Of a stretch of DNA of 64,000 nt, positions 1 to 64,000 are shown one piece after another. The translations under genes and the position numbers were made by a program. The stretch comes from a bacterium (GTDB lineage Bacteria; Planctomycetota; Planctomycetia; Planctomycetales; Planctomycetaceae). Under the pieces are notes generated by a model. The model did not search any database. It was given only the letters and a program-made list of their open reading frames with translations, and was not told where the DNA came from. Numbering within the stretch: the first letter of the stretch is position 1; the number at the start of each line of letters is the position of its first letter. The stretch is from positions 1-64,000 of the forward strand of contig WGMU01000100.1 in NCBI GenBank assembly GCA_016124895.1, read 5' to 3'.

Positions 1-122
1 AATTGTTTAACGCCCAGCCGCAGGCGCCGGCTCCCCGACCGCCCTCGTCACAGGTAGCCGGCGCCTGCGGCTGGGCGTTAAACGAGTCTCACGATACGGC
101 AACCTGCACTCGAAAATTGCCC

Positions 123-1076
123 TCAATCCGCGACCACGCAGATCGCGGTTACCCGATCGTGAACGATGACCGGCCAGGCGAGTCCCCACGACAGCACACC
201 CGTCGACAGCGCACCTCCCAGGACCGGATCGTCGGACTCGACGTCCGTCACGACGGCTGGCTTTCTGGTATCGAGGACGCGGCCGATGAGTCCCTCTCCC
301 GGAACGCTGCGAAGCTGACTGCTGCGACCGGCGAGGTCCGCCAGGCTCGGAGCAACGACTTCGGACAGCTCGAACACGCCCTCAGTCTCGGACGGGACCC
401 AGATCTGCAGAGCCCGCGCGATCGGCGACGCGTTCGACGAGAGCATCACAAAGACCGCGTTGAGATGATCGGCGCCACTGACAACAGGAACTGCCAGGCC
501 GGAATCGAGTCCGTCGGCGACGGCTCCTGATGCCCGTAGAAAGTGACTTGATTCGCCCAGACGATCGATGAGTTGCGGCGTCAGCGTCTGCCACACTTCG
601 CCAGGCAGGCCAGCTCCGTATGGAAACCTCAGGTACTGGCTCAGCCGTCGGAAGCGATCAAGGTCAGAGTAGTAGCCGGTGCCCAGTTCCAGTTCGTGCC
701 GAGTTGTATTCGGGAGCCAGGACTCAAAAGCCCCGCGTGCCAGCTCGTCGGCATCGAACAGAAAAATCATAACTGCGGTCAGTTCGTCGCCGTCAAAGAC
801 CGGCAGGCCAAAGCCAGCGCCCAGATTTGATTCCGTTGCCGCACCGCTGCGCACAAAATCAGCCGAACTGAGATCGTCGAACAGAACCGGCACGCGCGCT
901 TCACTGACCCAGCCCGGCAGTCCGGTGCCAGAGGCCAGACGCAACGACTGCGTGGCCACGCCAAACGCGTCAACGTCGGCATACATCGCCGAGTCAACGA
1001 CGAGCGTACCATCAGCGGACGGCGTCCAGACTTCGACAACTTTCAACAGGCTTGAGGCGATAATTGTGTCTCCCAT
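123..1076 (-). CDS. Tandem GAF-domain protein (two GAF-like halves, no recognisable output domain); last gene of the nrt-like operon. The track ORF's Arg-rich N-terminal extension is probably not translated, so the start was moved to the internal ATG 1074-1076.
   Basis: ORF 123..1271 minus. From MGDTIIASSLLKVVEVW onward it has GAF-like alpha/beta character and is collinear with, and 56 bp downstream of, the ABC ATPase gene. ATG start codon confirmed on the minus strand at 1074-1076. Confidence 0.5.
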   Translation of the reverse strand: MGDTIIASSLLKVVEVWTPSADGTLVVDSAMYADVDAFGVATQSLRLASGTGLPGWVSEARVPVLFDDLSSADFVRSGAATESNLGAGFGLPVFDGDELTAVMIFLFDADELARGAFESWLPNTTRHELELGTGYYSDLDRFRRLSQYLRFPYGAGLPGEVWQTLTPQLIDRLGESSHFLRASGAVADGLDSGLAVPVVSGADHLNAVFVMLSSNASPIARALQIWVPSETEGVFELSEVVAPSLADLAGRSSQLRSVPGEGLIGRVLDTRKPAVVTDVESDDPVLGGALSTGVLSWGLAWPVIVHDRVTAICVVAD

Positions 1077-1132
1077 CGTTCCACTCGTTCTCTGCGGAAT
1101 GTTTTCGCATTGGGCATTGTTCGCAAGGACAT

Positions 1133-2083
1133 TCAGTGTGCAGCGTCCGCAGTGACCAGTTCTTCTTCGACCTCGGCTGCTGCGTCGGTTGTGACTGGTT
1201 CGTGAGCAGTCACGGCCACCTCTGGTTCCGCGGGCCGGCGATCCTGACCTTCGAGGAAGCTCAGCAGGCAACCTCGCAGGTCGTAATAGTCGGGATGTTC
1301 GAGGACAGCGTGCCGCTCGCGGGGCCGTTCAAACGGAAGCTGCAGCACCTGCCCGACGCGTGCTCCTGGCCCGTTGGTCATCATGCAGACGCGATCCGAC
1401 ATGTAGATCGCTTCATCGACGTCGTGCGTGATGACCATCGTGGTGATCTTCTCACGGTTCAGGATGTCGAGGATGACGTCCTGCAGTTCCATCCGCGTCA
1501 GCGAATCCAGCCGACCGAACGGCTCGTCCAGCAGCAGCATCCGCGGCTTGAGCGCAATCGCCCGGGCGATGCCGACGCGCTGCTGCATCCCGCCGGAGAG
1601 TTCCTTCGGGTAACGGTGCATGGCGTCCGCGAGACCGACGACGCTGAGGTAGTACTCGCAGAGTTGTTTACGATCCTGTTTCGATGCTTGCGGATAAACG
1701 CGGTCGACGCCGATCTTCACGTTCTGAAACGCGGTCATCCACGGCAGCAGACACGGAGCCTGAAACACGACCGCTCGATCCGGACCAGGTCCGACGATCT
1801 CACGGCCTCCGACCACAATTCCGCCCGAAGAAATATCGTTGAGCCCGGCGACCATCGTCAGGACAGTCGACTTGCCGCAACCCGAGTGTCCGATGACGCT
1901 GACGACCTCACCCTTACTGACAATCAGGTTGAAGCCCTTCACGACAGCAATGTCTTCGCCATACGGATTCGGGTACGCCTTCGTCACTTCGTAAAACTCG
2001 ACAAACCGACGCTCTGCGAGTGCCATCCCATCAGTCTTGGCCTCGGCTGCCGGTGTCAGGTTTTCAGTGATCGGTTGAATCAT
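1133..2083 (-). CDS. ABC transporter ATP-binding protein, nitrate/sulfonate/bicarbonate (NrtD/CmpD/TauB-like) type
   Basis: Walker [13 protein letters not shown] signature LSGGMQQR, Walker [13 protein letters not shown]-loop ITHD. 316 aa. Position 4 in an A-B-C-D gene order. Confidence 0.85.
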
Positions 2084-2120
2084 CGGTTTCCCTTGTGATC
2101 CGACTGTCGTCGATCAAAAG

Positions 2121-2294
2121 CTGTAGTCCGGTTTCTCCGAAACTGGATCAACCGCTGCGGGGAGGTTGATTGCCGAAGGATGCCGTAACGCAGCGTGCGG
2201 CCTCGACCCTGTCATTTGTCCTGGGGTTTGTCTTCGTTGAGCATGGTTTGTGATTTCGGTGATTTGTCTGCGTTGTTCCAGGTTTTGGAAAAAC
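2121..2294. repeat. Intra-operon spacer element with terminal inverted hairpin motifs. Left: CTGTAGTCCGGTTTCTCCGAAACTGG (2121-2146). Right: CCAGGTTTTGGAAAAACCTGGCTACGG (2268-2294).
   Basis: Each terminal motif is itself a hairpin: CCGGTTTC/GAAACTGG and CCAGGTTTT/AAAACCTGG. The right end, reverse-complemented, resembles the left end (GTAG + stem + TCC loop + stem). The same architecture recurs at 4873-5036. Confidence 0.6.
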
Positions 2295-2320
2295 CTGGCT
2301 ACGGTTGGCCGTGACCGGCA

Positions 2321-3205
2321 TCACGACGCCATTCGGCCTGACGGTGTTGTCAGGTCAATCGGCTGGATATCCGGAAGCTCGATTGCATCGGCGACACGCA
2401 GTTCCTTCGCCTCGCGGTTGATGTCGAGCATGTATTCCGTGACCTCGTTCCGCAGATGCTTGAAGTCGGGGTTGAAGTTCAGCGTCGTCCGATCTCGAGG
2501 TCGTTCGAGCGTCACTTCGAAGCTCTGTCCGAGCGTCGCATTCGGTCCCGGCGTCAGTGGTACGATGCGATCAGCCATGAGCACGGCTTCGTCAACGTCG
2601 TTCGTGATCATCACGACCGTGCGGCGATCCTCTTCCCAGATGCGAGTGATTTCGTCCTGCAACTGTGATCGGGTCAGAGCATCCAGCGCGCTCAGCGGTT
2701 CATCGAGCAGCAGCACTTCCGGCTGCATTGACAGCGTCCGGGCCAGCGACAGCCGCTGCCGCATTCCGCCCGAGAGTTCATGTGGCTTTTTCCACTCGGC
2801 ACCGGTCAGGTTGACCATGTCGATGTACCGCTGGATGTACTGCTTCCGCTCGGCGGTTTTCATCTCGGGGAAGACCTGCTTCACCGCCAGCTCGATATTG
2901 CCGTACACACTGAGCCACGGCAGCAGCGAGTAATTCTGAAACATGATGCCGCGGTCCGGCCCCGGCTCGGTCTGTACCTTGCCGTGAATGCGGACCTCGC
3001 CGGAATCCGGCAGCAGCAGCCCGGCCAGCAGTGCGATCAGCGTGCTCTTGCCACTGCCTGAAAAGCCAATGACAGCTACAAATTCATTTTCTTCAACTTC
3101 CAGACAGACGTCTGTCAGAACTTCCGTGCGATCGCCGTCCGGACCAAATCCGAGGGACACATTGTCGAGTTCAATGAAGGCCACAGTGGGCTCCTTCCTG
3201 TTCAA
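2321..3205 (-). CDS. ABC transporter ATP-binding protein (NrtC/CmpC-like ATPase, no C-terminal NrtA-like extension)
   Basis: Walker [10 protein letters not shown], signature LSGGMRQR, Walker [13 protein letters not shown]-loop ITND. 294 aa. Confidence 0.85.
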
Positions 3206-3224
3206 TCAAGTTCTCGATTACGTG

Positions 3225-4829
3225 CTAAATCGCGGCTGCGGCGTCGTCGAAGCTCACCAATCGCTGGAACACAATCATGATGCGATCGAGCACCAGGCCG
3301 ATCAGGCCGACGACAAACACAACGACCATCATCTTGGCGAACGAATCGGATGCTCCGTTGTTGAACTGATCCCAGACGAACTTGCCGATCCCTTCTGAAG
3401 AACTCAGCAGTTCGGCTGCGATGAGCACCATCCAGCCAACGCCGAGCGAAATCCGCAGGCCGGCGAAGATCAGAGGCAGCGACGACGGGATGACGATCTT
3501 GAACAGCCGGTCTTTGAAGCCAAGCCGCAGGACTCGCGCGACGTTCAGGTGATCCTTGTCGATCGACGCAACGCCCAGTGCGGTGTTCGTCATTGTGGCC
3601 CACAGAGAGCACAGCGCGACGGTAATCGCCGACGCAATGAACGCCGGATTGATCTTCATCCAGCCAAGCAGCGGCAGGTTTGCCAGAAAATCGATCAGCC
3701 AGTGCTTGTCCGGGTCGGGAATAAAGCCGCCGACGATGATCAGCGCGATCGGCAGCCAGACGATCGGCGAGACCGGCTTAAACAGTGCGATGAACGGCGT
3801 CATGGCCGCCATGAATGTCTTGCTCAGTCCGCACAGAACGCCGATCGGAATGGCGATTGCCGAGCCGATCAGAAAACCGGCAAACACGCACGCCAGGCTG
3901 CGGTAGATCTGCATTGGCAGCGTCCAGGGCTTCGCGTACGTCGATTCCGACGTCTTCTGAATCCGCGCTTCCTGCCGCACGATCCGCTGTGCCAGCATGA
4001 ATGCGGCGTCGCCTTCCGCCGACAGAAACGTGACCTGATCAGCGCGGAGTTGAGCCATCTGCTCGTCGAGCTTGAGCGTCCGGTTGCCGTGTCCGAGCTG
4101 CTCGGACAGCTTGCCGAGATACTGTCGTTCTTCCGCAATCCGCGTCTGAGCCTTCAGTGCGTTGACCAGTTGCGGGAACTTCTCGGCACGAATGGCCGTT
4201 TCTTCGGCTTTGAGTTCCTTCAATTGCTCGCGTTCGGCTTCCGTCTTTGCCGCATGATCGCGCACCCGCTGCAGGTAAGCTTCCCTGGCAGCTCGATCGG
4301 CCGACGCCAGCAGCCCAGCATCCCGCTTCAGGGCCGCCTCACGCTCGGTCTGCGCGGCAGAGAATTCGGCGTCGAGCTTCTCGTACTGCGTGAGAATCGG
4401 ACCGACGAGTTCCTCAACACTGGTCGTACGAGCGGCGTTAGCTTCTTTGACGTGCTGGTTGGCAAGTGTCTCCAGTGGTTCGAGCTGACTCAGCCGTTTC
4501 TCGACGATGGCCAGCTTCTGTTCGCGGGTCTTTCCACTGAGCCCGTAAGCGTCTTCCTTGTCAGCCTCACGATCATGGAACCGCCAGATACTGCTCGCCG
4601 CATCCCAGACGACCAGTGGCGTTGGGACCTCCCCGGACTTCGTCTTGTGTCGCGGAGCAATCGCACCCCACAGGCCGACGAAAACCGCAAAGGCGATCAG
4701 CGGGACGACGATGAACCGTCCGATTTCCTGAAGCTGCTTCTTCGGCTCCTCACCGTAGCACAGCCGGACGACCGGAGTGAGAAAGGTCAGACCGGCAACA
4801 TCGATCGCTTTAATGAGTTTGTATTTCAT
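3225..4829 (-). CDS. ABC permease of the NrtB/CmpB/TauC family carrying a ~250-residue charged coiled-coil insertion between an N-terminal TM helix and the canonical permease core
   Basis: 534 aa. The C-terminal ~260 aa (from [35 protein letters not shown]) is a typical binding-protein-dependent permease core with the EAA-like region [12 protein letters not shown]. Residues ~70-310 are E/K/R/A/Q-rich heptad-like sequence ([43 protein letters not shown]...). Separated from the next gene by only 19 bp. Confidence 0.8.
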
Positions 4830-4872
4830 GGTTTGGTTTGAGTTACCTAAAGCCGTTTTTTGAGCCCGGACA

Positions 4873-5036
4873 GTTGTAGGCCAGTTTCTCTGAAACTGGC
4901 ACCCACACAGGAATCGCCTGCTGAGGCGTACTTGTCATCAAGTTCAAATGGCTCGTCTGGGTTCTGCGTGGAAAGCGAGGCCGGGAATTTCAATTGCCTC
5001 TGCGCATGAGCAGGTTTTGGAAAAACCTGCCTACAG
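4873..5036. repeat. Second copy of the intra-operon spacer element. Left: TTGTAGGCCAGTTTCTCTGAAACTGG (4873-4898). Right: GCAGGTTTTGGAAAAACCTGCCTACAG (5010-5036).
   Basis: Same two terminal hairpin motifs as 2121-2294, in the same relative orientation and spacing (~110-120 bp between them). Sits between the nrtA-like stop (5048) and the permease start (4829). Confidence 0.6.
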
Positions 5037-5047
5037 TTAGCCTCCCC

Positions 5048-6553
<1,506 letters not shown>

Positions 6554-6900
6554 GGCAACAGACTGCTCCGAAATTATTCGATGGAAACTCCACTCAGGTC
6601 GTCCTGCGCTGACGGACCAGAGTGGTTCGGAGCGAAAAGCAAGCAATGTGCCGACGTGGTGATTCACGTAGCAAAACCGAAGTGCAGTCGGCAGACCACG
6701 TGCGTTTTCCCTGCTGGACTGTGGGCAACCACGTGGAACATCGGTCGCAGCGAATCTATCCGTGCTGCGAATGCAGGCAGCGAAGAGCCAATCGGCAGGC
6801 AGGCCGATTGAAAGCGACTCTTCGCGCAGAGAAACGCGGACCGGATCACGGAGCAGTCGCCGAAAATGGCTTACGTGTTCGGATTCGTAAGTCGACGTGA

Positions 6901-6984
6901 CGGAGGTCGGGAGTCTTTTTCAGTCAGACCACCTTCGCAATGGTTTCCGCTCGCTCCGAAAAAGACTCCCGACCCTTGCCGGCC
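6901..6984. repeat. MITE-like element, copy A: 15-bp perfect terminal inverted repeats GTCGGGAGTCTTTTT ... AAAAAGACTCCCGAC (6906-6920 / 6959-6973)
   Basis: Direct reading of the sequence. ~85% identical over ~84 bp to a second copy at 9763-9846. Lies in the intergenic region between the globin stop and the nrtA-like upstream region. Confidence 0.7.
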
Positions 6985-7026
6985 TTCGGTCTTCCCTCTT
7001 GCTGGTCTGTAAAAGAGGAACGCGAA

Positions 7027-7449
7027 TCAGGCCGCAGCGAGTTCTGCGGCTGCTTCTCTCATCGTCGTCGATAGAATCGTGTAGACAGTCACCCAGGCAT
7101 CTTTGACTTCAGGAGTAAACGCGTCTCCGAGCCCCTGCTCCAGCGTCCACAGCAAGGCTGCGCCGACGGTCTGGTACTGCGAGTCCTCGACGTTGTAGGC
7201 GACGTGTCGCTGTCCGAGGGCTTTGACCGCGGGCACAATTTCGCCCACATCGGTCAGGCCGTTGACGGCGAAGGCAAGCGTCTGCATCAGCTTCTTTTTC
7301 TGCTCGGCCATTTCGTCGGGAAAGAGCGCCCGCAGCGACGGATCGAGTTCAAACAGGCGGCCATAAAACAGATCGGCAGCCTGATCGGCGATGGGAGCAA
7401 CAGCGGCCCACGATGCCTGAACGAGAGAGACTTGCGTCGGAGTGACCAT
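7027..7449 (-). CDS. Single-domain bacterial haemoglobin (globin domain resembling the Vitreoscilla Hb / flavohaemoglobin N-terminal domain)
   Basis: 140 aa. LVQASWAAVAPIADQAADLFYGRLFELDPSLRALF matches the globin A-B-C helix signature (..W..V......FY.RLFE.DP.L..LF). The proximal His context QRHVAYNV is consistent with the F-helix. Confidence 0.75.
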   Translation of the reverse strand: MVTPTQVSLVQASWAAVAPIADQAADLFYGRLFELDPSLRALFPDEMAEQKKKLMQTLAFAVNGLTDVGEIVPAVKALGQRHVAYNVEDSQYQTVGAALLWTLEQGLGDAFTPEVKDAWVTVYTILSTTMREAAAELAAA

Positions 7450-7554
7450 GAGAGAGTTCCTGTGACTAAAGGTTCCGGTTGACGAGGTTGGGTTCGTTGT
7501 TGAGCCTGCCCCACGGCTTTCGGCGCTGAGCGGGCTGAGCTGCTCAGGATCCGG

Positions 7555-8118
7555 TTACGAGTCCGACGAGCGGATCAGTCGCAGGTCGCACTCACGAATG
7601 ACGTACTTCCATTCCTCCGTCCGCCGCAGTTCACCAACCAACTGGTCAAAGGCCGCGGCATCGGAGGGTGCAAATTCAAACCATGTCAGAAAATCGAACG
7701 CTCCGCCGAGATCCCGCGAATGGTGCAGCCGTCGCGCCACCGCCGGCAGATAGTTGAGTCCCGTCGCAATGTGTCGCGATTGGGTTTCCAGAATGGCGCG
7801 GCGTTCGTCCTGCGTAAGGCCCCACCACTCCGGCGATTTCGACAGAGCAATGAAGGCGGCACACGACGCTTCGGCTCGGCCGAGCGGCGGCTGCACAGCC
7901 ATCAGAGCTGCCTTTTCACTGCGTGTCACGTATCGCTCGTTGCTGACGACTCCTCTGAGGCACCACGTTACAGCGGCCAGCTCCGGCACAAACGGTTGAG
8001 CAGAGGACACGATGTCCAGACGGTCGACCGCCGGCAGTCCGTCGCCTGCAACGTCCGTCTTTGTCGTGACCTTCCACGGTCCGGCCGAGCCACCCACAAA
8101 CGTGAAGAATCGATCCAT
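7555..8118 (-). CDS. Short (lineage II, Nitrobacter NwCld-like) chlorite dismutase family haem protein
   Basis: 187 aa. Near-collinear motif agreement with short Clds: LRGVVSNERYVTRSEKAAL, WWGLTQDERRAILE, the proximal-His context SRHIATGLNYLPAVARRLHHSRDLGGAFDFLTWFEFAP, and TEEWKYVIRECDLRL. The Arg of AVARRLHH aligns with the distal catalytic Arg. No signal peptide. Confidence 0.75.
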   Translation of the reverse strand: MDRFFTFVGGSAGPWKVTTKTDVAGDGLPAVDRLDIVSSAQPFVPELAAVTWCLRGVVSNERYVTRSEKAALMAVQPPLGRAEASCAAFIALSKSPEWWGLTQDERRAILETQSRHIATGLNYLPAVARRLHHSRDLGGAFDFLTWFEFAPSDAAAFDQLVGELRRTEEWKYVIRECDLRLIRSSDS

Positions 8119-8219
8119 TGCAGGTTCCGTGTTCCGACATCGACCATTGATTCAGGTCGTTCAACCAGTCGAGTCGTCGTGAAAAACGCCTGTGTGATCA
8201 CGCGGCGTTGCCAGACATA

Positions 8220-8846
8220 TCAATCGAGCGGAATGCGGACGACGACGCCTCCCATGACGTCACCTGCCTTGAATTCGGGATAGCTCACTTCGCGGTTGGC
8301 GTGACCGTTATGGCAGGACCAGCAGGCTTCGGCGACGGCCTTGTCGGCATAGACCGCGGTGAAGTAATTCGCTCCGGCGATCTCTTCCGTCTTGTAGAAG
8401 TTCTCATCCGGATGCTCGGCGATATATTCGAGGCCTTCGATCTCGACGCCTTCCGCTTTGTTCTGTGGATTCAATGGCCACTTCGATTTGAGGGCGTACG
8501 TGAAACCGGCTTCGGGGTTGTCGTTGACCAGTTCGGCTCCCATGCGAAACATCTGAGCGGGCAACGGAATCGTGTGCTCTTCGTCCTGCCAGTATTCACT
8601 GGGTTTGACCGGGGCTTCCTGCTTCTTAAGACGTGTCACGACCTGTTTCGCGTAGACCGTTCGGTCGGCCATCATCACCGCGTGAACGGCGTCAGCGAAT
8701 TTCTGCGGCGTGATGCCGGTTGGCGGAGTCGTCTGAGCAACGGCGTCAGACGAGCTGCCGCCACCGCATCCGGTGGCTCCAGCCAGCATCACCGCGCTGC
8801 CACTCAGCAGAACGGCAGACAGGAATGTGCGCGTGTGTGGTTTCAT
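8220..8846 (-). CDS. Lipoprotein monohaem c-type cytochrome with the haem motif near the C-terminus, possibly cytochrome c'/P460-like
   Basis: Lipobox LAGATGC. A single CXXCH (CWSCH) lies at ~residue 175 of 208. The C-terminal placement of the motif resembles the cytochrome c' / c'-beta / P460 families; that assignment is inference only. Confidence 0.55.
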   Translation of the reverse strand: MKPHTRTFLSAVLLSGSAVMLAGATGCGGGSSSDAVAQTTPPTGITPQKFADAVHAVMMADRTVYAKQVVTRLKKQEAPVKPSEYWQDEEHTIPLPAQMFRMGAELVNDNPEAGFTYALKSKWPLNPQNKAEGVEIEGLEYIAEHPDENFYKTEEIAGANYFTAVYADKAVAEACWSCHNGHANREVSYPEFKAGDVMGGVVVRIPLD

Positions 8847-8922
8847 TTTTCAAAGCTCCAGATGGACAGGCGGGATGCCTGAAAACAAACAATCGAGCGC
8901 GTTGCGTGATGACGCTATCAAG

Positions 8923-10428
8923 TCAGTGCGGCTGAGCCGGTTTCGCGGCCGGGCCGGGCAGACCTTTGTGGGACCGCCCCTTGCGGGACTTCGACTCAAA
9001 CCAGCTCTGTGCCATGTCCAGACTCTCAACGTGAACGCTCGGCGGCGTTGAATAACAGTTGGCTGTGAGCTGTGGATCGGCGAGCGCATCCAGTGAGAAC
9101 TGCAGCCCGTGGCAGTTGAGGCAAACGCTGCGAACCATCTTCTCCTTCGGTCGCAGATTGGCGTTCTGGTTGTGCTCGACCGAGACGCGTCCGTCCTCGG
9201 TCCGAGGCAGATGACACGACGCGCAGGAAACGCCGCTGCCTGCGGGAGCTTTGCCCGAGACCTCAGCCAGCCATAGTCGGTAATGCGACGACCCCGCGTA
9301 TTCGCGGCTGTGCTGATCGTCGTGGCACTTCAGACACGCAGCGACTGCGGCCTCTGCCGTGTCATAACGATGAGCCGGATGGCAGGCGTTACAGGTCAGT
9401 GATTCGTGCGCGGCGCTGGACTTCATCGGCAGGCGAGCGTTCGACGGCTGCATGCGCGAGAGCCCGGCCGCGAGCCTCATGCCATGACGGCTCGCCAGAA
9501 AACCGTCAACTTCCGACGCGTGACACTGGCGACAGGTTTCATGACCGACGGCGTCAGACCACCTGGAAGCACCGCCGTCCCTCTTCGGCTGATGACAGCC
9601 CGAGCAGTTGACACCCGCGCGAGCGTGACTCGATTCAACCCAGGCCGTCAGAAGCGAATGGTCGCTCGCGTGCGAAGACAGCGCGTCGTGATCGTCGATC
9701 GTGAGTTGTATTGTGGATCGAGTGACGGTTTCAGTGGGACGATTTGAAGTCGTTGGGTCCGAGGAGGTCGGGAGTCTTTTGCGGTCAGACCGCGTTCCCA
9801 ATGGCTGGCGCTCACTCCGAAAAGGACTCCCGCCCCCTTGCCGCCCGACCGTCTGAGAACGACGCAGCCTCAGCAGAGGACTCTCCAGAATGTCCGGCTC
9901 GCCAGCGTGCTTCAGCAGGAAGTTCTCATACAGCGCTGTGTTGTCGTGGTAATTGTGACAGCCGGCGGTCGCGCACGAGTCGTACTGAAACGCCGCATGG
10001 CTCGGACGGTCCTCACCGATCGACTGGTGACAGTGAAAGCAGTAATCGGTCGGCAGCGTCAGTCCCATCGCGTGAGTGCGCTCGGGAACGTGCTCGCTGT
10101 GACAGGCGATGCAGCTTCGCGCGTCGATGTGCTGCAGCAGCTTTGCTTTCGTCGGATCACGGAACTTGCTTTCCGGATGGGTATCGCGAGCCTGCCTGAG
10201 TTCCGCAGCGTGGCAGTCGCGGCAGGATTCCTCGCGCACACTGCCGCCAGGTTCGTGACACGCCGCGCACTTCATTTCGATCTGATAATGCCCGTGCGTG
10301 GTCTCGCCCGGCAGAAACACCGTGGACAGCTCCGACGTCGAGTCACTCGTCGGCACAGCGCAGGCCAGCAGCCCGCCGAGCCCGACAGTCAGCAGCAACC
10401 AGATTGCCCACAGCGTGACGTTCGACAT
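8923..10428 (-). CDS. Membrane-anchored multihaem cytochrome c (~10 CXXCH motifs) carrying an in-frame 84-bp MITE-like insertion between an N-terminal NapC/NrfH-like block of 4-5 haems and a C-terminal 6-haem block
   Basis: N-terminal TM helix (WAIWLLLTVGLGGLLACAV). CXXCH motifs: CAACH, CRDCH, CIACH, CFHCH (plus an odd CATAGCH), then CSGCH, CRQCH, CNACH, CLKCH, CASCH, CLNCH. Residues ~194-222 (VGRQGGGSPFRSERQPLGTRSDRKRLPTS) are encoded by the repeat at 9763-9846. Reading frame confirmed by hand translation around 9889-9900. Confidence 0.65.
   Translation of the reverse strand: MSNVTLWAIWLLLTVGLGGLLACAVPTSDSTSELSTVFLPGETTHGHYQIEMKCAACHEPGGSVREESCRDCHAAELRQARDTHPESKFRDPTKAKLLQHIDARSCIACHSEHVPERTHAMGLTLPTDYCFHCHQSIGEDRPSHAAFQYDSCATAGCHNYHDNTALYENFLLKHAGEPDILESPLLRLRRSQTVGRQGGGSPFRSERQPLGTRSDRKRLPTSSDPTTSNRPTETVTRSTIQLTIDDHDALSSHASDHSLLTAWVESSHARAGVNCSGCHQPKRDGGASRWSDAVGHETCRQCHASEVDGFLASRHGMRLAAGLSRMQPSNARLPMKSSAAHESLTCNACHPAHRYDTAEAAVAACLKCHDDQHSREYAGSSHYRLWLAEVSGKAPAGSGVSCASCHLPRTEDGRVSVEHNQNANLRPKEKMVRSVCLNCHGLQFSLDALADPQLTANCYSTPPSVHVESLDMAQSWFESKSRKGRSHKGLPGPAAKPAQPH
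9763..9846. repeat. MITE-like element, copy B, lying inside the multihaem cytochrome reading frame: TIRs GTCGGGAGTCTTTT ... AAAAGGACTCCCG
   Basis: ~85% identity to 6901-6984, including the internal CAATGG core and flanking GGAGGTC / CCCTTGCCG. TIR positions 9768-9781 and 9820-9832 (one mismatch). Confidence 0.7.
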
Positions 10429-10585
10429 AACCGAATTCCGGACTCACGTACGGGAGAGACTCGTCCCAGGGTGGCTGGAGGAGGGAGGTACGAGCGAAAC
10501 TCCGGACTCTGTATTCCGTGCTTTCGCGTTCCGGGGCTTCCTTCGCAGGCTCAGCCAGTCCCAGCCACTAACTCCCGCCCGACAT

Positions 10586-10792
10586 TCAGATTGAAGGACT
10601 GATGATCGAGCAACTGCCTTCCACGGCTCGCAGCGTCAGAAACGCGAGGCGGGTCAGCGTCGGGCGGTCGTAACCTTCCAGACGTTGCCGGACATCCGGT
10701 CGCAGAAAGCCGGGCTCCGCGGAGAGGATGAAGTGAGCGAGTTCACGGTCGGTCATCTCGGCAATGCTGAAGGCAGAGGTGCTGGGGGCCAT
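10586..10792 (-). CDS. Small hypothetical ORF (68 aa) between the cytochrome gene and the flavoprotein gene; coding status uncertain
   Basis: Collinear with its neighbours and located in a 390-bp gap. No recognisable motif. Confidence 0.2.
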   Translation of the reverse strand: MAPSTSAFSIAEMTDRELAHFILSAEPGFLRPDVRQRLEGYDRPTLTRLAFLTLRAVEGSCSIISPSI

Positions 10793-10819
10793 GATTGGGG
10801 CTCCTGTCGGAAGTGACGG

Positions 10820-12871
10820 CTACAGGTAAAAGGCTGCGAAGATGTGAAACGCGACGAGGATCGGAAACGGCCAGAAACAGACGATGTGCAGCAGCGTCAG
10901 ACGTGGCCGCCAGAGGCGAATCTGTCGCTGCAGATCACCAGAAGCCCGGCCTTCCATGGCCGTGACGGCGCCAGTCAATGCACCGGCAACGCTGAGTCCC
11001 AGAAACGTCGTCATCAGCCAGAAGTTAAGATGACTGCCCAGACGCATTCCCGTATGAGCGATCAGCCCGGCGACCGTCAGCGTGCCCAGAATGCCGTGCC
11101 CGGCCCGCCACCAGCCGAAGTTCAGAAACTGCAACCGACTCCAGCGCTTCCGCAGTGAGAGCAGCAGCGCGGCGACAGACAGACCGATCAGCGAAAAGCC
11201 GGTGACCTGTTTCCAGAAGGCGTCGCGCCAGACGGCCTCAAACTGGTACCACGCCGATTGAACAGTGCTCGACCAGGCGATCGGCCCGAACAGCAGAATC
11301 ACCCCGACGAGCACCGCCGCAGACAACGACGCGGCCAGCAGCCAGCGCGAGCCCGGTGTTTCAACAACGGGTTCCGACGGAGCGCCGGCCAGCGCGGCCA
11401 GTTGCGGCCGACATGACCCGCAGACGGTCGACGCTCCGGTGGCTGCCGCAAGAGCATCGACCGACCGGCAGCCGCGTTCGCAGGCTGCGGTCAGCTCACC
11501 GCGAGAAACGCCAACGCAACTGCAGACGATCGCACCTGCCGGCCACGCCGCGACGTCCGCGTTTTCCGGCGGTGGCCATAACGAGCCCTCCGACTCGAAA
11601 CGCCGCCGCTGTTTGCCCCGGATACGCCGCTGTTTCGTGATTGCTTCCTGCACGCGCGGCAGTTCAGGAAACGGTCCGACGCCGACGGCACCGACGAGTT
11701 TCTGCCCGCGGAGGATGAGTTTGCGGTATGCCTCGTCATTCCGAATCGTCAGCGCCTGCGCGTCGCTGACGTCGAGATAGTCGCCGCACAGCGAGACATC
11801 GACACCCAGCAGTTTGAGCCGCGTCGAGACGTCACTGCCGGTAAACGCGGCGTGTTCCGCGTTCAGCGTCGCCGCGACGACGTCAGCCATGTGGTAACCC
11901 GGCGCCGCGAGACCGTAGATCGTGTCGCGATGCAGAGCGCACTCACCGATCGCGTAGATATTCGGGTCTGATGTTCGCAACTGGTCATCGACCACGATGC
12001 CGCCGCGCGGTCCGACGTCGAGACCAGCCTCTCGCGCCAGTTCGTCACGCGGTCGAATCCCCGCTGCAATGACGATCAGATCGACGTCGAGCGTTCCGTC
12101 TGGAAACTCAATGATCCGCCGCTCTCCGTCAGCGCGAATCGCCTGCGTCTTTTTCTGCAGATGGACGCGTACGCCGAGCGATTCGATCAGCTCGCGCAGC
12201 AGCGCCGCTCCGTCGTTGTCGAGTTGCCGCGGCATCAGCACGGACGCCATTTCAACAACGTGCGTTTCCAGTCCGAGGTCCAGCAGCGCGCGGGCAGCTT
12301 CGAGGCCCAGTAGTCCGCCGCCGATCACTGCGGCCGACTTCGCCGACTGACCGAACTGTTTGATCTGCTCGACATCATCAACGGTCCGGTACAGAAACAC
12401 GCCCGGCAGATCGCGCCCTTCAATCGGCGGCACAAACGGACTCGACCCCGTGGCCAGAACCAGCGTGTCGTACGGAACACAATCCAGCGATCGCGAGCGA
12501 ATCGTCTTCGCTTCGCGATCGATGGCCAGCACCGGATCGCCGGTGCGCAGTTCGATGCCGCGGTCCTCGTACCAGTCCCGGTCAGCAAATGTCAGCGATG
12601 CCGCAGTTTCCTCATCGAAGAACGAAGTCAACCGCACGCGGTCATATGCCGGTCGCGCTTCCTCACCAAACGCAATCAATCGATGCGAACGCTGCAGATG
12701 CCGGTCGCAGAGTTTCTCCAGCAGCCGAAAACCCACCGGCCCGTTGCCGACAACAACGATACCTGCCAGCGATAAAGAGGCATTCGAGGAGTTCGCTGTC
12801 GATGCACCGACCGCAGCCGATATCTGGGATTCGGCGACACTTTCCTGCGGGGAACTCAGTGCCACGACCAT
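10820..12871 (-). CDS. Fusion of a NirB/NasB-N-terminal-like FAD/NAD(P)-binding oxidoreductase and a BFD-like [2Fe-2S] domain to a C-terminal 5-6 TM His-containing membrane domain; it lacks a sirohaem nitrite-reductase domain. Start set at the internal ATG 12869-12871.
   Basis: Rossmann motif VVGNGPVGFRLLE, second dinucleotide site AAVIGGGLLGLEAA, YAIGEC, then a BFD-like Cys cluster (CSCVGVSRGELTAACERGC...CGSCRP). Hydrophobic helices with His follow (LIAHTGMRLGSH, LLHIVCFWPFPILVAFHIFAAFYL). Confidence 0.65.
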   Translation of the reverse strand: MVVALSSPQESVAESQISAAVGASTANSSNASLSLAGIVVVGNGPVGFRLLEKLCDRHLQRSHRLIAFGEEARPAYDRVRLTSFFDEETAASLTFADRDWYEDRGIELRTGDPVLAIDREAKTIRSRSLDCVPYDTLVLATGSSPFVPPIEGRDLPGVFLYRTVDDVEQIKQFGQSAKSAAVIGGGLLGLEAARALLDLGLETHVVEMASVLMPRQLDNDGAALLRELIESLGVRVHLQKKTQAIRADGERRIIEFPDGTLDVDLIVIAAGIRPRDELAREAGLDVGPRGGIVVDDQLRTSDPNIYAIGECALHRDTIYGLAAPGYHMADVVAATLNAEHAAFTGSDVSTRLKLLGVDVSLCGDYLDVSDAQALTIRNDEAYRKLILRGQKLVGAVGVGPFPELPRVQEAITKQRRIRGKQRRRFESEGSLWPPPENADVAAWPAGAIVCSCVGVSRGELTAACERGCRSVDALAAATGASTVCGSCRPQLAALAGAPSEPVVETPGSRWLLAASLSAAVLVGVILLFGPIAWSSTVQSAWYQFEAVWRDAFWKQVTGFSLIGLSVAALLLSLRKRWSRLQFLNFGWWRAGHGILGTLTVAGLIAHTGMRLGSHLNFWLMTTFLGLSVAGALTGAVTAMEGRASGDLQRQIRLWRPRLTLLHIVCFWPFPILVAFHIFAAFYL

Positions 12872-13197
12872 GAGCCTGAGGACTCTCACACTGCAAGTGA
12901 CAAATCGAGACTTGCTGCGTTCCGCCATCGAAAGCCGTTCTCGACCTCATCAGACGGACGCTGCGTCACTCTCAATTCGCAATGGCTATGCCGCAGGGAA
13001 AATCACATGCCCCTGAATCTCGCTTTCGTGGATCTCCACACACGAGCGTCGCATCACTTCTGCGGGCATCCACGCAATCTGGCCGCAGTTGGAGCCGCCG
13101 CGACAATCGCAAGCTGCCCGGCGAGCAGGCGACTGAGTTCAGAATCCGGGCACAACTGCGGCGTCAGAGTTACTCAAGCTCAGTCCCAGAGTCGGCG

Positions 13198-13686
13198 CTA
13201 CTCGGTCGGAGCCGCTGCAGCGTTTTCGCGAACGCGCTTCCAGTGCCAGATCGTCGGTTCGTTCTGATAGTTGCGATACTCGCCGCCCTGTAACAGACCG
13301 GGTATGTCCCAGAAGTTCTCTTCGTCGACTTTGTAAACGTACGACAGGCCCTGCTCGGGCGAACCGCCGACGCCGTAAAACGTCATCACGCGCACGCTGC
13401 CTGACTTACTGAGCTGGAACTCGACCGAGTGCTCGCGGACCAGCTTTCCGGTCGCGACGCTGTAGCGTCGCAGCGTCTCCTTGTTGCCTTCGATCGTCTT
13501 AACGCTGCGCGTGTTTGGCCGTCCCTTGCCTTCGTTGCCATGATGCAGCTCCCAGCTTCCCTGCAGCAGTTTGAGATCAGCGACCAGTTCCGGATCTGTT
13601 TTCGCGTCGTCCTGTGCGTCACTCATCAGCGAGAACGCGATCACCAGCAGAGCGGCCGACAGTGCGGCGAGGACGGACTTCTTCAT
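13198..13686 (-). CDS. Secreted hypothetical protein, TIGR03067-like planctomycete domain
   Basis: Signal peptide MKKSVLAALSAALLVIAFSLMSDA. The LQGSWEL motif is typical of TIGR03067-family proteins. Confidence 0.5.
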   Translation of the reverse strand: MKKSVLAALSAALLVIAFSLMSDAQDDAKTDPELVADLKLLQGSWELHHGNEGKGRPNTRSVKTIEGNKETLRRYSVATGKLVREHSVEFQLSKSGSVRVMTFYGVGGSPEQGLSYVYKVDEENFWDIPGLLQGGEYRNYQNEPTIWHWKRVRENAAAAPTE

Positions 13687-13713
13687 TTCAGATTCTCCTG
13701 TGTCGATTGGTGG

Positions 13714-16700
13714 TTACTGAGCTGGTTGTTTCGGCTGCCAGGGAATGGGACCGGGTTCGGCGCGGCTCGTAAATACGATGCGCTTCCCGTCGGGAGACCA
13801 GGCTCCGTGAAAATTCATCCGATCCATCGGCTGCGATTCGAGCAGCGACAGCTTCGACGCGACGAGGTCGTACACGAACAGCCGCTTGCCGCCGTGTGGC
13901 TTCGAGACTTTCGCCAGCAGCAGGCTGTTCCCGTCCGGATGCCAGGCCATTTCGGGATCGAACGTTTCTTCCGAAACGACGCGAAAAACTTTCGACGATC
14001 CGTCGACCGAAGTGATCGCGACTTCCGTCTGACCACTCTTGACGTTCCCTTTGAACGCGAACTGTCGACTGTCCGGTGACCAGGCCGCGTTCCAGTAAAT
14101 CTGCGAGTAGCGGGTCGCCTGCTCACCTTCCAGCAGCATTCGTTTTTCCTTCGTCTTCAGGTCGATGATCGTCACGTTGGCAGAGTAGCTGCCGTTGACG
14201 CGGCCGCGGGACTCATACGCGATCCATTTCCCGTTGGGAGACCACTGCGCTCCCCAGCCGTCCGGAGTGACGACCTCGCGGTTTTCGCCATTGAGGTCCA
14301 TCGTCGCCATGCCGTTGAGTGCCCAGGTGAACGCGATCCGTTTTCCATCGGGCGAAAAGGTCGGCATGATTCCGAGACCCAGATCCTTGAAGCCGGTTCC
14401 GTCTGCCCGGATCAGATACGAATGCGAGGTTTCGGCCCGGCCGGTGTAACCGTCAAACGCGATCCACTGGCCGTCGGGCGACCAGTCGGGCGACGCGTAC
14501 CCGGCGATCTCGGGATCCTCGAACGGCTGAGTGATCTGCTTGAGGCCGGAGCCATCGGCGTTTATCACGTTCAGCAGCAGCTTCGGCGGATTTCGTGGAT
14601 CGGGCAGGATCAGCAGTTGCTCTGCTCCGATTCGCAGCTTCTGCCAGGTGACTCGTGTTGTCCCGCCCTCGTTCGCGACGATTGTCAGCCGGGCTTGAGC
14701 CATCCGCTGTCTCATCGATTCAAAAGAGCGCGACGCGACGACGCGAAACTCCGACGAATCGTTTTCGGCAAACAGGACATAGGCCGTGTCGCCGCGCCGG
14801 GCGACGCGCATGCGCCCGGTCGCCGCTTCTGTCGAGATGTAGTCTGAGACACGACGGAACTCGCCAGCGTCGGCTGTCGACGTTCCGGCCTGAGGAGGCA
14901 GCGCCCAGTCAACGACCACGCGATAGCAGTCGGGCTTCTGCCAGCGCCGCTTGACCGCGACGGCGTAGCCTCCGTCAAAAGTGACCCACAGTTCGGCCCC
15001 GCAGACCTGCTTCTCGGCGAGTTGCAGATCGGCGAAGCCGACAGTCACGTCAAAGTCGCCGTGCATCCGCAGCCAGTTGTTGAGGCTCGAATGCCGATAC
15101 TCGCCATCTGACTTCTGGAAATGCTCGAAGCCCTGCGGTGTCAGCGCCGTCTGGCTCATCTCGAACCCGCCACTGAATTCAAAGTACTCGTCCGGCAATT
15201 CCTCCGTGCGGAAGTCGTGCTCGAAAACCGGATCAAGCGCGGCAAGCTGAGCGTCAAACATTGTCGCCGCAGGATCGGCAAGCTGCTGGTCGGCGATGTC
15301 CGGCAGCGTCTTCGGCCAGTCGCCGCGCAGCACGACGTTGCGGACTCGAACTTCCGACTGCTCGGCAAAGTGGAACAGACCGAAATGCCGCGAGTTCGTC
15401 GCGTCGAGCGGCGTTTCCAGAATCGCCTCACCGTTCAGCTCGAGTCGAGCGGTCTGACCCGTCAACGCGAGACGCAGTGAATTCCACTCGTCGGCCCTCA
15501 GTGGCAGCGGCTGTCGGCCCGGATCGCCAGCGTCGAATGGAGTCGAGTTGTCCGGCGAGAGAGACGAGCGATCGTAGCGGCTGTCGGTCAGCCAGTGCCG
15601 CCGGACACCGTCAGGATCAAGCAGAAACGCCAGTCGTCCCAGCGCCGGATGAACGACCGACTCACCGGGCGAGTAGTAAAACTCGTATTCGATCGAACCG
15701 TCTTCGATCAGCGGCCGGTGATAGCGGAGCAGGCGTTCGAGTGAGTAGCCCGGAATGCCACGACGAACTCCGACAATCTGCGCTCCGTCGCGCGAGTCAA
15801 CAGGCGTCTGCCAGTCGACACTGTCAGTGCCGAAGTCTTCTCCGTAATACGGGTACCAGCCGGCGAGGCCGCCGGGGCTGGAAAGTTCAACCGCGTTCGG
15901 GATCTCCGGCCGACCGCTGATCCGCAGATCGCGAACCGTGCCCGGAGCACGTGACCAGCTCCGGATGGCGACCCACGGATCGAAGTCCGGCGTGACCTTG
16001 CGGCTGTGGACGAGCCGGCCATTCACCCAGACGCGGTTGACACCATCTTTGATGTCAGTCCGAAACCGGATCCACTGATCGACCTGGTGCAGCGGCGGGG
16101 CGATCGGCTGCGTTGTGCTTCCCGTTCGGAAGAGACCGGTAATCAGTTGCATCGGATTGCCCGGTCCGAACAACTCGCCGGCAATCAGCAACTGCGCCGT
16201 GCTGTAACCGAGCACGTCGGCTTCGATCGAGTATTCGCCACGGAGCGGGCTGTGATAAAACAGGTAGTCCTCGGTGTGACCGCGAAGGTGTCGACACTCG
16301 ACGCCGTCCCACTGCCAGGACGCAACGGACAGACCGCGTCCGCAACTGCTCGCCAGTTCGCGACTGACCGGAATCCAGTTCCTCAATGGTTCAACCGCCC
16401 GTCTCTGATGGCCGCTCGGTCCACCGGTGCGGAGTGCTGCGTACGCGTCGTATTCGCGAGCCAGCGACGAGAGATACACGAACCAGTCATCCTCGCGCGC
16501 CGGCACCCTCTTCTGGACCCGCTGTGTCATCAGGTATCCAAGCAGATCGCTGAGCGGGGCGAAGTCCGGGAACCGCTTCAGGCAGCGAGCCGCGACGAGC
16601 GTCTCGGGCCACTGGTCCGCCAGCGACTGCGGCTCGCTCTTCGAAACCGCCGCGAACAGAGCATCAAATGCTGACCCAGCCGCCGCAGCGTCGCCCAGCT

Positions 16701-17199
16701 CCAGACTCAGCAGCAACAGCAACGCCTCCCGCGCCCGCTGTTGAAAACTGTCGGGCGATTCCTCAACCGCCGCGACCCGATCGCGCAACTCCGCGATGCG
16801 CCCGGTCGCAGCAGCCAGGTCGAGCAGATCAAACATCGGCGAAACCAGTGCTCCGCCGAGTCCGTCATGTTCTGTCGCAAAATCCGAAACAGGGGCCGGC
16901 CGCGTCTGACTGAACTCGCCGCTGAGCCGAAATCCAGAATGCCGAACGTCTGGCAGCACCCACTCGGCAAGCAACTCGAACCGCTGCTCAGCATCGAGAG
17001 TCGCCGCCTGGCGACGGACAGCGGAGACGTTTTCCGCAAGAACGTGCGCACCGAAAATCCCGCCAGCGACCTCAGCGTCAAGCGGCGCGGCAGCCGGCAG
17101 CTCAATCGGCAGTAACAGAAACGAGGTCGCACCGCACAAGAGCACGCTCTGCAATCGCCAGCGTCGGTGGGTCACACGGTCGCCCGTCCGTTTCTTCAT
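13714..17199 (-). CDS. Large secreted protein (1161 aa) with internal repeated domains (DUF1583-like) and a C-terminal TolB-like WD40/PD40 beta-propeller
   Basis: The C-terminal ~330 aa carry repeated SPDG..IAF / WSPDG..I PD40 motifs (SPDWSPDGQWIAFDG, FSPDGKRIAFT, WSPNGKWIAYES, WSPDSRQFAFKG, WHPDGNSLLL, WSPDGKRIVFTS). N-terminal hydrophobic signal. Confidence 0.6.
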   Translation of the reverse strand: MKKRTGDRVTHRRWRLQSVLLCGATSFLLLPIELPAAAPLDAEVAGGIFGAHVLAENVSAVRRQAATLDAEQRFELLAEWVLPDVRHSGFRLSGEFSQTRPAPVSDFATEHDGLGGALVSPMFDLLDLAAATGRIAELRDRVAAVEESPDSFQQRAREALLLLLSLELGDAAAAGSAFDALFAAVSKSEPQSLADQWPETLVAARCLKRFPDFAPLSDLLGYLMTQRVQKRVPAREDDWFVYLSSLAREYDAYAALRTGGPSGHQRRAVEPLRNWIPVSRELASSCGRGLSVASWQWDGVECRHLRGHTEDYLFYHSPLRGEYSIEADVLGYSTAQLLIAGELFGPGNPMQLITGLFRTGSTTQPIAPPLHQVDQWIRFRTDIKDGVNRVWVNGRLVHSRKVTPDFDPWVAIRSWSRAPGTVRDLRISGRPEIPNAVELSSPGGLAGWYPYYGEDFGTDSVDWQTPVDSRDGAQIVGVRRGIPGYSLERLLRYHRPLIEDGSIEYEFYYSPGESVVHPALGRLAFLLDPDGVRRHWLTDSRYDRSSLSPDNSTPFDAGDPGRQPLPLRADEWNSLRLALTGQTARLELNGEAILETPLDATNSRHFGLFHFAEQSEVRVRNVVLRGDWPKTLPDIADQQLADPAATMFDAQLAALDPVFEHDFRTEELPDEYFEFSGGFEMSQTALTPQGFEHFQKSDGEYRHSSLNNWLRMHGDFDVTVGFADLQLAEKQVCGAELWVTFDGGYAVAVKRRWQKPDCYRVVVDWALPPQAGTSTADAGEFRRVSDYISTEAATGRMRVARRGDTAYVLFAENDSSEFRVVASRSFESMRQRMAQARLTIVANEGGTTRVTWQKLRIGAEQLLILPDPRNPPKLLLNVINADGSGLKQITQPFEDPEIAGYASPDWSPDGQWIAFDGYTGRAETSHSYLIRADGTGFKDLGLGIMPTFSPDGKRIAFTWALNGMATMDLNGENREVVTPDGWGAQWSPNGKWIAYESRGRVNGSYSANVTIIDLKTKEKRMLLEGEQATRYSQIYWNAAWSPDSRQFAFKGNVKSGQTEVAITSVDGSSKVFRVVSEETFDPEMAWHPDGNSLLLAKVSKPHGGKRLFVYDLVASKLSLLESQPMDRMNFHGAWSPDGKRIVFTSRAEPGPIPWQPKQPAQ

Positions 17200-17433
17200 C
17201 GGCCAGATGCTCCCAGGTTTTCAGTCAGACTCGCAGGGACGTCATCCCGCGCGCGAGGCAATGCTCTTGTCACTGAACCAGAAGCCGGCAGGCCTGCAGC
17301 TTGACCGACATTGACAGGAAAAACCAGTGGCAGCGAGGGCCTCCGCACCTCTGGTCTCGGACACCCAAACAGCACCCGACCTGCCGGAGCCTTCGCATAT
17401 GGTCCCGTTCGAGGTCTTGTTTCGGACCGGCTT

Positions 17434-19515
17434 CTATGCTGACGCTTCGTGATTGGCACGGAAGCCGGAAATCGCATCGGGGCGGAACTCTGGTTTCGGA
17501 GGCAGGCAGAGAGCGGCTTCAACGATCAGGGCGAGGGCCATCGTGATCAGAAACGCACGCCAGACTTCGCTCGCGAGCGATTCGCCGCTGTCGAGCTGGT
17601 CGGTGACGACGCGGTAATCAAGACCGCTCAGCAGGCCCGAGATGGCTTCGTCGGACAGCACGTCGAGCCGGTCCTCTGAGGCGGGACGATTCAGCGCGAT
17701 CAAGCGTTCGCCGTCCTGGTAAACACCCGCGTGGAAGCGGCGTTCTGTTGAGACAATTGATTCCGTGTCGTCGGAGTAAGGTTCGGCCAGACTCAGATCA
17801 GGAACGTCGAGACTTCCGGCTGTGTACTGCTGCGCCGGGGCGAGCGCCCGGGCTCCGATTTCCAGAGCACGCTGCACAGCGATGTAAAAGACGATGCCGT
17901 CGCGCGCGAGGCTCGAATACGACGCCTGCGGCAGTGTCCCGCAGAACCAGACGGACGAACTGGCCGAAAGCGTTGAACTTTCGTTGCGCGACGTTTCGGA
18001 ATCCTCAGCCGCATCCGGACGAACCCGCACCAGAAGCGGCTGACCATCGGCAAACCGCGCCAGAACAGTGCCCGGCGCAGTGATCGCACAGCGGCGGTAA
18101 ATGTTGAGATCGCCGACCGGCAACGCGGCGCCGCTCTGCGAATTTGCCAGCAGATCCTCATCCTGCCGCCAGCTCTCGACACGAAACGGATCGTCATTCA
18201 CCGACTGCGACCACTCACCCCAGCGGGCACCGAACAAGGACTGCTGCGATGGCTCGTCGGGTGGCAGAAACAGAATCGGCCGGCCTTCCGCCACGTAGTT
18301 CGACAGCCGCTGTGCGATTGCTCCGTCCGGCAGACTGGCGTGCCAGACGGCGAGACTCGGCCGCGACCAGTCGATTTCTTCAACGCGGTCGGTCGAGAAG
18401 ACTTCAGCGGTGTGTTCGAGATTCGGATTCGGATCCGTCGGCGCGGTTGCGGCGATTCGGAATGGTTCAGCAACCGCGGCGATGTCTGAGACAATCACCG
18501 TGTGCCGCGCTGCTTCGCTGGCAAAGCAGAAACAACTGAAATTGTCTCTCGGGTTGGCATCAGCCGGCAGTTCGACACGGCCCCAGCCGGTCGCTGAATT
18601 GTCGTCGATCGGCAGCACGTGGCCCTGCAGGACGAGTTCGTCGTCGGTCATCTCGACCTCGTGAACTGACCTCGCTCCATTGATCAGAAACGTCAGTGGG
18701 ACGTTTGCCGAAACGGCACTCTCGGTCTGCCGCAGCAGCCGGATATCGAGCACCAGCTCCGCGCCGCCCGGTACGTTGCGGCGCTTGACGGACTGAACCT
18801 CAACGGAAACGTTTTCGCGCGGCACGTCCGGGTACGCGAGCAGTTGGAACCGCACGCCTTCGAGCTGCGTCAACGATTCGCGGAGACTCGCCCACCGCCC
18901 GCTGTCGGCTTCCCAGTCCGTCCGCCGCAGGTCGGAGCAGACCCAGATGTCGGTACGTCCGACCTGATTGACGGTCAGGTAATCCAGTGCTGCCTGAAAC
19001 ATCCCAGTAAGGCTCGACGCCGAATCAGTCGTCCGCGCTTCCGGGAGGTCCCGTAACGCCGCCGCCGATTCGATCTCGATCGGAGCGAGCCCGGTACTCT
19101 CAATCAGAACGATTCGCGACGCACTTCCGAGTTGTTCGAGCAGCCCGGCGAGCTTGCTGACTCCGGATGAGAGCTTCGACTCGCCCGTCTGCAGGTTCTG
19201 CTGCGCCATGCTAGGCGACCGGTCAAGCAGAATGAGCGTCGTCTCCGGCGTCCCGCCCGCCGCGAGTCCGATCCAGCCACTCGCCAGCGGACGCGCCGCT
19301 GCCAGCAGCAGAGCCGCGATTGCCAGCATCCGCATCGCCATGATGAGAATCTGCTTGAGCCGCGCCATACCCCGCGTCATCCGCTGCGCGTCGAGCAGAA
19401 ACATCATCGCCGCCCACTTCACCGTCCGATGCCGGTGCCGATGGATCAGGTGAATGATGATCGGCAACGCAACCAGCGGCAGTCCGATCAGCAGAAGTGG
19501 CTGGAGGAAGGTCAT
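17434..19515 (-). CDS. BatA-like protein with an N-terminal double-transmembrane anchor (TIGR02226-type) followed by a vWA-like region
   Basis: MTFLQPLLLIGLPLVALPIIIHLIHRHRHR is the characteristic N-terminal double-TM motif of the aerotolerance BatA family. 693 aa with a C-terminal TM helix. Confidence 0.6.
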   Translation of the reverse strand: MTFLQPLLLIGLPLVALPIIIHLIHRHRHRTVKWAAMMFLLDAQRMTRGMARLKQILIMAMRMLAIAALLLAAARPLASGWIGLAAGGTPETTLILLDRSPSMAQQNLQTGESKLSSGVSKLAGLLEQLGSASRIVLIESTGLAPIEIESAAALRDLPEARTTDSASSLTGMFQAALDYLTVNQVGRTDIWVCSDLRRTDWEADSGRWASLRESLTQLEGVRFQLLAYPDVPRENVSVEVQSVKRRNVPGGAELVLDIRLLRQTESAVSANVPLTFLINGARSVHEVEMTDDELVLQGHVLPIDDNSATGWGRVELPADANPRDNFSCFCFASEAARHTVIVSDIAAVAEPFRIAATAPTDPNPNLEHTAEVFSTDRVEEIDWSRPSLAVWHASLPDGAIAQRLSNYVAEGRPILFLPPDEPSQQSLFGARWGEWSQSVNDDPFRVESWRQDEDLLANSQSGAALPVGDLNIYRRCAITAPGTVLARFADGQPLLVRVRPDAAEDSETSRNESSTLSASSSVWFCGTLPQASYSSLARDGIVFYIAVQRALEIGARALAPAQQYTAGSLDVPDLSLAEPYSDDTESIVSTERRFHAGVYQDGERLIALNRPASEDRLDVLSDEAISGLLSGLDYRVVTDQLDSGESLASEVWRAFLITMALALIVEAALCLPPKPEFRPDAISGFRANHEASA

Positions 19516-19610
19516 GGGCGACTGGGTAGCGAAGAGACTCTGGGCGTCAGCGTCTGGAGAAGAGGATCATCAGAAAGCGGCGAAGCCGCGACAGAACGTA
19601 GCTGCGGGCG

Positions 19611-19630
19611 TCAGCCCGCAGAACCGGAAA
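19611..19630. repeat. REP-like palindrome CTGCGGGC-GTCA-GCCCGCAG flanking the RAYT gene (left copy)
   Basis: 8-bp perfect stem. An inverted partner lies at 20178-20197 with a reverse-complement loop (TGAC) and ~28 bp of extended similarity. Confidence 0.7.
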
Positions 19631-19664
19631 AAAACGACAAAAAGCCGCGAAGCGGCGGCAGCAG

Positions 19665-20129
19665 TCAGCCGTGATGCTCACCTTCAAACAGATACTCGAG
19701 TCGAAACTCAACGTTATGCCGCTTCAGAAACTCAACGTACTCCTCTTGACAACTTTTCGTCCGGTGGTGCTCTGCCTGGTCGCGAATGTATCGCTGCACG
19801 GCATCGATCTGCGAGTAACTGACGGTGAATGCTGAGTAGCCCTTCTGCCACTCGAAGGGAAACCGAGTTCCTGGCAGTTCACTGATCCATTTCGATGAGT
19901 TGGCTTTCAGATCGCGGATGACGTCCGCGACCGCCAGCGTCGGCAAGAGTTTCGTCAGGATATGGACGTGATCGCGGGTCCCGCCGATTTCGATTGATTG
20001 ACCCTTTCTGCCGCGAATCGTTCCGCCGAGGTATTCGTAAAGACGAGCCTGCAAGTCGGCGCTGATGGCTGGGCGTCTGTATTTCGTTGAAAAGACGATG
20101 TGGTAATTCAGTTGTGTGAAACTTCCCAT
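19665..20129 (-). mobile_element. REP-associated tyrosine transposase (RAYT; IS200/IS605 TnpA-like, Y1 HUH transposase). Start set at the internal ATG 20127-20129.
   Basis: LNYHIVFSTKYRRP...GTRDHVHIL...KGYSAFTVS gives the HUH (HVH) motif and conserved Tyr typical of IS200-like and RAYT proteins. Flanked by inverted REP palindromes. Confidence 0.8.
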
Positions 20130-20177
20130 GAGGTCCTCTGTCGCCGCTTCGCGGCTCAAGTCATGGTTAGTAAAGAA

Positions 20178-20197
20178 CTGCGGGCTGACGCCCGCAG
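20178..20197. repeat. REP-like palindrome CTGCGGGC-TGAC-GCCCGCAG (right copy, inverted relative to 19611-19630)
   Basis: Direct reading of the sequence. Confidence 0.7.
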
Positions 20198-20242
20198 CTA
20201 AGTTCTGCCGCGGCTTCGCCGCTGGCAACGAGCCGCTGAACT

Positions 20243-21358
20243 TCAATCGGAGTTCACAAAACAGATCAGCGTATTCTCCATCCAGTCGAACGCCTCGTTC
20301 AGCGTCAGGCCAGAGTCGGTCAGCAGGCCGTGGCAGTAGCGGGTGACGAACTTCGGCTGCCAGTCTTCACGCAGGTAGTCGACGCGGCTCTTGCCGGCGA
20401 CGCGGGCCAGCATGCACGCTCCAAGATGGCGCACGCAGCGACGTTCGTAATCGGACGTCTCGCTGCCGGTCGGTTCGAACCAGTGAGGGGCTGGCTTTCT
20501 TGCGAGATAAGAGAAGTAGAGACGATTAAACTCGCGGGTCATCGCAATGACCTGCATGGCCAGACAAGCTCCACGTTGCTCGTTTGATTTGCTCGCGTGG
20601 CAAACAACCTTCAGCAGCAGGTGGCTGAGGAAGAAGCCGACGCCGAACGCCGGGGCGCCGAAGTGGCCGGTTTCAAAGTCGACCAGTACCGGGCCGTGCG
20701 ACGCGAGCAGGATGTTTTTCGGGCTGAAGTCTGCGAGAACAATGCTGTCGCTGCGGGTCAGCGAGGATTCGATGATCGCTTCGAGCGCCGGGCGGCAGTG
20801 CTCGTCATGCTCGGCGACGTAGCGGTAGAACGGGTCAAGTCGCAGTTCGTCAAAGACGGTACGGTCGCCGAGTTGTTCCGCCAGTACCTCGTTACCAGTC
20901 GAACCACGGTGAATCGCCGCGAGGGAGCCCGCAAGGGTTTTCGCGACGTTCTGATCGATCTCCCCCGCAAGCAGTTCCGCTTTCCAGACGCGATGACTCG
21001 CCTCGATCGCCTCCATCGCGAACAGATAGTTCTCGCGATCCTCAAACAGAACGACCGGTACGACGCCGTCGGGCAGCAGACGTTTCAAGGCGTGCAGCAT
21101 GTCGACTTCGCGCCAGATGCGTTCCAACTGGCTGAACCAGTCGATCTGTGTGCGCAGCTTCTCGCGCGACTGCTTGATCACGAAGCTCCGCACCGCGGGC
21201 TGAACATCGACGCGGATGACGATGTTGGAAACGCCCCACGCCAGTTCGGTCGCCGTTGCCGAATTCAGATCGGCAGCTGTCAGGCCGACCTGCGGCAGAA
21301 ACTCGCGGCCCGGTCCGCGGAGATAGTCCAGCGTCGTTGAGGCGTCGATCTCGATCAT
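20243..21358 (-). CDS. Phosphotransferase-family protein (APH / choline-kinase / MtnK-like small-molecule kinase fold)
   Basis: LADFSPKNILL (Brenner-like HxDxxxxN variant) and LVDFETGHFG (DFE/DxG) motifs. 371 aa. Confidence 0.5.
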   Translation of the reverse strand: MIEIDASTTLDYLRGPGREFLPQVGLTAADLNSATATELAWGVSNIVIRVDVQPAVRSFVIKQSREKLRTQIDWFSQLERIWREVDMLHALKRLLPDGVVPVVLFEDRENYLFAMEAIEASHRVWKAELLAGEIDQNVAKTLAGSLAAIHRGSTGNEVLAEQLGDRTVFDELRLDPFYRYVAEHDEHCRPALEAIIESSLTRSDSIVLADFSPKNILLASHGPVLVDFETGHFGAPAFGVGFFLSHLLLKVVCHASKSNEQRGACLAMQVIAMTREFNRLYFSYLARKPAPHWFEPTGSETSDYERRCVRHLGACMLARVAGKSRVDYLREDWQPKFVTRYCHGLLTDSGLTLNEAFDWMENTLICFVNSD

Positions 21359-21360
21359 GA

Positions 21361-21792
21361 CTATTCCAGCGGCGGCAGGACGTCGGGTTCGATCTGATAA
21401 CCGTCGGCCAGGGAGTTCGTCATGTTGAACAGACCGGCGATGGCCAGCACCTCGCCGATCGTTTCGTCATCGACGCCGTGCTTCTTCAGTGCCGTCGTGT
21501 GCGAGTTGATGCAGTAGCGGCAACCGTTGGTGGCGGAAACGGCAACGGCGATCATCTCGCGGACGGCCGGACCGAGACGCGATGTTCCGCCGACAGCTTC
21601 GGGGTGCATCAGCTTCTTCAGGCTCGACCAGACCACGTCAAGCTGCACTGGATTTGTCGCGATGACACGCCAGAAGCGCGGGACGAAATCGAGCCCCTTC
21701 GTCTCGCGAATATCGGCAAAGATTTCCGCAACGCGCCCGGTTGCAGAGGCTTCCTCAACAGGCCGAACGGTTGCCTGGCGGTCGTCTGACAT
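21361..21792 (-). CDS. Carboxymuconolactone decarboxylase (AhpD-like) family protein. Start set at the internal ATG 21790-21792.
   Basis: The CRYCINSHT motif (CxxCxxxHT) is diagnostic of the AhpD/CMD family. 143 aa. Confidence 0.7.
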   Translation of the reverse strand: MSDDRQATVRPVEEASATGRVAEIFADIRETKGLDFVPRFWRVIATNPVQLDVVWSSLKKLMHPEAVGGTSRLGPAVREMIAVAVSATNGCRYCINSHTTALKKHGVDDETIGEVLAIAGLFNMTNSLADGYQIEPDVLPPLE

Positions 21793-21986
21793 CACTGATC
21801 TCCTTTGAGTGTTCGGCGTCACGATTTTGAGCGAAACAGTAACCGGCAGGTCCGTCCTGCGTCGTTCACTCGCAAGGAATTGATTCGATCGTCTGACGAT
21901 GAACGACGCTGCCAGCCGCAACCGTTGGCAGACTGCCCGCAGGCGGAATGCGAGGCTGGCACGCTCAGATGGAATCTCAACGATGG

Positions 21987-22877
21987 TCAGTGAGGACTGG
22001 TCAGGTAGTGCTTTTCAATCTTCGTGCCGACAGTACCGATTCCGTAATACCCGACCGAAATCCTGCCGACGTGCGTCAAGACGTCATACGCCTTCCAGCG
22101 GTTCCAGCCGTAATCCGCTTCCATCCACAGAATGAGCTGGGCATACGCCTCGGCGATGGAACGTTCCATTGGGCAACCAGTCGCGACGGTGACGATTTCC
22201 GTCGCCGTTTCAATCCGAGGTCCGGCGATTGTTTTCGATTTCTGAAGTTCGACTTGAATCGTTGTCTCAGCGGCCATCTCCAGACCAGTGGCCGACAGCT
22301 CGCCGTGCCCCATCGCAGCGTGAGCATCTCCGAGGTACAGGCAGGCACCATCGACAAAGACGGGAAGCTGAATCCTGCTGCCGGGACGGACCTCGACCAG
22401 ATCCAGATTGCCTCCATGCGGCCCGGCCGGGAGTGTCGAGGGAACGCCGACCGCCGGCGCGGTGCCAATACAACCCAGCATCGGCGCATACGGGATCGCG
22501 ATGTCGTCGCTCCAGTAGACGTGGCCGTCCCGGATCGGACAGACGTGAGCGCCGTGTGGAACATCGGTGCCAAGCCACTCGCACAACTGTTTCGGCGAGC
22601 CCGTGTAAGTCGCGGCCTGGCCGTCGCGCGGTTCGATTTTCTCAATCGTCACGACGATCGAATCCCCCGGTTCGGCTCCCGTAACGAAGATCGGGCCGGC
22701 CACGGGATTGCTGAACGGCATGGCCTGCTTGTCACGTCGATCATCGTTCGTCCGGATCTGCCCGGACAGGGCGTCTTCCGATTCGACCAGCAGTGTTTCC
22801 CCTGACTCGATGCGAACGCGTGGTTCGAGGTGTCGACTGAATTCATACACGAGTGGTCTGGCCGGGACGCGTTTCAT
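21987..22877 (-). CDS. Acetamidase/formamidase (FmdA_AmdA) family protein
   Basis: 296 aa. GPIFVTGAEPGD, GGNLD, and LYLGDAHAAMGHGE are characteristic FmdA/AmdA motifs. Confidence 0.65.
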   Translation of the reverse strand: MKRVPARPLVYEFSRHLEPRVRIESGETLLVESEDALSGQIRTNDDRRDKQAMPFSNPVAGPIFVTGAEPGDSIVVTIEKIEPRDGQAATYTGSPKQLCEWLGTDVPHGAHVCPIRDGHVYWSDDIAIPYAPMLGCIGTAPAVGVPSTLPAGPHGGNLDLVEVRPGSRIQLPVFVDGACLYLGDAHAAMGHGELSATGLEMAAETTIQVELQKSKTIAGPRIETATEIVTVATGCPMERSIAEAYAQLILWMEADYGWNRWKAYDVLTHVGRISVGYYGIGTVGTKIEKHYLTSPH

Positions 22878-22940
22878 TGCCGGTTCCTGAGCAATTGAGA
22901 TGAACTTGAAGCGGTCAGTGGTCTATTCCCCCCAGCCAGT

Positions 22941-24071
22941 CTAAGGCAACCAGCGGATGCAGGAGGGCATGGCGACGGCGATCGGGTCGCCTTGCGCTGT
23001 GAGTTGCCCCGATTCGGCATTGATCCCGAAGACCGCCACATTGTTTCCTGGCATGTTTGCGCATAACAGCCAGCGGCCATCCGGTGTGATCAGCAGGTTC
23101 TGCGGCCCTTTGCCCAGACTCGATTGGATACTCACCAGAGTCAGTTGTCCGTCCTCGGCGGTTCGATAGACAGCGATGCTGTCATGTCCGCGATTGGTGC
23201 CGTACAGAAATCTGCCGTCGGGCGTCATCTTCAGATCGGCGCAATAACTGGTGCCGGCGAAATCCGCAGGCAGTGTCGAGATGGTCTGTCGCTCTTTAAG
23301 TGTTCCAGCTTCTGTGTCGTAATCAAAAACGGTCACCGTGTTCTTCAATTCGCTGATGACATAGACCCGCCTGCCATTCGGGTGAAACGTCAGATGTCGC
23401 GGACCGGAACCGGGGGCGACGTTCGCGGAAGGCTGAACGTCGTTGGGCGTCAGCTTCGCCGTCGCCGGATCGAGCCGATAGATCAGCACCTTGTCGATTC
23501 CCAGATCGGCGGCCAGGGCAAACCGATTGTCAGGACTGATCTCGATACTATGCGCGAATGGCCCTTTCTGCCGCGCAGGATCGACACTGGAACCGGTGTG
23601 TCTGATGAATGAGGCAGCCTCGCTCAGAGATCCATCTTTCTGGATGGGGAGCGCGGCCACGTCGCCACTGGAGTAATTCGCGACAACGAGCGTTTTTCCA
23701 GTGTCATCAATATCCAGGTAGCATGATGTCCGGCCCATCGCCGACTGGCAGTTCAATCGCGTGAGCTGTCCGGATTTCCGGTTGATGCGGAAGGCCGTGA
23801 CAAACTCGTTCTCATCATCACCGAACTGCGCCGCGTCGATGGCGTACAGAAACCGCCCCTCTGGTGAGACGGCCAGAAAGAACGGGTTTTCAATGTCCGT
23901 CGTCTGCCGCAGCAGCTTCAACTCTCCAGTGTCCAGATTGAACGAGCAGGAGTGAATCGCCCCTTTCTCTCCGGCGGCAAAGGACGAGATGAAGAGCATG
24001 TGGTCGTCTGCGTGTGTGATCGTCGAACCGATCATGATCACGGCAAGCGTCAGTGGCATCAGTTGTCGCAT
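22941..24071 (-). CDS. Secreted 7-bladed beta-propeller lactonase (6-phosphogluconolactonase / 3-carboxymuconate cyclase-like)
   Basis: Signal peptide. Repeated propeller strands (FLYAIDA, LVVANYSSG, FALAADLGIDKVLIYR, VYVISELKNTVTVFDYD, FLYGTNRGHDSIAVYR) typical of Pgl-type lactonases. Confidence 0.65.
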   Translation of the reverse strand: MRQLMPLTLAVIMIGSTITHADDHMLFISSFAAGEKGAIHSCSFNLDTGELKLLRQTTDIENPFFLAVSPEGRFLYAIDAAQFGDDENEFVTAFRINRKSGQLTRLNCQSAMGRTSCYLDIDDTGKTLVVANYSSGDVAALPIQKDGSLSEAASFIRHTGSSVDPARQKGPFAHSIEISPDNRFALAADLGIDKVLIYRLDPATAKLTPNDVQPSANVAPGSGPRHLTFHPNGRRVYVISELKNTVTVFDYDTEAGTLKERQTISTLPADFAGTSYCADLKMTPDGRFLYGTNRGHDSIAVYRTAEDGQLTLVSIQSSLGKGPQNLLITPDGRWLLCANMPGNNVAVFGINAESGQLTAQGDPIAVAMPSCIRWLP

Positions 24072-24497
24072 GGCTCACGTTCCAGTGCAGTTTCAGGGAG
24101 ACTCGACTTTGAAGGGAAATCGTCGCGTTTACGTCTGATTGACAGCCGCCGCCAGAGGTCGTGCGAAGATTCAGCGCTGGCATCGATATCGTGACAGCTC
24201 CGGTTGGTCCCGCCGTGTGACTTCACTGGATTGCCAGGGCATCAATTGACACCAGTAAGGAATCGGCACTGATATCAGGACCAGCCCACCGCGACAAACT
24301 TCTGGAGCCGGAAGCCGATCGCTCGACGGACGCGGTGAATAGCCTGGCGGCGGACGTTGTAAAACGCACGGCCTGCAATCTCGCCGGGTGACGGCCGGTC
24401 TGACGCTCGCCCGCATCAAAAGTCATTGCGTCCATTGCCGACAGCCACGGTTCCCGGCAAGTATTCCCGAGCACCGTTTTTCTCCCTGGAGGTACTT

Positions 24498-25622
24498 ATG
24501 ACGAAGCCACTGATCGTCGACATTCATCTTGATCTTTCCATGAACGCCATGCAGCGGAATCGTGATCTGCGATGGTCGCTGGAACGCATTCGCCGCTGGG
24601 AAGGTCAGATGGCCGATTTCGTCGAACGCGGAAACGGCACGGTCTGCTTCCCTGAAATGCGGAAGGGAAATGTCGGCCTGTGTGTGGCGACAGTCATCGG
24701 CCGCCACGCTTCGAGATTTCACAAGCTGCCGGGCTGGAGTTCTCCGGAGCAGGCCTGGGCGCAGACTCGCGGGCAGCTTGCCTGGTATCGGATCATGACG
24801 GAACTCGGTGAGATGACACCGATTACAAACGTAGCCGAGCTGGATGCTCACGTGGAACTCTGGAAGAACTCACCGCCCTGCGATGACGGAACGCCGTACG
24901 TTGTTGAGTCGAAAAAGATGCTTGGCAGGCTGCCGATTGGATTCGTGCTGAGTCTGGAAGGAGCTGACTCAATCGTCTCGCTGGACTATCTCGAACGCAG
25001 CTACAACGACGGGCTGCGGGCACTCGGACCAGCTCACTATGGTCCCGGTCGATACGCTGACGGCACTGACTCCGAAGGCCCTCTTCATCCGGCGGGAAAA
25101 GATCTGCTCAAGGAAATGCAGCGGCTGGGGATCATTCTGGACGTCACGCACCTGTGCGACCAGACGTTCTGGGACGCCCTGGATGTCTATGAAGGGCCAC
25201 TGTGGGCCAGTCATCAGAACTGCCGCACACTCGCCCCGTGGAATCGCCAGTTTGCGGACGATCAGATCAAAGCGGTCATCGAGCGTGGCGGTCTGCTGGG
25301 GATGGCTTTTGATGCAATCATGATGGTGCCCGGCTGGAAGTATCTCAGGAGCCGGCCGGAAGACTTTCAGTTGAAGATCGAGCGAATCTGCGACCATGTT
25401 GATCACATCTGCCAACTGGCCGGCAGCGCTCACCATGTCTGTATCGGGACCGACCTCGATGGGGGCTACGGCACTGAGCAGACTCCGATGGACCTGGACT
25501 CAATCGCCGACCTGCAGACACTGCCGGATCTCTTCCGGGCCCGCGGCTACTCCGAGTCTGACATCGAAGGCTTTATGCACCGTAACGTTGTGGATTTTCT
25601 GCGCCGCGTCTGGAGCGAGTAG
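24498..25622 (+). CDS. Membrane dipeptidase (peptidase family M19, renal dipeptidase-like). Start at ATG 24498, preceded by GGAGGT.
   Basis: LIVDIHLDLS (the HxD metal site at the start of the TIM barrel), ILDVTHL, GLLGMAF, and a VCIGTDLDG motif (M19 'GxDxDG'-type). Confidence 0.7.
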   Translation: MTKPLIVDIHLDLSMNAMQRNRDLRWSLERIRRWEGQMADFVERGNGTVCFPEMRKGNVGLCVATVIGRHASRFHKLPGWSSPEQAWAQTRGQLAWYRIMTELGEMTPITNVAELDAHVELWKNSPPCDDGTPYVVESKKMLGRLPIGFVLSLEGADSIVSLDYLERSYNDGLRALGPAHYGPGRYADGTDSEGPLHPAGKDLLKEMQRLGIILDVTHLCDQTFWDALDVYEGPLWASHQNCRTLAPWNRQFADDQIKAVIERGGLLGMAFDAIMMVPGWKYLRSRPEDFQLKIERICDHVDHICQLAGSAHHVCIGTDLDGGYGTEQTPMDLDSIADLQTLPDLFRARGYSESDIEGFMHRNVVDFLRRVWSE

Positions 25623-25757
25623 CTCCGGCCAGCGCACGCTGTTGTTCAAGGTCGGCCGCAGAACATCCACGATGCCTGCCCCATCGGGCTTTCTGAGTTC
25701 CGGCATGGCGCACAGGCTGTGACTTTCAATCCGCGAATCGCTTACAGGGAATTCGTC

Positions 25758-27995
25758 ATGAATCGAGTTCTTCCAGCGTTGCTGATGGCGGGATTTCTGA
25801 GTGTCAGTGTCGACGTCTGCAGTTTCGCTGCCGATGGATTTGCTTCTCGCGAGCGGACGCTGTGGACCAATTCCAGAATTGCTGGCACTCCGGATCCGCC
25901 CGCTGCGTACACGCTTCAGGTCGCTTTTCCGCATCTGAAGTTCGATGAGCCACTTTCATTCGGACAAGTTCCGGGCACTGGACGGCTCGCGATGGCAGAG
26001 CGGACCGGGAAGATCTTCGCGTTCGCCGATGACCGATCGACCAGCGAAAAATCGCTGCTGCTGGACGTCGGACGAACGGTTTACGGAATCGCGTTTCATC
26101 CTGACTTTGCAAGGAACGGGCGTCTCTTCGTCACGTCCATCACGGGCGACGGCGAAGACGGCAGCCTGCTCTCCGAATTCACGGTAACGGACCGAGAGAA
26201 ACTCAGCGCCGATCCGAACCGCGAAGTGGAACTGCTGCGCTGGCCGACCGGTGGCCACAACGGCGGCTGCATTCGTTTCGGCCCGAATGGCCTGCTTTAT
26301 CTGGCAACGGGAGACGGAAGCGGGATTGCCGATCAGCGGCTGACCGGACAGGACATCTCGGATCTCACCGGCTCAGTGCTCCGAATCGACGTGGACAACC
26401 GGGACGCCGGACGTGCCTACGGCATCCCCAAAGACAATCCATTCGTCGCGATGAAAAACGCTCGGCCGGAAGTCTATGCCTACGGACTGCGGCAGCTCTG
26501 GAAGTTCAGTTTCGATCCGCAGGGACGGTTGTGGGGTGGCGAGGTCGGGCAGGACCTGTGGGAGATGATTTACATCATCGAACGTGGCGGCAATTACGGA
26601 TGGAGTGTCAACGAGGGTCGCCACCCCTTTCGGCCGGAGCGTCCTCGGGGACCAACGGCCATTGTCGCCCCCATCGTCGAGCACCCGCACTCAGACTTCC
26701 GGTCCATCACCGGCGGTTACGTCTACACCGGCAACCGGTTGCCGAAGCTGAAGGGCCATTACATCTACGGTGACTACGACACTGGAAAGATCTGGGCACT
26801 GAAGTGGGATGCCGGCGCAAAGAAGGTCGTTGCTCACTTCGAGCTGTGCGACGAGCAGTTGCGGCTGGTGGAGTTCGGGCTGACCGGCGATGCAGAACTG
26901 CTGCTGGTCGATTACGCGGGAGGCCAGCTCAATGAACTGATTCCGGCTCCCCCTGCTTCAGAGAACTCGCCGCCGTTTCCACGGAAACTCAGCGAGACCG
27001 GCCTGTTCGCTTCAACGCACGACCACACGCCTGAGTCCGGAGTCATTCCATACGACGTGATCGCTCCACTGTGGTCAGACCACGCTCACAAGGATCGGTT
27101 CCTCGCGATCCCTGGTAAAGGGCAGATCGAGTTTGAAGCCGTGACGTATCCGCAGCCGGCTCCCGGTTCAAGACCCGGCTGGCGGTTCCCCGACGGGACA
27201 GTCCTGGTCAAAACGTTTTCCCTGGAGATGGAAGCAGGCAATCCCGCGTCCCGCAAGCGGCTCGAAACGCGACTGCTCCATTACGAAAAGATGCCCGGCA
27301 AAGACGACGTTTACGGAGCGCAGGTCTGGCACGGTTACACGTATCTCTGGAATGACGAACAGACCGATGCCGTGCTGCTCGACGCGCAGGGTCTCGACCG
27401 CGAATACACGATCCGGGACGCCTCCGCGCCGGACGGCATCCGTCGGCAAACCTGGCATTTCCCGAGTCGCGCGGAATGTACGCTGTGCCACACAATGGCC
27501 GCGAAGTACGCACTCGGCGTACAGACCAACCAGTTGAACCATGACTATGACTACGGAGCCGGCGTCGGGAAGAAGAATCAGATCGAGTATTTCAACGAAC
27601 TGGGCCTGTTCACGCAGGCGATCCCCGGCGAGATCTCCAGTCTCGATCGACTGACTGACTATCACGCGGAAACGGCCAGCCTCAATGATCGGGCACGGTC
27701 ATACCTGCACGCCAACTGTTCCCACTGCCATCGCAAGTGGGGTGGTGGAAACGCCGAGTTCCAACTGCTGCAGACTCTGCCGCTCGAAGAAACCGGTACG
27801 GTCAACGTGAAGCCGGGCCAGGGTCAGTTCAACCTGCAGGACGCCCGACTGCTGGTCCCCGGCGACCCGGACCGCTCACTGATCTGGTTCCGCATGAACC
27901 GTCTGGGCCTGGGACGCATGCCCCACGTCGCGTCCAGCATCCGCGACGAGCAAGCCATCACGCTGATTCGAGACTGGATCAGCAGCCTGAAGTAG
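25758..27995 (+). CDS. PQQ-dependent sugar (glucose/sorbosone) dehydrogenase-like beta-propeller protein with a C-terminal extension bearing two CXXCH haem c motifs
   Basis: Signal peptide. YGIAFHPDF, GGCIRFGPNGLLYLATGDG, and NYGWSVNEG are soluble quinoprotein dehydrogenase (YliI/Asd-like) motifs. The C-terminal ~200 aa contain CTLCH and CSHCH. Confidence 0.65.
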   Translation: MNRVLPALLMAGFLSVSVDVCSFAADGFASRERTLWTNSRIAGTPDPPAAYTLQVAFPHLKFDEPLSFGQVPGTGRLAMAERTGKIFAFADDRSTSEKSLLLDVGRTVYGIAFHPDFARNGRLFVTSITGDGEDGSLLSEFTVTDREKLSADPNREVELLRWPTGGHNGGCIRFGPNGLLYLATGDGSGIADQRLTGQDISDLTGSVLRIDVDNRDAGRAYGIPKDNPFVAMKNARPEVYAYGLRQLWKFSFDPQGRLWGGEVGQDLWEMIYIIERGGNYGWSVNEGRHPFRPERPRGPTAIVAPIVEHPHSDFRSITGGYVYTGNRLPKLKGHYIYGDYDTGKIWALKWDAGAKKVVAHFELCDEQLRLVEFGLTGDAELLLVDYAGGQLNELIPAPPASENSPPFPRKLSETGLFASTHDHTPESGVIPYDVIAPLWSDHAHKDRFLAIPGKGQIEFEAVTYPQPAPGSRPGWRFPDGTVLVKTFSLEMEAGNPASRKRLETRLLHYEKMPGKDDVYGAQVWHGYTYLWNDEQTDAVLLDAQGLDREYTIRDASAPDGIRRQTWHFPSRAECTLCHTMAAKYALGVQTNQLNHDYDYGAGVGKKNQIEYFNELGLFTQAIPGEISSLDRLTDYHAETASLNDRARSYLHANCSHCHRKWGGGNAEFQLLQTLPLEETGTVNVKPGQGQFNLQDARLLVPGDPDRSLIWFRMNRLGLGRMPHVASSIRDEQAITLIRDWISSLK

Positions 27996-28321
27996 CCTGC
28001 CCGAATTCCAGAGACGCGGATCCGTTTCCCACCGCCAATGTCGGAAGAACAGAGCAGGCTGCGTAGAGCCAGACGCAACGCACCGACTGAACTCGTACGG
28101 CCCGACCGCTTACAGTCGAGTGCTGGAGTCACAGGAAGCCACAGCATCAGCCTCCAGTATTCGTAGCAGGTCACAACTGACTGAACGGCGGACAGTAAAA
28201 CGTCCTGTCGCTGCACGCGGTCCGGCCTGCGAGAACCACCTCCTGTGCTCCGCACACCGGTTGGCAAGCAATCGGTGCTACCCCGCTCCCGTTCACCGCA
28301 TGGTTCTGTGCGATCTTGGTT

Positions 28322-28963
28322 TCAAGTGTCCCTCGGGATTTCATCCCAGTTGGATTCGACGCCGATCACCCAATCAAGCGCCTTACGGCGTTCTTGAATG
28401 ACGCCTTCCTTGATTCTACACGGCAATTGCTTGAGCCGAGAATCACGTGCGGCCCAGTGCAAACGGTAATGTAAGTCTGCTTGTTGGTAGATTTCTGGGA
28501 ACGGCCGAAGTGAAGCCGTTTGGATAAAGTCCGCTGGGTCTGTAAAGGGCGGTGGAAAATGCGAGGCCAGATCGTCGTCGCAGCCAGCAAATGGATCGAG
28601 ACCAACAAATTTGAAGCACCATCCGATAGCCTGCATGCATTCGATAAGCCATGTCGCGTTGATCTTCTGCTGGTCCGAATATGTGGTGGCGTCGAGAAGG
28701 TCCCGCTCGCTTGCCGACGCAAACTGAAGTAAGCCAAAGTCGACCAATGACTGTCTCATCTTGGACCCCGGTTGGCCGAACCCGATTCCGATGATGTGAG
28801 TGAGGATAGACGCGCGGCGTGCAACGTCGATTGCGGACTGCGGCGATAGCTCGGACGGCGACTCCAGTAGGGGTAGTGTTTCGTTGATCGGGAGTTGATG
28901 CTGCGTGAGGAAGTCATGGCTCTGTCGTTTTGCAGCATCGGGAGTCATGGCACGCTCACGCAC
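28322..28963 (-). CDS. Hypothetical protein in a lower-GC islet, possibly DUF4272-like
   Basis: 213 aa. The gene's local GC is visibly lower (~50%) than the surrounding ~63%. Family assignment is from memory only. Confidence 0.4.
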   Translation of the reverse strand: MRERAMTPDAAKRQSHDFLTQHQLPINETLPLLESPSELSPQSAIDVARRASILTHIIGIGFGQPGSKMRQSLVDFGLLQFASASERDLLDATTYSDQQKINATWLIECMQAIGWCFKFVGLDPFAGCDDDLASHFPPPFTDPADFIQTASLRPFPEIYQQADLHYRLHWAARDSRLKQLPCRIKEGVIQERRKALDWVIGVESNWDEIPRDT

Positions 28964-29133
28964 AGAACGCTTCGGTTAACGTGGCGGCGGCCAAAAAACG
29001 TTGCCTCAAGTCGGACGTGGCCCGCCGCTCACGTTCAACCGTTTGTTCGTCGCCGTCGCTTTCCGCGCACGACCGCCATCACGACGATGAGCGAACGTGG
29101 TTTGCTTGAAATTCCAAGTGACCCTCGCGCGAG

Positions 29134-29463
29134 TCAGTAACACATCGCATCATCTAGTCCTGAGTTTTCGATTAACCATTTAGCCATTGTGTCAAATCCA
29201 TGCGGGTCTATTCCGGTGTGACCCGTCGCGTGCAATTGGGCGAGCGAGCGTCCGATGGCAGACGCGAAAGTGAACGGCACAAGATACCATGCTGTTTCCG
29301 CGCCCGGCCAAGTCGCGACCTGTGCATTTCCGGCACACCACCTGAGACCCATCATCGTTACGCCGTCTTTCGTCAATAAGCCAACGGCTATCTCTCCAAC
29401 ACTTCCGGGGTAAACCAGAGTGTCGAGTTTGAATCCGTTTGGTCCATCAACTGGGGGTGACAT
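29134..29463 (-). CDS. Hypothetical protein (109 aa) in the lower-GC islet
   Basis: An ORF with coding-like composition. No recognisable motif. Confidence 0.3.
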   Translation of the reverse strand: MSPPVDGPNGFKLDTLVYPGSVGEIAVGLLTKDGVTMMGLRWCAGNAQVATWPGAETAWYLVPFTFASAIGRSLAQLHATGHTGIDPHGFDTMAKWLIENSGLDDAMCY

Positions 29464-29540
29464 TTGGTGTAGTGTGATTCAGTCGACGAACTTTGAATTC
29501 TGCGGCGTGCGGTTTTATCGGATTACCCGGACGCGGCATT

Positions 29541-29715
29541 TCCTGATTATCCCGCCGGCGGGGTAACCCCGCGACGGGATGTCATGATCTGTTGAAGGGC
29601 GTGAGGCTACGGTCGTCACTGTCAAGTGTCAAGCCGCGTACTGGCTGGATGTCGATAGTGCTTGAGCCGTATTAGGCCGCGGCGGGGTAATTCTGTTACC
29701 CCGCCACGGCATCGC
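29541..29715. repeat. Two related GC-rich hairpin motifs: CCGCCGGCGGGGTAACCCCGCGACGG (29551-29576) and GCCGCGGCGGGGTAA-ttctg-TTACCCCGCCACGG (29677-29710)
   Basis: Direct reading. The second has a perfect 10-bp stem GGCGGGGTAA/TTACCCCGCC. They lie in the 365-bp non-coding gap downstream of the flotillin gene. Confidence 0.5.
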
Positions 29716-29828
29716 GGAACTGTTGCCGCCAGCAACCGGGGAGAGACGAACGGCGTACGCGGGACTGCCCGCCAGGAAGAAACGCTTCTGCATCGTCGTG
29801 CGGACTGTGTTGCCAGAGCTTTGAGCTG

Positions 29829-31478
29829 TTACGTTTTCTCGCCGGAAGTCGCGGCTGACCTTCGCGTGCTCTCGTCAGTGGTTGCTGGCTCGGCTGCTGC
29901 AGCCCCGTTGGAACCGGGGGCTGTGTCTGGCGTCAGCCTTGCGAAGTATTCGGGAATTTCGACTCCGGCGACGTCGCGCATGACGTGCATCATGGGCGGC
30001 AGGGTGCGGGACATGTTCTGGAGGAAGTTGGAGGTGGCGGTCTGACCGTTGCCGCTGCCTCCGTTTTCCCAGACGACGACTTTGTCGAATTTGATGTTCG
30101 AGATCGCTTCGGCCGACGCCCTGGTCAGGTCGTCGATGTGTTCGAGCATCAGCATCCGGAAGGCCTGGTCGGCGCCGCCGCAGGCTTCGATGATGCGCTG
30201 CAGGCCTTCGCCCTTCTTCGCCAGGATTTCGTACTGTCCGCGGGCCTCGGCTTCGAGCTTCGCGAAGATCGCCGCTGCTTCCGCTTCGGCGTCGAGCTTG
30301 CGTTTGGCGGCGGCGGCTTCTGCCTCGACGATGATGCGGGCCTTCTGAGCTTTCGCCGGAGCTTCCAGTTCGGCTCGCTGTTCGGCTTCGACCTTTTCAG
30401 CTTCGGCCAGAGCAGCTTTCGCCAGCGCGCGGTTCTGAGCTTCCCGCACCGACGCGTCCGCCTCGCGTTTCTTCGTTTCGGAAATCTGGTACGCCTCGGC
30501 CTGACGCACCTGCAGGGTGGCTTTCGCGTCGGCAATGTCGGCCTGAGCTTCCGCCTCCCCTTTGACGGCCTGGGCTTCGGCGTTGGCCATCGCGGTTCGC
30601 TTCCGCTGATCGGCCTGCGAAACCAGAACGTCGCGTTCAAACTCAGCCGTCTGCTCGCCGACCTGCTGTTCCTTGTTGAGTTCTGCGACGCGCACAGCCT
30701 GTTCGCGTTCGGCTTCGCGGATCCCGATCTGCCGTTCCTTCGTAGCACTGGCGACCTGCACCTGTTTATCGCGGTCGGCTCCAGCGACGCGGACTTCGCC
30801 GAGCTTTTCCTGTTCGGCCACATCGCCGCGGGCTTTCTGAATCGCTTCCGAGGCGGCCTTCTGCCCGATCGCCGCAATGTAGCCGGATTCGTCGGTGATA
30901 TCCGTGATGTTGACGTTGATCAGAACCAGGCCGATCTTCCGCAGCTCGGGTTCCAGCGAGTGCTGAATCGCGGTCAGAAACTGCTCGCGGTCGCGGTTGA
31001 TATCTTCAATCTTCATCGACGCGATGACCTGACGAAGCTGGCCGAAGATGATGTCTTCCGCCTGTTTCTTGACCTGGGTCGTATTCAGCCCGAGCAGTCG
31101 AATCGCCGCGTTCTGCATGAGCTGCGGTTCGGTGCCGATGGCGACCGTGAAGACACTCGGCACATTGACGCGGATGTTTTCGCTGGAGAGTGCGTCGCGC
31201 AGCGGGACTTCGATCTGGATCGGTTCCAGGCTGAGGTACGAGTAATCCTGGATGACCGGCCAGACGAACTTGCCGCCGCCATGCACGCAGGTCGCCGACG
31301 TGTCGCCGGTCATCTGGCCGAAGATGACCAGAACCTTGTTGCTCGGACAGCGTTTGTAACGGCTGGCGTAAGCGAGCGCCGTCGAAACCAGCGCCAGCAG
31401 GATCATCACGGCGATACCGGGCAGGCTGGTGGCCAGTTCGAGTAACCCGTCCGCCAGAAGAAAACTGATTGCCGACAT
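29829..31478 (-). CDS. Flotillin-like SPFH/band-7 domain protein (FloT/YqiK-like)
   Basis: N-terminal TM anchor, an SPFH domain, then a long Ala/Glu/Lys/Gln-rich coiled coil (EAEAQA..AKATLQVRQAEA...). 549 aa. Confidence 0.75.
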   Translation of the reverse strand: MSAISFLLADGLLELATSLPGIAVMILLALVSTALAYASRYKRCPSNKVLVIFGQMTGDTSATCVHGGGKFVWPVIQDYSYLSLEPIQIEVPLRDALSSENIRVNVPSVFTVAIGTEPQLMQNAAIRLLGLNTTQVKKQAEDIIFGQLRQVIASMKIEDINRDREQFLTAIQHSLEPELRKIGLVLINVNITDITDESGYIAAIGQKAASEAIQKARGDVAEQEKLGEVRVAGADRDKQVQVASATKERQIGIREAEREQAVRVAELNKEQQVGEQTAEFERDVLVSQADQRKRTAMANAEAQAVKGEAEAQADIADAKATLQVRQAEAYQISETKKREADASVREAQNRALAKAALAEAEKVEAEQRAELEAPAKAQKARIIVEAEAAAAKRKLDAEAEAAAIFAKLEAEARGQYEILAKKGEGLQRIIEACGGADQAFRMLMLEHIDDLTRASAEAISNIKFDKVVVWENGGSGNGQTATSNFLQNMSRTLPPMMHVMRDVAGVEIPEYFARLTPDTAPGSNGAAAAEPATTDESTRRSAATSGEKT

Positions 31479-31926
31479 TGCGCTGCCCTTTCAAAGTCCA
31501 GTTTGGGTGATGTGCCTGCTGCTGTCTTCAGTCCGCTTCACGATCCGCGGCGACGCTCAGACCGTCGCGTGTTTACGTTGCCAGGAGCCGACGGATCTCG
31601 AAGTCAGCCGGATCGGATTTGACAGCGGCTGACCGTCGTGACTGAGAGCCCGTCGGTCAACGTGTCCATCACATCCGACAACCTCGCGTGCTGTAAAGCC
31701 TCACTTTCTGGAATGTTCCATCGTGGCGGAGAGTCGGGCCGTGACCGCTGGAACATCGAATACCACAGCGACTGGAACGGGCTGACAAAAAAACTCGGCC
31801 ACCGCACCCATGAGGCAGTGGCCGAGGCGAGTTTTGAATGTCAGATTTGCCAGGGAAGACGGGCCGCAGGACGGATTGGCAATCCGTCCCACGGGAATCA
31901 CGACTTCCGGATGGCGGGACGTGCCC

Positions 31927-33234
31927 TCAGACAATTTCCCAGCCTTTACGGTACTCCTTGCGGATGTACTGATCGGCGAGGCCGCAGTTCGGGGCACGCA
32001 GCTTTTCGGCGTCCCATTCCAGTGCCTCACCCGACCGATACGCGACGTTGCCGAGCAAAACCGTTTCGGTCAGAGCGCCGGAGTAATCGAAGTTGCAGGT
32101 CGTCGGCGAGCCGTCTTTGCAGGCCTTGATCCATTCGGCGTGATGGCCGATCGACCGCGGAATCGTCTGCGTCGGCGGTTCGTACGAACTGAACCTGTCC
32201 GACGGATACAGCTTGTAGCGGCCGTAATCCGCGAACATATGACCTTCCGAGCCGACAAACATGACACCGCTGCCGGGAACCCGTTCGCCAGCGACTTCCT
32301 TCGGAATCAGGTTGCCGTCGTACCAGGTCAGTTTGACCGGAGGCAGGTCGCCGCGTTTGGGAAACTGGTATTCGACCTTCAGTCCCAGCGGGCAGGTTTC
32401 CGGATGCACCGGCGGGCCTTCGGCTCGGGCACTGATCGGATGCCGCAGGTTGAGTGCCCAGAACGGCAGGTCCATATAGTGACAGGCCATGTCGCCGAGC
32501 GTGCCTTGGCCGAAGGCCCACCAGCGGCGCCACTGAGCCGGATGGTAACGACCGGCTGCGAAGGGCCGTTCGGGAGCTGGTCCCAGCCACAAATCCCAGT
32601 GCAGCGTCTTCGGCGGCTCGTCAGCTTTTTCAGGCAGTTCGCCACCACCCCAGCCTTTACCGACCCAGACATGAGCTTCGGTGACGTCACCAATCGCTCC
32701 GGACTGGATGATCTCGACGACGCGGCGGTAATTATCGCTCGCGTGAATCTGCGTGCCGAGCTGCGTGGCAACGCCGTACTTCTTCGCTTCGCTGGCGACG
32801 AGGCGTGCTTCCTCGACCGTATGCGTCAGCGGTTTCTCGCAGTAAACGTGCAGCTTCTTCCGGATGGCTCGCAGTGTCGCCGGTGCGTGGTTGTGGTCGG
32901 CTGTGGCGACAACGACCGCGTCGATGCGGTCCGCTTCCGCTTCGATCATCTCTCGATAATCGACGTACGTCTTTGCATCAGGAAATCGCGTTGCGGCCCG
33001 CTCGAGATAGGTGTCGTCGATGTCGCACAAGGCGACGATATTCTCACCCGCAACGCCATCGATGTCCGCGAGTGCCCGGTTGGCCGTGCCGATGCAGGCA
33101 ATCTTCAGCTTCTCGCTGGCTGAGGTTGACTGCGCGGCGGCGGCTCCGGTGAACACGCCCGCCGAGATCGCGGCGGCTCCGGCACTGGTGGTTTTGAGGA
33201 AGTCGCGACGACTGACTGAGGACAAGCGGGGCAT
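31927..33234 (-). CDS. Gfo/Idh/MocA-family NAD(P)-dependent oxidoreductase with a TAT signal
   Basis: Twin-arginine motif SRRDFLKTT. Rossmann IACIGTANRA...EKP motif typical of Gfo/Idh/MocA enzymes. Confidence 0.75.
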   Translation of the reverse strand: MPRLSSVSRRDFLKTTSAGAAAISAGVFTGAAAAQSTSASEKLKIACIGTANRALADIDGVAGENIVALCDIDDTYLERAATRFPDAKTYVDYREMIEAEADRIDAVVVATADHNHAPATLRAIRKKLHVYCEKPLTHTVEEARLVASEAKKYGVATQLGTQIHASDNYRRVVEIIQSGAIGDVTEAHVWVGKGWGGGELPEKADEPPKTLHWDLWLGPAPERPFAAGRYHPAQWRRWWAFGQGTLGDMACHYMDLPFWALNLRHPISARAEGPPVHPETCPLGLKVEYQFPKRGDLPPVKLTWYDGNLIPKEVAGERVPGSGVMFVGSEGHMFADYGRYKLYPSDRFSSYEPPTQTIPRSIGHHAEWIKACKDGSPTTCNFDYSGALTETVLLGNVAYRSGEALEWDAEKLRAPNCGLADQYIRKEYRKGWEIV

Positions 33235-33613
33235 GGCGTTTCTCCTGGCAATTCGGTGGGAACACAGCGGGACAGATCAGTCTGAGCCCGATCGGGTTGA
33301 CGCTCCGTAAATTCGTGAGCCGCCAGAACCCGAAGACGTTGGAGCGGGCATCGACTGTTTTTGATCAGTCCGACTATGACGAACGTATCCAGGAGCGACA
33401 ACTCTGCGGATCGGTGTCCGACGTTGGGTCGTTTCGTGTGGGTGCCAATCAGGAACGATCGATCTATACTCGCGCTATTCAGATGTGCCGACCGCGGCGT
33501 CATTGTGGCTGCCAGCCGCTGCCGCAATCCGTCTGTTCGAGCAAGCCAGCGTTTATTGACGCCGGCCATGAAACCGACGGCAAATTGTTCCCAGCTTCAG
33601 GAGATCAGCAGCG

Positions 33614-34102
33614 ATGAGTGGCGACAATCCTTTTGAAGTCTCCGCGGATGCTTATGGCGACCGATCTGCACGTGACCGCGATGTTATCACCGCTGAAGTC
33701 AGTTCACGAACGATTGAGCTGCTGAATCAGACGCGCCCTTGGGTGTCCCTGATGGGAGTGCTGCTGTGGATTGGAACTGTACTGATTGCCGTCGGGTCAA
33801 TCATGGCGTTGATTGGCGGTCTGATGGCCGGCCAGGGCGGCATGATTTTTATCGCCGCCATCTACATCGCATTGGGACTGGCGTATGGCTATCTGGCGAA
33901 ATCGCTGACAGGTTACGCTGCGCGGATTAATCGGCTGAACGCTTCCGAAAGCGTTGGCGATCTGGAAGACGCGATGGAATGTCAGAAGAACTTCTGGCGC
34001 GCTGTCGGCATTATCACTCTCGCAGGCATCCTTCTTTACATTGTGATCATTGCGATGGTGTTCGCTGGCTTTGCGTTTCTGGGCAACTTTGGTCGCATGT
34101 AG
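33614..34102 (+). CDS. Small integral membrane protein (4 TM); first gene of the RDD-SpoIIM-DUF4129-DUF4350-MoxR-DUF58 cluster
   Basis: Hydrophobic helices WVSLMGVLLWIGTVLIAVGSIMALIGGL etc. 162 aa. Confidence 0.5.
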   Translation: MSGDNPFEVSADAYGDRSARDRDVITAEVSSRTIELLNQTRPWVSLMGVLLWIGTVLIAVGSIMALIGGLMAGQGGMIFIAAIYIALGLAYGYLAKSLTGYAARINRLNASESVGDLEDAMECQKNFWRAVGIITLAGILLYIVIIAMVFAGFAFLGNFGRM

Positions 34103-34111
34103 GAAGCGGTT

Positions 34112-34903
34112 GTGACGAGCTTCGATCACCGGGTTGCTACGGTCGATACGCGGGCCGAAATTGAAACGCCTGAAAACGTGACGCTGAGTTTCAACGTTGC
34201 CGGCCCGGGCTCGCGCATGACGGCCTATCTGATCGATCTGGTCATCCGCGTTGTGGTTTTCTGGGGACTGTCGTTTGTCGTTTCGGCCGCTTTACCGGTG
34301 CTGGGAGATGGTCTGACGATGGGCGGTTTTCTGATCGGCCTGTTCGTCCTGGAGTGGGGTTATTCGACGATCTTCGAAGCGTTCTGGCGCGGGCAGACGC
34401 CGGGCAAACGAATCTGCGGGCTGCGCGTGCTGAAGGATGCCGGGTATCCGATCAGCTTCTACGACTCGGTCCTGCGGAATCTGTTGCGGGCTGCCGACTT
34501 CCTGCCGTTCGGATACGGCACCGGCCTGATCTGTATGACGTCGACGCGGCGACTGCAGCGCATCGGGGATCTCGTCGCCGGAACAATGGTTGTCCGTGAC
34601 GCCACTCACCGGTTTCAGCCTCTGACCGAAGCGTTTGCAAAGCTCGATCCAATTCAGCCGGTCGACTGCTCGGGGACGTTTGCCGTGTCAGAACGAACGC
34701 TGGATGTCATCGAGCAACTGCTGGCCAGACGCGACAAGTTGCCGAAGCGCCGTGTGGAAGAGATCGCTGAGATTCTCGCTCGGCCTGTGGCGGCAAAGCT
34801 CGGCTACCGGATCGACGACGACCCGGGACTTGACCGGCATGAGTATTTTCTGCGGCGCGTCCTGCGCACGTTCGGCATGACTCAGGAGCGCAATGCGGCA
34901 TGA
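34112..34903 (+). CDS. RDD-family membrane protein
   Basis: Topology and motifs fit the RDD domain (AYLIDLVIRVVVFWGL..., conserved R...DD-type positions). 263 aa. Confidence 0.55.
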   Translation: MTSFDHRVATVDTRAEIETPENVTLSFNVAGPGSRMTAYLIDLVIRVVVFWGLSFVVSAALPVLGDGLTMGGFLIGLFVLEWGYSTIFEAFWRGQTPGKRICGLRVLKDAGYPISFYDSVLRNLLRAADFLPFGYGTGLICMTSTRRLQRIGDLVAGTMVVRDATHRFQPLTEAFAKLDPIQPVDCSGTFAVSERTLDVIEQLLARRDKLPKRRVEEIAEILARPVAAKLGYRIDDDPGLDRHEYFLRRVLRTFGMTQERNAA

Positions 34904-35985
34904 CCCGCGATCAGTTCATTTTCCGTCGACAGCGCGACTGGCGCCGGTTCGAGATTCTCGTTGCCGAGGCCGAACAGCAGCGTCGAGTCACGCTCAGCGG
35001 CGATCAGATTGCAGAACTGTCGGCGCTGTATCGGGCTCTGTGTTTCGATCTGTCGCTTGTGCAGAGTCGTGACTGGGGCACCAGTCTGTCGCGTTATCTG
35101 AACGGACTGGTCGCACGCGGTCACAACACGCTGTATCGCAGTCGCCCCGGTTCACTGCTCGCGGCAATCCAGTTTCTGATGACGGGTTTTCCGAAACTGC
35201 TGCGTGAAAACGCCGCGTATTTTCTGCTCGCTCTGGCGTTGTTCGTCCTGCCTGGTGCGGCCAGCGGAACCGCAGTCTGTTTCGACACGTCACTGGCCAG
35301 CCGCATTCTGAGTGGCGGCAACCAGGCGATGATGGAAACCATGTACTCAGAGAGCGTCGCCGATCGATCGGCAGACGACGACATGCTCGAAGGCCGCTCC
35401 ATGATGGCCGGGTTTTACGTGCGGAATAATGTCGGCATCTCGTTCCGCTGCTTCGCTCTGGGCGCGTTTGCCGGGATCGGGACGATTGTCGTTCTCGTTT
35501 ACAACAGCGTCGCCCTGGGAACGGTCACCGGGTTTCTGATCGGCCGCGGCCACGGCGGCAACTTCTTCGAGTTCGTAATCGGGCACGGTTCGTTCGAACT
35601 GACTGCGATTGTCGTCTCCGGAGCGGCCGGACTCGTTCTCGGCCACGCGATGGTACATCCGGGTAGACTGTCGAGACGCGACGCACTGATCGAACGCGGT
35701 CTCGTTTCCGTCAAGCTGGCCATCGGAGCGGCGGCGATGCTGTTTGTCGCCGCGCTGATCGAAGCGTACTGGTCGCCGTCTCCGCTCATTTCACGCGACG
35801 TCAAAATGATTGTCGGCGGCCTGCTGTGGCTGCTGGTCATCACCTGGCTGGGCTTCGCCGGTTCAACTCACCTGAACCGGATGACTTCGGCCTTCCGCGA
35901 ACCAGATGTCCGCGCGACAGAATCGCGAAGTCAATCGTCTGCAGGCGGACGTTCAAACGCTCCGGCCGGGGAGCCATCGGCATGA
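34900..35985 (+). CDS. Stage II sporulation protein M-like (DUF95) membrane protein
   Basis: The N-terminus FIFRRQRDWRRFEILV followed by multiple TM helices is the usual DUF95/SpoIIM layout. Overlaps the neighbouring genes by 4 bp on each side. Confidence 0.55.
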   Translation: MTRDQFIFRRQRDWRRFEILVAEAEQQRRVTLSGDQIAELSALYRALCFDLSLVQSRDWGTSLSRYLNGLVARGHNTLYRSRPGSLLAAIQFLMTGFPKLLRENAAYFLLALALFVLPGAASGTAVCFDTSLASRILSGGNQAMMETMYSESVADRSADDDMLEGRSMMAGFYVRNNVGISFRCFALGAFAGIGTIVVLVYNSVALGTVTGFLIGRGHGGNFFEFVIGHGSFELTAIVVSGAAGLVLGHAMVHPGRLSRRDALIERGLVSVKLAIGAAAMLFVAALIEAYWSPSPLISRDVKMIVGGLLWLLVITWLGFAGSTHLNRMTSAFREPDVRATESRSQSSAGGRSNAPAGEPSA

Positions 35986-36824
35986 GGCTCGACGGCGCCA
36001 TTTTCGCGATCGAACAGCGATCCGTCGGCGGATGCATTGACCTGGCGGCCGTGTTTCTGCGCGAGCACTTCGCCGGGATCCTCAGACTGCTGGCCTGTTT
36101 TGCAGTGCCGTCAGTTCTGCTGACCTGGTGGCTGATCGCAGAACTGGAATGGACGACGTCGACCTGCCTGTTCCTGTTCGCTCTGGAGTCGCCGTTCTGC
36201 GGCGCGGCTCTTGTCGCCGCAGCAGGACATCGCGTTTTTGGCGAGCGGTTTTCCACGCGGACCGGCCTGCGGTTGGTGCTGCGCCGACTGCCGGTTCTGC
36301 TGTTTCTATTGACGACAGCTCGGCTGCTGACGTGCGCAGGAATGTTTCTGCTGCTGCTGCCGGGCTACGTCATCGCGACTCGCTACGGCTTTCTGTCTGA
36401 GATTCTGCTGCTGGAACTGTGCCCGCTGCGTAAGTACGAAACACGACTGAACGATCTTCTGAACGGAACGTTCTGGTCGCTGCTCGGTCGGCTGATCATG
36501 ATTCTGGTCTTCTTCAGTACGACGGTCGTTTCACTGTTTCTGTTCGTCGATCTGCTCTGCGGGACACTCTTTTCCTGGCCGATTCTGTCCGGCCGGATTT
36601 CGAGTCTGGCGTATGTTGACCGCGAACTCGCAACGCTGCTGACGGTCGATCCGCGCGTCGGTACGGTGCTGGTTGCCGTGCTGTGGTTTGTGTATCCCAT
36701 TGCCCGGCTCGCGTGGATGTTCTGCTATCTCGACGTCCGCATACTCAAAGAGGGCTGGGACATCGAACTCGATTTCCGGATTGAGGCCCGTCGCCTGCAG
36801 GAGCAACTGGAGGCGACGCTATGA
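35982..36824 (+). CDS. Polytopic membrane protein of unknown function. Start set at ATG 35982, overlapping the upstream stop.
   Basis: Multiple hydrophobic helices. In the operon, with ATGA-type overlap. Confidence 0.45.
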   Translation: MRLDGAIFAIEQRSVGGCIDLAAVFLREHFAGILRLLACFAVPSVLLTWWLIAELEWTTSTCLFLFALESPFCGAALVAAAGHRVFGERFSTRTGLRLVLRRLPVLLFLLTTARLLTCAGMFLLLLPGYVIATRYGFLSEILLLELCPLRKYETRLNDLLNGTFWSLLGRLIMILVFFSTTVVSLFLFVDLLCGTLFSWPILSGRISSLAYVDRELATLLTVDPRVGTVLVAVLWFVYPIARLAWMFCYLDVRILKEGWDIELDFRIEARRLQEQLEATL

Positions 36825-37606
36825 GACATCGTCTGCGGATCGCTCTGGTCCTCTTCGCCGTGATTTCATGCGCCGGGATTAACGCGCTGCCGGCTCGCGC
36901 GGACTCGACATTCACTTCCCCGCGCGCCTCGGCCGAAGTCCAGCAGACCGTTCACGATGTGCTGGCGGATCCCGAGTTCCGACATCTGCACGACAAACGG
37001 AACGAGGGAGACGACTGGTTCAATAAGGACAAGTTTCCGAAGTGGCTGCGTGACCTGCTGGACTGGCTGTTTCGCGATGACCGGAAACCGTCCGAGCCGA
37101 CCGACTCAGCCAGTCTCGCCAGTTTGCTGTACTACCTGGCCTTGACGACCCTGGCTGCTGCGCTCGGAGTTCTGCTGGTCGCCATCGTTCGCTCGGTCGA
37201 TCAACGGACCGCCCTGAATCCGTCAGACTTTGCAGGCGATGGCGAAGCGATCGAGCCGACTCGCCCACCCGGCGACATTCCAGCAAACGAGTATGAACGG
37301 CGGGCGCTCGAGGCAGCACAGGCGGGTAACTTCCGCGGAGCGCTGCGCGAACTGGTCCTGGGGGCAATGAGCTGGACCGAGCGGGCTGGACTGATTCGCT
37401 ATCGTCGCGGCCTGACGAATCGTGATTACGTCCGCGCGATCTGGCGAATGGTTGAGCGACGCGAATCGCTGCTGCAGATCGTCGCGGCGTTTGAACGCGT
37501 CTTTTACGGACGCCGCACCGCCGATGCAGCGACGTTCGAGGTCTGCCTGAGCGAGTTTCAGAAGTCATTCCGGACGGAGGCGACCGATGCGCAGCCGTCG
37601 AATTGA
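36821..37606 (+). CDS. DUF4129-domain protein
   Basis: Signal/TM, then YVRAIWRMVERRESLLQIVAAFERVFYGRR, which is typical of the DUF4129 C-terminus. Conserved genomic position upstream of DUF4350-MoxR-DUF58. Confidence 0.55.
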   Translation: MRHRLRIALVLFAVISCAGINALPARADSTFTSPRASAEVQQTVHDVLADPEFRHLHDKRNEGDDWFNKDKFPKWLRDLLDWLFRDDRKPSEPTDSASLASLLYYLALTTLAAALGVLLVAIVRSVDQRTALNPSDFAGDGEAIEPTRPPGDIPANEYERRALEAAQAGNFRGALRELVLGAMSWTERAGLIRYRRGLTNRDYVRAIWRMVERRESLLQIVAAFERVFYGRRTADAATFEVCLSEFQKSFRTEATDAQPSN

Positions 37607-38933
37607 ACTCCTCTGGCTGGTGCTGACCGGGCTGCTGGTACTGCTGAGCGGCTGGTGGCTGCCGGGTTCCGGCAATCTGCATACGGACTCGTACGGCGTT
37701 TCGTTCGCTGGCCGCAAGGTGCTGTACCAGACAGTCAGCCGGCTCGATGAGAACGTGCATCGCAGTGTCGACGAATTGATCCCGCGCTCTGGTTACGACG
37801 ACCGGCTGCTGATCCTCGGCCCGGCCCGCTATCCGACGGCGGAGGAATGGGAACGGCTTTACACAGCGGTTCTCGATGGCACGACGCTGATCTTTGCCGC
37901 TTCCGCCAGCGATCCGCACGTGGATACCGGGCCGTTTCAGGCGAAGGTCGTTTCCGAGTTCGGGATCATGCTCCAGCAGAAGCCCGACGATGACGACAAC
38001 GGGAAGGACCGCAGGAAAGACAATAAGCGTACCGCGAAGGACAGCGACGGCGATGAAGCCGACGCTCGAAGCCAGTCAAAGAATGCCGACGGCGGCTCAC
38101 CGGCGGATGAACTGGACTCAGGGAACAACGCCCAGGACGAGGGAGCAGACGAAGGCAGCGGCGAGCTGAGGCTGATGCTGCAGCTCGAAGGAAAGCCTGC
38201 CGAGACCGAACTGGTCGACACCCCGGTGAAGTGGAAGTCGAACGCCGAAATTGAAACCGAATTCGACGATTGGGACATCCTGCTGACCGTCGAGGATGAG
38301 CCACAGATCATCCGCCGCAGCTTTGGCCGCGGCACATTTCTCCTGGTGGCCTCAGACGAGATTTTCTCAAACGGCGCGATGCTCAATCCGGACCGAGCGG
38401 TACTCGCTTACCGGATTCTCCAAGCCGGCGGCCAACCGTTCGAGGCCACCTGGTTCGACGAGACTCTGAATGCCAGTGGCGTCCCTCAGGTGCTGGGAAT
38501 TCTGTTCGCCGCCGAGTTTCGACCGATCACGCTGCAACTGCTGCTGATCCTGATTCTGTTTGGTTGGCTGGGCTGTCGGCGATTCGGGCCGGCAGAGCAG
38601 ACGCAGCATTCGCGGCGGCGAAGTATTGTCGAACATGCGGAGGCTGTCGGCATCCTGTACCTGCGCGGCGAAGCCGGAGCCCATGCCGTGCGTGCCCAGC
38701 GCGAGTTTCTCCGGCAGGAACTGCGGCGGCTGTGCGGCCCCGCCTTTCGCGTCGATGATCCTGCCTCTGTCGCGCGGCAGGCTCAAACGGTCGAAGCCGA
38801 CGTGCGCGAACTGTTGGAAACGGTCGATGGCGTCGAAAAGTTTGACGCACCGCTGACGAATGCCGCCGCCGGACGTCTGCTCCGCGGCCTGTCGACATTG
38901 ATAACTCGAATCCGGAAAGAACCCCCTGTTTGA
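37587..38933 (+). CDS. DUF4350-like protein with an acidic low-complexity insert
   Basis: N-terminal TM, a D/E/G-rich region, C-terminal TM. Conserved position immediately upstream of MoxR. Confidence 0.45.
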   Translation: MRSRRIELLWLVLTGLLVLLSGWWLPGSGNLHTDSYGVSFAGRKVLYQTVSRLDENVHRSVDELIPRSGYDDRLLILGPARYPTAEEWERLYTAVLDGTTLIFAASASDPHVDTGPFQAKVVSEFGIMLQQKPDDDDNGKDRRKDNKRTAKDSDGDEADARSQSKNADGGSPADELDSGNNAQDEGADEGSGELRLMLQLEGKPAETELVDTPVKWKSNAEIETEFDDWDILLTVEDEPQIIRRSFGRGTFLLVASDEIFSNGAMLNPDRAVLAYRILQAGGQPFEATWFDETLNASGVPQVLGILFAAEFRPITLQLLLILILFGWLGCRRFGPAEQTQHSRRRSIVEHAEAVGILYLRGEAGAHAVRAQREFLRQELRRLCGPAFRVDDPASVARQAQTVEADVRELLETVDGVEKFDAPLTNAAAGRLLRGLSTLITRIRKEPPV

Positions 38934-39087
38934 CTCAGCGTCACAGGAGTGTGCCACTGGCTTTGCCTGTGCTCCAAAGAATTCGAGCACTGGCGGAGCC
39001 AGTGGCACACGGATGCACGGCAAAACGTCGTCGCCTCGAACTGCAGGACAATCGGGACAAGACGAAGACTGACCACACGAGGACACA

Positions 39088-40047
39088 ATGGAACTCGAAC
39101 GAATTGAAACGCTGTATCGCGAGTGCGTCGATGAAATCGGTAAGGTCGTCGTGGGCCAGCTTGAGCTGGTCGAAGGGGTTCTCATCGCGCTGTTCTCAGA
39201 AGGCAGCGTACTCATCGAAGGCGTGCCGGGACTGGGCAAGACGCTGCTGGTCAATACGCTCTCGCGAGTTGTCTCGTGCGACTTCGGCCGCGTGCAGTTT
39301 ACGCCGGACCTGATGCCCTCCGATCTGACCGGTCACAGCGTCTACAGCATGCAGGACCAGCAGTTTCATTTCACTCCGGGTCCCGTCTTTACGAATCTGC
39401 TGCTGGCCGACGAGATCAATCGTTCGCCGCCGAAAACACAGTCGTCGCTGCTGGAAGTCATGGAGGAAAAGCAGGTCACCGTTGACGGAGTCAGTCGCCA
39501 GGTCGATCGACCGTTTCTGGTCATTGCGACGCAGAACCCGCTGGAACACGAAGGCACGTATCCGCTGCCCGAAGCGCAGGTCGACCGCTTCATGTTCAAG
39601 CTGCTGATCGACTATCCGCCGCCAGCCGACGAGCGCGCGATCCTCGGTCACTATGCCGCGGGACGGAATCCGCATCGCCTGGACGGTTTCGATCTGCGTC
39701 GGGTTCTGTCGGCGGAAGACGTGCTGACAATTCAGCAGGCGGCGACGCAGGTCATCGTCGAGGAAAAAGTTGTCGGCTACATCGTCGAGATCATCGATCG
39801 GACGCGGAACTGGCACGCGGTGTCGGTTGGAGCGAGTCCGCGTGGCGGCGTGAACATGCTCGTCGCGGCCCGCACAATGGCCGCCTGCCGGGGCCGCGAT
39901 TTCGTCACACCGGACGATGTCAAGGAGATCGCTCCCTGGGTACTGCGACACCGGATTCTGCTGCGACCGGATGTTGAGATCGAAGGCACCGGCGTCGACG
40001 CTGTCATCTCAGAGATTCTCGACAGCGTTGAGGTGCCCCGCTCATGA
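39088..40047 (+). CDS. MoxR-family AAA+ ATPase
   Basis: Walker A GVPGLGKT, Walker B LLADEINR, and the sensor region typical of MoxR/RavA. 319 aa. Confidence 0.85.
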   Translation: MELERIETLYRECVDEIGKVVVGQLELVEGVLIALFSEGSVLIEGVPGLGKTLLVNTLSRVVSCDFGRVQFTPDLMPSDLTGHSVYSMQDQQFHFTPGPVFTNLLLADEINRSPPKTQSSLLEVMEEKQVTVDGVSRQVDRPFLVIATQNPLEHEGTYPLPEAQVDRFMFKLLIDYPPPADERAILGHYAAGRNPHRLDGFDLRRVLSAEDVLTIQQAATQVIVEEKVVGYIVEIIDRTRNWHAVSVGASPRGGVNMLVAARTMAACRGRDFVTPDDVKEIAPWVLRHRILLRPDVEIEGTGVDAVISEILDSVEVPRS

Positions 40048-41354
40048 CGCCGCGACCGCGTCTGTTGCTGCTCGCCGCGCTGGCTCTGCCGATCCTGATC
40101 GCTGGAGTCTGGCTGCCGCCGCTGCGCCACGCGTCGATCCTGTTCAACGGAGCGTTGATCGTGGCTGCCGTTGCGGATCGATTCGTCTCTCCACCACTGA
40201 ACCGGCTGCAGGTCGTACGCGAAGTCTCTGAAGTCCTGAGTGTCGGCGCGCGAAACCCGGTCGACCTGCATGTGCGCAACACGGCAAACACTCACGTCGA
40301 TGTTGACCTTATCGACGAAGCACCGTCGCGAGGGACGGCGACCGAACTGCCGCTGACTCTGAGTCTGCAGTCTGGCCAGGAACGCACGGGCCGTTACCAC
40401 TTTGAACCGTTCCGCCGCGGCCGCGCAGAATTCACCGCGGTCTACCTGCGCTCGGTCAGCCGTCTCGGCCTGTGGACACTGATCGAGCGTCGCGAACTGC
40501 CGACGCCGGTCCGCATTCTGCCGGACATTCGCGCCGTTTATCGCTACGAACTGATGGCCCGCCGCAATCGCCTCGAAGAAATGGGGCTGAAGCTGCATCG
40601 CCTGCGTGGGCAGGGCAGCGACTTTGAACGGCTGCGTGATTACCGCCGCGAAGACGAACTGAGGCAGATCGACTGGAAGGCGACGGCCCGGCACCAGCGG
40701 TTGATCAGCCGCGAGTTCAACGTCGAACGCAATCAGAATGTGCTCGTCGCCGTTGACTGCGGCCGGTCGATGCTCAACGAATCCAACAGCGTTTCGTACC
40801 TCGATCGCGCCCTCAATGCGTCAATCATGCTCAGCTATATCGCGCTCGGGCAGGGCGACAACGTCGGCTTTCTGGCGTTCTCCAGTCAGATTGAACGCTC
40901 AGTCAAACCCGTCCGCGGCAAGCCGGCGATTCAAACCGTCCTGCAGCATTCATTCGATCTGGAGGCCCGCCGCGACGCGTCCGACTATGTGCTGGCGATC
41001 GAACAACTGACGCGACGCTACCGCAAACGTTCGCTGGTCATTCTGCTGACACACGTGATTGATGAGCAGCATCTCGACGCGATCTGTCAGCCACTGCGGG
41101 CCGTCCGGTCACCGCACCTGTTTCTGTGCGTTTTTCTGCGGGACCTCGGTCTGACAAACCTGGCAACACGCCTGCCCGAAACAGACCTCGACGCCTTTCA
41201 AACCGCGGCCGCCGCCGAACTGCTGACGGCGATCGAACGCAAAACCGCGACGCTGCGCGAACGTGGCATCCTGACGCTCAGTTCCCTGCCCGACCGCCTG
41301 ACCGCTGACGTCATCAACGGCTATCTCGACGTCAAGGCCCGCCATCTGATGTGA
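40044..41354 (+). CDS. DUF58-domain protein (vWA-like, MoxR partner)
   Basis: DFERLRDYRREDELRQIDWKATAR is the canonical DUF58 motif. 4-bp overlap with moxR. Confidence 0.8.
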   Translation: MTPRPRLLLLAALALPILIAGVWLPPLRHASILFNGALIVAAVADRFVSPPLNRLQVVREVSEVLSVGARNPVDLHVRNTANTHVDVDLIDEAPSRGTATELPLTLSLQSGQERTGRYHFEPFRRGRAEFTAVYLRSVSRLGLWTLIERRELPTPVRILPDIRAVYRYELMARRNRLEEMGLKLHRLRGQGSDFERLRDYRREDELRQIDWKATARHQRLISREFNVERNQNVLVAVDCGRSMLNESNSVSYLDRALNASIMLSYIALGQGDNVGFLAFSSQIERSVKPVRGKPAIQTVLQHSFDLEARRDASDYVLAIEQLTRRYRKRSLVILLTHVIDEQHLDAICQPLRAVRSPHLFLCVFLRDLGLTNLATRLPETDLDAFQTAAAAELLTAIERKTATLRERGILTLSSLPDRLTADVINGYLDVKARHLM

Positions 41355-41401
41355 TCGCGACAGCCAGTGCGCCGGCAGCTCGCTGGCCGGTACCAGCAAC
41401 G

Positions 41402-41442
41402 AAAAACGGGCACGCTCCACAACGTTGCAGAGCGTGCCCGTT
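41402..41442 (-). terminator. Intrinsic terminator-like hairpin between convergent genes: 13-bp perfect stem AACGGGCACGCTC / GAGCGTGCCCGTT with a palindromic loop CAACGTTG, followed on the minus strand by UUUUU
   Basis: Direct reading. Located 45 bp past the stop of the minus-strand oxidoreductase gene. Confidence 0.6.
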
Positions 41443-41486
41443 CTGATGAATTCAGCATGCGGCCAGAGCAATCGCGTCCTGCTGAC

Positions 41487-42833
41487 TCAGACGCGGGCGA
41501 TCTCGAAGCCTTTGCGCGGTTCGCGTGCGAAGAACGACGCCGCCTGGTCGTCGCCAACAATCTGCTCGGCCTTCGGATCCCACTTGATCCTGCGACCCAG
41601 GCGGGCGGCGATCGCGCTCAGATGGCAGGTCGCCATCGCCTGGACGTGGGTGAAAACGTCCGAGACCGGCTGACCGCCCTCGGCGATGCAGCGATAGAAG
41701 TTGGCCTTGTGACCTTCCGGCTGCTTGCCTTTGAAGAGAGCCCGCACGTCGTCGTCGGTGTACTTGCCTTCGTCCCAGTTTTCTTCAATCGGCTTGCCGG
41801 TGATCTTGCCGCGGTTGACGAAGATGCGCCCCTCAGTGCCATCAAACGTGATTCCGTTGTCTCCACGGCTGGTCACGTGCATCTCGGTGTCGCCGAATCT
41901 GCAGACGATGTTGAAGTCGTGCGACGTGTTGTAGCAGTCGTCAACTGTCGGATAGCCGTCTTTAAACTCGACGGGATGCTTCGCGTCGGTTCCGTCGATT
42001 TCAGTCGGTCCCTGGCCGTCGCCGTTCTGGCCGATTGCCCACGTCGCAATGTCAACATGATGAGCCCCCCAGTCGGTGAACTTGCCGCCCGAGTACTCAT
42101 ACCACCAGCGGAATTCGTAATGGCAGCGTCGTTCGCGGTAGTCGACTGGCTGCGTCTGTCCCTGCCAGAAGTCCCAGTCGAGTTCTTTCGGAACTTCGGC
42201 CACTGGAAACGGGCCACCAGTCGGGCTGCCGTTGATCCCGACAGTCACTTTCTGAATGTCGCCCAGCAGCCCCTTCTGGACCATATTGACCGCTCGCAGA
42301 AAGAGGTTGCGTGAGTCGCGCTGCTGCGTTCCAACGATGAAGACCCGGTCGCTGTATTTGCGGCAGGCGTTGCGGATGAGCTGATTCTCTTCGAGCGTCA
42401 GTGTCAGCGGCTTCTGGCAGAAGACGTGCTTACCGGCCTGCAGAGCCTCGACAGCGATCTTCACATGCCAGTGGTCCGGCGTGACGACGCTGACGACGTC
42501 GATGTCGTCACGTTCGAGCACCTTGCGGTAATCGCCATACGAATCCGCTTTGCCTTTACCAATCCGCTCATCGTTCTTCGCCCGCTCGGCGTGCCGCGAA
42601 TCAACATCGCAAACTGCCAGGATGTCGCCGAACCCCGAATGGCCGTGAGCATCGCCGGTGCCCATACTCCCGACGCCGATGCAGCCGATCCGCGGCCGCG
42701 AATTCGGCGAGTCATTCGCAAACGCCTTCTCACTCCAATTGAAATAAGGCACCGCCGTCGCAGCGGCTGCCAGAGCAGACGTTGATTTCAGAAAGTCACG
42801 ACGAGTTGTTGCGGAAGTTCTTCGAGCGGTCAT
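41487..42833 (-). CDS. Gfo/Idh/MocA-family oxidoreductase with a TAT signal. Start set at the internal ATG 42831-42833.
   Basis: TRRDFLKSTSALAAAA twin-arginine signal, and IGCIGVGSMG...QKP Rossmann motifs. Confidence 0.75.
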   Translation of the reverse strand: MTARRTSATTRRDFLKSTSALAAAATAVPYFNWSEKAFANDSPNSRPRIGCIGVGSMGTGDAHGHSGFGDILAVCDVDSRHAERAKNDERIGKGKADSYGDYRKVLERDDIDVVSVVTPDHWHVKIAVEALQAGKHVFCQKPLTLTLEENQLIRNACRKYSDRVFIVGTQQRDSRNLFLRAVNMVQKGLLGDIQKVTVGINGSPTGGPFPVAEVPKELDWDFWQGQTQPVDYRERRCHYEFRWWYEYSGGKFTDWGAHHVDIATWAIGQNGDGQGPTEIDGTDAKHPVEFKDGYPTVDDCYNTSHDFNIVCRFGDTEMHVTSRGDNGITFDGTEGRIFVNRGKITGKPIEENWDEGKYTDDDVRALFKGKQPEGHKANFYRCIAEGGQPVSDVFTHVQAMATCHLSAIAARLGRRIKWDPKAEQIVGDDQAASFFAREPRKGFEIARV

Positions 42834-43205
42834 TGTTGTTCCTTCGTGATCAGACAGTTGTGGAGTTATTTCGTCGATCGCTGAGACATCGGCATCGCAA
42901 AATAATGTTAAGCGTTCGTCGATCAGATTCGCTACGACACGACACAGCGCATCGGCTGGCCCCACTCAAACTGACGTTGGGTGGCCGGGGCTGGACTGAG
43001 CCTGCAAAGGAAGCCCCGGAACCTGAAAGCACGGAATACAGAGACCGGGACTTCGCTCGTACCTCGCTCCAGCCCCGGCCACCCTGCGCAACAGATTCAT
43101 GATCACCGGCAATAGCGGCCACGACAGCCCTGCTCGAACTGGCGGGGCAGACAGAAATCGTCAAAGCTGCCGCATGATTAATGACTCTTTCCGGGAGGGG
43201 CTCCA

Positions 43206-44957
43206 GTGCGAACGGTTCAACGATGGATGAGCGGCGGTGTGGCGGTGGTTCTGTTGAGTGCGGCGGTTGCTGCCCAGGCTCAGCAGGTGCAGGAAAGCTA
43301 TCCGGAGCATCCGGATTCGGTGCCGCAGGACGGCGTGCCGCAGGGCAAAGTGCTCGGGCCGTTTACCTGGAAGAGCGACATCTTTCCCGGCACGGTGCGC
43401 GAATACGGCATTTACGTGCCGGCTCAGTACGACCCGGCGAAACCCGCCTGCGTGATGATTGTGCAGGACGGCATCGGCAAGGCGAAGGGCTGGAAACTGC
43501 CAACGGTGCTCGACAATCTGATTCACAAGGGCGACGTGCCGGTACAGATCGGCGTGTTCGTCAGCCCCGGAGTCGTGCCGGCTCTGCACGAGAATGCAGA
43601 AGCTCGTTACAACCGCAGCTTCGAGTACGACGGACTCGGTGATCGCTATGCCCGGTTTCTGATCGAAGAGCTGCTGCCGCACGTCGCGGAGTCGTACAAC
43701 ATCAGCACCGATCCGAATGACTGCCTGATTGCCGGTTCAAGTTCCGGCGCGATCTGCGCATTCACGGCGGCGTGGGAACGACCGGATCGCTTTCGTCGAG
43801 TGTTCAGCGCCGTCGGCACGTTCGTCTCGCTGCGCGGCGGTAACGAGTATCCGGCGCTCGTCCGCAAGTTCGAGAACAGGCCGATCCGCGTCTTTCTGCA
43901 GGACGGCTCGAACGACAACAACCTTTACGGCGGAAGCTGGTGGGTGGCAAATCAGGCGATGCTGTCCTCGCTGAAGTTCGCCGGCTACGACGTCAATCAT
44001 GCCTGGGGCGAAGGCGGTCACAACGGAAAGCACTCGACGGCCATTCTGCCCGACGCGCTCCGCTGGCTGTGGCGCGACTACCCCGAACCGATCACGCCGG
44101 GCACTCCGCCGTCCCGGCGCACGAACCTGATCATCCCTGGCGAAGACTGGGAACTGGTCAGCTCCGGTCACGAATACACGGACAGTCCGGCAGCCAATGC
44201 GAAAGGCGACATCTTCTTTGCTGACGTCGAAGCCGGAACGATTCATCACGTCACGAAAGGCGGCGATGTCTCCGTCTTTGCGAAACCAGGACGCGGCATC
44301 GGCGGGCTGATGTTCGGCCCGGACGGCCGCCTTTACGGCTGCCATCGAGCCCTGCGGCAGATCGTCACCTTCGACGCGAGTGGCCAGATGTCGAAAGTCG
44401 TCGGCGACGCGGAGTGCAACGATCTGGTCATCCTGCACGACGGCTCTGGCTACTACACCGATCTGGTCAACCGGGACGTGTGGCGGTTTGAACCGAACGG
44501 CCATCGCCGGCTTGTTGACAAGGGAATCGGTTCGCCGAACGGCATTTCCGTCTCGACGGACCAGACGCTGCTGTTCGTCGGAGATGGGGCGGGCCGGTTC
44601 ACGTACTCATTCCAGATCCAGAAGAACGGCGATCTCGCCTACCGGCAGGAATACGACCACGTCCACGTGCGTGATGCGGAACGGGCCAGCCGCAGTGACG
44701 GCATGGCCGTCGACAGCGAGGGCCGCCGTTACCTGGCAACACCGTTCGGTCTGCAGGTTTTCGATCAGCCCGGCCGCTGCCACCTGATCTTCAATCTGCC
44801 GCCTGGAGCCAACTGGATGTCGAACGTGAACTTCGGCGGCGAGAAGCTCGACACGCTGTACGTGACCTGCCGCGACAAAGTCTTCCGGCGGAAGATCGCA
44901 GCCACCGGCGTCCTCTCCTGGCAGGCAGCGTTCAAACCGCCGAAGCCGCGGCTGTAG
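43206..44957 (+). CDS. Secreted fusion of a putative esterase (PF00756-like alpha/beta hydrolase) and an SMP-30/gluconolactonase/LRE-like beta-propeller
   Basis: Signal peptide. The N-terminal ~300 aa carry the nucleophile elbow GSSSGA and His near the C-terminus (esterase D/enterochelin-esterase fold). The C-terminal ~250 aa have SGL-like repeats. Confidence 0.55.
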   Translation: MRTVQRWMSGGVAVVLLSAAVAAQAQQVQESYPEHPDSVPQDGVPQGKVLGPFTWKSDIFPGTVREYGIYVPAQYDPAKPACVMIVQDGIGKAKGWKLPTVLDNLIHKGDVPVQIGVFVSPGVVPALHENAEARYNRSFEYDGLGDRYARFLIEELLPHVAESYNISTDPNDCLIAGSSSGAICAFTAAWERPDRFRRVFSAVGTFVSLRGGNEYPALVRKFENRPIRVFLQDGSNDNNLYGGSWWVANQAMLSSLKFAGYDVNHAWGEGGHNGKHSTAILPDALRWLWRDYPEPITPGTPPSRRTNLIIPGEDWELVSSGHEYTDSPAANAKGDIFFADVEAGTIHHVTKGGDVSVFAKPGRGIGGLMFGPDGRLYGCHRALRQIVTFDASGQMSKVVGDAECNDLVILHDGSGYYTDLVNRDVWRFEPNGHRRLVDKGIGSPNGISVSTDQTLLFVGDGAGRFTYSFQIQKNGDLAYRQEYDHVHVRDAERASRSDGMAVDSEGRRYLATPFGLQVFDQPGRCHLIFNLPPGANWMSNVNFGGEKLDTLYVTCRDKVFRRKIAATGVLSWQAAFKPPKPRL

Positions 44958-44969
44958 CCGAAGACGCGG

Positions 44970-45647
44970 TCACTCAGTCCCATCACGCCAGTTCTGAGCT
45001 TCTCGCTGGCAGGTCACGACGGCGTCGCGGGCGAACTGGATGAGTTCCTCTTCGCGACCTTTGACTCGCAGTTCGGCGAGCCGCTCTTCACACAACGGCG
45101 CTCCGAAGACGACTCGAACAGGGGGACAAAACAAGCGAAAGCCACCGCGTGGCAGAGCGTCGCCGGCTCCGGCAATCCCCACCGGATAGACCGGCACTTT
45201 CGCGCGGCGAATCAGCGAGACGAAGCCCGGCTTGAACTCCCCGATGTTGTCGTCAACGCTCCGCGTGCCTTCGGGAAAGACTCCGACCAGAAATCCGTGC
45301 TCCATACGCCGCAGAGCGTTTCGCAGAGACGCGGTACTGGCTGCGTCGCGGTTGATCGGGATCACGTAAGTCTTACGCAGAATCCAGCCCACAACAGGCA
45401 CGCGAAACAGATTGTCCCGCGCCAGGTAACTGATCGGACGCCGCAGTGGTAGACCAGCCAGTAGCGGGTCAAGAAAGCTCTGATGATTGACGAGCACCAG
45501 TCCGCCACCTTCGATCGGCAGGTTCTCGATCGCGCGGGCGCGGTAACGCAGCCAGGCAGCGAAGACGAGTCGAAGGACAAATTGAAGCGTCAGCCAGACG
45601 ACGTTCCGTCGAGTCGGGTTCGGCAACGGCGGGTCGTCGGTCGTCAT
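44970..45647 (-). CDS. 1-acyl-sn-glycerol-3-phosphate acyltransferase (PlsC/LPLAT family). Start set at ATG 45645-45647.
   Basis: NHQSFLD (HX4D) and FPEGTRS motifs. Confidence 0.75.
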   Translation of the reverse strand: MTTDDPPLPNPTRRNVVWLTLQFVLRLVFAAWLRYRARAIENLPIEGGGLVLVNHQSFLDPLLAGLPLRRPISYLARDNLFRVPVVGWILRKTYVIPINRDAASTASLRNALRRMEHGFLVGVFPEGTRSVDDNIGEFKPGFVSLIRRAKVPVYPVGIAGAGDALPRGGFRLFCPPVRVVFGAPLCEERLAELRVKGREEELIQFARDAVVTCQREAQNWRDGTE

Positions 45648-45690
45648 CTCAGAATCGTCTGGGCGCGGAAAGCAACGGTGGCGCGGCGAC

Positions 45691-46587
45691 TTATATCCGG
45701 TGAACCCGCTGCTCGCGAACAACCTTCGCGTCGGCTTCGTTGATCTTGATGCCGAACCGCTCGCCGACTTTGACCGCTTCGCCGCGGAATTTCAGCTTGT
45801 CGGCAACGAAGACGTCCAGCAGCGATTCGCACGTCTTGTTAAACGTAATCAACGTGCCGGGAGTGATATTGCGAACCTGGTTGACGTCGACTTTCTTGGA
45901 GGCAATTCTGACCGTCAGGTCGACGGGCACTTTCAGAACCCGGCCACTGTGCCTGACTCCGAGCGTCGCCGCCGATGACTTCTCCGGTTTCTGAACGGCT
46001 GGCGGAGTCGACCTGGCAGAACTTGCCGGCTGTGGTGGAGTCATTGCCGCTGGCTGTTCCGGCGCTGGCCACGGAGCAACAGACTCCAGCACGGGATTCG
46101 TCACCGGCCAGACCAGCAGCAGCGAGCAGGTCGGCTCGTCGGAATCGGGAAGTCTGAGCTGCACTTCAAGAACGGACGCATCGTCGACCGGCGCCAGCTT
46201 TTCGAACTGCTGTTTCAGACTTTGTGTCGCCGCCGAGCCAAAACCTGTCGTCTCCAGATCGAGCGGAAACAGTCCGACGGACCACTCCATACCGATCGTC
46301 TGAAGCTGATTTGCCTGGCCTTCGCTGGGTGAACGGTACCAGTCGGGAATCGGCAGGCTCTCGGGGATCAGACAGACTGCCCCCTCGTCGCCAAACTGAA
46401 ACGTAACAGCAATCCCCGCCGCATCGCCGATCCGCTCCGTGGCGACATTCGCTCCGCTGAGCAGTTCGCCGACGTTCGCTTCGAGATTTGTTCCAAAGCT
46501 GGAATTCAACGGCTGCACAATCGCCGCCGTATTTTCTCGACACGTTTCGACGATTTGCTGGCTGATTTCGGTAGTAAACACGGACAT
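45691..46587 (-). CDS. Flagellar motor switch FliN/FliY-like protein (C-terminal SpoA domain)
   Basis: The C-terminus VDLTVRIASKKVDVNQVRNITPGTLITFNK...DVFVADKLKFRGEAVKVGERFGIKI is a FliN/SpoA domain. The N-terminal region is CheC/FliY-like. Confidence 0.65.
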   Translation of the reverse strand: MSVFTTEISQQIVETCRENTAAIVQPLNSSFGTNLEANVGELLSGANVATERIGDAAGIAVTFQFGDEGAVCLIPESLPIPDWYRSPSEGQANQLQTIGMEWSVGLFPLDLETTGFGSAATQSLKQQFEKLAPVDDASVLEVQLRLPDSDEPTCSLLLVWPVTNPVLESVAPWPAPEQPAAMTPPQPASSARSTPPAVQKPEKSSAATLGVRHSGRVLKVPVDLTVRIASKKVDVNQVRNITPGTLITFNKTCESLLDVFVADKLKFRGEAVKVGERFGIKINEADAKVVREQRVHRI

Positions 46588-46777
46588 GCTGAGTCGATCC
46601 CCTCCCGGCCTGCGAAGCTCACCGCAGCGTGCGCGCGAACCATCCTGGACGGCAGCTTTCAGATCGACCAGCAGCCAACAGGGGCTGCAGATTTATCCGA
46701 CGTCACTGGGAGGCTCTGCGGGGAAGTTCAGAGCGGGCAGTGAGAGACCATGTGCTCTCTCACTGATTCCGTCACGC

Positions 46778-49285
46778 TCAATGATTAAACAGAAACTCGC
46801 GCGTGCTCATCACGCTCCAGAAAACGTCTTCGAGCACGATTCGTTTCTGCTCCGCATCTGAGTCGGGAATGGCATTTAACACGGCGACGGTTTCGTTCCG
46901 TTCCTTCTCGGTCGGTTTTCGAGCCAGGCACAACCGGAAAACCTCATCGACGACTTCCTCGTCAGACTTTTCCGATGCCAGCAGCGCGGTCAGGCGGTTG
47001 TCTTTGGCGCTCAGCTTACTGTTGATCGTGTCACCGTTCGCGATATGCAGGACCTGAACCATGCTCGGTTCTTCCGAGCGTTCGCATTCGCAAGTGATCT
47101 CGCGATCGTTGCGGCCGAACGTTTTCAGGAAGTAGGACTCGACAGCGGAATCGTAAAGCTGAATCGCTCGTGTTCCTTTCGGATAGAACTTCGTTTCCTG
47201 ACGATCGCCGCCGGGAAACGCGACGTGCGTAAATTCAGTCGGTACCTGCGTGACCTGCGAGACGGCATCGAGCAGCACTTCCGCCATCAGTCGCTTCGGA
47301 TAGTAGCGAGAGAAGTAACGGTCTTCTTCGCGGTTCTCATCGAGCGCCACGCTGCTGCGCTGATAAGTTCGCGACTGCAGAATCGTCCGCATGAGCGACT
47401 TCAGATTGAAGTCCGCGTCGACCAGATGCTGAGCCGCGGCTGCGAGCAGGGCTTCGTTGCTGGCCGGGTTCGAGCGGCGCAGATCGTCGACTTCGTTCAC
47501 GATCCCGACGCCGAAGAAGTTCGCCCACAGACGATTGGTGATTGACCGCGTGAAATACGGATTGGCCGGACTGGTCAGCCATGCAGCGACGTGTTCCCGG
47601 CGGTCCTCTCTTGCGTCAAACGCAACGGGATCACCATCGAGCGGTGTCGGTGGCTGCGGTCGGCCTGTGCGTGGCTGAACGAGTTCACCGGCCGGAACGA
47701 CATACAGCGTTCGGACGCCATCGCCACTGCGCACGTCGCCGCCCCAGCCTTTCGCCCGTATGCGCGAAAACAGATTCGCGAAGGCGTAGTATTGATTGTT
47801 GGTCCATTTCTCGAGCGGATGGTTGTGGCACTTCGCGCAGGCGATCGACAGGCCCATGAACGCCTGGCTGACGTTCTCGGCCATGTTTTCCGGATCCTGA
47901 TGCAGTGCGAAAAAGTTCGTGGCTCCGTTTTCAATGGAGCTGCCGGTCGACGTGACGATCTTCCGTACGAATTCATCCCACGGCGTATTCTCAGCGACCT
48001 CGTTACGGATCCATTTGTAGTAAGCCTCGACCGCCTGAGGTCGCAGGCGGTTGCCGGAAATCGTCAGGACGTCGCACCACTTGTAAGTCCAGTAGTCGAC
48101 GAACTCGGGCCGCGCCAGCAACAAGTCGATCAGCGCATCGCGTTTGTCTGGTGAGGCGTCTTCCTCAAACGCCGTAACTTCCTCGATGGTCGGCAGCGTG
48201 CCGATCGTGTCGAGAAAAGCGCGACGAATAAACTCGTTGTCGGTGCAGAGCGGCGAGGGCTTCAGATGCAGATCCTGCAGCTTGCCGAGAACCAGATCGT
48301 CGATGAAGTTGCGCCGCGGTTCGCTTGTAAAAACGTCTGCCGGGATGTCATACGGAAACGGACTGGTCAGCCGCGCGATCACGATTCGGCTGGCAAACCA
48401 CGCGGTGACGGCTCCTCCGCCGTGCCCGATGACGGAAGCCATTCCATCGTCACTGATCTTCGCGACAGTCTCGTTCGTCGAGGTGAACTTCGCCCACTCG
48501 GTGACGTCTTCCGTATGCCCGTCCGAGTAGTGAGCGAGGACCAGAAACTGCTGTTCCTGGCCGACCGTCAGCCGAACATCTTCCGGCAGTACCTCAATAC
48601 GCGTAACGACTGGGTCCGAGTCAGCCGGCGGCTTGGCGCCGGCACTGATCCATTCGGCCAGAATCTGATAGCTCGGCGAGTCCGTGTCGAAACGCAGCCC
48701 GCCTTTGTGCGGCAGAGCGCCAGTCGGCTTGGCAAGCAGCAGACTGCGGCCCGGATCGGCGAGTTCAACGCGTCGACCTCGCGCATCCTTCACCATCGAA
48801 AAGTGATCGGCTGCCGGGTCGTAACCGCGGAGCGAAAGTCGAAAGCCACCCTTCCCGGCCAGCGCCCCGTGACACGCGCCCGAGTTGCACGCCTGCCTGG
48901 CCAGCACCGCCTGGACATGATTACGAAAGCTCCATTCGTGTGGCACATCAAACTTTTCGACCGTGACGTTGACGCTCGCCGAGCCGTCGTTCGTCTTCGC
49001 GGTAATTGTCGCGCTGCCATTCGCGACGGGCACAACGACGCCATCAACGACTTTCGCGATCAGCGGCGCATCAGATGACCATTCGATGCCATCGAGAACC
49101 TGCCCGATCAGACGTGAGTCGACCTGCCGCTCCAGCAGCAGCCGCTGCGAGGCACGCGGTCCTGTCAACTGAACGGACTCCGGCAGCAGTCGCAGCGATT
49201 CGTCTGCGATGCAGCTTTCCGTTCGCCACAATGAAACGAGACCTGCCAGGGCAATCAGAGCAACGACGAGTTTCACAGCGTTCAA
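46778..49285 (-). CDS. Planctomycete PSCyt1 - Big_2 - DUF1549 (PSCyt2) - DUF1553 (PSD1) secreted protein
   Basis: CNSGACHG (PSCyt1), Ig-like region, DNEFIRRAFLDTIGTLPT (DUF1549), LSIACAKCHNHPLEKW (DUF1553). 835 aa. Confidence 0.75.
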   Translation of the reverse strand: MNAVKLVVALIALAGLVSLWRTESCIADESLRLLPESVQLTGPRASQRLLLERQVDSRLIGQVLDGIEWSSDAPLIAKVVDGVVVPVANGSATITAKTNDGSASVNVTVEKFDVPHEWSFRNHVQAVLARQACNSGACHGALAGKGGFRLSLRGYDPAADHFSMVKDARGRRVELADPGRSLLLAKPTGALPHKGGLRFDTDSPSYQILAEWISAGAKPPADSDPVVTRIEVLPEDVRLTVGQEQQFLVLAHYSDGHTEDVTEWAKFTSTNETVAKISDDGMASVIGHGGGAVTAWFASRIVIARLTSPFPYDIPADVFTSEPRRNFIDDLVLGKLQDLHLKPSPLCTDNEFIRRAFLDTIGTLPTIEEVTAFEEDASPDKRDALIDLLLARPEFVDYWTYKWCDVLTISGNRLRPQAVEAYYKWIRNEVAENTPWDEFVRKIVTSTGSSIENGATNFFALHQDPENMAENVSQAFMGLSIACAKCHNHPLEKWTNNQYYAFANLFSRIRAKGWGGDVRSGDGVRTLYVVPAGELVQPRTGRPQPPTPLDGDPVAFDAREDRREHVAAWLTSPANPYFTRSITNRLWANFFGVGIVNEVDDLRRSNPASNEALLAAAAQHLVDADFNLKSLMRTILQSRTYQRSSVALDENREEDRYFSRYYPKRLMAEVLLDAVSQVTQVPTEFTHVAFPGGDRQETKFYPKGTRAIQLYDSAVESYFLKTFGRNDREITCECERSEEPSMVQVLHIANGDTINSKLSAKDNRLTALLASEKSDEEVVDEVFRLCLARKPTEKERNETVAVLNAIPDSDAEQKRIVLEDVFWSVMSTREFLFNH

Positions 49286-49330
49286 CCTTTGAATTCTCGC
49301 AGAGGACGGCGGACAGCGTTCGAACGACGT

Positions 49331-50806
49331 TCAGGCCTGCAGACGCGCCTGAACCAGCGGCTCAAACTCGCTCGCCGAAACTTCCCTGCCGGTGATGGAC
49401 TTGATCTGTGTCGACAGAACGTCGGCGTAAATCGCAGCAGGCTCGACGACCTTCGACCCGCGGCCCCGCGCTTCGCGAGTGAACTCGCTGTCCGTTGGCA
49501 TCGTTGTGACGTCGCAGACGGTCATCCGCGGAATCAGATACGACGGATTGAACTCCACCTTGCCGGCGCCCGAACGAAGATTCGGATCAGCGATGACGAC
49601 AACATCTGACAGCGTGCTGTAGAGGTTCTGAAACGGGACGAAGCGGACGTTAAACGACGCGGCGACCGCCTTTGCCTGCTTGTCATCCGGAGAAGTTACG
49701 CTGACCAGCCCTTTGCGCTTCGCGATGCCGTAAATCATTGACTTGGCCAGGCTGCCGGACCCAATGATCAGAACGTTCTGCTTGTCGAGCGGCCGGTTAT
49801 TGTCACTGCCGTCGGCCACCTGCCGTTCGAGCATCCGCACAGCACTGCGCCAGCCGGTGTTCCAGGCCTGCCATTTGCCTTTCTTGTTGAGCATCAGATC
49901 GGCGTACTGGCTGAGTTCAGCAGACTCTTCCAGTTCATCGGCAATCGAGATCACTTCGTCGCCCAGATCACGGCTTGTCACGATCGCGTTGACCTTCAGC
50001 GCTTCGAGCATCGACTTCAGTTTGTCGATCTTTTCGCTCATCAGCGGCAGACAGCGAACATTCAGGTTCAGCCGTTTGAAGACACGATTGAAGCACTGAC
50101 ACGTCAGGTCTTCTGCCCCTCCCATGCCGATCACGCCGATGAAGTGCGTATTCGGATCGATCTCGCGCCACTGATAAAAGTCGTCGAGATCGCTGACGGT
50201 CGCCTGCTCGTCGAACGCTTCCATCCCGCGTTCCAGCGCCGCATAGATCCACGGCGATCCGTACTTGCGGCCGAGCAGAGAGAACGTCAGTCCGGCACGG
50301 CCAAGCCCGAACCCAACGGCCGGCAGAGCGTTCTTTTTCGCGACAGCGGCCAGCAAGGGCCAGGCAGCTTCAAGCGTCGGCGTCGGCCAGGTGAACTTGA
50401 CGATGTCTGCGTTGAGTTGCTTCGCTTCGGCAAAGATTTCCTCAATGTCCGTGGCGTTGAACGGCTTCCGCAGACTCGTGTAACTGACGACACGTTTCGT
50501 ATTGCCAAAACGCGGAATCGTCTGCGCGGATTCGTAATCGAGTTCGATATAGGCTGGCCCGGCGACGATCGCCTGTCGCAGCAGAGCCAGCCTCTGCTCA
50601 TCTGAACCCTCAAACTGCCCGCCCTCAATCTTGCGCCGGCACGAAACGAGCACAGGCTTGTCGACTCCGCCAATCAGATCGGCGACGTCCGGTTCCTTGA
50701 CCAGCCGATCGAGACACAGCTCGATCAGGTCGCTTTGACGCGCAGCATTGAGCATGTCGACTTTGGCAAACGTCCGGGACGCAGGAGTCACAGAGATGCA
50801 GATCAT
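49331..50806 (-). CDS. Bifunctional 3-dehydroquinate dehydratase (type I, AroD) / shikimate dehydrogenase (AroE)
   Basis: N-terminal AroD-like TIM barrel; C-terminal AroE with the NAD(P) Rossmann motif LIIGSGSLAKS. Start set at ATG 50804-50806. Confidence 0.65.
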   Translation of the reverse strand: MICISVTPASRTFAKVDMLNAARQSDLIELCLDRLVKEPDVADLIGGVDKPVLVSCRRKIEGGQFEGSDEQRLALLRQAIVAGPAYIELDYESAQTIPRFGNTKRVVSYTSLRKPFNATDIEEIFAEAKQLNADIVKFTWPTPTLEAAWPLLAAVAKKNALPAVGFGLGRAGLTFSLLGRKYGSPWIYAALERGMEAFDEQATVSDLDDFYQWREIDPNTHFIGVIGMGGAEDLTCQCFNRVFKRLNLNVRCLPLMSEKIDKLKSMLEALKVNAIVTSRDLGDEVISIADELEESAELSQYADLMLNKKGKWQAWNTGWRSAVRMLERQVADGSDNNRPLDKQNVLIIGSGSLAKSMIYGIAKRKGLVSVTSPDDKQAKAVAASFNVRFVPFQNLYSTLSDVVVIADPNLRSGAGKVEFNPSYLIPRMTVCDVTTMPTDSEFTREARGRGSKVVEPAAIYADVLSTQIKSITGREVSASEFEPLVQARLQA

Positions 50807-51285
50807 GAGGGTGCCCTGAAACTGACGCCGTTGAAAATTGTGCGAAAACACCACGCGTCGACAGGGCAACAGAATAAGCGCAGCGAATCGGTCTGTCACT
50901 TTCCGCCGTAATCGGAACAGATCAGCAGCCAGCGGCTTTGAGTGTTCAAACGACTGCCGCATCTGCCGATACGAGCGCAAAGCTGCCGGCGGACCAGATC
51001 GAACTGAGCGAAGCCATCGGCCAATTTTGAGGAGAAACGGCAGCTTCCCAGGTCACGCTTCAGTTTCCGGCAATGGCGGGAGCAGTCCTGAACAGACCGA
51101 AGTTGAAGCGATTTCTGGTTTTGGGGTAGCATCCGCGGCCGAGGAACGGAATCTGTTTTGAGCATTGCGGGAGTTTGCCCGTACTGCGTATCTCGATCGG
51201 CGGAGTGTCTCCGCCATCAACTCTGGCAGGCTGGAACGCTGACAGGCGTCAGTGTCTTCAACTGCCGTCAGCACGGAGTGCCGAC

Positions 51286-51570
51286 ATGGATGTAAGTAGT
51301 ATCGGCCCCATCGGTAGCGGGCAGCCCGTTCGACGGATCAATCAACCCAGCGAACAGCAGGCCCCTCAGGAAGCCCGGCCTGTGTCGCCCACCGACGAAC
51401 TGGAACTCAGCTCGGTGGACTCAGCGGCGGCCGAGGTTGAACTGCAGAATCAGTTTCGAGCAGTGCGGCTCGAGCAGATTCGGCAGCAGATCGAAGCCGG
51501 GACGTACGACACACCGGAGAAGTTCGACGCGGCTGTCAACCGGATGCTCGAACAACTGCTGGCCGACTGA
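51286..51570 (+). CDS. flgM: Anti-sigma-28 factor FlgM
   Basis: 94 aa. The C-terminal VRLEQIRQQIEAGTYDTPEKFDAAVNRMLEQLL matches the conserved FlgM C-terminus. Confidence 0.65.
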   Translation: MDVSSIGPIGSGQPVRRINQPSEQQAPQEARPVSPTDELELSSVDSAAAEVELQNQFRAVRLEQIRQQIEAGTYDTPEKFDAAVNRMLEQLLAD

Positions 51571-51708
51571 CAGGCATTGGATTCAAAACGGCGGCAGTCC
51601 GTTCGAACGAGGTCAATTTATTGGGTCCGGGCAGCCTGTTCCAAACGCCGAATCTGGCCGCGAGAGTGGTCTGCCGACACGACAGCAGGGCGCAGTTAGC
51701 TAGCTGGT

Positions 51709-52284
51709 TTGTTTGATCATCGATTCCGTCGCAGTTCTGCGAATGAGGTGCAGGCAGCGTTCTGGCTGCCAGGGGAGGCTCGTGTGAGCGACGATATTGG
51801 GTCACTCGACGAAGGTGCGTCTCCCGTCGAGAAATTTCGCGAGTTTCTCGTCACCAAACGCCAGCGTCTGACGCGCGAGCGGGAAATCATCGTCGAAGAA
51901 GTCTTCTCTTCGCACGAGCACTTTGAACCAGACGACCTGATCGATCGCCTGAGCAACCGACACGACAGCCGCCGTGTCAGCCGATCGAGCGTGTATCGGA
52001 CGCTTGCTCTGATGGAAGAGGCCGGACTGCTCCGCAAAGTCGCTCGCCCAAACGGGCGGGAAGTCTACGAACACGATTACGGGTACCCTCAGCACGATCA
52101 TCTGATCTGCGATCAGTGCGGCATGCTGATCGAATTTCACAACGAAGAGATCGCTTCCATCGTGGAACGCATCGCGTCAGAACACGCGTTCCTCCGCAAG
52201 TCGCACCGGCTGGAAGTTTACGGCACCTGTGCCGACTGCCGCCGTCCCAAACAGCGCCGCCCGCGGAAACTCGATCTGATCTGA
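51709..52284 (+). CDS. Fur-family metal-responsive transcriptional regulator (Fur/Zur/PerR); true start may be the downstream GTG (~51784)
   Basis: Winged-helix HHDHLICxxCG metal site (HDHLICDQCG) and a C-terminal CADC pair. Confidence 0.7.
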   Translation: MFDHRFRRSSANEVQAAFWLPGEARVSDDIGSLDEGASPVEKFREFLVTKRQRLTREREIIVEEVFSSHEHFEPDDLIDRLSNRHDSRRVSRSSVYRTLALMEEAGLLRKVARPNGREVYEHDYGYPQHDHLICDQCGMLIEFHNEEIASIVERIASEHAFLRKSHRLEVYGTCADCRRPKQRRPRKLDLI

Positions 52285-52524
52285 GCGGCCGAAGCCTGGC
52301 GTTTCGGAACTGTCGCCAGCTTTCTCCAGAACCTGGTCGGACGCGATGTGAAAGTGACACCCGAGACCGGGCGCAACACCGCGCAACAGCCCCTCCGAAC
52401 CCGCTCCCTGCGTTGCCAGTTTCGTCCCAATGGATACTTCTCTCGACGTATCCTACGGTTTCGGAGACAGCAAACTACAGTTCACGCACAGCAATCAGTT
52501 GTTCCGAACTCTCACGAGATCAAG

Positions 52525-53820
52525 ATGCACGAAGCGAAAGACACGGCCCGAGCACTGGTCCGCATCGGCTACGACGGGCGGGTTCATAAGCAGTTTCGAG
52601 CGGCAAATGCGAAAGAACGGTTCGACAACGAGGTGCGTGTGCTGCGCTACCTCGAAGAAAAAGGCTGCGATTTCGTTCCACGGCTGATCGGAGCTGACGA
52701 AGAAAACCTGAAAATCGTCACAACAAACTGCGGCGCACGCGTGGAACGATTGAGCGATGAGAAAATCGCCGAACTGTTCGCCGAGTTGGAATCGTACGGC
52801 GTCCGACACGATGACCCGTTTCTGCGAAACGTGACGTACCGCGCTCAGGACGGCCGCTTCTGCCTGATCGACTTCGAATTTGCAACGATCCTTGAGGACG
52901 AGGCTGGTGAATCAGCAACGGCACGAGCACAGGGCGCCGGGAAATCCGATCGCGAAAAGCCCCCGTCGATTTCCGTGCCGACATCCGCCGCTGGCTGGCT
53001 GCTTCGCTGGTCAGGAGTCACCGATATCGGCCGATTCCGACCGAACAACGAAGACACGTTTCTGACCATCGCCTTCGACAGGCAGGACTTCACCTACCTC
53101 GGCTGGGAAGGTTCAGCCGTGCTGTGTGGCCAGGACCTGATCTTCGCCGTCAGCGACGGAATGGGTGGCGAAAAATCCGGCGAGTTCGCCAGCCGCTGCA
53201 CTGTCGACAACGTCGTTCACATGATGCCGCGCCGGTTTGCGGTCTCACCGGCGCACTTCAAAGCTGAGATCACGGAATGTCTCGAAGTGCTGTTTCACAA
53301 GATCCACATGCAGCTCACGATGCTCGGCCAGTGCTACGAAGAGGGGCACAACATGGGTGCAACGCTGAGCCTGATCTGGTTCTGCCACGACCGCTTCTAT
53401 TTTGGACACCTGGGTGACAGTCGCATTTACCTGCTGCCCAAAGACGGCGGAATCCAACAGATCAGCCAGGACCATACCTATCCCGGCTGGCTGTATCGCA
53501 AAGGCGAGTTGAATGAGCGGCAGCTCCGCACACATCCTCGGAAGAATGTTCTCACTCAGTCGCTTGGATCGGGCAATCAGTTCATCGATCCTCAGATTGG
53601 CGAGATCGTCTGCCAGCCGGGTGACCGCATCGTCCTGTGTACCGACGGCGTCATTGACGGCCTCTGGAACCATGCTCTGGAAGACCTGATCCGCCATCCG
53701 CCGAAATCGCTCGACAACGTCCCGCCTGCTGAACGTCTCGTTCGCACCGCCGTCGCCGAATCCGGCCGGGACAATGCGACCGCGGTTGTCGTCGAAGTGG
53801 CCGAACAGTCGGACGGTTAA
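52525..53820 (+). CDS. Fusion of a minimal atypical protein-kinase-like domain (RIO/Kdo-kinase-like) with a PP2C-family Ser/Thr phosphatase. Start set at ATG 52525.
   Basis: N-terminal RVHKQF (candidate beta3 Lys), NEVRVLRYL (alphaC Glu), HDDPFLRNV (HxDxxxxN catalytic loop), LIDFEFA (DFG-like). C-terminal PP2C motifs FAVSDGMGGEKSGEFAS, GHLGDSRIYLL, LCTDGV. Confidence 0.55.
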   Translation: MHEAKDTARALVRIGYDGRVHKQFRAANAKERFDNEVRVLRYLEEKGCDFVPRLIGADEENLKIVTTNCGARVERLSDEKIAELFAELESYGVRHDDPFLRNVTYRAQDGRFCLIDFEFATILEDEAGESATARAQGAGKSDREKPPSISVPTSAAGWLLRWSGVTDIGRFRPNNEDTFLTIAFDRQDFTYLGWEGSAVLCGQDLIFAVSDGMGGEKSGEFASRCTVDNVVHMMPRRFAVSPAHFKAEITECLEVLFHKIHMQLTMLGQCYEEGHNMGATLSLIWFCHDRFYFGHLGDSRIYLLPKDGGIQQISQDHTYPGWLYRKGELNERQLRTHPRKNVLTQSLGSGNQFIDPQIGEIVCQPGDRIVLCTDGVIDGLWNHALEDLIRHPPKSLDNVPPAERLVRTAVAESGRDNATAVVVEVAEQSDG

Positions 53821-53840
53821 AGAGCGACGACTCCCTTAAA

Positions 53841-55142
53841 TCAGCCCAGCAGACCCGGCACGGGCTGGCCGCCGTCGACGATCTTCATCGGACGCCCCAG
53901 CGGGCTCATGTTTTCCTTGTGCGGATTGATGCGCAGCGCTTCGCAGATCGAGCAGAACAGATCATTCGGCGTCACCGGCTGATCCTGAATCGCCGTGCCG
54001 TCAGCCGTCGACGCTCCGATGAGCTGGCCGCCTTTGACGCCGGCGCCAGCGATCGCGGCGTTGAAGACCCGCGGGTAATGGTCGCGACCGCCGCGCGGAT
54101 TAATTCGCGGCGTCCGGCCGAACTCACCCATCCAGACGACGAGTGTCGTATCGAGCAGCCCGCGGTCTTTCAGGTCACTGATCAGCGCCGCCATGGCCGG
54201 ATCGACGACGGCCGCGTTTGCCGCGGTCTGCTCGAAGTTGTCCTGATGTGTGTCCCAGTTGACACCGGCCCCCGGCGCACCACGCGACGCAATTTCAACA
54301 AACGTGGTCCCGGCTTCGATCAGTCGGCGAGCCAGCAGGCAGCCTTTGCCGAACACCGTGTCGCCGTAGCGCTCCTTGAGCGTCTGCGGTTCGTCAGCAA
54401 TGTCGAACGCTTTGAGGTCCGAGCTGAGTACGAGCTTTGATGTCTTGCCGTACAACTGCCGGTGGTTTTTGACGACAACCTCGCCACCGCGGCCGGCAAA
54501 ATCGTCTTCCAGCCGGTCCAGCAGTCCGAGCCGCCGGGTGTAGCGACTCGAAGCAACGGAGACCTCGGTGTTCTGCGGCAGCGAACCAGGATCGTTGACG
54601 ACAAACGGCTCGTAATTGACTCCGAGGAACCCCGCACCCTGCGTGTTCCCCACTGAGACAACCGCCGGCAGATCGAACTCCCGATCGGCGAGTTCCTTCG
54701 CGATGTTCGCGGCAAGGCTTGGATGCTTCACACTGCCCGACGGGATATAGCCCGTGTGCATCTGGTAGGTCGCGCGAGGATGACTGCCTTCCTTGTTGGT
54801 CATCGAGCGAATCAGCGCCAGCTCGTTCATCAGGCCGGCCGTCTGCTCCCAGCCTTTGGCAATCCGGATGCCCGGCACGCTGGTCGAGATGACTTCGGTG
54901 CCGCCGCCGTTCTCGTGATCGGGCTTTGGATCGAACGTCTCAAACTGCGATGGTCCTCCGCCCATCCAGAGCAGGATCATCGACTTGCCCTGCTTCCGCA
55001 GTTCGGCCGCCTGCAGCGTCATCACGTCGCGCAGACTCAGCGACCCGGCCGCAAGTGCTCCGGCAGAAACCGTATGCAGAAAGCTGCGCCGCGACACTCG
55101 ATGGCGACGGATGCGGACGTGTTCGTGACGTTCGGTGGTCAT
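53841..55142 (-). CDS. DUF1501 protein (sulfatase-like fold; planctomycete partner of DUF1549/DUF1553) with a TAT signal. Start set at ATG 55140-55142.
   Basis: RRSFLHTVSAGALAAGS twin-arginine signal, followed by ILLWMGGGPSQFETFDPKP, typical of DUF1501. Confidence 0.8.
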   Translation of the reverse strand: MTTERHEHVRIRRHRVSRRSFLHTVSAGALAAGSLSLRDVMTLQAAELRKQGKSMILLWMGGGPSQFETFDPKPDHENGGGTEVISTSVPGIRIAKGWEQTAGLMNELALIRSMTNKEGSHPRATYQMHTGYIPSGSVKHPSLAANIAKELADREFDLPAVVSVGNTQGAGFLGVNYEPFVVNDPGSLPQNTEVSVASSRYTRRLGLLDRLEDDFAGRGGEVVVKNHRQLYGKTSKLVLSSDLKAFDIADEPQTLKERYGDTVFGKGCLLARRLIEAGTTFVEIASRGAPGAGVNWDTHQDNFEQTAANAAVVDPAMAALISDLKDRGLLDTTLVVWMGEFGRTPRINPRGGRDHYPRVFNAAIAGAGVKGGQLIGASTADGTAIQDQPVTPNDLFCSICEALRINPHKENMSPLGRPMKIVDGGQPVPGLLG

Positions 55143-55177
55143 GGCTGATCTCACTAAGAGATGGTGATTTCTTTTCT

Positions 55178-55290
55178 CGTTCCCATGCTCCGCGTGGGAA
55201 CGCTGGTTCGGACGCCCTGCGTCCATTCGTTGAATCGAACCACCGCAGAGCGGTGAGAGCTGGCATTCCAACGCGGAGCGTTGGAACGAG
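55178..55290. repeat. Structured inverted-repeat element in the DUF1553-DUF1501 intergenic spacer: hairpins CGTTCCCA-tgctccgcg-TGGGAACG, nested TGGTTCG..GGACGC-cct-GCGTCC..CGAACCA, and CATTCCAACG-cggag-CGTTGGAACG
   Basis: Direct reading. The first and last hairpins are inverted copies of each other; their stem differences are compensatory (stem preserved). Confidence 0.5.
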
Positions 55291-55309
55291 TAGTGGATTC
55301 TGAATAAGA

Positions 55310-57163
55310 CTAACGCTTCGAGAGGAACTCGCTGGAGTTGAGGAGACTCCACATCAGGTCTTCAAAGGCTTCGTTGCGGTTGCCGACTTCGGCAATGTAG
55401 TCCGCGACGATCTTTCGTTCTTTGTCGCTCGGTTCCCGCGAGAGCACCATCAGGTACAGCTCACTGGCCGCGTCGTCGTTGTCGGGGAATTTCCGCAGCA
55501 GAGCGGCCAGGCGGGTCAACCCGGTCGCACTGATCTGGGCGTTGATCTGCGGAGCATTCATCATGAACAAAGCCTGCGGCACCGTTCCGGTGATGTCGGC
55601 CTGCGGGGTCGACGGATCGAAGCCGAACAACTGACCGAATTGATCCCGTGGATTCCGGGCTCCTCGGTAAGGACCGCCGGCTCCGGCCATCATGCCGGGG
55701 CCTCGACCGCGAGGTTCGTCGTCACTGCCGCCCAGCGTCTTGAGGATCGAACTGTAAAGCTGATCGCCCCGCAGCCGCGTCGGCGTCGCCGAGGCAAACG
55801 GAACGGACTCCGCGTCCGCAGAATCCGGTCGCACTTCGCGCTGATAGGTCTGTGTGAACGCGATCGTCGAAACGAGCCACTTGATGTCGTAGTCGTGTTT
55901 GACAAACTCAGCCGCCAGCAGATCGAGCACCTTCGGGAACGACGCTGTCCGCTCGGGGCCGAGATCGTCGATCGGCATGTAGAACCCCTCGCCGGTCAGC
56001 TCGCCCCACATCCGGTTCACGAAGGCCCTACTGAACCATTCGTCCTGCGACGACGTGATGTAGTCAGCGATCAGCTCGCGGCGATCGAGATCGTCGAGGC
56101 CAGACTTCGCCGTCAGTCCGGTGACGAAGAACTTCGGTTCCATCTTCGTGCCGCGTGAGGCCGGATTACTGAGGTCGACCATGAAGTGCTCAGTCGAGCC
56201 GCGTCCGGCCTGATTCGGCATCGGGGCGGGGGCTTCCTTGATTTCTTTCACCGAGAGGCCGCCGTCTTTGTTCGCATCAGCCACCTGCAGCAGCCGGTCG
56301 AAGATGCGGGCGAACTGCTGGTTCTCCTGGATTTCGTCCTTCGTCAGCTTGCCGTCACGGTTGCGGTCAGAGAACCGCACCAGCCGATCTGCATTGTCCT
56401 TCAGAAACTGCTGTCGCTGCGCCGGATCAAAATCGCGGTTGACCGACGCGATCTCGAAGCTGCGCTGCATCCCGTCTTCCTGGACGGGCCGCACGGATAC
56501 GCGCGGGAAGAACGCCGCCAGCTCGTGAAACTGCTCGCGTTTCCAACTGTCCCACGGATGGTTGTGGCAGTTGGCACACTGCATCTGAATCCCGAGAAAC
56601 ACTCGCGACACTTCGCCGGCAATGTCTTCGGGGCTGCCTTCCTGCAGAAACAGCAGAGCGGTTTCGCCATTGAAGCGGACATCGCCGGTCGCTGTCAGCA
56701 GGTCGGTTGCGATCTCGTTCCACCCACGGTTTTCGGCCAGAACACCGGTCATCCACTCGGTAAACGAGCGATTGACGAGCTGACTGCGGGCGTTCGTCGC
56801 TCGGCTGAACAGGACGTCGCGCCAGTACCTCGCCCAGGTTTCCGCGTAGGCCTCCGAATTGATAAGACGGCCAACCAACTGCTCGCGTTTGTCGCCAGTC
56901 GGGTCGATCCCGAACAGCGTGACATCGCGCGGCGACGGCAGCGTGCCGGTAATGTCGAGTGTCGCACGCCGCAGAAAGTCTTCATCAGTGGCCAGCGGAG
57001 CCGGCTCGACTTTGTTCGCGGCCAGTTCCTTTGCGATGAGCTGGTCGACCTGCGAGGCGACGTCGCGAGCCGAATCGAAGTCACTCGCGTAAACCGCCGA
57101 AGGGCCAGCAAGTACGGTCAGCACTGCAGCGATCGAAGCAAAGCGGCAGACGATTCGACACAT
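55310..57163 (-). CDS. DUF1549/DUF1553 (PSCyt2/PSD1) protein carrying an internal pair of EF-hand-like Ca-binding loops. Start set at ATG 57161-57163.
   Basis: DEDFLRRATLDITGTLPSP (DUF1549) and QMQCANCHNHPWDSW (DUF1553). Insert with DRNRDGKLTKDEI and DANKDGGLSVKEI (the DxDxDG pattern). Confidence 0.75.
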   Translation of the reverse strand: MCRIVCRFASIAAVLTVLAGPSAVYASDFDSARDVASQVDQLIAKELAANKVEPAPLATDEDFLRRATLDITGTLPSPRDVTLFGIDPTGDKREQLVGRLINSEAYAETWARYWRDVLFSRATNARSQLVNRSFTEWMTGVLAENRGWNEIATDLLTATGDVRFNGETALLFLQEGSPEDIAGEVSRVFLGIQMQCANCHNHPWDSWKREQFHELAAFFPRVSVRPVQEDGMQRSFEIASVNRDFDPAQRQQFLKDNADRLVRFSDRNRDGKLTKDEIQENQQFARIFDRLLQVADANKDGGLSVKEIKEAPAPMPNQAGRGSTEHFMVDLSNPASRGTKMEPKFFVTGLTAKSGLDDLDRRELIADYITSSQDEWFSRAFVNRMWGELTGEGFYMPIDDLGPERTASFPKVLDLLAAEFVKHDYDIKWLVSTIAFTQTYQREVRPDSADAESVPFASATPTRLRGDQLYSSILKTLGGSDDEPRGRGPGMMAGAGGPYRGARNPRDQFGQLFGFDPSTPQADITGTVPQALFMMNAPQINAQISATGLTRLAALLRKFPDNDDAASELYLMVLSREPSDKERKIVADYIAEVGNRNEAFEDLMWSLLNSSEFLSKR

Positions 57164-57685
57164 GGCGGAATCTCGATTCGGGGATGAGGAATTAGTGTCT
57201 TCTGATACAGAACTGGAACATGTCCAGAACAAGTTCCAATTCTGCTGTTGCTCGCGAAGGGGACGTTGGGTAACTGACGCTGTGAAGTCTAACACTGCTC
57301 GGATCCGGCAGAGGATTGCCAAATCCACGCGGTCGTCTTCTTACCTCGCCGCATCCGCGTCTGCGGAAATTGAACCGCGCCTCGCGCACCCGGTTTCGGG
57401 CATTTCGCTCGAATGCCAGGAAATCAGCAACTCGGTCTCGACTCGATCGGCGTTGGAGTCGTTTTCGATCAACGACTGCCGTCACTGCACGGCATGGAAC
57501 TCCAGAAACGATTCCCGATCCCATCGCGATCAACACGTCCTCTAACACTGCATCCGTAAATGCGAGGACGCCGATTGCCGAATCTCCTGCGATTCCGGAT
57601 ACTTATCAGCGCTCGACGATCGGTCTGAATGTGAACGCTCGTCTGTCCCCGCCAGACCTATGCCTCCCCCTGCGAGCCGCGTTAC

Positions 57686-59422
57686 ATGAAATCTGCCTCC
57701 CGGATCATGCTGCCCGCGCTGGCGACGCTCCTGCTGTCAGTTGCGTTCTCGAATACGTCACTCGCAACGCGAAACCTCGCGCGAGCAGACGAAGCGTCAC
57801 GCCCGGCCGCGCCGCCGCTTCCCGAGCCCGCTCCGCGACCGCCATTGCATCCGCGAATCGACGCGCTCATCGAGGCCCGCCTGAATGGCGTGACCGTCGC
57901 GCCACAAAGCGACGATGCCGAGTTCCTCCGCCGCGTCTATCTTGATCTGGCCGGACGAATTCCGACGGCGATGGAAGCGCGTGAGTTTCTGGCCGACTCG
58001 ACCCCCGACAAACGCGAACGACTGGTCGATGGTCTGCTCTCCGGCCCCGAGTATCCGCGGCGGATGCGGGAACTGTTCCACGCGATGCTGCTCGAACGCC
58101 GCGGCGACAACGACGAGTGGACGGTCTTCCTGCGGAACGCGTTCGAGCAGAATCTGCCCTGGCACTTGATCGCCCGCGCGATTCTCAAGCCCGACGAGAA
58201 CGACGAGCAGCTTCGCGGCGCGGCGTTCTTCATGACGCAGCGGCTGGTCAGCGAAGGCGCAATGGCTCCGGTCGACGTGCCCGGCCTGACGCGCGACGTC
58301 GCCCGGCTGCTCGCCGGAATCGATCTCGAATGCGCCCAGTGCCACAACCACCTGACGATTTCGCACTACCTGCAGCGGGATTTTCAGGGGCTGCACATGA
58401 TCTTTGAGAATGTGAAGACGCGGAACGACCTGAAGTTCCCCGCGGTCTCTGAAGGCGTGCTCAGCGAGAAGAAAGAATTCAAATCGGTGTTTGAGCAGGT
58501 CGCGATGAAGACCGGACCGCTGATCCCCGGCGGTGAGGAAGTTTCGATCCCGACGTTCGAGAAGGGACAGGAATACCTCGTCGAGCCGGACCGGAAGGCG
58601 CGGATGCCCGGCGTGCCGAAGTTCAGCCCGCTGGAAGAACTCTCCGAACGGCTGGCTTCACCGCAGAACGACCTGTTCACACGCAACATTGTCAACCGGC
58701 TGTGGTGGGTGATGATGGGACGCGGTCTTGTCGAGCCGCTCGATCTGCACCACGCCGACAATCCGCCATCGCATCCGGAGCTGCTCGACCTGCTGGCGTC
58801 CGAATTCGCGGCCAGCAGCTTCAACATTCGCTGGCTGGTCCGCGAGCTGACGCTGTCGAAAACATACCAGCGCACGACGAGGCTGCTGTACACATCTGCT
58901 GCGGAACAGCCGCACGAGAGTTACGCGATCGGTCTCGAAAAACGGCTCTCTCCCGAGCAGCTTTTCTGGAGCTTGATCACCGCGACCGGCGACCTCGAAC
59001 GCCACCGTCAGCGGCTTGCGAAAGAGGGGAAAGCGTCGCTGAACAGTGAAGCCGTCGTCGAGCAGACGCCGGATCTCAAGTCACTCAAAAGGGCAATGAT
59101 CGACACGTTCGCCAATCCACCGAAAGAGCCGGAAGTCGACTTCGCTCCGTCCGTCAAAGGTGCGCTGTTTCTGATGCACGAGGACCAGATCCTCAGACTG
59201 CTGAAACCGCAGACCGGTAACCTCATCGAGCGAGCCACCAGTCAGAGCGATGACGACACCGTCCGTGAACTGTGCCTCTGCGTGCTCACACGCGAACCGG
59301 CTGACGATGAACTCGCCACTCTGACCGATTACCTGAAACAGAACGCCGACCGCCGCGACGAAGCCATCGCCAACCTGACCTGGGCTCTGCTGACGTCGAC
59401 AGAGTTCGTCGTCAATCACTGA
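57686..59422 (+). CDS. DUF1549/DUF1553 (PSCyt2/PSD1) secreted protein
   Basis: DAEFLRRVYLDLAGRIPT and LECAQCHNH motifs. 578 aa. Followed by a DUF1501 gene. Confidence 0.75.
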   Translation: MKSASRIMLPALATLLLSVAFSNTSLATRNLARADEASRPAAPPLPEPAPRPPLHPRIDALIEARLNGVTVAPQSDDAEFLRRVYLDLAGRIPTAMEAREFLADSTPDKRERLVDGLLSGPEYPRRMRELFHAMLLERRGDNDEWTVFLRNAFEQNLPWHLIARAILKPDENDEQLRGAAFFMTQRLVSEGAMAPVDVPGLTRDVARLLAGIDLECAQCHNHLTISHYLQRDFQGLHMIFENVKTRNDLKFPAVSEGVLSEKKEFKSVFEQVAMKTGPLIPGGEEVSIPTFEKGQEYLVEPDRKARMPGVPKFSPLEELSERLASPQNDLFTRNIVNRLWWVMMGRGLVEPLDLHHADNPPSHPELLDLLASEFAASSFNIRWLVRELTLSKTYQRTTRLLYTSAAEQPHESYAIGLEKRLSPEQLFWSLITATGDLERHRQRLAKEGKASLNSEAVVEQTPDLKSLKRAMIDTFANPPKEPEVDFAPSVKGALFLMHEDQILRLLKPQTGNLIERATSQSDDDTVRELCLCVLTREPADDELATLTDYLKQNADRRDEAIANLTWALLTSTEFVVNH

Positions 59423-59532
59423 AGACAACTCGTACCGACGCTCCGCGTCCACTCAAATCGATGCCGAGCGTCGGCACGGGATAAACGGCCGGTGGGAACC
59501 GGCCCAACTTTGAAACTCGCAAGGACCAAACC

Positions 59533-60825
59533 ATGCGACAATCAGTCTGTTCCGCGGCCGAGCACGGCATTTCGCGACGACGCGTACTTGGCACGCTGGC
59601 CGGCACCGGAGCCGGACTTGGACTCGGTGCTCTCGGCGGGCTTGTACAGCCAGCAGTCGGCGAAGAGCTGAAGCAGAAGGAGCGGCAGGTTGTGCTACTC
59701 TGGCTGGATGGAGGCATGAGTCAGCTTGAGAGCTGGGATCCAAAACCAAATACACGCTTCGGCGGTCCATTCCGCTCGATCGAGACTTTGATACCCGGCG
59801 TGCAGATCAGCGAACTGATGCCGAACACAGCAAAGCTGATGGACCGCCTGGCGATCGTGCGGACGATGAAAACTGAGGATCCGAATCACTCGTCCGGCGT
59901 CCCGAAGATTCTCCGCGGACACCCGAAGAATCGCGGCGTCGTGTATCCGTATTTCGGTTCGGCCGTCGCGAAGCTGATGGGGCCGACATCGAGCGGTCTA
60001 CCACCGTACCTGTGGGTCAAGCCCGGCAGCGGCGGGTTCATCTCGAAGTACGCAGGTTTTCTCGGAGCAAAGTACGGAGCCCTTGCACTGGGTGACGGTC
60101 AGCCGCCGGAAAACATGCTGCCGCCGGAAACACTTTCCGAACGCAACGCTCTGGAACGCCGCGATCTGCAGAAGCTGTTCAATCAGCGTTACGCGGCGAC
60201 GCACCGCCGCGAGTGGAACGAGGCCAACAGTTATGTCTACGACGTCGCTGATAAACTGATGCAGCACTCGAAGCTGTTCGACGAATCGCTGCTGCCAGAC
60301 AGGGACCATGAGCGATACGGCCGGCACGACTTCGGCCGGCACACGCTGCTCGCCCGCAACCTGGTCGAGGCCGGCGTGCGGTTCGTCCAGGTCACTTCGT
60401 ACGGCTGGGACAGTCACGGTGACAACTTCAACGCGCACGCCAGCCGTGTTCCGAAAGTTGACCAGGCGTTCTCAGCACTGGTCAGCGACCTCGACGACCG
60501 CGGAATGCTCGACAACGTCCTCGTCGTGATGATGGCCGAGTTCGGTCGGACGCCGCGTATCAACGGCTCGGTCGGACGCGATCACTGGCCGAACGCTTGG
60601 TCGCTGGCAATGGCTGGCTGCGGCATCAAGGCCGGACAGGTCGTCGGCAAAACGCTCGACGACGGCACGGACGTCGCCACCGAGCCGTACGATATCGGCC
60701 ACATGTTCCACACCTGGTATCAGGCACTGGGTGTCGATTCGCAGAAGACCGAGTTCATGAACGGCACGCAGCCGCTGCCGATCGCCCACGACGAAATGGA
60801 GCCGGTCGCCGAACTGCTGGCGTGA
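59533..60825 (+). CDS. DUF1501 protein with a TAT signal
   Basis: SRRRVLGTLAGTGAGLG, then VVLLWLDGGMSQLESWDPKP and GRDHWP motifs. Confidence 0.8.
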   Translation: MRQSVCSAAEHGISRRRVLGTLAGTGAGLGLGALGGLVQPAVGEELKQKERQVVLLWLDGGMSQLESWDPKPNTRFGGPFRSIETLIPGVQISELMPNTAKLMDRLAIVRTMKTEDPNHSSGVPKILRGHPKNRGVVYPYFGSAVAKLMGPTSSGLPPYLWVKPGSGGFISKYAGFLGAKYGALALGDGQPPENMLPPETLSERNALERRDLQKLFNQRYAATHRREWNEANSYVYDVADKLMQHSKLFDESLLPDRDHERYGRHDFGRHTLLARNLVEAGVRFVQVTSYGWDSHGDNFNAHASRVPKVDQAFSALVSDLDDRGMLDNVLVVMMAEFGRTPRINGSVGRDHWPNAWSLAMAGCGIKAGQVVGKTLDDGTDVATEPYDIGHMFHTWYQALGVDSQKTEFMNGTQPLPIAHDEMEPVAELLA

Positions 60826-61031
60826 GTCCTCTTGAAAGCAGGAACTGCCGAATGTCAGCCGGTCATTGCAGCGCAAAGGCTCGAAGACGCAAAGGTTCGC
60901 CGAAGCGTCAGCGTCGAACAGGATTTGTCTTCTCTCACTTTACGCGACTTCGCGTCTCAGCGCCTTTGCGCTGAGGTCTGCCTGAATCTGCCTTGACGGC
61001 AATATCCATCACCATTGAGTGAGACAGAAAA

Positions 61032-62132
61032 ATGACGGTCGCTACTCCTGACACTGACCAAGCCGCTGTTGAGCCGCGGGAAATTCAGAAGATCGAACCG
61101 ACACAGCAGGTCTGCCGCATCCGCTTCAGCCCGGATGGCAAACTACTGGTCGGTGGCGGGTACGACGCGAAGATTCATCGCTGGGATTTGAGCGGCGAGG
61201 AACCCGTCGAACTGCCAACGATCACCGGCCATCGCGGCTGGGTGCAGTGCGTCGAATTCGGTCCGCAGGACGGCCCGCTGTTTTCCGCTGACTCGTGGGG
61301 ACAGCTTGCGGCCCGCCGGGTCGAGGGACAGGGAAATGGGAATCCGATGGTCGAACTTCTGTGGAGTAACGAGGCCGCTCACGACGGCTGGATCCACGAT
61401 GTCTCAATCAGTGCTGATGGGACGCGGATTGCGACGGTCGGGCGGGACCGATTCGCCCGGGTCTGGTCAGCGGGCGATGGCTCGCGGCTGTTTGAACTGC
61501 CGCAGCAGGAGCACGATCTGAGCCGCGTCGCTCTGCACCCGGACGGCAAGTCGCTCGTCACTGGCAATCTGTTCGGCACGCTGCGGCACTGGGAGCTGGC
61601 GACCGGCAAACTGATCCGCGAACTGACGCTCGAAAAGCTGCACTTTTACGACCGCATTCAGGACGTGCCGGGCATCTTCGTGCTGGAGTTCGACAAGTCC
61701 GGCGAAACACTGTACTGTGGTGGAGGCGAGCCGGCCCGCATCCAGAATCACCAGGGCATCCCGACGCTGCATCAGATTGCCTGGCCGTCGTTCGAGGTCA
61801 CTAAGACGCAGCACTTCGGGGAGGAAAAGGACGGCTTCGTCTTCGACTTCGCGCGGCATCCTGACGGCTACTTCCTGCTGGTGACGAGCGGAAATCCAGG
61901 CGCAGGCCAGTTTCTGCTCGCTCAACCGGACGCCGACGAGGCATTCTTCAAATACCCCAAACTCTCCAATTGCCACAGCGTCTCGCTGCATCCGGACGGG
62001 ACGAAAGCGATCGTGTCGGCGACAAACCGAAACAGCCAGGGGAACGGCGCAGTCCGGGGCAAAGACGGCGGCTACGTCGGTAACTCATCGCCTCTTCACA
62101 TCTTCGATCTGGCGGCCAAAGCCAAAGCGTAG
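61032..62132 (+). CDS. WD40 / beta-propeller repeat protein
   Basis: Repeated ..FSPDGKLLVGGGYDAKIHRWDL.., ISADGTRIATVGRDRFARVW, LHPDGKSLVTGN..LRHWEL blades. Confidence 0.6.
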   Translation: MTVATPDTDQAAVEPREIQKIEPTQQVCRIRFSPDGKLLVGGGYDAKIHRWDLSGEEPVELPTITGHRGWVQCVEFGPQDGPLFSADSWGQLAARRVEGQGNGNPMVELLWSNEAAHDGWIHDVSISADGTRIATVGRDRFARVWSAGDGSRLFELPQQEHDLSRVALHPDGKSLVTGNLFGTLRHWELATGKLIRELTLEKLHFYDRIQDVPGIFVLEFDKSGETLYCGGGEPARIQNHQGIPTLHQIAWPSFEVTKTQHFGEEKDGFVFDFARHPDGYFLLVTSGNPGAGQFLLAQPDADEAFFKYPKLSNCHSVSLHPDGTKAIVSATNRNSQGNGAVRGKDGGYVGNSSPLHIFDLAAKAKA

Positions 62133-62796
62133 GTACGAGGTCGGTCCGGGTTACCCGTTGCAGAACGCAGAACAACGATCGGTGCGGCTTCAAAGTGGCT
62201 CCGGACCCGAGGCGAAGGAAAACTCGCATCTTCTAAAGGGCTGACGCGACGGAATCGCGTCCGACGTTGAAAGAATTTCCTTCCTGTCGACTGGCCAGCC
62301 ATCTGCTGTCACAGGTCGAACTCTCCCGCCGGGAAGCAGTTTTCGGTCGAATCTCTGCAGAAACTGCAAAGCAGCGTTCGCGTGGCGGCATCGCCATTGA
62401 CCCTCTAAGTCGCTTTCTGCACCCTGCGAATTCGCTGGCTTGAGGGATTCTGAAAAAAGCGGTGAGTTAATCTGTAGCGGTTACGTCGAGCGTGCCGATA
62501 ACTCCACGTGAGCTGGTTAAGCAGCTCGAAACAGCGTTCGGTTCGGCACCGGAAAATGCCGAATCAAACCAAACGGCACGATCGTGATGATCGTTCCAGG
62601 GCGAACCAGACCGGGAAGGAGACCAGCCGGTCTTGCCAGTTGACAGCTCGGGCAATCGTCTGGGTCAACCCGCCAGGCGGCGGTCGTCAACTGGAGCAGA
62701 GGCGATGTGGCCTCTCTGGGACAGAAGTTGCCGGCAACGTCATCCCTGGCGACTGAATCACTGAAGGATCAGGCTCAAGGAACAGGTACGGAAACC

Positions 62797-63471
62797 ATGA
62801 AGCTGTATCGCAACTTCAAGACTGGACTCGCTGCTCTCGCCGTTGCTGGCACGCTGCTGCCGGTGGAAGCTCTGGAAGCGGCGCAGCCCGAAGCTCCCAG
62901 CCAGACGCAGGCGGCCAAAGTCGCCAGCCTGATTCGGGACGTCAAGCTGTCCGAAGGCGGTCTGTTTCGCGGTCAGGTGACCGATGCGAAGCAGGAAGCG
63001 GTCGGCAACGCGGTCGTCTCTGTTCGTCAGGCACGCAAGGAAATCGTCCGCACCAAAACAGATGCCAACGGCGTCTTTGAAGTGACCAGTCTGAAGCCCG
63101 GCGTTTACTACGTCGTCGCGGGAACGAGCCACGGCGTCTATCGCGTCTGGTCGAACCGGACAGCTCCGCCGAAATCGATGGACTCGGTCAAAATGGTCTC
63201 GGACATGTCGATTGTCCGTGCTCAAGGCCAGGTTCTGTATGACGAAAACGGCCAGGCATACGGCCAGGTCCGTATTGTTGATAACGGAGGACTGGTCCCC
63301 GTCGGTCCGGGAGCCGGCTTCGGCCCTGGTGGCAGCTTCATCGACAGCATTGGACTGTGGGACGTCCTGATGGTTGGCGGCGTGATCGGCGGTCTGACGA
63401 CAGGTATCATCGCTCTGGACAAAGCCCACGATAACGAAAAGCGACTCGACGCTCTCAGCAACAGCAACTGA
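62797..63471 (+). CDS. Secreted protein with a carboxypeptidase-regulatory-like (CarbopepD_reg/Cna-B-like) beta-sandwich domain and a Gly-rich C-terminal TM segment. Start set at ATG 62797.
   Basis: Signal peptide. GQVTDAKQEAVGNAVVSVRQ...TDANGVFEVTSLKPGVYYV is typical of the CarbopepD_reg_2 domain. Confidence 0.5.
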   Translation: MKLYRNFKTGLAALAVAGTLLPVEALEAAQPEAPSQTQAAKVASLIRDVKLSEGGLFRGQVTDAKQEAVGNAVVSVRQARKEIVRTKTDANGVFEVTSLKPGVYYVVAGTSHGVYRVWSNRTAPPKSMDSVKMVSDMSIVRAQGQVLYDENGQAYGQVRIVDNGGLVPVGPGAGFGPGGSFIDSIGLWDVLMVGGVIGGLTTGIIALDKAHDNEKRLDALSNSN

Positions 63472-63557
63472 TCGAACCTGATGCTTCAGACTCAAAGCCG
63501 CCGACGGGGCACGCGGCGGAGCAAAAGCGGTCTGATCAGCATCTGAAAAACTCCTTT

Positions 63558-63603
63558 CCGGCGACCGCGGTTGATCATCTGATCGGCCGCGGTTGTTTTT
63601 TTG
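63558..63603 (+). terminator. Rho-independent terminator-like hairpin (ACCGCGG..CCGCGGT) followed by TTGTTTTTTT
   Basis: Direct reading, ~90 bp downstream of the 62797-63471 gene. Confidence 0.55.
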
Positions 63604-64000
63604 CGTACCGAATGCTGAGCATGTCTGTAGTTCTCCCGCCGCGACCACAATTCTGCCTGACCCGGCTGTCATTCTTTCCGGCCGGGAGGAGCGTTCGTCG
63701 CTCGGTCAGCACCGCTCAAATCTCCAGAAAAAATCTTCAAGGCCGCACAGTCTGCCTGCCGATCCTGAATACACATTTGATGGCGTTCTTCGACGCAACT
63801 GAAGCTGTGCGGTTCGGCAGCAGTCACGGATGGCGAAGAACGCGACAATGCCAGCAGGAAAGGATTCGTGATGCAGCCTCGGCTTCGACTCTTCACCGGC
63901 GACAGCTCCGCAGAATCGACAATTCAGCCCAAAGTCGCCGTTCGGCTGCACGACATTCTGGAACCGCTGCGAGCGGCCCTGCTTGCCGACAGCACGTTTC

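Follow-up and report, generated by a model that had tools for sequence, protein, structure and literature searches.

GTAG-tagged REP doublets as the probable identity of paired hairpins in two spacers of a planctomycete nrt-like operon

The two long intercistronic spacers of an nrt-like operon from a member of the Planctomycetaceae very probably each hold a head-to-head heterodimer of GTAG-tagged REPs, a non-autonomous element of the REPIN/BIME kind. We conclude that the paired hairpins go back to ordinary insertion of mobile repeats and were not built to control the operon; mobility of the doublets is suggested by analogy with characterized REP systems. For annotation, the spacers are better labelled as REP doublets than searched for operon-specific regulators.

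The operon was studied within a window of 64 kb, by which we mean the whole stretch of DNA that was analysed. As the sequence-only reading had recognized, it encodes an NrtA-like protein, an NrtB-like protein and two NrtC/D ATPases, all on the minus strand (Table 1), and the junctions other than the nrtA-nrtB (A-B) and nrtC-nrtD (C-D) spacers measure 19 and 56 bp.

Table 1. The nrt-like operon, its four repeat units and the sequence between them (positions in the window)
Feature	Position	Strand	Remarks
Host operon	1133..6553	-	nrtA-like binding protein, nrtB-like permease, two nrtC/D-like ATPases
nrtA-like binding protein gene	5048-6553	-	
nrtB-like permease gene	3225-4829	-	
nrtC/D-like ATPase genes	2321-3205 and 1133-2083	-	
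Left-type REP unit, C-D spacer	2123..2147	+	GTAG 2123-2126; stem TCCGGTTTC 2127-2135; loop TCC; stem GAAACTGGA 2139-2147
C-D doublet interior	2148..2277	.	130 bp; no likeness to A-B interior
CGCAG tail, C-D right unit	2268-2272		
Right-type REP unit, C-D spacer	2278..2302	-	GTAGCCAGGTTTTTCCAAAACCTGG as - strand reading
Left-type REP unit, A-B spacer	4876..4900	+	GTAGGCCAGTTTCTCTGAAACTGGC; 9-bp stem perfect; loop TCT
A-B doublet interior	4901..5009	.	109 bp; no likeness to C-D interior
GCGCAG tail, A-B right unit	5000-5005		
Right-type REP unit, A-B spacer	5010..5034	-	GTAGGCAGGTTTTTCCAAAACCTGC as - strand reading

Each long spacer contains two 25-nt units, placed head-to-head with the GTAG outermost, and in a unit GTAG is followed by a 9-bp stem that a TCY loop closes (GTAG, stem and 3-nt loop are present in 4/4). 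A motif pair in the same orientation had already been noticed in both spacers, and all four motifs were recovered at those places, the left ones at 2123-2146 and 4876-4899 on the plus strand and the right ones, which form GTAG-hairpins on the minus strand, at 2279-2302 and 5011-5034; the dimensions needed correction. The stem is 9 bp long rather than 8 bp, the 19-mer CAGGTTTTGGAAAAACCTG taken for a palindrome is a stem of 8-9 bp closed by a 3-nt loop, and the elements, put at ~165-175 bp, are doublets of 180 bp (C-D) and 159 bp (A-B). Two unit types are distinguished, a CCGGTTTC-type and a CAGGTTTT-type. The closing pair covaries: left units close with T-A or G-C, right units with C-G or G-C. 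One G.T wobble interrupts the stem of the left C-D unit, for which the predicted RNA hairpin energies are -9.9 kcal/mol (GTAG strand) and -6.2 kcal/mol (mRNA strand); the left A-B unit reaches -11.9 / -12.7 kcal/mol. The right units begin 18 nt past the nrtC stop codon and 13 nt past the nrtA stop codon, and the left A-B unit precedes the nrtB ATG by 46 nt. A CT dinucleotide adjoins the GTAG in two of the four. Searching the 64 kb with up to 3 mismatches returned these four units only, all intercistronic and within one operon; 100 dinucleotide shuffles gave 0 matches to either motif, and a scan for structure only (GTAG plus perfect hairpin) recovered essentially the same four.

The doublet interiors are unrelated to one another, as first described, apart from a CGCAG tail ~5 nt inside each right unit. 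Whole-doublet RNA folds gave z = -0.98 (C-D) and -3.14 (A-B). A structured interior RNA was considered and is unsupported, because terminal hairpins or arm-to-arm pairing account for most of the fold signal and a three-way consensus fold of the C-D element contains just one compensatory pair in the interior. Rfam, run over positions 1-8000 in E-value mode, gave no family match, its sole result being a chance snoRNA match inside nrtC, and a promoter/terminator scan found no promoter- or terminator-like site in either spacer. No T-run follows the window hairpins, so they lack the combination of GC-rich hairpin and U-tract that marks an intrinsic terminator.

Related units are widespread. A degenerate GTAG-hairpin pattern matched more than 101 loci in at least 23 assemblies from at least three phyla (Planctomycetota, Electryoneota and Hydrogenedentota), among them at least 23 loci in a Thermoguttaceae MAG, at least 13 in Ca. 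Hatepunaea, at least 11 in Planctomycetota bin120 and at least 6 in a Hydrogenedentota MAG. These per-MAG counts (23, 13, 11, 8 and so on) are lower bounds; for the source organism, the 64-kb window gives a count of four units. Pairing was assessed solely at positions where the search pattern imposed no complementarity: the closing pair is Watson-Crick in 102/113 matches (40.8 expected under independence), and the other stem pairs are paired in 109-110 of 113 (68-86 expected). The stems thus covary, as they do in hundreds of related units outside the window. The GTAG was also kept in partner units from a relaxed scan made without the original pattern. Stop-to-stop ORFs of 200 aa or more enclose only 21.5% of the units, compared with 77% of random positions. 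Most units stand in convergent doublets: a first scan yielded 55 such pairs, and loci included afterwards brought the number to 57. Doublet length is genome-specific (50, 51-54, 67-79, 111-119 or 120-204 bp), and in bin120 doublets of 122-204 bp join a left type and a right type into a heterodimer as in the window; units in other genomes also stand singly and at spacings from 0 to ~150 bp. No flanking direct repeat indicative of target-site duplication was present in 54/57 doublets, non-orthologous copies showed no interior similarity, and the other 106 repeat-bearing loci gave no NrtA or NrtB match.

In four genomes (L086, L094, L095 and L099) doublets lie on both sides of a Y1/HUH RAYT gene. 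The ORFs of L099 and L094 score above the threshold of Pfam Y1_Tnp, those of L099 and L095 pass the cutoff of NCBIfam NF047646 ('REP-associated tyrosine transposase'), and the HUH motif and catalytic Tyr are conserved in the RAYT ORFs. Y1/RAYT genes are the sole transposase genes found beside family members. The RAYTs linked to the family share only ~26% identity, while the REP core hardly differs between the phyla, of which there are at least three. What is documented here, in uncultured members of the Planctomycetota, Electryoneota and Hydrogenedentota, is a GTAG-REP family accompanied by RAYTs, with a hairpin core common to these phyla.

The closest published counterpart is the GTAG REP superfamily, in which head-to-head dimers, heterodimers and REPs flanking RAYT genes have been described (Di Nocera et al., 2013, PMC3733652) and to which Planctomycetes already contribute the GTAG-20/21 families of R. 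baltica. Both have an unpaired 5' GTAG directly abutting a stem of 6-13 bp closed by a loop of 2-3 nt, sub-families defined by complementary changes in the stem, a predominance of head-to-head dimers with the GTAG outside (including heterodimers with different stems), a position downstream of coding regions and between same-direction genes, and RAYT genes flanked by REP doublets. The stem/loop CCGGTTTC-TCC-GAAACCGG and its variants had no counterpart among the 24 published families in a comparison confined to text, the supplement of PMC3733652 included. Spacers usually span 20-100 bp in the superfamily, whereas here they span 109-130 bp and in bin120 up to ~150 bp; head-to-head spacers are usually conserved there and variable here.

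REPINs (Bertels and Rainey, 2011, PMC3116915; RAYT groups 2/3) likewise are inverted, non-autonomous REP doublets without target-site duplications, associated with a doublet-flanked, single-copy Y1/HUH gene. In most other genomes doublet length is tightly genome-specific, as in REPINs, and the doublets of 50, 51-54, 67-79 and 111-119 bp conform to the strict definition of conserved spacer length and sequence. In the lineage of the window, in contrast, the interior is conserved in neither length nor sequence and the doublet is unlike a single replicating unit. REPIN populations are also usually described as lineage-specific, unlike the near-identical core found here. In the group 3 REPtron of Stenotrophomonas maltophilia (Corneloup et al., 2021, PMC8266576), GTAG, hairpin and loop are recognized, cleavage takes place at CT, and each REP is a perfect stem of 8 bp closed by 3 nt of loop. 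Here 9 bp and 3 nt follow the GTAG, and the loop, whose identity matters there, is conserved (TCC/TCT); stem and loop sequences are unrelated and the host phylum differs.

Binding and cleavage of single-stranded units by RAYTs have analogues in the literature (PMC8266576, PMC3479197), and the E. coli, Stenotrophomonas and Marinomonas systems suggest how the doublets might have spread. In single-stranded DNA each unit would fold into its own hairpin; a RAYT encoded elsewhere in the genome would recognize the 5' GTAG together with the hairpin and its loop, cut at a nearby CT-type dinucleotide, and then copy the element, or move it, to an intergenic site. Doublets that had entered the operon would be transcribed as part of the polycistronic mRNA, where each could form either one long arm-to-arm stem or a pair of hairpins, with energies of about -10 to -13 kcal/mol (-6 for the wobble unit). 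These structures could shield nrtA and nrtABC, the segments upstream of them, against 3' exonucleases, or they could form processing sites. The C-D insert parts two cistrons whose counterparts in relatives are overlapping or at most 50 bp apart. On this model a secondary mRNA-hairpin effect is plausible; it would be a by-product or a later co-option and not the reason for the existence of the sequence. The BIME/REP element between malE and malF of E. coli, which similarly places a REP pair between the binding-protein and permease genes of an ABC-importer operon, reportedly stabilizes the upstream mRNA segment. Family and organism are unrelated in that case, the role here is putative, and the ATPase-ATPase doublet has no mal counterpart.

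Comparison with orthologous operons argues that the elements are insertions and not a conserved regulator of the operon. Synteny extends to the relatives L102-L106, L114 and L116, which have the genes in this order. The C-D junction is REP-free and 0-50 bp long in L103, L104, L105, L106, L114 and L116, and orthologous operons at 77-80% permease identity are without the units. The C-D doublet is common to the window and relatives at 91-92%. In the window and in L102 it sits in a junction of 236-237 bp; L107 and L109, whose spacer sequences are identical, have it too. A second GTAG family (GTAGGCCGGA...), absent from the window, occurs, likewise as a doublet, at A-B in L102 and L109 and at B-C in L118. 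The REP-free relatives have a native covarying 25-bp hairpin in the A-B spacer; it is missing from the window, where the A-B doublet occupies its place. With the operon available REP-free, with the first family and with the second, at three junctions, these genomes form a natural series for studying REP effects on the expression of ABC-transporter subunits.

The right unit of the C-D doublet is 25/25 identical in the orthologous copies of L102 and L107/L109 and, together with ~16 adjoining nt, is invariant in three lineages; a metagenome scan for the exact right-type unit found 7 loci only, of which two (L107 and L109) are further orthologues of the nrt operon. The left unit of L109 has decayed (GTAG to GTCG) in an otherwise intact operon. 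Interior identity to the window is 77% in L102 and 64% in L109, and third codon positions are 57-66% identical; the interior thus drifts at near the third-codon-position rate while the better-kept unit stays identical. A claim of constraint on the interior, for which the L102 value might have spoken, was dropped because the L109 identity is close to that of third codon positions. Part of the interior resembles the native leader sequence of related operons, and the two C-D units may for this reason have arrived separately. A leader-like motif, CTCCAGAAC, is not enriched in the window (23 matches, 16.7 expected).

Several observations sit less easily with insertion of REP doublets. All four units of the 64 kb fall in the same operon, and no RAYT gene was detected in the window by tblastn, phmmer or a 4-sequence HMM. 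The interiors are long and unconserved between copies, a departure from whole-doublet replication as in REPINs and from the spacer conservation that PMC3733652 gives as a rule of thumb for head-to-head dimers, and the leader-like stretch at C-D leaves room for separate arrival of the two units. We consider it possible, if rather unlikely, that the doublets have repeatedly been recruited as interchangeable intercistronic RNA hairpin modules, with at least four acquisitions from two REP families at A-B, B-C and C-D and with replacement of the native hairpin at A-B; the family may also be an ancient cross-phylum REP lineage whose core GTTTC-TCC-GAAAC stayed fixed while its RAYTs diverged.

That the hairpins were built for the nrt operon, as the operator of a dimeric regulator or as dedicated signals for RNA processing or stability by which the stoichiometry of the subunits is fixed, strikes us as quite improbable. 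The position of both doublets in the only two long gaps of the operon, in the same orientation, invites such a reading, as do the invariant right unit with its flank, set against the third codon positions, and the possible substitution for the native A-B hairpin; for REPs elsewhere, effects on the stability of mRNA and on the termination of translation have been reported (PMC3733652, PMC12306157). However, the units are dispersed in unrelated contexts, close relatives carry different REP families at the same junctions, the spacers gave neither an Rfam match nor promoter- or terminator-like sites, and the operon of L109 is intact despite its decayed left unit. The sequence-only reading had offered this possibility alongside a transposon-like one and had named absence of the motif from orthologous operons as evidence against it; that absence is what the relatives at 77-80% permease identity show. 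Because of this distribution a regulatory origin appears refuted. The label 'REP-like', which it had also proposed, was the right one; the dedicated operator or operon-specific structure finds no support.

The doublets are very unlikely to be classical MITEs, that is, two deletion derivatives of a DDE-type IS with ~26-bp TIRs that inserted with a target-site duplication. Inverted ends, a length of 159-180 bp and presence/absence polymorphism at C-D agree with such an origin, and AGTT flanks the A-B copy on both sides. Yet the C-D copy has no flanking direct repeat, like nearly all other doublets, the unrelated interiors of non-orthologous copies point to no common parent IS, each supposed TIR is itself a GTAG-hairpin unit that elsewhere is single or variably spaced, and the neighbouring transposase genes are exclusively Y1/RAYT. 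What stands of the MITE proposal is that these are inserted non-autonomous repeats with inverted ends; the ends are of the type on which RAYT transposases act. Chance resemblance or a low-complexity artefact, to which nothing beyond the shortness of the motif lends itself, has a negligible probability given the empty shuffles and the hundreds of related units with covarying stems in other genomes.

Each of the two long spacers of the minus-strand nrt-like operon, nrtC|nrtD (C|D) and nrtA|nrtB (A|B), contains a pair of hairpin units. In every unit GTAG abuts a hairpin with a 9-bp stem and a 3-nt loop (TCC or TCT); the two units of a spacer face each other with GTAG outermost, giving doublets of 180 bp (C|D) and 159 bp (A|B). 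Neither unit motif has a further match in the 64-kb window with up to three mismatches allowed, and none was found in 100 shuffled sequences. The four units located bear out the sequence-only reading, which had claimed a hairpin pair in the same arrangement in both long spacers, as well as interiors without obvious similarity: those of 130 bp (C|D) and 109 bp (A|B) are unrelated in sequence. The stem-closing pair varies between the two window copies yet remains complementary (T-A versus G-C; C-G versus G-C). The NrtB-like permease has an N-terminal extension of ∼ 300–370 residues, which every listed homologue retains in full, and only residues 378–518 are matched by the nitrate-permease model.

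Coordinates of the nrt-like operon, its doublets and hairpins in the operons of relatives
Feature	Sequence	Position	Strand	Composition
NrtA-like substrate-binding protein	window	5048-6553	-	
NrtB-like permease	window	3225-4829	-	long N-terminal extension
NrtC/D-type ATPase	window	2321-3205	-	
NrtC/D-type ATPase	window	1133-2083	-	
C|D spacer	window	2084-2320		two 25-nt units
C|D left-type unit	window	2123-2147	+	
C|D right-type unit	window	2278-2302	-	
A|B spacer	window	4830-5047		two 25-nt units
A|B left-type unit	window	4876-4900	+	
A|B right-type unit	window	5010-5034	-	
Second GTAG doublet family	L102	5863-5961		
Second GTAG doublet family	L109	nrtA|nrtB spacer		
Second GTAG doublet family	L118	∼ 2205-2290		
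Native A|B hairpin	L103	5842-5930		
Native A|B hairpin	L104	3770-3850		
Native A|B hairpin	L106	5876-5956		
Native A|B hairpin	L114	2258-2338		

Since GTAG plus a short palindrome is a hallmark by which repetitive extragenic palindromes (REPs) are recognised, membership of a REP family was tested by scanning 185,579 species-representative genomes with one degenerate pattern spanning both unit types. This matched at least 101 loci in at least 23 assemblies, where ∼ 2 matches are expected by chance (our estimate from information content); the top contributor, a single MAG, held at least 23 loci. Among the matches listed, the majority of assemblies are Planctomycetota (Thermoguttaceae, Lacipirellula, Pirellulales, Planctomycetaceae and Kuenenia), the other hosts being Ca. 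Hatepunaea and Ca. Tariuqbacter (both Electryoneota), one Hydrogenedentota MAG and unclassified bacteria. The covariation analysis proposed for further copies was run on these matches and found pairing far above independence. The closing pair, whose complementarity the pattern did not impose, is Watson-Crick in 102 of the 113 matches listed versus 40.8 expected, and three inner pairs, at positions likewise free of imposed complementarity, in 109–110 of 113 versus 68–86. The hairpin of this family is therefore under selection. A relaxed structural scan of the fetched loci gave at least 184 units and at least 55 convergent doublets (a + unit, then a - unit), or at least 57 including later loci. 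Doublet length is specific to the genome among the matches listed: 50 bp in the Thermoguttaceae MAG, 51–54 bp in Lacipirellula and Pirellulales, 67–79 bp in Hatepunaea and two unclassified MAGs, 111–119 bp in Hydrogenedentota and 120–204 bp in Planctomycetota bin120. The bin120 heterodimer is that of the window, a CCGGTTTC-type with a CAGGTTTT-type unit, and its doublets bear a CGNCAG tail ∼ 5 nt inside each unit. Long ORFs (stop-to-stop, at least 200 aa) are avoided, with 21.5% of units lying within them compared with 77% of random positions. A flanking direct repeat was absent in 54 of the 57 doublets examined.

In four loci from four different genomes (L099, L094, L086 and L095), units adjoin an ORF that keeps the HUH motif and the catalytic tyrosine. 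Scores of the L099 and L094 ORFs exceed the Pfam Y1_Tnp threshold. The curated NCBIfam model NF047646, 'REP-associated tyrosine transposase' (RAYT), matches L099 and L095 above its cutoff and L094 below it. Doublets of the window's family (family 1) stand on both sides of the transposase gene in all four loci, the 'REPtron' arrangement known for RAYTs (PMC3733652, PMC8266576). No RAYT-type gene is present in the 64-kb window. The L094 and L086 RAYTs (Planctomycetota MAGs, proteins 68% identical) contain a complete in-frame REP unit within their coding sequence (2962–2986 and 305–329 respectively), inside an insertion missing from the other two RAYTs.

The window elements are thus very probably REP doublets of the RAYT-associated GTAG family, inserted at operon junctions. 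They fit the GTAG-tagged REP superfamily, with its head-to-head heterodimers, sites between same-direction genes, REP-flanked RAYT genes and known Planctomycetes hosts (PMC3733652), and are similar to 'group 3' REPs, in which a perfect 8-bp stem carries a 3-nt loop whose identity is important (PMC8266576); here the TCC/TCT loop is conserved across phyla. Two features are atypical. The interiors in the window's lineage are long, variable and non-homologous, so that the doublet there does not behave like a single replicating unit of the REPIN type (an inverted REP doublet as mobile unit), and the hairpin core is almost unchanged over at least three phyla despite an identity of only ∼ 26% among the associated RAYTs. 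Neither places the elements outside the known kind. Our data establish anatomy, family, RAYT association in other genomes and insertion polymorphism. By analogy with studied systems (PMC8266576, PMC3479197, PMC3116915), a window unit would fold into a hairpin on single-stranded DNA, a RAYT would recognize hairpin, loop and GTAG and cut at a nearby CT dinucleotide, and the element would spread without duplicating its target.

The possibility that the structures are a regulatory element specific to the operon was examined in relatives. Syntenic contigs were reached via permease homologues, and a metagenome scan for the right-type unit added L107 and L109, which do not differ in spacer sequence. 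In L103–L106, L114 and L116 (permease 77–80% identical) the two genes at C|D overlap or lie 19 or 50 bp apart; no family-1 unit occurs anywhere in L103–L106 and no GTAG hairpin in the examined junction spacers of L114 and L116. L102 and L107/L109 (permease 91–92%) have the window's doublet at C|D. At A|B, L102 and L109 carry a doublet belonging to another GTAG family at the site of the window's doublet; its unit is GTAG-GCCGGA, a 12–22 nt, itself partly palindromic loop (16–22 nt in L102 and L109), and TCCGGC. This second family, absent from the window, occupies nrtB|nrtC in L118 (permease 82%). Such varied occupancy implies at least four colonisations of the operon's junctions, involving two REP families. 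An operon-specific element is made unlikely both by the unoccupied orthologous junctions and by the exchange of family at A|B, and these comparisons show that the doublets do not belong to the operon's conserved make-up. The REP-free relatives have a native ∼ 25-bp hairpin with five compensatory pairs in the A|B spacer, which probably folds on the mRNA between the cistrons; it is missing in the window and L102/L109, where REP doublets stand instead.

At C|D, the window, L102 and L109 share the right-type unit at 25/25 positions. The left-type unit of L102 matches the window at 24/25, and that of L109 is decayed (GTAG to GTCG and one stem change). Pairwise identity of the interior is 77%, 64% and 73%, near that of third codon positions in the flanking genes (57–66%), and its consensus fold shows almost no compensatory change; the interior therefore drifts at a roughly neutral rate. 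The alignments show that the units, the right one at least, are maintained by selection or homogenisation. The interior may represent spacer DNA, either native or captured. Within it, L102 has CCAGAACGACTGACAGGATCGAAACC (∼ 8650–8680), which closely matches the leader immediately 5′ of the nrtB start codon on the same contig (CCAGAACTGACAATCGAAACC|ATG, ∼ 5975–6000) and likewise the L116 nrtD leader (6757–6806); elsewhere in the window this motif shows no enrichment. The leader-like part of the interior hints at separate arrival of the two units.

Consequences at the RNA level are plausible. The doublets lie on a polycistronic mRNA, with predicted folding energies of ∼ -10 to -13 kcal/mol per unit (∼ -6 for the unit mismatched on the mRNA strand), and the C|D insert parts two cistrons that overlap or almost do so in relatives. 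The A|B doublet starts 13 nt past the nrtA stop codon, between binding-protein and permease genes, the position of the malE-malF REPs in the classic case. That distance is inside the range at which E. coli REPs are reported to stall ribosomes during termination (summary in PMC12306157).

Other repeats occur in the window and in relatives. At the edge of the window, immediately downstream from the GAF-domain gene following nrtD, is a long inverted repeat (5–83; 31-nt arms, 97% complementary; GTTTAACGCCCAGCCGCAGGCGCCGGCT... / ...AGCCGGCGCCTGCGGCTGGGCGTTAAAC). Upstream of the nrtA leader, 6905–6974 holds a perfect 17-nt inverted repeat (GGTCGGGAGTCTTTTTC / GAAAAAGACTCCCGACC, 36 nt apart), in a region that aligns poorly with, or is an indel against, the 91% relative L102. 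A 29-nt inverted repeat (86% complementary, 4-nt gap; GTGTGCCACTGGCTTTGCC... / ...GGAGCCAGTGGCACAC) is found at 38949–39010. The palindrome type GGGTGGCCGGG...CCCGGCCACCC occurs far from the operon at 42979–43084 and, in L116 (5781–5895) and L118 (2097–2319), between nrtB and nrtC, which suggests a further dispersed repeat family of the clade.

Follow-up and report, generated by a model that had tools for sequence, protein, structure and literature searches.

A short lineage-2a chlorite dismutase as an accessory gene of a nitrate-type uptake and redox cluster in Planctomycetota

We found that a small open reading frame (ORF) in a planctomycete genome encodes a lineage-2a (clade 2, short, dimeric-type) chlorite dismutase (Cld), and that its gene, cld, belongs as an accessory member to a gene cluster conserved in Planctomycetota. 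Within the window, i.e., the whole 64,000-nucleotide stretch of DNA that was analysed, this cluster lies on the minus strand in the order NirB-like reductase, multihaem cytochrome c, Tll0287-like protein, Cld, globin, NrtA-like binding protein, NrtB, NrtC, NrtD, and GAF-domain protein (Table 1). Taking the protein and its surroundings together, we consider it probable that a functional lineage-2a Cld serves here as an accessory of a nitrate-type uptake/redox cluster, where it clears chlorite from the nitrate/nitrite route. What is new is the composition of the cluster and the place of Cld as an optional part of it; the linkage of cld to transporter genes is itself already published.

The family assignment of the protein is carried by motifs, database scores, and individual residues. 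In the ORF listing of the window, cld starts with ATG and encodes a product that contains all motifs quoted in an earlier note on this DNA, namely SRHIATGLNYLPAVARRLHHSRD (residues 114-136), FDFLTWFEFAP (residues 141-151), and TEEWKYV (residues 167-173). The protein scored 38.1 bits against Pfam PF06778, above the gathering score of 25, and an identical protein is found in NCBI under the label "chlorite dismutase". We obtained 4,939 homologues at E<=1e-10, with relatives in at least 525 stretches of a species-representative genome collection. Upon searching the PDB with phmmer, the best match was PaCld (9gtj; 57% identity, 8e-67), and NwCld (3qpi; 1e-56) and CCld (5k8z; 1.3e-52) also matched strongly, while clade-1 Clds reached only ~1e-8 and the Cld-like/HemQ-type protein TA0507 only 2e-3.

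Functional Cld was judged by the definition used by Barnum & Coates 2022 (PMC9751292) and Hofbauer et al.; the former define Cld by the NwCld residues R127, K92, H114, and E167. The window protein carries the corresponding proximal haem ligand His116 (CAC, window positions 7771-7773; NwCld H114) and distal catalytic Arg129 (CGA, 7732-7734; NwCld R127, CCld R127, PaCld R128), together with Lys94 (AAA, 7837-7839; NwCld K92) and Glu169 (GAA, 7612-7614; NwCld E167) of the proximal H-bond network, and R129, K94, H116, and E169 were unchanged in 87 of the 87 relatives compared. Residues typical of clade 2 are present as well, namely Gln76, Arg106, and Trp98/Trp99, in addition to Arg107: Gln76 is the partner that H-bonds the distal Arg (CCld Q74, PaCld Q75) and is Gln in 84/87 relatives, and Arg106 is the clade-2 Arg (PaCld R105). 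The length of 187 aa falls in the range of lineage 2a/clade 2 (~180-190 aa, with a single ferredoxin-like domain).

The predicted fold agrees with this assignment. An AF2 monomer model (pLDDT 87.6) superimposed on PaCld, CCld, and NwCld with TM scores of 0.91, 0.88, and 0.85, respectively, compared to 0.67-0.70 for clade 1 and ~0.6, at 16% identity, for ChdC. A non-catalytic Cld-like identity of the protein (HemQ/ChdC-type or DyP-type), for which shared superfamily membership and nothing more can be cited, is therefore highly improbable. HemQ/ChdC was rejected because the protein is a single domain of 187 aa and not a two-domain protein of ~240 aa, retains the distal Arg, and scores 1e-52 to 1e-67 against functional clade-2 Clds, far from its score against TA0507; DyP was rejected because no DyP chain occurs among the PDB matches at E<=1 and no DyP Pfam match was obtained. 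Two observations had been named in advance by the earlier note as speaking against a genuine Cld, a replaced distal Arg and placement among coproheme decarboxylases, and neither was made when we looked for them. Its description of the protein as a short lineage-II Cld whose catalytic signature is intact, and not as a HemQ/DyP-like relative, hence stands on motifs, PDB scores, residues, and fold alike.

The closest characterised enzyme, PaCld (9GTJ, PMC12525007), resembles the window Cld over its full length (56-57% identity), and both are short, dimeric-type, and free of a signal peptide. The residues reported for haem binding and catalysis in PaCld (R61/Y62/V63, Q75, I89, K93, W97/W98, R105/R106, H115, L123, R128, and E170) are all identical in the window Cld, whereas the beta6-beta7 loop of PaCld has two extra residues that the window Cld lacks, and the two differ in host phylum and gene neighbourhood. 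NwCld (3QPI) and CCld (5K8Z) share the clade 2 architecture at 53% and 48% identity, with the same distal Arg, proximal His, Lys, and Glu, but they come from a nitrite oxidiser and from a cyanobacterium, respectively, neither of which has the planctomycete redox module. In a neighbour-joining tree, PaCld sits with nearly zero branch length among the Clds of Stutzerimonas, Pseudidiomarina, and Atopomonas, with that of Marinobacter (L035) nearby, and we suggest that PaCld belongs to a horizontally spread type. Judging from 48-57% identity to three enzymes characterised by others, the window protein would convert chlorite into chloride and O2, and from its sequence we conclude that the cld product is almost certainly a functional, short cytoplasmic haem enzyme that detoxifies chlorite, with a homodimer as its probable predicted state.

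A cytoplasmic location follows from the structure of the gene and its product. As the ORF begins at the first start codon past the upstream stop, an N-terminal extension, and with it a signal peptide, is impossible; in the alignment, the protein starts level with residues 3-4 of the crystallised proteins, and a search for a hydrophobic segment in the protein found none. The gene is flanked by intergenic gaps of 101 and 105 bp, and its GC and GC3 agree with those of the neighbouring genes, on which grounds a recent horizontal transfer of cld was rejected.

Table 1. Coordinates of cld and the surrounding cluster features in the window.
Feature	Position	Strand	Description
NirB-like FAD/NAD(P)H + BFD [2Fe-2S] reductase	10820..12928	minus	702 aa as ORF listed; no sirohaem (NIR_SIR) domain
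Multihaem cytochrome c lipoprotein	8923..10428	minus	501 aa; 10 CXXCH, 1 CX4CH, no CXXCK
Tll0287-like (DUF3365 / sCache_heme) haem-c lipoprotein	8220..8846	minus	208 aa, stand-alone; Pfam PF11845 1.1e-18
cld, chlorite dismutase lineage 2a (clade 2)	7555..8118	minus	187 aa, cytoplasmic
Single-domain globin	7027..7449	minus	140 aa, 105 bp downstream of Cld; Pfam Globin 3.8e-15
Palindromic element, ~76 bp	6902..6977		Just downstream of globin stop; 19-bp-stem hairpin
NrtA-type substrate-binding lipoprotein (NMT1_2)	5048..6553	minus	Pfam 9.6e-96, lipobox
NrtB-type ABC permease	3225..4829	minus	534 aa; TIGR01183 ntrB 1.4e-42, Pfam BPD_transp_1
NrtC/D-type ABC ATPase	2321..3205	minus	TIGR01184 ntrCD 293.9 bits (cut-off 291.8)
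Second transporter ABC ATPase	1133..2083	minus	Pfam ABC_tran
GAF-domain protein	123..1076	minus	317 aa in the gene call of L093; mechanical ORF runs to 1271

On the importer side of the cluster, the NrtA-type gene has a mechanical ORF that reaches 6667, while the lipoprotein signal begins at 6553. Its product matched the NrtC C-terminal domain (2e-64) and NrtA (6e-54) in the PDB more strongly than CmpA (2e-38), and by this similarity its substrate would be nitrate-type rather than bicarbonate-type. The permease carries an N-terminal extension of ~300 aa and has the same length in the related loci L002 and L005, and orthologues of the second ATPase occur at 73-77% identity in L002, L005, and L088. 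In relatives, genes for a PAS histidine kinase and for a response regulator of the GerE type come after the GAF gene. That the GAF protein senses nitrate/O2 in the manner of NreABC was unsupported, as no PDB sequence match, NreA included, was obtained. A search for sequence beyond the left end yielded only a Logan contig of 3 kb.

On the other side, the globin finds its best PDB matches in the Methylacidiphilum 'Hell's Gate' globins (3s1i/3ubc/3wfw, 5e-25), and its best NCBIfam match, far below the model cut-off, is the globin domain of the NO-inducible flavohaemoprotein (3.3e-20). The Tll0287-like protein, whose family is the subject of bioRxiv 10.64898/2026.02.01.703092, combines a single CWSCH motif with a lipobox at its N-terminus, and gave no meaningful match to the PDB by sequence. 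The multihaem cytochrome c contains, in frame in its linker, a palindromic repeat element (9763-9838) that is the second copy of the element downstream of the globin gene; an NrfA- or ONR-like nitrite reductase identity of this cytochrome was not supported, given local matches of ~50 residues with E ~1e-4 and the absence of the CXXCK catalytic motif. The NirB-like protein covers only positions 1-463 of the 794 in TIGR02374 and ends in a fused 5-helix membrane domain with two conserved H-x13-H pairs (His611/625 and His681/695), from which we read it as a putative two-haem-b domain; its fold was modelled by AF2 at a pLDDT of 68, and Foldseek returned no PDB match below E 0.3.

The region 6905-7035 folds at -58 kcal/mol (z = -4.8 vs shuffles), and a putative transcription unit running from the NirB-like gene to the globin gene probably ends at the hairpin that closely follows the globin stop. 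A consensus promoter/terminator scan found sites no more commonly than in shuffled sequence, and Rfam gave no riboswitch or leader RNA near the cluster.

The setting of cld is not that of a (per)chlorate reducer. No Pcr, Clr, Nar, or Nas enzyme is encoded in the 64-kb window, and no molybdopterin oxidoreductase was detected by Pfam scans, which covered ~45 ORFs with a length of at least 180 aa that we regarded as genuine genes, along with a few shorter neighbouring ones. A dissimilatory (per)chlorate-reduction island was thus rejected within the 64 kb by the absence of a Pcr/Clr molybdoenzyme and by a Cld that lacks a signal peptide, as the earlier note had likewise read the context. An assimilatory cluster (nasA, nirBD, nrtABCD) was also rejected for the window, in which NasA is absent and the NirB-like protein has a membrane domain in place of the catalytic NIR_SIR domain of true NirB. 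Clusters of the latter kind do carry cld elsewhere: in Flavobacterium gawalongense (L083; nasA-nrtABCD-cld-MFS-HK-nirB), cld lies directly downstream of nrtABCD-type genes, and in both this locus and a MAG labelled Bordetella (L063) it falls within a nitrate-assimilation cluster with nrtABCD and nirB, accompanied by nasA in L083. Clusters of the L083 type possess a true NasA and a true NirB with sirohaem domain, whereas the window has neither.

The linkage of cld to nitrate-type transporter genes is not unusual. In 12/80 species-representative loci, including 8 of the 11 from Planctomycetota, Nrt-like genes are found at a distance of up to 10 kb from cld, and the arrangement corresponds to 'neighbourhood group 11' of Barnum & Coates 2022 (PMC9751292), where the gene of a cytoplasmic lineage-2 Cld stands beside those for an ABC transporter of the nitrate/sulfonate/bicarbonate type (binding protein, permease, and ATPase). 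The window fits this group with an NMT1_2 binding protein, an ntrB permease, and an ntrCD ATPase at ~1-6.5 kb from cld. The earlier claim that the position of cld is unusual thus has to be withdrawn, and the placement of Cld between globin and importer has to be corrected: Cld has the Tll0287-like protein and the globin as its neighbours, and the globin separates it from the importer. In the available main text of the group 11 account, the words 'globin' and 'cytochrome c' do not occur, nor does a mention of a NirB-like membrane reductase or a Tll0287-like protein.

Beyond the transporter, the gene string of the window recurs in L002-L005, with Cld at 69-70% identity, and in another order in a Phycisphaeraceae MAG (L068), with Cld at 58% identity; the latter Cld falls outside the clade of the window Cld in a neighbour-joining tree that is star-like and lacks support values, so that its independent acquisition in L068 is suggested only. 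The core of the module is formed by the NirB-like membrane reductase, the 11-haem cytochrome c, the Tll0287-like lipoprotein, the globin, and NrtABCD, and in relatives an outer-membrane porin accompanies the importer. The globin is present in L005, L068, L087, L088, L090, L091, and L092, Cld occurs without globin in L002-L004, and the module occurs without Cld in L087, L088, L091, and L092. Since the core module is also found without Cld, Cld is accessory and dispensable for the activity of the module.

One may ask whether this neighbourhood carries any meaning at all, as cld could be a mobile, often transferred gene that landed in the cluster by chance. The history of Cld includes extensive horizontal transfer, an IS200-like transposase lies ~11.5 kb from cld, and the place of cld inside the module varies, being before the globin, after it, or in its stead. 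We nevertheless regard a chance landing as unlikely: two classes of Planctomycetota share the association, all partner proteins having diverged to 47-79% identity, the 12/80 loci with linked Nrt genes compare with ~1% roughly guessed for a random 20-kb stretch, and the composition of cld is like that of its neighbours. [quoted passage not shown]

In the reading that we favour, detoxification of chlorite from the nitrate/nitrite route, the cluster is seen as made up of three parts: (i) a high-affinity nitrate/nitrite-type ABC importer (NrtA-like, NrtB, and two ATPases), (ii) a putative chain that would use NAD(P)H to export electrons across the membrane, leading from the NirB-like protein via the 11-haem cytochrome c to the Tll0287-like protein, and (iii) the cytoplasmic globin with the GAF protein, joined in relatives by the PAS kinase and response regulator. 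Nitrate/nitrite transporters may also carry the analogues chlorate and chlorite, and chlorate transport has been proposed for the Cld-ABC transporter linkage by Barnum & Coates 2022 (PMC9751292). Chlorite could then either be imported directly into the cytoplasm or be formed from imported chlorate by a nitrate reductase whose gene lies elsewhere. It would bind the distal face of the haem b ligated by His116, the haem being tuned by a His116-Glu169-Lys94 network, and a mobile distal Arg129, parked on Gln76 when 'out', would hold the transient hypochlorite/oxoiron intermediate until the O-O bond is formed and chloride and O2 are released. Cld would thereby destroy chlorite before it damages the haem and Fe-S proteins encoded at the same locus.

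We also weighed whether Cld and the adjacent globin handle NO, nitrite, or peroxynitrite rather than chlorite. Such a role would fit the direct adjacency of cld to a globin whose best family match is NO-linked, its location inside a nitrate/nitrite-type uptake cluster, the existence of a structure of CCld in complex with nitrite (7ou5), and the binding of NO by signalling-linked relatives of the Tll0287-like protein; stand-alone Tll0287-like proteins, however, did not bind NO strongly. Cld is described in PMC9751292 as highly specific for chlorite, with no known other substrate except for a weak H2O2 activity, all chlorite-specific residues are conserved in the window protein, and its sequence gives no hint of a changed function. 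Furthermore, the module often keeps the globin without Cld, which indicates that the job of the globin is independent of Cld. Altogether, we hold an N-oxide function to be quite unlikely.

Slightly less credence still goes to an oxidative origin of chlorite, in which HOCl is oxidised either by purely chemical means or by a haem protein acting like a dioxygenase, for which the neighbouring globin is an example, with Cld finishing the detoxification and the importer being irrelevant. Taking NO dioxygenase, a globin, as their model, Barnum & Coates (PMC9751292) proposed that an oxidase converting HOCl to chlorite awaits discovery; in addition, the window lacks a chlorate-reducing enzyme, and the relatives come from marine, saline, or sunlit settings, among them one TARA contig and another whose name refers to a marine metagenome. 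This chemistry is, however, purely hypothetical, and it would leave the recurrent Cld-Nrt linkage across phyla unexplained. Globin without Cld in at least four loci and Cld without globin in L002-L004 moreover indicate that the two are not an obligate pair.

A further, speculative reading with a small share of our confidence treats the cluster as an undescribed, molybdenum-independent, nitrate-/nitrite-like oxyanion system, found mainly in Planctomycetota, whose own activity makes or admits chlorite in the presence of chlorine oxyanions. Such production or admission by the system itself would explain why Cld was repeatedly added at different positions of the module.

As one of thousands of lineage-2a Clds, and one already correctly annotated, the enzyme itself adds little. 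The context is of modest value: the cld genes of Planctomycetota are linked as a rule to a system for nitrate-type uptake, and one lineage carries cld as an optional addition to a conserved, uncharacterised haem/redox module. In PMC4973843 and PMC9751292, as in the earlier note, the physiological role of short Clds continues to be called unresolved, and the linkage points to a defined set of partner genes. If the molybdenum-independent reading holds true, the module variants with and without Cld would provide a direct comparative handle on the role of short Clds. Overall, the findings support the idea that, in organisms other than perchlorate reducers, short Clds protect against chlorine oxyanions coming in by nitrate/nitrite pathways.

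We found the short chlorite dismutase homologue (Cld), which the earlier note had rightly recognised as a lineage-II member, to be an ordinary, already annotated lineage-2a chlorite dismutase. In the ORF listing of the window its gene (cld) opens with ATG, the first possible start codon past an upstream in-frame stop, so that a longer N-terminus, and hence a signal peptide, cannot be encoded; all the peptides quoted in the earlier note lie within the 187-aa product. The protein matches PF06778 in Pfam (38 bits against a cut-off of 25) and carries 4/4 of the residues (NwCld R127, K92, H114 and E167) that, together with PF06778, define Cld in the account of Barnum & Coates 2022 (PMC9751292), from which the definition of lineage 2a also comes. 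These four residues were invariant in a 19-sequence alignment and in 87/87 compiled relatives. The haem-holding and haem-tuning residues of PaCld are catalogued in the paper on that enzyme (PMC12525007), and all of them are identical in the window protein (R62/Y63/V64, Q76, I90, K94, W98/W99, R106/R107, H116, L124, R129 and E169). Upon comparing the sequence with solved structures, we obtained a steep ranking of E-values, from the clade-2 Clds of P. aeruginosa (PaCld, 9gtj; 8e-67), Nitrobacter (NwCld, 3qpi; 1e-56) and Cyanothece (CCld, 5k8z; 1.3e-52) to the pentameric/hexameric Clds of clade 1 (4e-9 and weaker) and the Cld-like TA0507 (2e-3), with no DyP match among the solved structures. An AF2 model (pLDDT 87.6, pTM 0.86) superposed with TM values of 0.91 on PaCld, 0.88 on CCld and 0.85 on NwCld, versus 0.67-0.70 for clade-1 Clds and ~0.6 for coproheme decarboxylases. 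Residues, ranking and fold revealed neither a replaced distal Arg nor a coproheme decarboxylase placement, and the intact catalytic signature proposed earlier stands; the enzyme's identity as a chlorite dismutase is close to certain. A non-catalytic Cld-like protein was tested and rejected on the same defining residues, sequence ranking and fold, and its probability is negligible. NCBI already holds an identical protein, named "chlorite dismutase [bacterium]", and the family is very large: a threshold of E<=1e-10 gives 4,939 homologues, and species-representative genomes contain no fewer than 525 relatives.

In a neighbour-joining tree, the Clds of Atopomonas, Pseudidiomarina and two Stutzerimonas species lay beside the crystallised 'P. 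aeruginosa' PaCld with a branch length of ~0, and a Marinobacter Cld lay near this group. The occurrence of PaCld-like Clds across genera fits the horizontal Cld transfer reported in Barnum & Coates.

Features of the window, with codons of Cld taken straight from the sequence
Feature	Position	Strand	Remark
NirB-like FAD/NAD(P)H + BFD [2Fe-2S] protein	10820..12928	-	NirB model positions 1-463 of 794 only
68-aa ORF	10586-10792	-	gene call present in Logan contig
Multihaem cytochrome c lipoprotein	8923..10428	-	10 CXXCH + 1 CX4CH, no CXXCK
Palindromic element, copy	9763-9838		in frame within cytochrome c gene
Stand-alone Tll0287-like haem-c lipoprotein	8220..8846	-	Pfam PF11845
Cld	7555..8118	-	187 aa
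Cld Lys94	7837-7839		AAA
Cld His116	7771-7773		CAC
Cld Arg129	7732-7734		CGA
Cld Glu169	7612-7614		GAA
Single-domain globin	7027..7449	-	closest to Methylacidiphilum globins, 5e-25
Palindromic element, copy	6902-6977		right after globin stop codon
NrtA-type binding lipoprotein	5048..6553	-	nitrate-type score > bicarbonate-type
NrtB-type permease	3225..4829	-	534 aa, ~2x usual length
Two ABC ATPases	2321..3205 and 1133..2083	-	one exceeds ntrCD cut-off
GAF protein	123..1076	-	
Acido-Lenti-1 RNA motif (Rfam)	19576-19621	-	47.3 bits, gathering score 37
IS200-like Y1 transposase ORF	19665-20246	-	
371-aa ORF	20243-21358		no Pfam match
PSCyt2/PSD1 (DUF1549/DUF1553) genes	46778-49285, 53841-57328, 57686-60825		DUF1501 gene paired with two

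The neighbours of cld all lie on the minus strand, in the transcription order NirB-like protein, cytochrome c, Tll0287-like protein, Cld, globin, hairpin, NrtA-type protein, NrtB-type permease, two ATPases and GAF protein, and cld matches them in GC and GC3. Cld had been placed between the globin and the importer; its actual flanks are the Tll0287-like protein and the globin. Recent work reclassifies the Tll0287/DUF3365 family as haem-c Cache domains, suggesting redox roles for stand-alone members and NO sensing for signalling-fused ones (bioRxiv 10.64898/2026.02.01.703092). In the NirB-like protein, both here and in L002, L005, L068 and L087-L092 (compared loci from other genomes or contigs), a C-terminal five-helix membrane domain replaces the sirohaem domain, which was not found. 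Its two conserved H-x13-H pairs suggest, as a sequence pattern, a putative two-haem-b transmembrane electron exporter. Only six database proteins match this domain, and its poor AF2 model (pLDDT 68) gave no fold match. Ahead of its permease domain, the permease bears one N-terminal transmembrane helix plus ~250 aa of charged, coiled-coil-like extension rich in Glu, Ala and Lys; the 534-aa length of the permease is conserved in L002 and L005. The 68-aa ORF between the NirB-like and cytochrome c genes lacks a counterpart in L002, L005, L068 and L087-L092 and is probably spurious or lineage-specific.

The window has two copies of a palindromic element of ~76 bp (GGTCGGGAGTCTTTTTC ... GAAAAAGACTCCCGACC), with 82% identity where they align. 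The copy behind the globin forms a strong hairpin (folding energy -58 kcal/mol and z = -4.8 for region 6905-7035), and the other makes up most of an extra ~30-40 residues in the cytochrome's inter-domain linker, a stretch absent from the L002, L005 and L088 orthologues. The element resembles a small REP or MITE whose presence in a coding linker is tolerated. Elsewhere, the Acido-Lenti-1 motif sits directly 3' of the Y1 transposase ORF, upstream of which lies the 371-aa ORF, and may be part of the insertion-sequence end and not a free-standing sRNA. The remaining genes, typical of Planctomycetota (PSCyt2/PSD1/DUF1501, DUF1581/1583, BatA, MoxR/DUF58), support the window's assignment to that phylum.

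The earlier note called the linkage of Cld to a nitrate importer unusual, which it is not, because Barnum & Coates 2022 had already published the pattern: the Cld-linked families listed there include nitrate/sulfonate/bicarbonate ABC transporter subunits, a "neighbourhood group 11" is described with chlorate transport proposed, cld is reported adjoining NasA and NarG, and Planctomycetes are among the phyla likeliest to have Cld (PMC9751292). Neither 'globin' nor 'cytochrome c' appears in the main text of that paper. In our sample, Nrt-like genes lay within 10 kb of cld in 12/80 species-representative loci, eight of them from Planctomycetota, which contributed 11 loci in total; cld stands between nrtABCD and true nasA/nirB in a Flavobacterium (L083) and between nrtABC and true nirB in a MAG labelled Bordetella (L063). 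That the neighbourhood is meaningless, a product of gene mobility, is unlikely, since the linkage recurs across lineages.

The closest Clds (69-70% identity; L002-L005) share a string of porin, NirB-like protein, cytochrome c, Tll0287-like protein, Cld, globin (present in L005, missing from L002-L004), binding protein, 534-aa permease, two ATPases, GAF protein, PAS kinase and GerE response regulator. A Phycisphaeraceae MAG (L068), from a second Planctomycetota class, has all components in a changed order, Tll0287-like protein, globin, Cld. Querying metagenome contigs in reverse with the NirB-like membrane domain yielded six loci (L087-L092), two of which (L089, L090) are short contigs with part of the module only. 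The other four (L087, L088 (TARA), L091, L092) hold the NirB-like protein, an 11-haem cytochrome c, Tll0287-like protein, globin, NrtABCD and porin without Cld; in L091, the transporter and redox genes are closely packed into one operon, which has the porin gene last and a divergent LysR regulator. Modules without Cld, together with its varying position, indicate a core of transporter, redox chain and globin to which Cld is accessory.

Our analysis establishes the sequence, the fold, the conservation of residues and the conserved linkage, and known Cld enzymology supplies the probable mechanism. Haem b would be ligated by His116 and tuned by Glu169 and Lys94, with Arg129 positioning chlorite; an O-O bond would then form, and chloride and O2 would leave. 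Cld may thereby clear cytoplasmic chlorite entering by the nitrate/nitrite uptake route, or arising from imported chlorate through a nitrate reductase encoded elsewhere, a role to which we give an even chance; Pfam scans of ORFs of at least 180 aa across the 64-kb window found no molybdopterin oxidoreductase. Work on the Klebsiella enzyme KpCld (Celis et al. 2015) reportedly lends support to such an antioxidant role. Two other readings involve the globin, and both are weakened because Cld and the globin do not always occur together: N-oxide chemistry performed by Cld together with the globin seems very improbable, and so does the oxidative formation of chlorite by a route in which the globin is a hypothetical HOCl oxidiser. 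Whatever the role of Cld, the module is conserved and uncharacterised in its own right, and the modest novelty lies in this planctomycete module carrying Cld as an optional insert.

Follow-up and report, generated by a model that had tools for sequence, protein, structure and literature searches.

Does the inverted repeat in the middle of a multihaem cytochrome c gene mark a mobile element that landed in the linker of a single gene, or the joint between two genes that it fused? In the window analysed here (the whole stretch of 64,000 nucleotides), a second copy of the same repeat lies between genes, and the cytochrome has a haem block on either side of the insert. We put a probability of roughly 85% on the first reading, in which a non-coding palindromic repeat was inserted into the linker of a pre-existing single-gene 11-haem cytochrome and tolerated there, by a mechanism that we infer.

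The host cytochrome and its relatives

The host gene reads without interruption across the inserted repeat and encodes 501 aa, in agreement with the preliminary description. The features of the locus are as follows.

8923-10428, minus strand: host gene, membrane-anchored cytochrome c with 11 haem motifs (uninterrupted ORF of 501 aa)
10357-10422, minus strand: N-terminal hydrophobic helix, aa 3-24 (helix in the AlphaFold model)
9955-10269, minus strand: N-terminal haem block, aa 54-158 (four CXXCH and an invariant CATAGCH-N-x-HDN)
9762-9845, no strand assigned: genic copy of the palindromic element, 84 bp or 28 codons (delimited by the family consensus; arms partly decayed)
9762-9784, no strand assigned: left arm of the genic copy, AGGAGGTCGGGAGTCTTTTGCGG (family consensus ANGGGGTCGGGAGTCTTTTTCGG)
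9817-9839, no strand assigned: right arm of the genic copy, CCGAAAAGGACTCCCGCCCCCTT (differs from the left arm by uncompensated changes)
9709-9761, minus strand: remaining native linker, approximately aa 223-240 (Ser/Thr/Pro-rich, low model confidence, length variable among homologues)
9109-9606, minus strand: C-terminal six-CXXCH block, aa 275-440 (remote homology to the C-terminal part of NrfA/octahaem nitrite reductase)
6901-6984, no strand assigned: intergenic copy of the same element, between a globin gene (stop at 7027) and an nrtA-like gene (start at 6667)

The cytochrome harbours ten CXXCH motifs (aa 54, 69, 106, 130, 275, 299, 346, 365, 402 and 436) and one CX4CH motif (CATAGCH, aa 152). 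The N-terminal helix is its only membrane anchor or export signal: the Kyte-Doolittle 19-residue maximum is 2.1 at aa 7, and values are at most 0.78 everywhere after aa 223. In the AlphaFold model, pLDDT is approximately 90 in the C-terminal block and below 50 in the linker (aa 197-236). There are more than 2,700 homologues, the best 120 of which are nearly all full-length single proteins of approximately 445-470 aa, with about 95% query coverage and no element. All of the 77 columns that are invariant in a 65-sequence alignment of the family are kept in the element-bearing cytochrome. The host is an ordinary member of a conserved, uncharacterised 11-haem cytochrome family of Planctomycetota, named 'cytochrome c3 family' or, doubtfully, 'NrfA' in the databases. 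Its gene belongs to a four-gene module (NirB-like flavoprotein, cytochrome, Tll0287-like protein and globin) that is kept in four genomes.

The 'NrfA' label is not established for this protein. The C-terminal six-haem block resembles NrfA and octahaem nitrite reductase at the profile level (E of about 1e-9 to 1e-10; the A4 profile gave E = 5e-10 for octahaem nitrite reductase and E = 6e-9 for NrfA in the PDB), with PDB matches confined to the C-terminal region in both single-sequence and profile searches. The N-oxide/nitrate context is a further likeness (NirB-like flavoprotein, globin, Tll0287-like protein and NrtA-type transport). However, the host cytochrome differs in its 11 haem motifs, its N-terminal anchor and its invariant CX4CH, and the CXXCK active-site motif that is the hallmark of NrfA does not occur in it. 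The Pfam Cytochrom_C552 match was local and below the cutoff (19.3 vs. 24.1 bits), and Foldseek, run with the AlphaFold model against the PDB, retrieved no significant solved fold (best E = 0.39). The N-terminal block had been described as NapC/NrfH-like and of the quinol-dehydrogenase type, and neither label is backed by profile searches: there was no Pfam or NCBIfam match to NapC/NirT/NrfH, and no NrfH chain appeared in the PDB profile search. Pfam and NCBIfam recognised the cytochrome only as a generic multihaem protein (Cytochrom_c3_2 and Paired_CXXCH_1, with DmsE decahaem below the cutoff). 'NapC/NrfH-like' would describe an analogy of layout only, namely a membrane anchor with four CXXCH motifs.

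An 84-bp palindrome in the interdomain linker

Over 83 nt, positions 6902-6984 match positions 9763-9845 at 82% identity; no direct-repeat family in the 64-kb window is longer. The arms are inverted in both, confirming that the genic insert is a copy of the intergenic inverted repeat. These are the only two copies of the element in the window. Both strands contain GGTCGGGAGTCTTTT, at 6905/6960 in the intergenic copy and at 9766/9821 in the genic one, the latter pair with 0 and 2 mismatches. In the intergenic copy both arms are preserved, and their single pair change is compensatory (TTTTTCAG...CTGAAAAA). A long hairpin is predicted for each of the two copies (-40 to -49 kcal/mol, z -2.3 to -3.3); for the genic copy it reaches approximately -47 kcal/mol on the mRNA sense strand. 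Intrinsic terminators were considered for both copies and rejected, the terminator scan giving weak, non-significant matches through the T-run of the arm. The insert had been read as 29 aa, a length that does not hold: the family consensus delimits 84 bp (9762-9845), encoding the 28 aa GRQGGGSPFRSERQPLGTRSDRKRLPTS (aa 195-222), which are rich in Gly, Arg, Ser and Pro. Because the element is 28 codons long and free of stops in the frame used, the gene stays open and the protein gains 28 aa.

Comparison with homologues located this gain precisely. Between 'SQ' and 'QL(T/A)ID' in a 16-sequence alignment, the window protein has 48 aa, compared to 20 aa in its closest relatives P0002 (79%) and P0006 (84%), whose linkers are shorter by exactly 28 aa, or 84 bp. 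The peptide signature encoded by the arms was present in only one of the 120 best homologues, the window protein itself. The orthologues are single genes lacking the 84 bp rather than pairs of genes, and they do not share the linker, an outcome that favours insertion over native sequence. These alignments demonstrate the insertion and its position. The proposal of a MITE-like inverted repeat that landed in frame in a linker and was tolerated is supported by the element-free orthologues, the exact 84-bp excess and the variable, low-confidence linker, and also by in-frame members of the element superfamily in other genes (see below). The small palindromic repeat would have entered the interdomain linker after the lineage split from its closest sampled relatives, in a segment whose length already differs between homologues and for which model confidence is low. 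At neither window copy could a target-site duplication or a clean empty-site junction be delimited; in the cytochrome, the orthologues diverge too far in the linker.

A check for an internal start hidden behind the element had also been suggested. The only in-frame ATG, GTG or TTG between aa 150 and 300 is a single TTG inside the element. The C-terminal block has no hydrophobic segment or export signal of its own past aa 223. In the maturation of c-type cytochromes, haem is attached after export. As there is no later hydrophobic segment, the C-terminal haem block is therefore exportable only within the whole protein; the lack of both a usable internal start and a C-terminal export signal argues for a single translation product. 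Judged from the sequence, this product is one polypeptide with a tolerated passenger.

Fusion would mean that the element lay in a former intergenic gap and joined a NapC/NrfH-type gene to a downstream periplasmic hexahaem gene. The position of the insert between two haem blocks and the intergenic location of the other copy would agree with such an origin, but it is extremely improbable: the element-free Planctomycetota homologues are single proteins spanning both blocks, the conserved neighbourhood contains one cytochrome gene only (L001, L129 and L130), the C-terminal block is devoid of a signal peptide, and no NapC/NrfH profile matches. The single-gene orthologues and the conserved neighbourhood refute two ancestral genes fused through the element. 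The cytochrome thus represents neither a gene fusion nor a new domain architecture, and a tempting story is removed. It is scarcely credible, too, that the stretch is a native linker resembling a hairpin by chance, or an ancestral segment lost in the relatives. The family linker is indeed variable and of low complexity, but the identity of 82% extends over 83 nt and takes in both 23-nt arms of a superfamily present in more than 120 contigs, which is far beyond chance, and absence from the 119 other best homologues (including those at 79-84% identity) would need many independent and precise losses.

Misassembly, with a dispersed repeat mis-threaded into the gene, deserves consideration in a metagenome-assembled contig, repeats being classic misassembly sites. 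We consider it highly unlikely: the sequences to either side of the insert align to one orthologous gene as its two halves, with order and frame preserved, and a Logan assembly of run SRR10063241 (L004), although probably built from the same reads, agrees with window positions 6170-20428 with 1 mismatch in 14,259 nt. At 82% identity, the two local copies are too different for the genic one to be a collapsed duplicate. Co-option of the insert, either as a Gly/Arg-rich tether or as an mRNA hairpin acting, for instance, in the spacing of domains, in translational pausing or on mRNA processing or stability, is unlikely. The hairpin is stable on the mRNA strand, the frame is still open despite the divergence of the arms, and the site is an interdomain tether; however, 119 of the 120 best homologues work without the insert, the in-frame copies in other genes differ in their loops, use all three frames and have no peptide in common, and the arm changes are uncompensated, as drift would give. 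The decay of the arms and the use of all three frames by related copies indicate that no particular peptide is selected. The insert is most likely a tolerated and presumably neutral passenger rather than a functional module.

Distribution of the repeat superfamily

The 23-nt inverted-arm pattern was matched, with variable loops, in more than 120 metagenome contigs. The arms (consensus ANGGGGTCGGGAGTCTTTTTCGG ... CCGAAAAAGACTCCCGACCCCNT) nearly always occur as close inverted pairs, are conserved also at bases outside the pattern requirement, and have no stop codon in any of the six frames; the elements are approximately 62-84 bp long. The hairpin extends inwards from the arms, with a mean of 5.15 further perfect pairs (1.65 in the re-paired control) and 105 distinct inner sequences. 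Outside the arms only A/T at position -5 is conserved, without any other 'foot', and 20 of 118 copies have A-run and T-run flanks. Among all the contigs retrieved, blastn matched the intergenic window copy through its arms only and the genic copy not at all. As no loop match was found among the other sampled copies, the loop sequences of the window copies are lineage-specific.

Copies are mostly intergenic, and the element-bearing hosts that could be placed are Planctomycetota (three hosts checked); the long ORFs of eight element-bearing contigs contained no phylum-diagnostic Pfam domains. No copy was present in approximately 83 kb of sequence taken from four further planctomycete genomes (L001, L128-L130), and the L001 spacer orthologous to that of the intergenic window copy is empty. 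A narrow pattern (arm plus GTCAGACC) gave one chance match in species-representative genomes (L005), without the inverted repeat. The superfamily pattern had no match in a plasmid collection and only 2 in viral contigs. Rfam returned only sub-threshold, miRNA-like hairpin matches for the element, and full-text search of the literature found no paper containing the arm sequence.

In-frame insertion is recurrent in this superfamily. Ten of 124 copies, approximately 8% of those sampled, are intragenic, in frame and pass a coding-composition filter. At least 7 cases besides the window cytochrome are backed by Pfam domains that span the insert or lie beside it: RecD2, an RluA-type synthase, two copies in an Eco57I-type methylase, a xanthine-dehydrogenase-like protein, an FG-GAP protein and a BNR/Ycf48-like protein. 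Homologues of the xanthine-dehydrogenase-like protein and of RecD2 are free of the insert, and in all three cases compared with homologues the copy lies in a variable loop or linker. All three frames are used by the in-frame copies. In annotation, the family can serve as a practical marker, as it gives rise to over-long proteins, to Pfam domains that are split and to low-complexity inserts without other explanation.

Known repeat systems and mode of movement

Insertion of this kind is a known type of event, as its behaviour matches that of Rickettsia palindromic elements (RPE) and of intragenic REPs. RPE are short palindromic repeats of approximately 100-150 bp, found between genes or in frame in unrelated genes; the peptide that an RPE family encodes is reportedly conserved, and nearly half of the copies are intragenic in some families (PMC10969869, PMC3733652). 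The element described here is likewise a non-coding palindrome that adds an in-frame peptide without breaking unrelated proteins. It is, however, shorter (approximately 62-84 bp), its hosts are free-living Planctomycetota rather than obligate intracellular Rickettsia, its arms are read in all three frames instead of encoding a conserved peptide, and its intragenic share, approximately 8% of sampled copies, is lower than in those RPE families. By description, the link to RPE would be one of similar behaviour, not of membership. In-frame selfish palindromic repeats, best documented in Rickettsia, occur also in large free-living genomes, the placed hosts being Planctomycetota.

REP and REPIN elements are mobilised by RAYT (Y1 HuH) transposases (PMC3116915, PMC3733652, PMC6006769). 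The present element resembles them in its two inverted conserved units, which form one long hairpin with a less conserved spacer, in being mostly extragenic and occasionally genic, in lacking a target-site duplication and in the conservation of its arms across deep lineages. It differs in that the arms have no GTAG/CGTC tag and are not internally palindromic, and in that no RAYT flanked by its arms was found in the window or the element-bearing contigs. Among the bacterial MITEs reviewed are Correia/NEMIS, ERIC, RUP, Nezha and SPRITE, and ERIC is one of several that are known to have in-frame copies within genes (PMC10969869). The element shares with MITEs a small size, the absence of coding capacity or an ORF of its own, dispersal in multiple copies, terminal inverted repeats (23 nt), a stable RNA hairpin, and presence/absence differences between relatives; the A-run and T-run flanks recall the SPRITE-like terminator type. 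By contrast, neither a target-site duplication nor a parent insertion sequence with matching inverted repeats was identified in the contigs covered, and its loops are far more variable than those of typical MITE families.

Four copies, the two in the window and those in the xanthine-dehydrogenase-like and RecD2 genes, have orthologous sites that are empty. Of the 87 copies analysed, none had a direct repeat of more than 1-3 nt immediately beside the inverted repeat, and 62 had no such repeat at all. The searches revealed neither an autonomous partner nor a transposase bounded by these arms, and no arm pair bracketed a gene at a distance in approximately 830 kb of contigs, themselves retrieved by the close-pair pattern; mobility is accordingly deduced from presence/absence and copy number only. 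The window does contain a Y1 transposase gene (19665-20132), flanked by GTAG-tagged Acido-Lenti-1 hairpins (Rfam) and not by this element, and phmmer found no match to it among all ORFs of the element-bearing contigs (approximately 830 kb). The absence of a target-site duplication together with the maintained hairpin suggests a mode dependent on hairpins or single-stranded DNA, that is, movement of the REPIN or HuH-Y1 type and not cut-and-paste of the DDE type (classical IS).

The repeat family is a candidate system for finding an enzyme that recognises the arms. We tentatively raise the possibility, less probable than its opposite, that the copies belong to a previously undescribed, phylum-wide, RPE-like repeat system of free-living Planctomycetota and a regular source of loop and linker insertions; being stop-free in six frames, the arms could enter proteins repeatedly. 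In such a system the arms might be kept by a vertically inherited, hairpin-recognising enzyme, REPIN-like without the GTAG tag, possibly with a link to the class 3 Y1 HuH proteins. Proteins of this class are reported mainly from Planctomycetes and Acidobacteria (PMC6006769).

The cytochrome gene and its insert

Features of the cytochrome neighbourhood
5048-12928, minus strand: conserved four-gene module, also in L001, L129 and L130 (other Planctomycete genomes)
6901-6984: intergenic copy of the 84-bp element
7555-8118: chlorite-dismutase-like gene, extra in the window module
8923-10428, minus strand: multihaem cytochrome c ORF, intact, 501 aa
9762-9845: genic copy of the element, 84 bp, aa 195-222, GRQGGGSPFRSERQPLGTRSDRKRLPTS, placed by family consensus
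10586-10792: conserved 68-aa ORF, extra in the window module

The 501-aa cytochrome harbours CXXCH haem motifs at aa 54, 69, 106 and 130, followed by CX4CH (CATAGCH, aa 152) and a C-terminal block of six more CXXCH (aa 275-436). A search of a large protein collection returned more than 2,700 homologues. Nearly all of the best 120 are single full-length proteins (about 445-470 aa, ~95% query coverage), and the named ones among them are Planctomycetota (e.g. Blastopirellula, Rhodopirellula and Calycomorphotria). Alignments of 16 and 65 sequences revealed a uniform layout: an N-terminal hydrophobic helix, an N-terminal haem block (four CXXCH and the invariant CX4CH-N-x-HDN), a length-variable linker and six CXXCH. 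All of the invariant family columns of the 65-sequence alignment (77/77) are kept in the window protein. The N-terminal block had been described as NapC/NrfH-like, a label not borne out by profile searches, which gave no NapC/NirT/NrfH signal. Database names such as 'NrfA' are also weakly founded for this family, since the window protein has no CXXCK motif, its Pfam Cytochrom_C552 match is under the cutoff, PDB profile matches to NrfA and octahaem nitrite reductases (E about 5e-10) are confined to their C-terminal haem region, and Foldseek found no significant fold match for the model.

Positions 9763-9845 and 6902-6984 are 82% identical over 83 nt and form the longest direct-repeat family within the window. 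Both copies have inverted arms (23-nt ends) built on GGTCGGGAGTCTTTT and form long hairpins (-40 to -49 kcal/mol; z-scores of -2.3 to -3.3 vs. shuffles). The Logan assembly of run SRR10063241 matches window positions 6170-20428 with one mismatch. Repeat identity, arms, hairpins, intact ORF and assembly match together confirm that the ORF is open across a copy of the element.

The window protein has 48 aa separating the conserved 'SQ' from 'QL(T/A)ID', against 20 aa in P0002 (79% identity) and P0006 (84% identity), its two closest relatives. The excess is exactly 28 aa, that is 84 bp, the element length; both relatives lack the insert. The arm-encoded peptide signature is present only in the window protein among the best 120 homologues. 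In L001 the orthologous spacer between globin and nrtA lacks the intergenic copy, although the ~230 nt next to it, on the upstream side of nrtA, can be aligned well. The shorter linkers and the empty spacer mark both window copies as lineage-specific gains. The arms of the intergenic copy are perfect and include a single compensatory change (TTTTTCAG...CTGAAAAA); the arm changes in the genic copy are uncompensated, as expected of a decaying copy. The orthologous gene of the closest relative (P0006, L002 1307-2254) is called at only 315 aa. The call stops shortly past the second C-terminal haem motif, and is therefore a frameshift, pseudogene or assembly error in that genome.

The preliminary description considered either that a mobile element had landed in frame in a linker or that two ancestral cytochrome genes had been fused through it. 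Fusion is ruled out by the single-protein homologues, their uniform layout and the presence of one cytochrome gene per conserved neighbourhood (window, L001, L129 and L130). The in-frame landing agrees with the 28-aa excess, and the simplest reading is a passenger tolerated because its landing site is a flexible linker of already variable length. AlphaFold2 (65 sequences) gave pLDDT below 50 at aa 197-236 (the element and the remaining native linker) and ~90 in the C-terminal domain. A hidden internal start after the element was not found: the only in-frame ATG/GTG/TTG between aa 150 and 300 is a TTG within the element. The 19-residue hydropathy maximum is 0.78 past aa 223 vs. 2.1 for the N-terminal helix, and there is no hydrophobic segment beyond aa 223. 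As haem attachment in c-type cytochromes happens after export, the C-terminal six-haem block can mature only within the whole protein.

The module is conserved in several Planctomycete genomes. Besides the 11-haem cytochrome it encodes a Tll0287-like protein, a globin and a NirB-like FAD/2Fe-2S flavoprotein that carries a membrane domain at its C terminus; nrtA-type nitrate/nitrite transport genes come next in both the window and L001.

The element superfamily

Metagenome contigs were scanned for inverted arm cores separated by 30-55 nt, and at least 120 matched. The arms follow the consensus A-N-GGGGTCGGGAGTCTTTTTCGG (mirrored on the opposite side); bases beyond the search pattern were also conserved (A at position -5 in 80/87 copies, both sides), and arms occurred nearly always as close inverted pairs. 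Loops were diverse (105 distinct inner hairpin sequences), yet the hairpin extended inward by a mean of 5.15 further perfect pairs, vs. 1.65 in a control re-pairing left and right halves from different copies. No match to the loop of the window copies turned up among the other sampled copies, so these two make up a lineage-specific subfamily. In 20 of 118 copies the flanks resemble bidirectional terminators, with an A-run opposite a T-run; both window copies lack these runs, and a terminator scan there gave nothing significant. Rfam holds no family for the element, and a full-text literature search did not match the arm sequence.

The sampled copies showed no target-site duplication. This, the strict hairpin architecture and the deep arm conservation resemble REPINs and other Y1 HuH substrates more than cut-and-paste MITEs, and suggest that the element spreads like the former. 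Unlike in REPs, neither a GTAG or CGTC tag nor an internal palindrome is present in the arms. The window has a single Y1 gene (19665-20132, IS200/IS605 family, 75.9 bits), bordered by a hairpin other than this element, and element-bearing contigs had no Y1 homologues. Class 3 Y1 proteins, reported mainly from Planctomycetes and Acidobacteria and associated with high-copy atypical hairpins (PMC6006769), may be partners and are offered as a lead. In its in-frame location within genes, the element behaves like Rickettsia palindromic elements, intragenic REPs and intragenic ERIC (PMC10969869, PMC3733652). By the features tested, the element does not count as an RPE, a REP or a classical MITE. The cytochrome insertion alone is modestly interesting; as a lead, the repeat superfamily has more value.

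In-frame copies in other genes

Host proteins with in-frame copies (Pfam)
L051 (element-bearing contig) 3-1556, minus strand: Eco57I-type N6-methylase, two separate copies between methyltransferase motif I and NPPY
Xanthine-dehydrogenase-like protein: MoCoBD_1 split in two
RecD2 helicase
RluA-type pseudouridine synthase
FG-GAP protein
BNR/Ycf48-like protein

The arms are stop-free in all six frames, encoding G-V-G-S-L-F / K-K-T-P-D-P, G-S-G-V-F-F / R-K-R-L-P-T-P and G-R-E-S-F-S / E-K-D-S-R-P. Ten of 124 sampled copies lay in an open frame with coding-type composition (GC1/GC2/GC3) on both flanks, and Pfam domains span or bracket the insert in six host proteins. The methylase shows that one gene can gather several inserts. 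The closest homologue of the xanthine-dehydrogenase-like protein (86% identity) lacks the 22 aa, and 10 RecD2 homologues lack the matching 33-34 alignment columns; the insertion site is a variable loop in both. Named homologues are Planctomycetota (Lacipirellulaceae and Bythopirellula for the former, Phycisphaerales and Sedimentisphaerales for RecD2). Bacterial genomes are mostly coding sequence. That only ~8% of the sampled copies are intragenic, all those detectable by the open-frame method being in frame, agrees with a model in which copies insert randomly or semi-randomly and the disruptive ones are then purged.

Other repeats in the window

Further repeats and hairpins
5-83: local hairpin, 31-nt arms, 97% complementarity; GGTAGCC adjoins the stem
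2279-2310 and 5011-5042: 32-nt repeat, 91% identical, palindrome CAGGTTTTGGAAAAACCTG; second copy directly 3' of the nrtA-like gene
10468-10572 and 42985-43085 (reverse complement): second repeat family, ~105 nt, 83-89% identical
19576-19621 (-) and 20178-20223 (+): Acido-Lenti-1 (RF01687) hits, inverted pair, 49.5 and 47.3 bits
38949-39010: local hairpin, 29-nt arms, 86% complementarity
60869-60973: local hairpin, 26-nt arms, 85% complementarity

The two Acido-Lenti-1 hits are 96% complementary and bracket the Y1 transposase ORF (minus strand), whose Y motif, YIRDQAEHH, fits the 'Y---Q--HH' signature of TnpA-Y1 subclass 1.2 (PMC6006769). Each hit has a REP-like layout, GTAG followed by a palindrome with an 8-bp stem. 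Given this layout and the inverted flanking position, a Y1-transposase unit may have the Acido-Lenti-1 'sRNA' motif as its hairpin end, or REP. The ~105-nt repeat has outer inverted ends GGGTGGCTGG...CCAGCCAC, with no Rfam match and no copy in L002, the closest relative's contig. The cytochrome gene has one copy in its 5' region; the other copy precedes an unrelated gene, an esterase/SMP-30 fusion. Both are oriented alike relative to the downstream gene. The 32-nt repeat may act as a terminator or be a further dispersed hairpin of small size, and the hairpin at 5-83 may be another REP-like unit.
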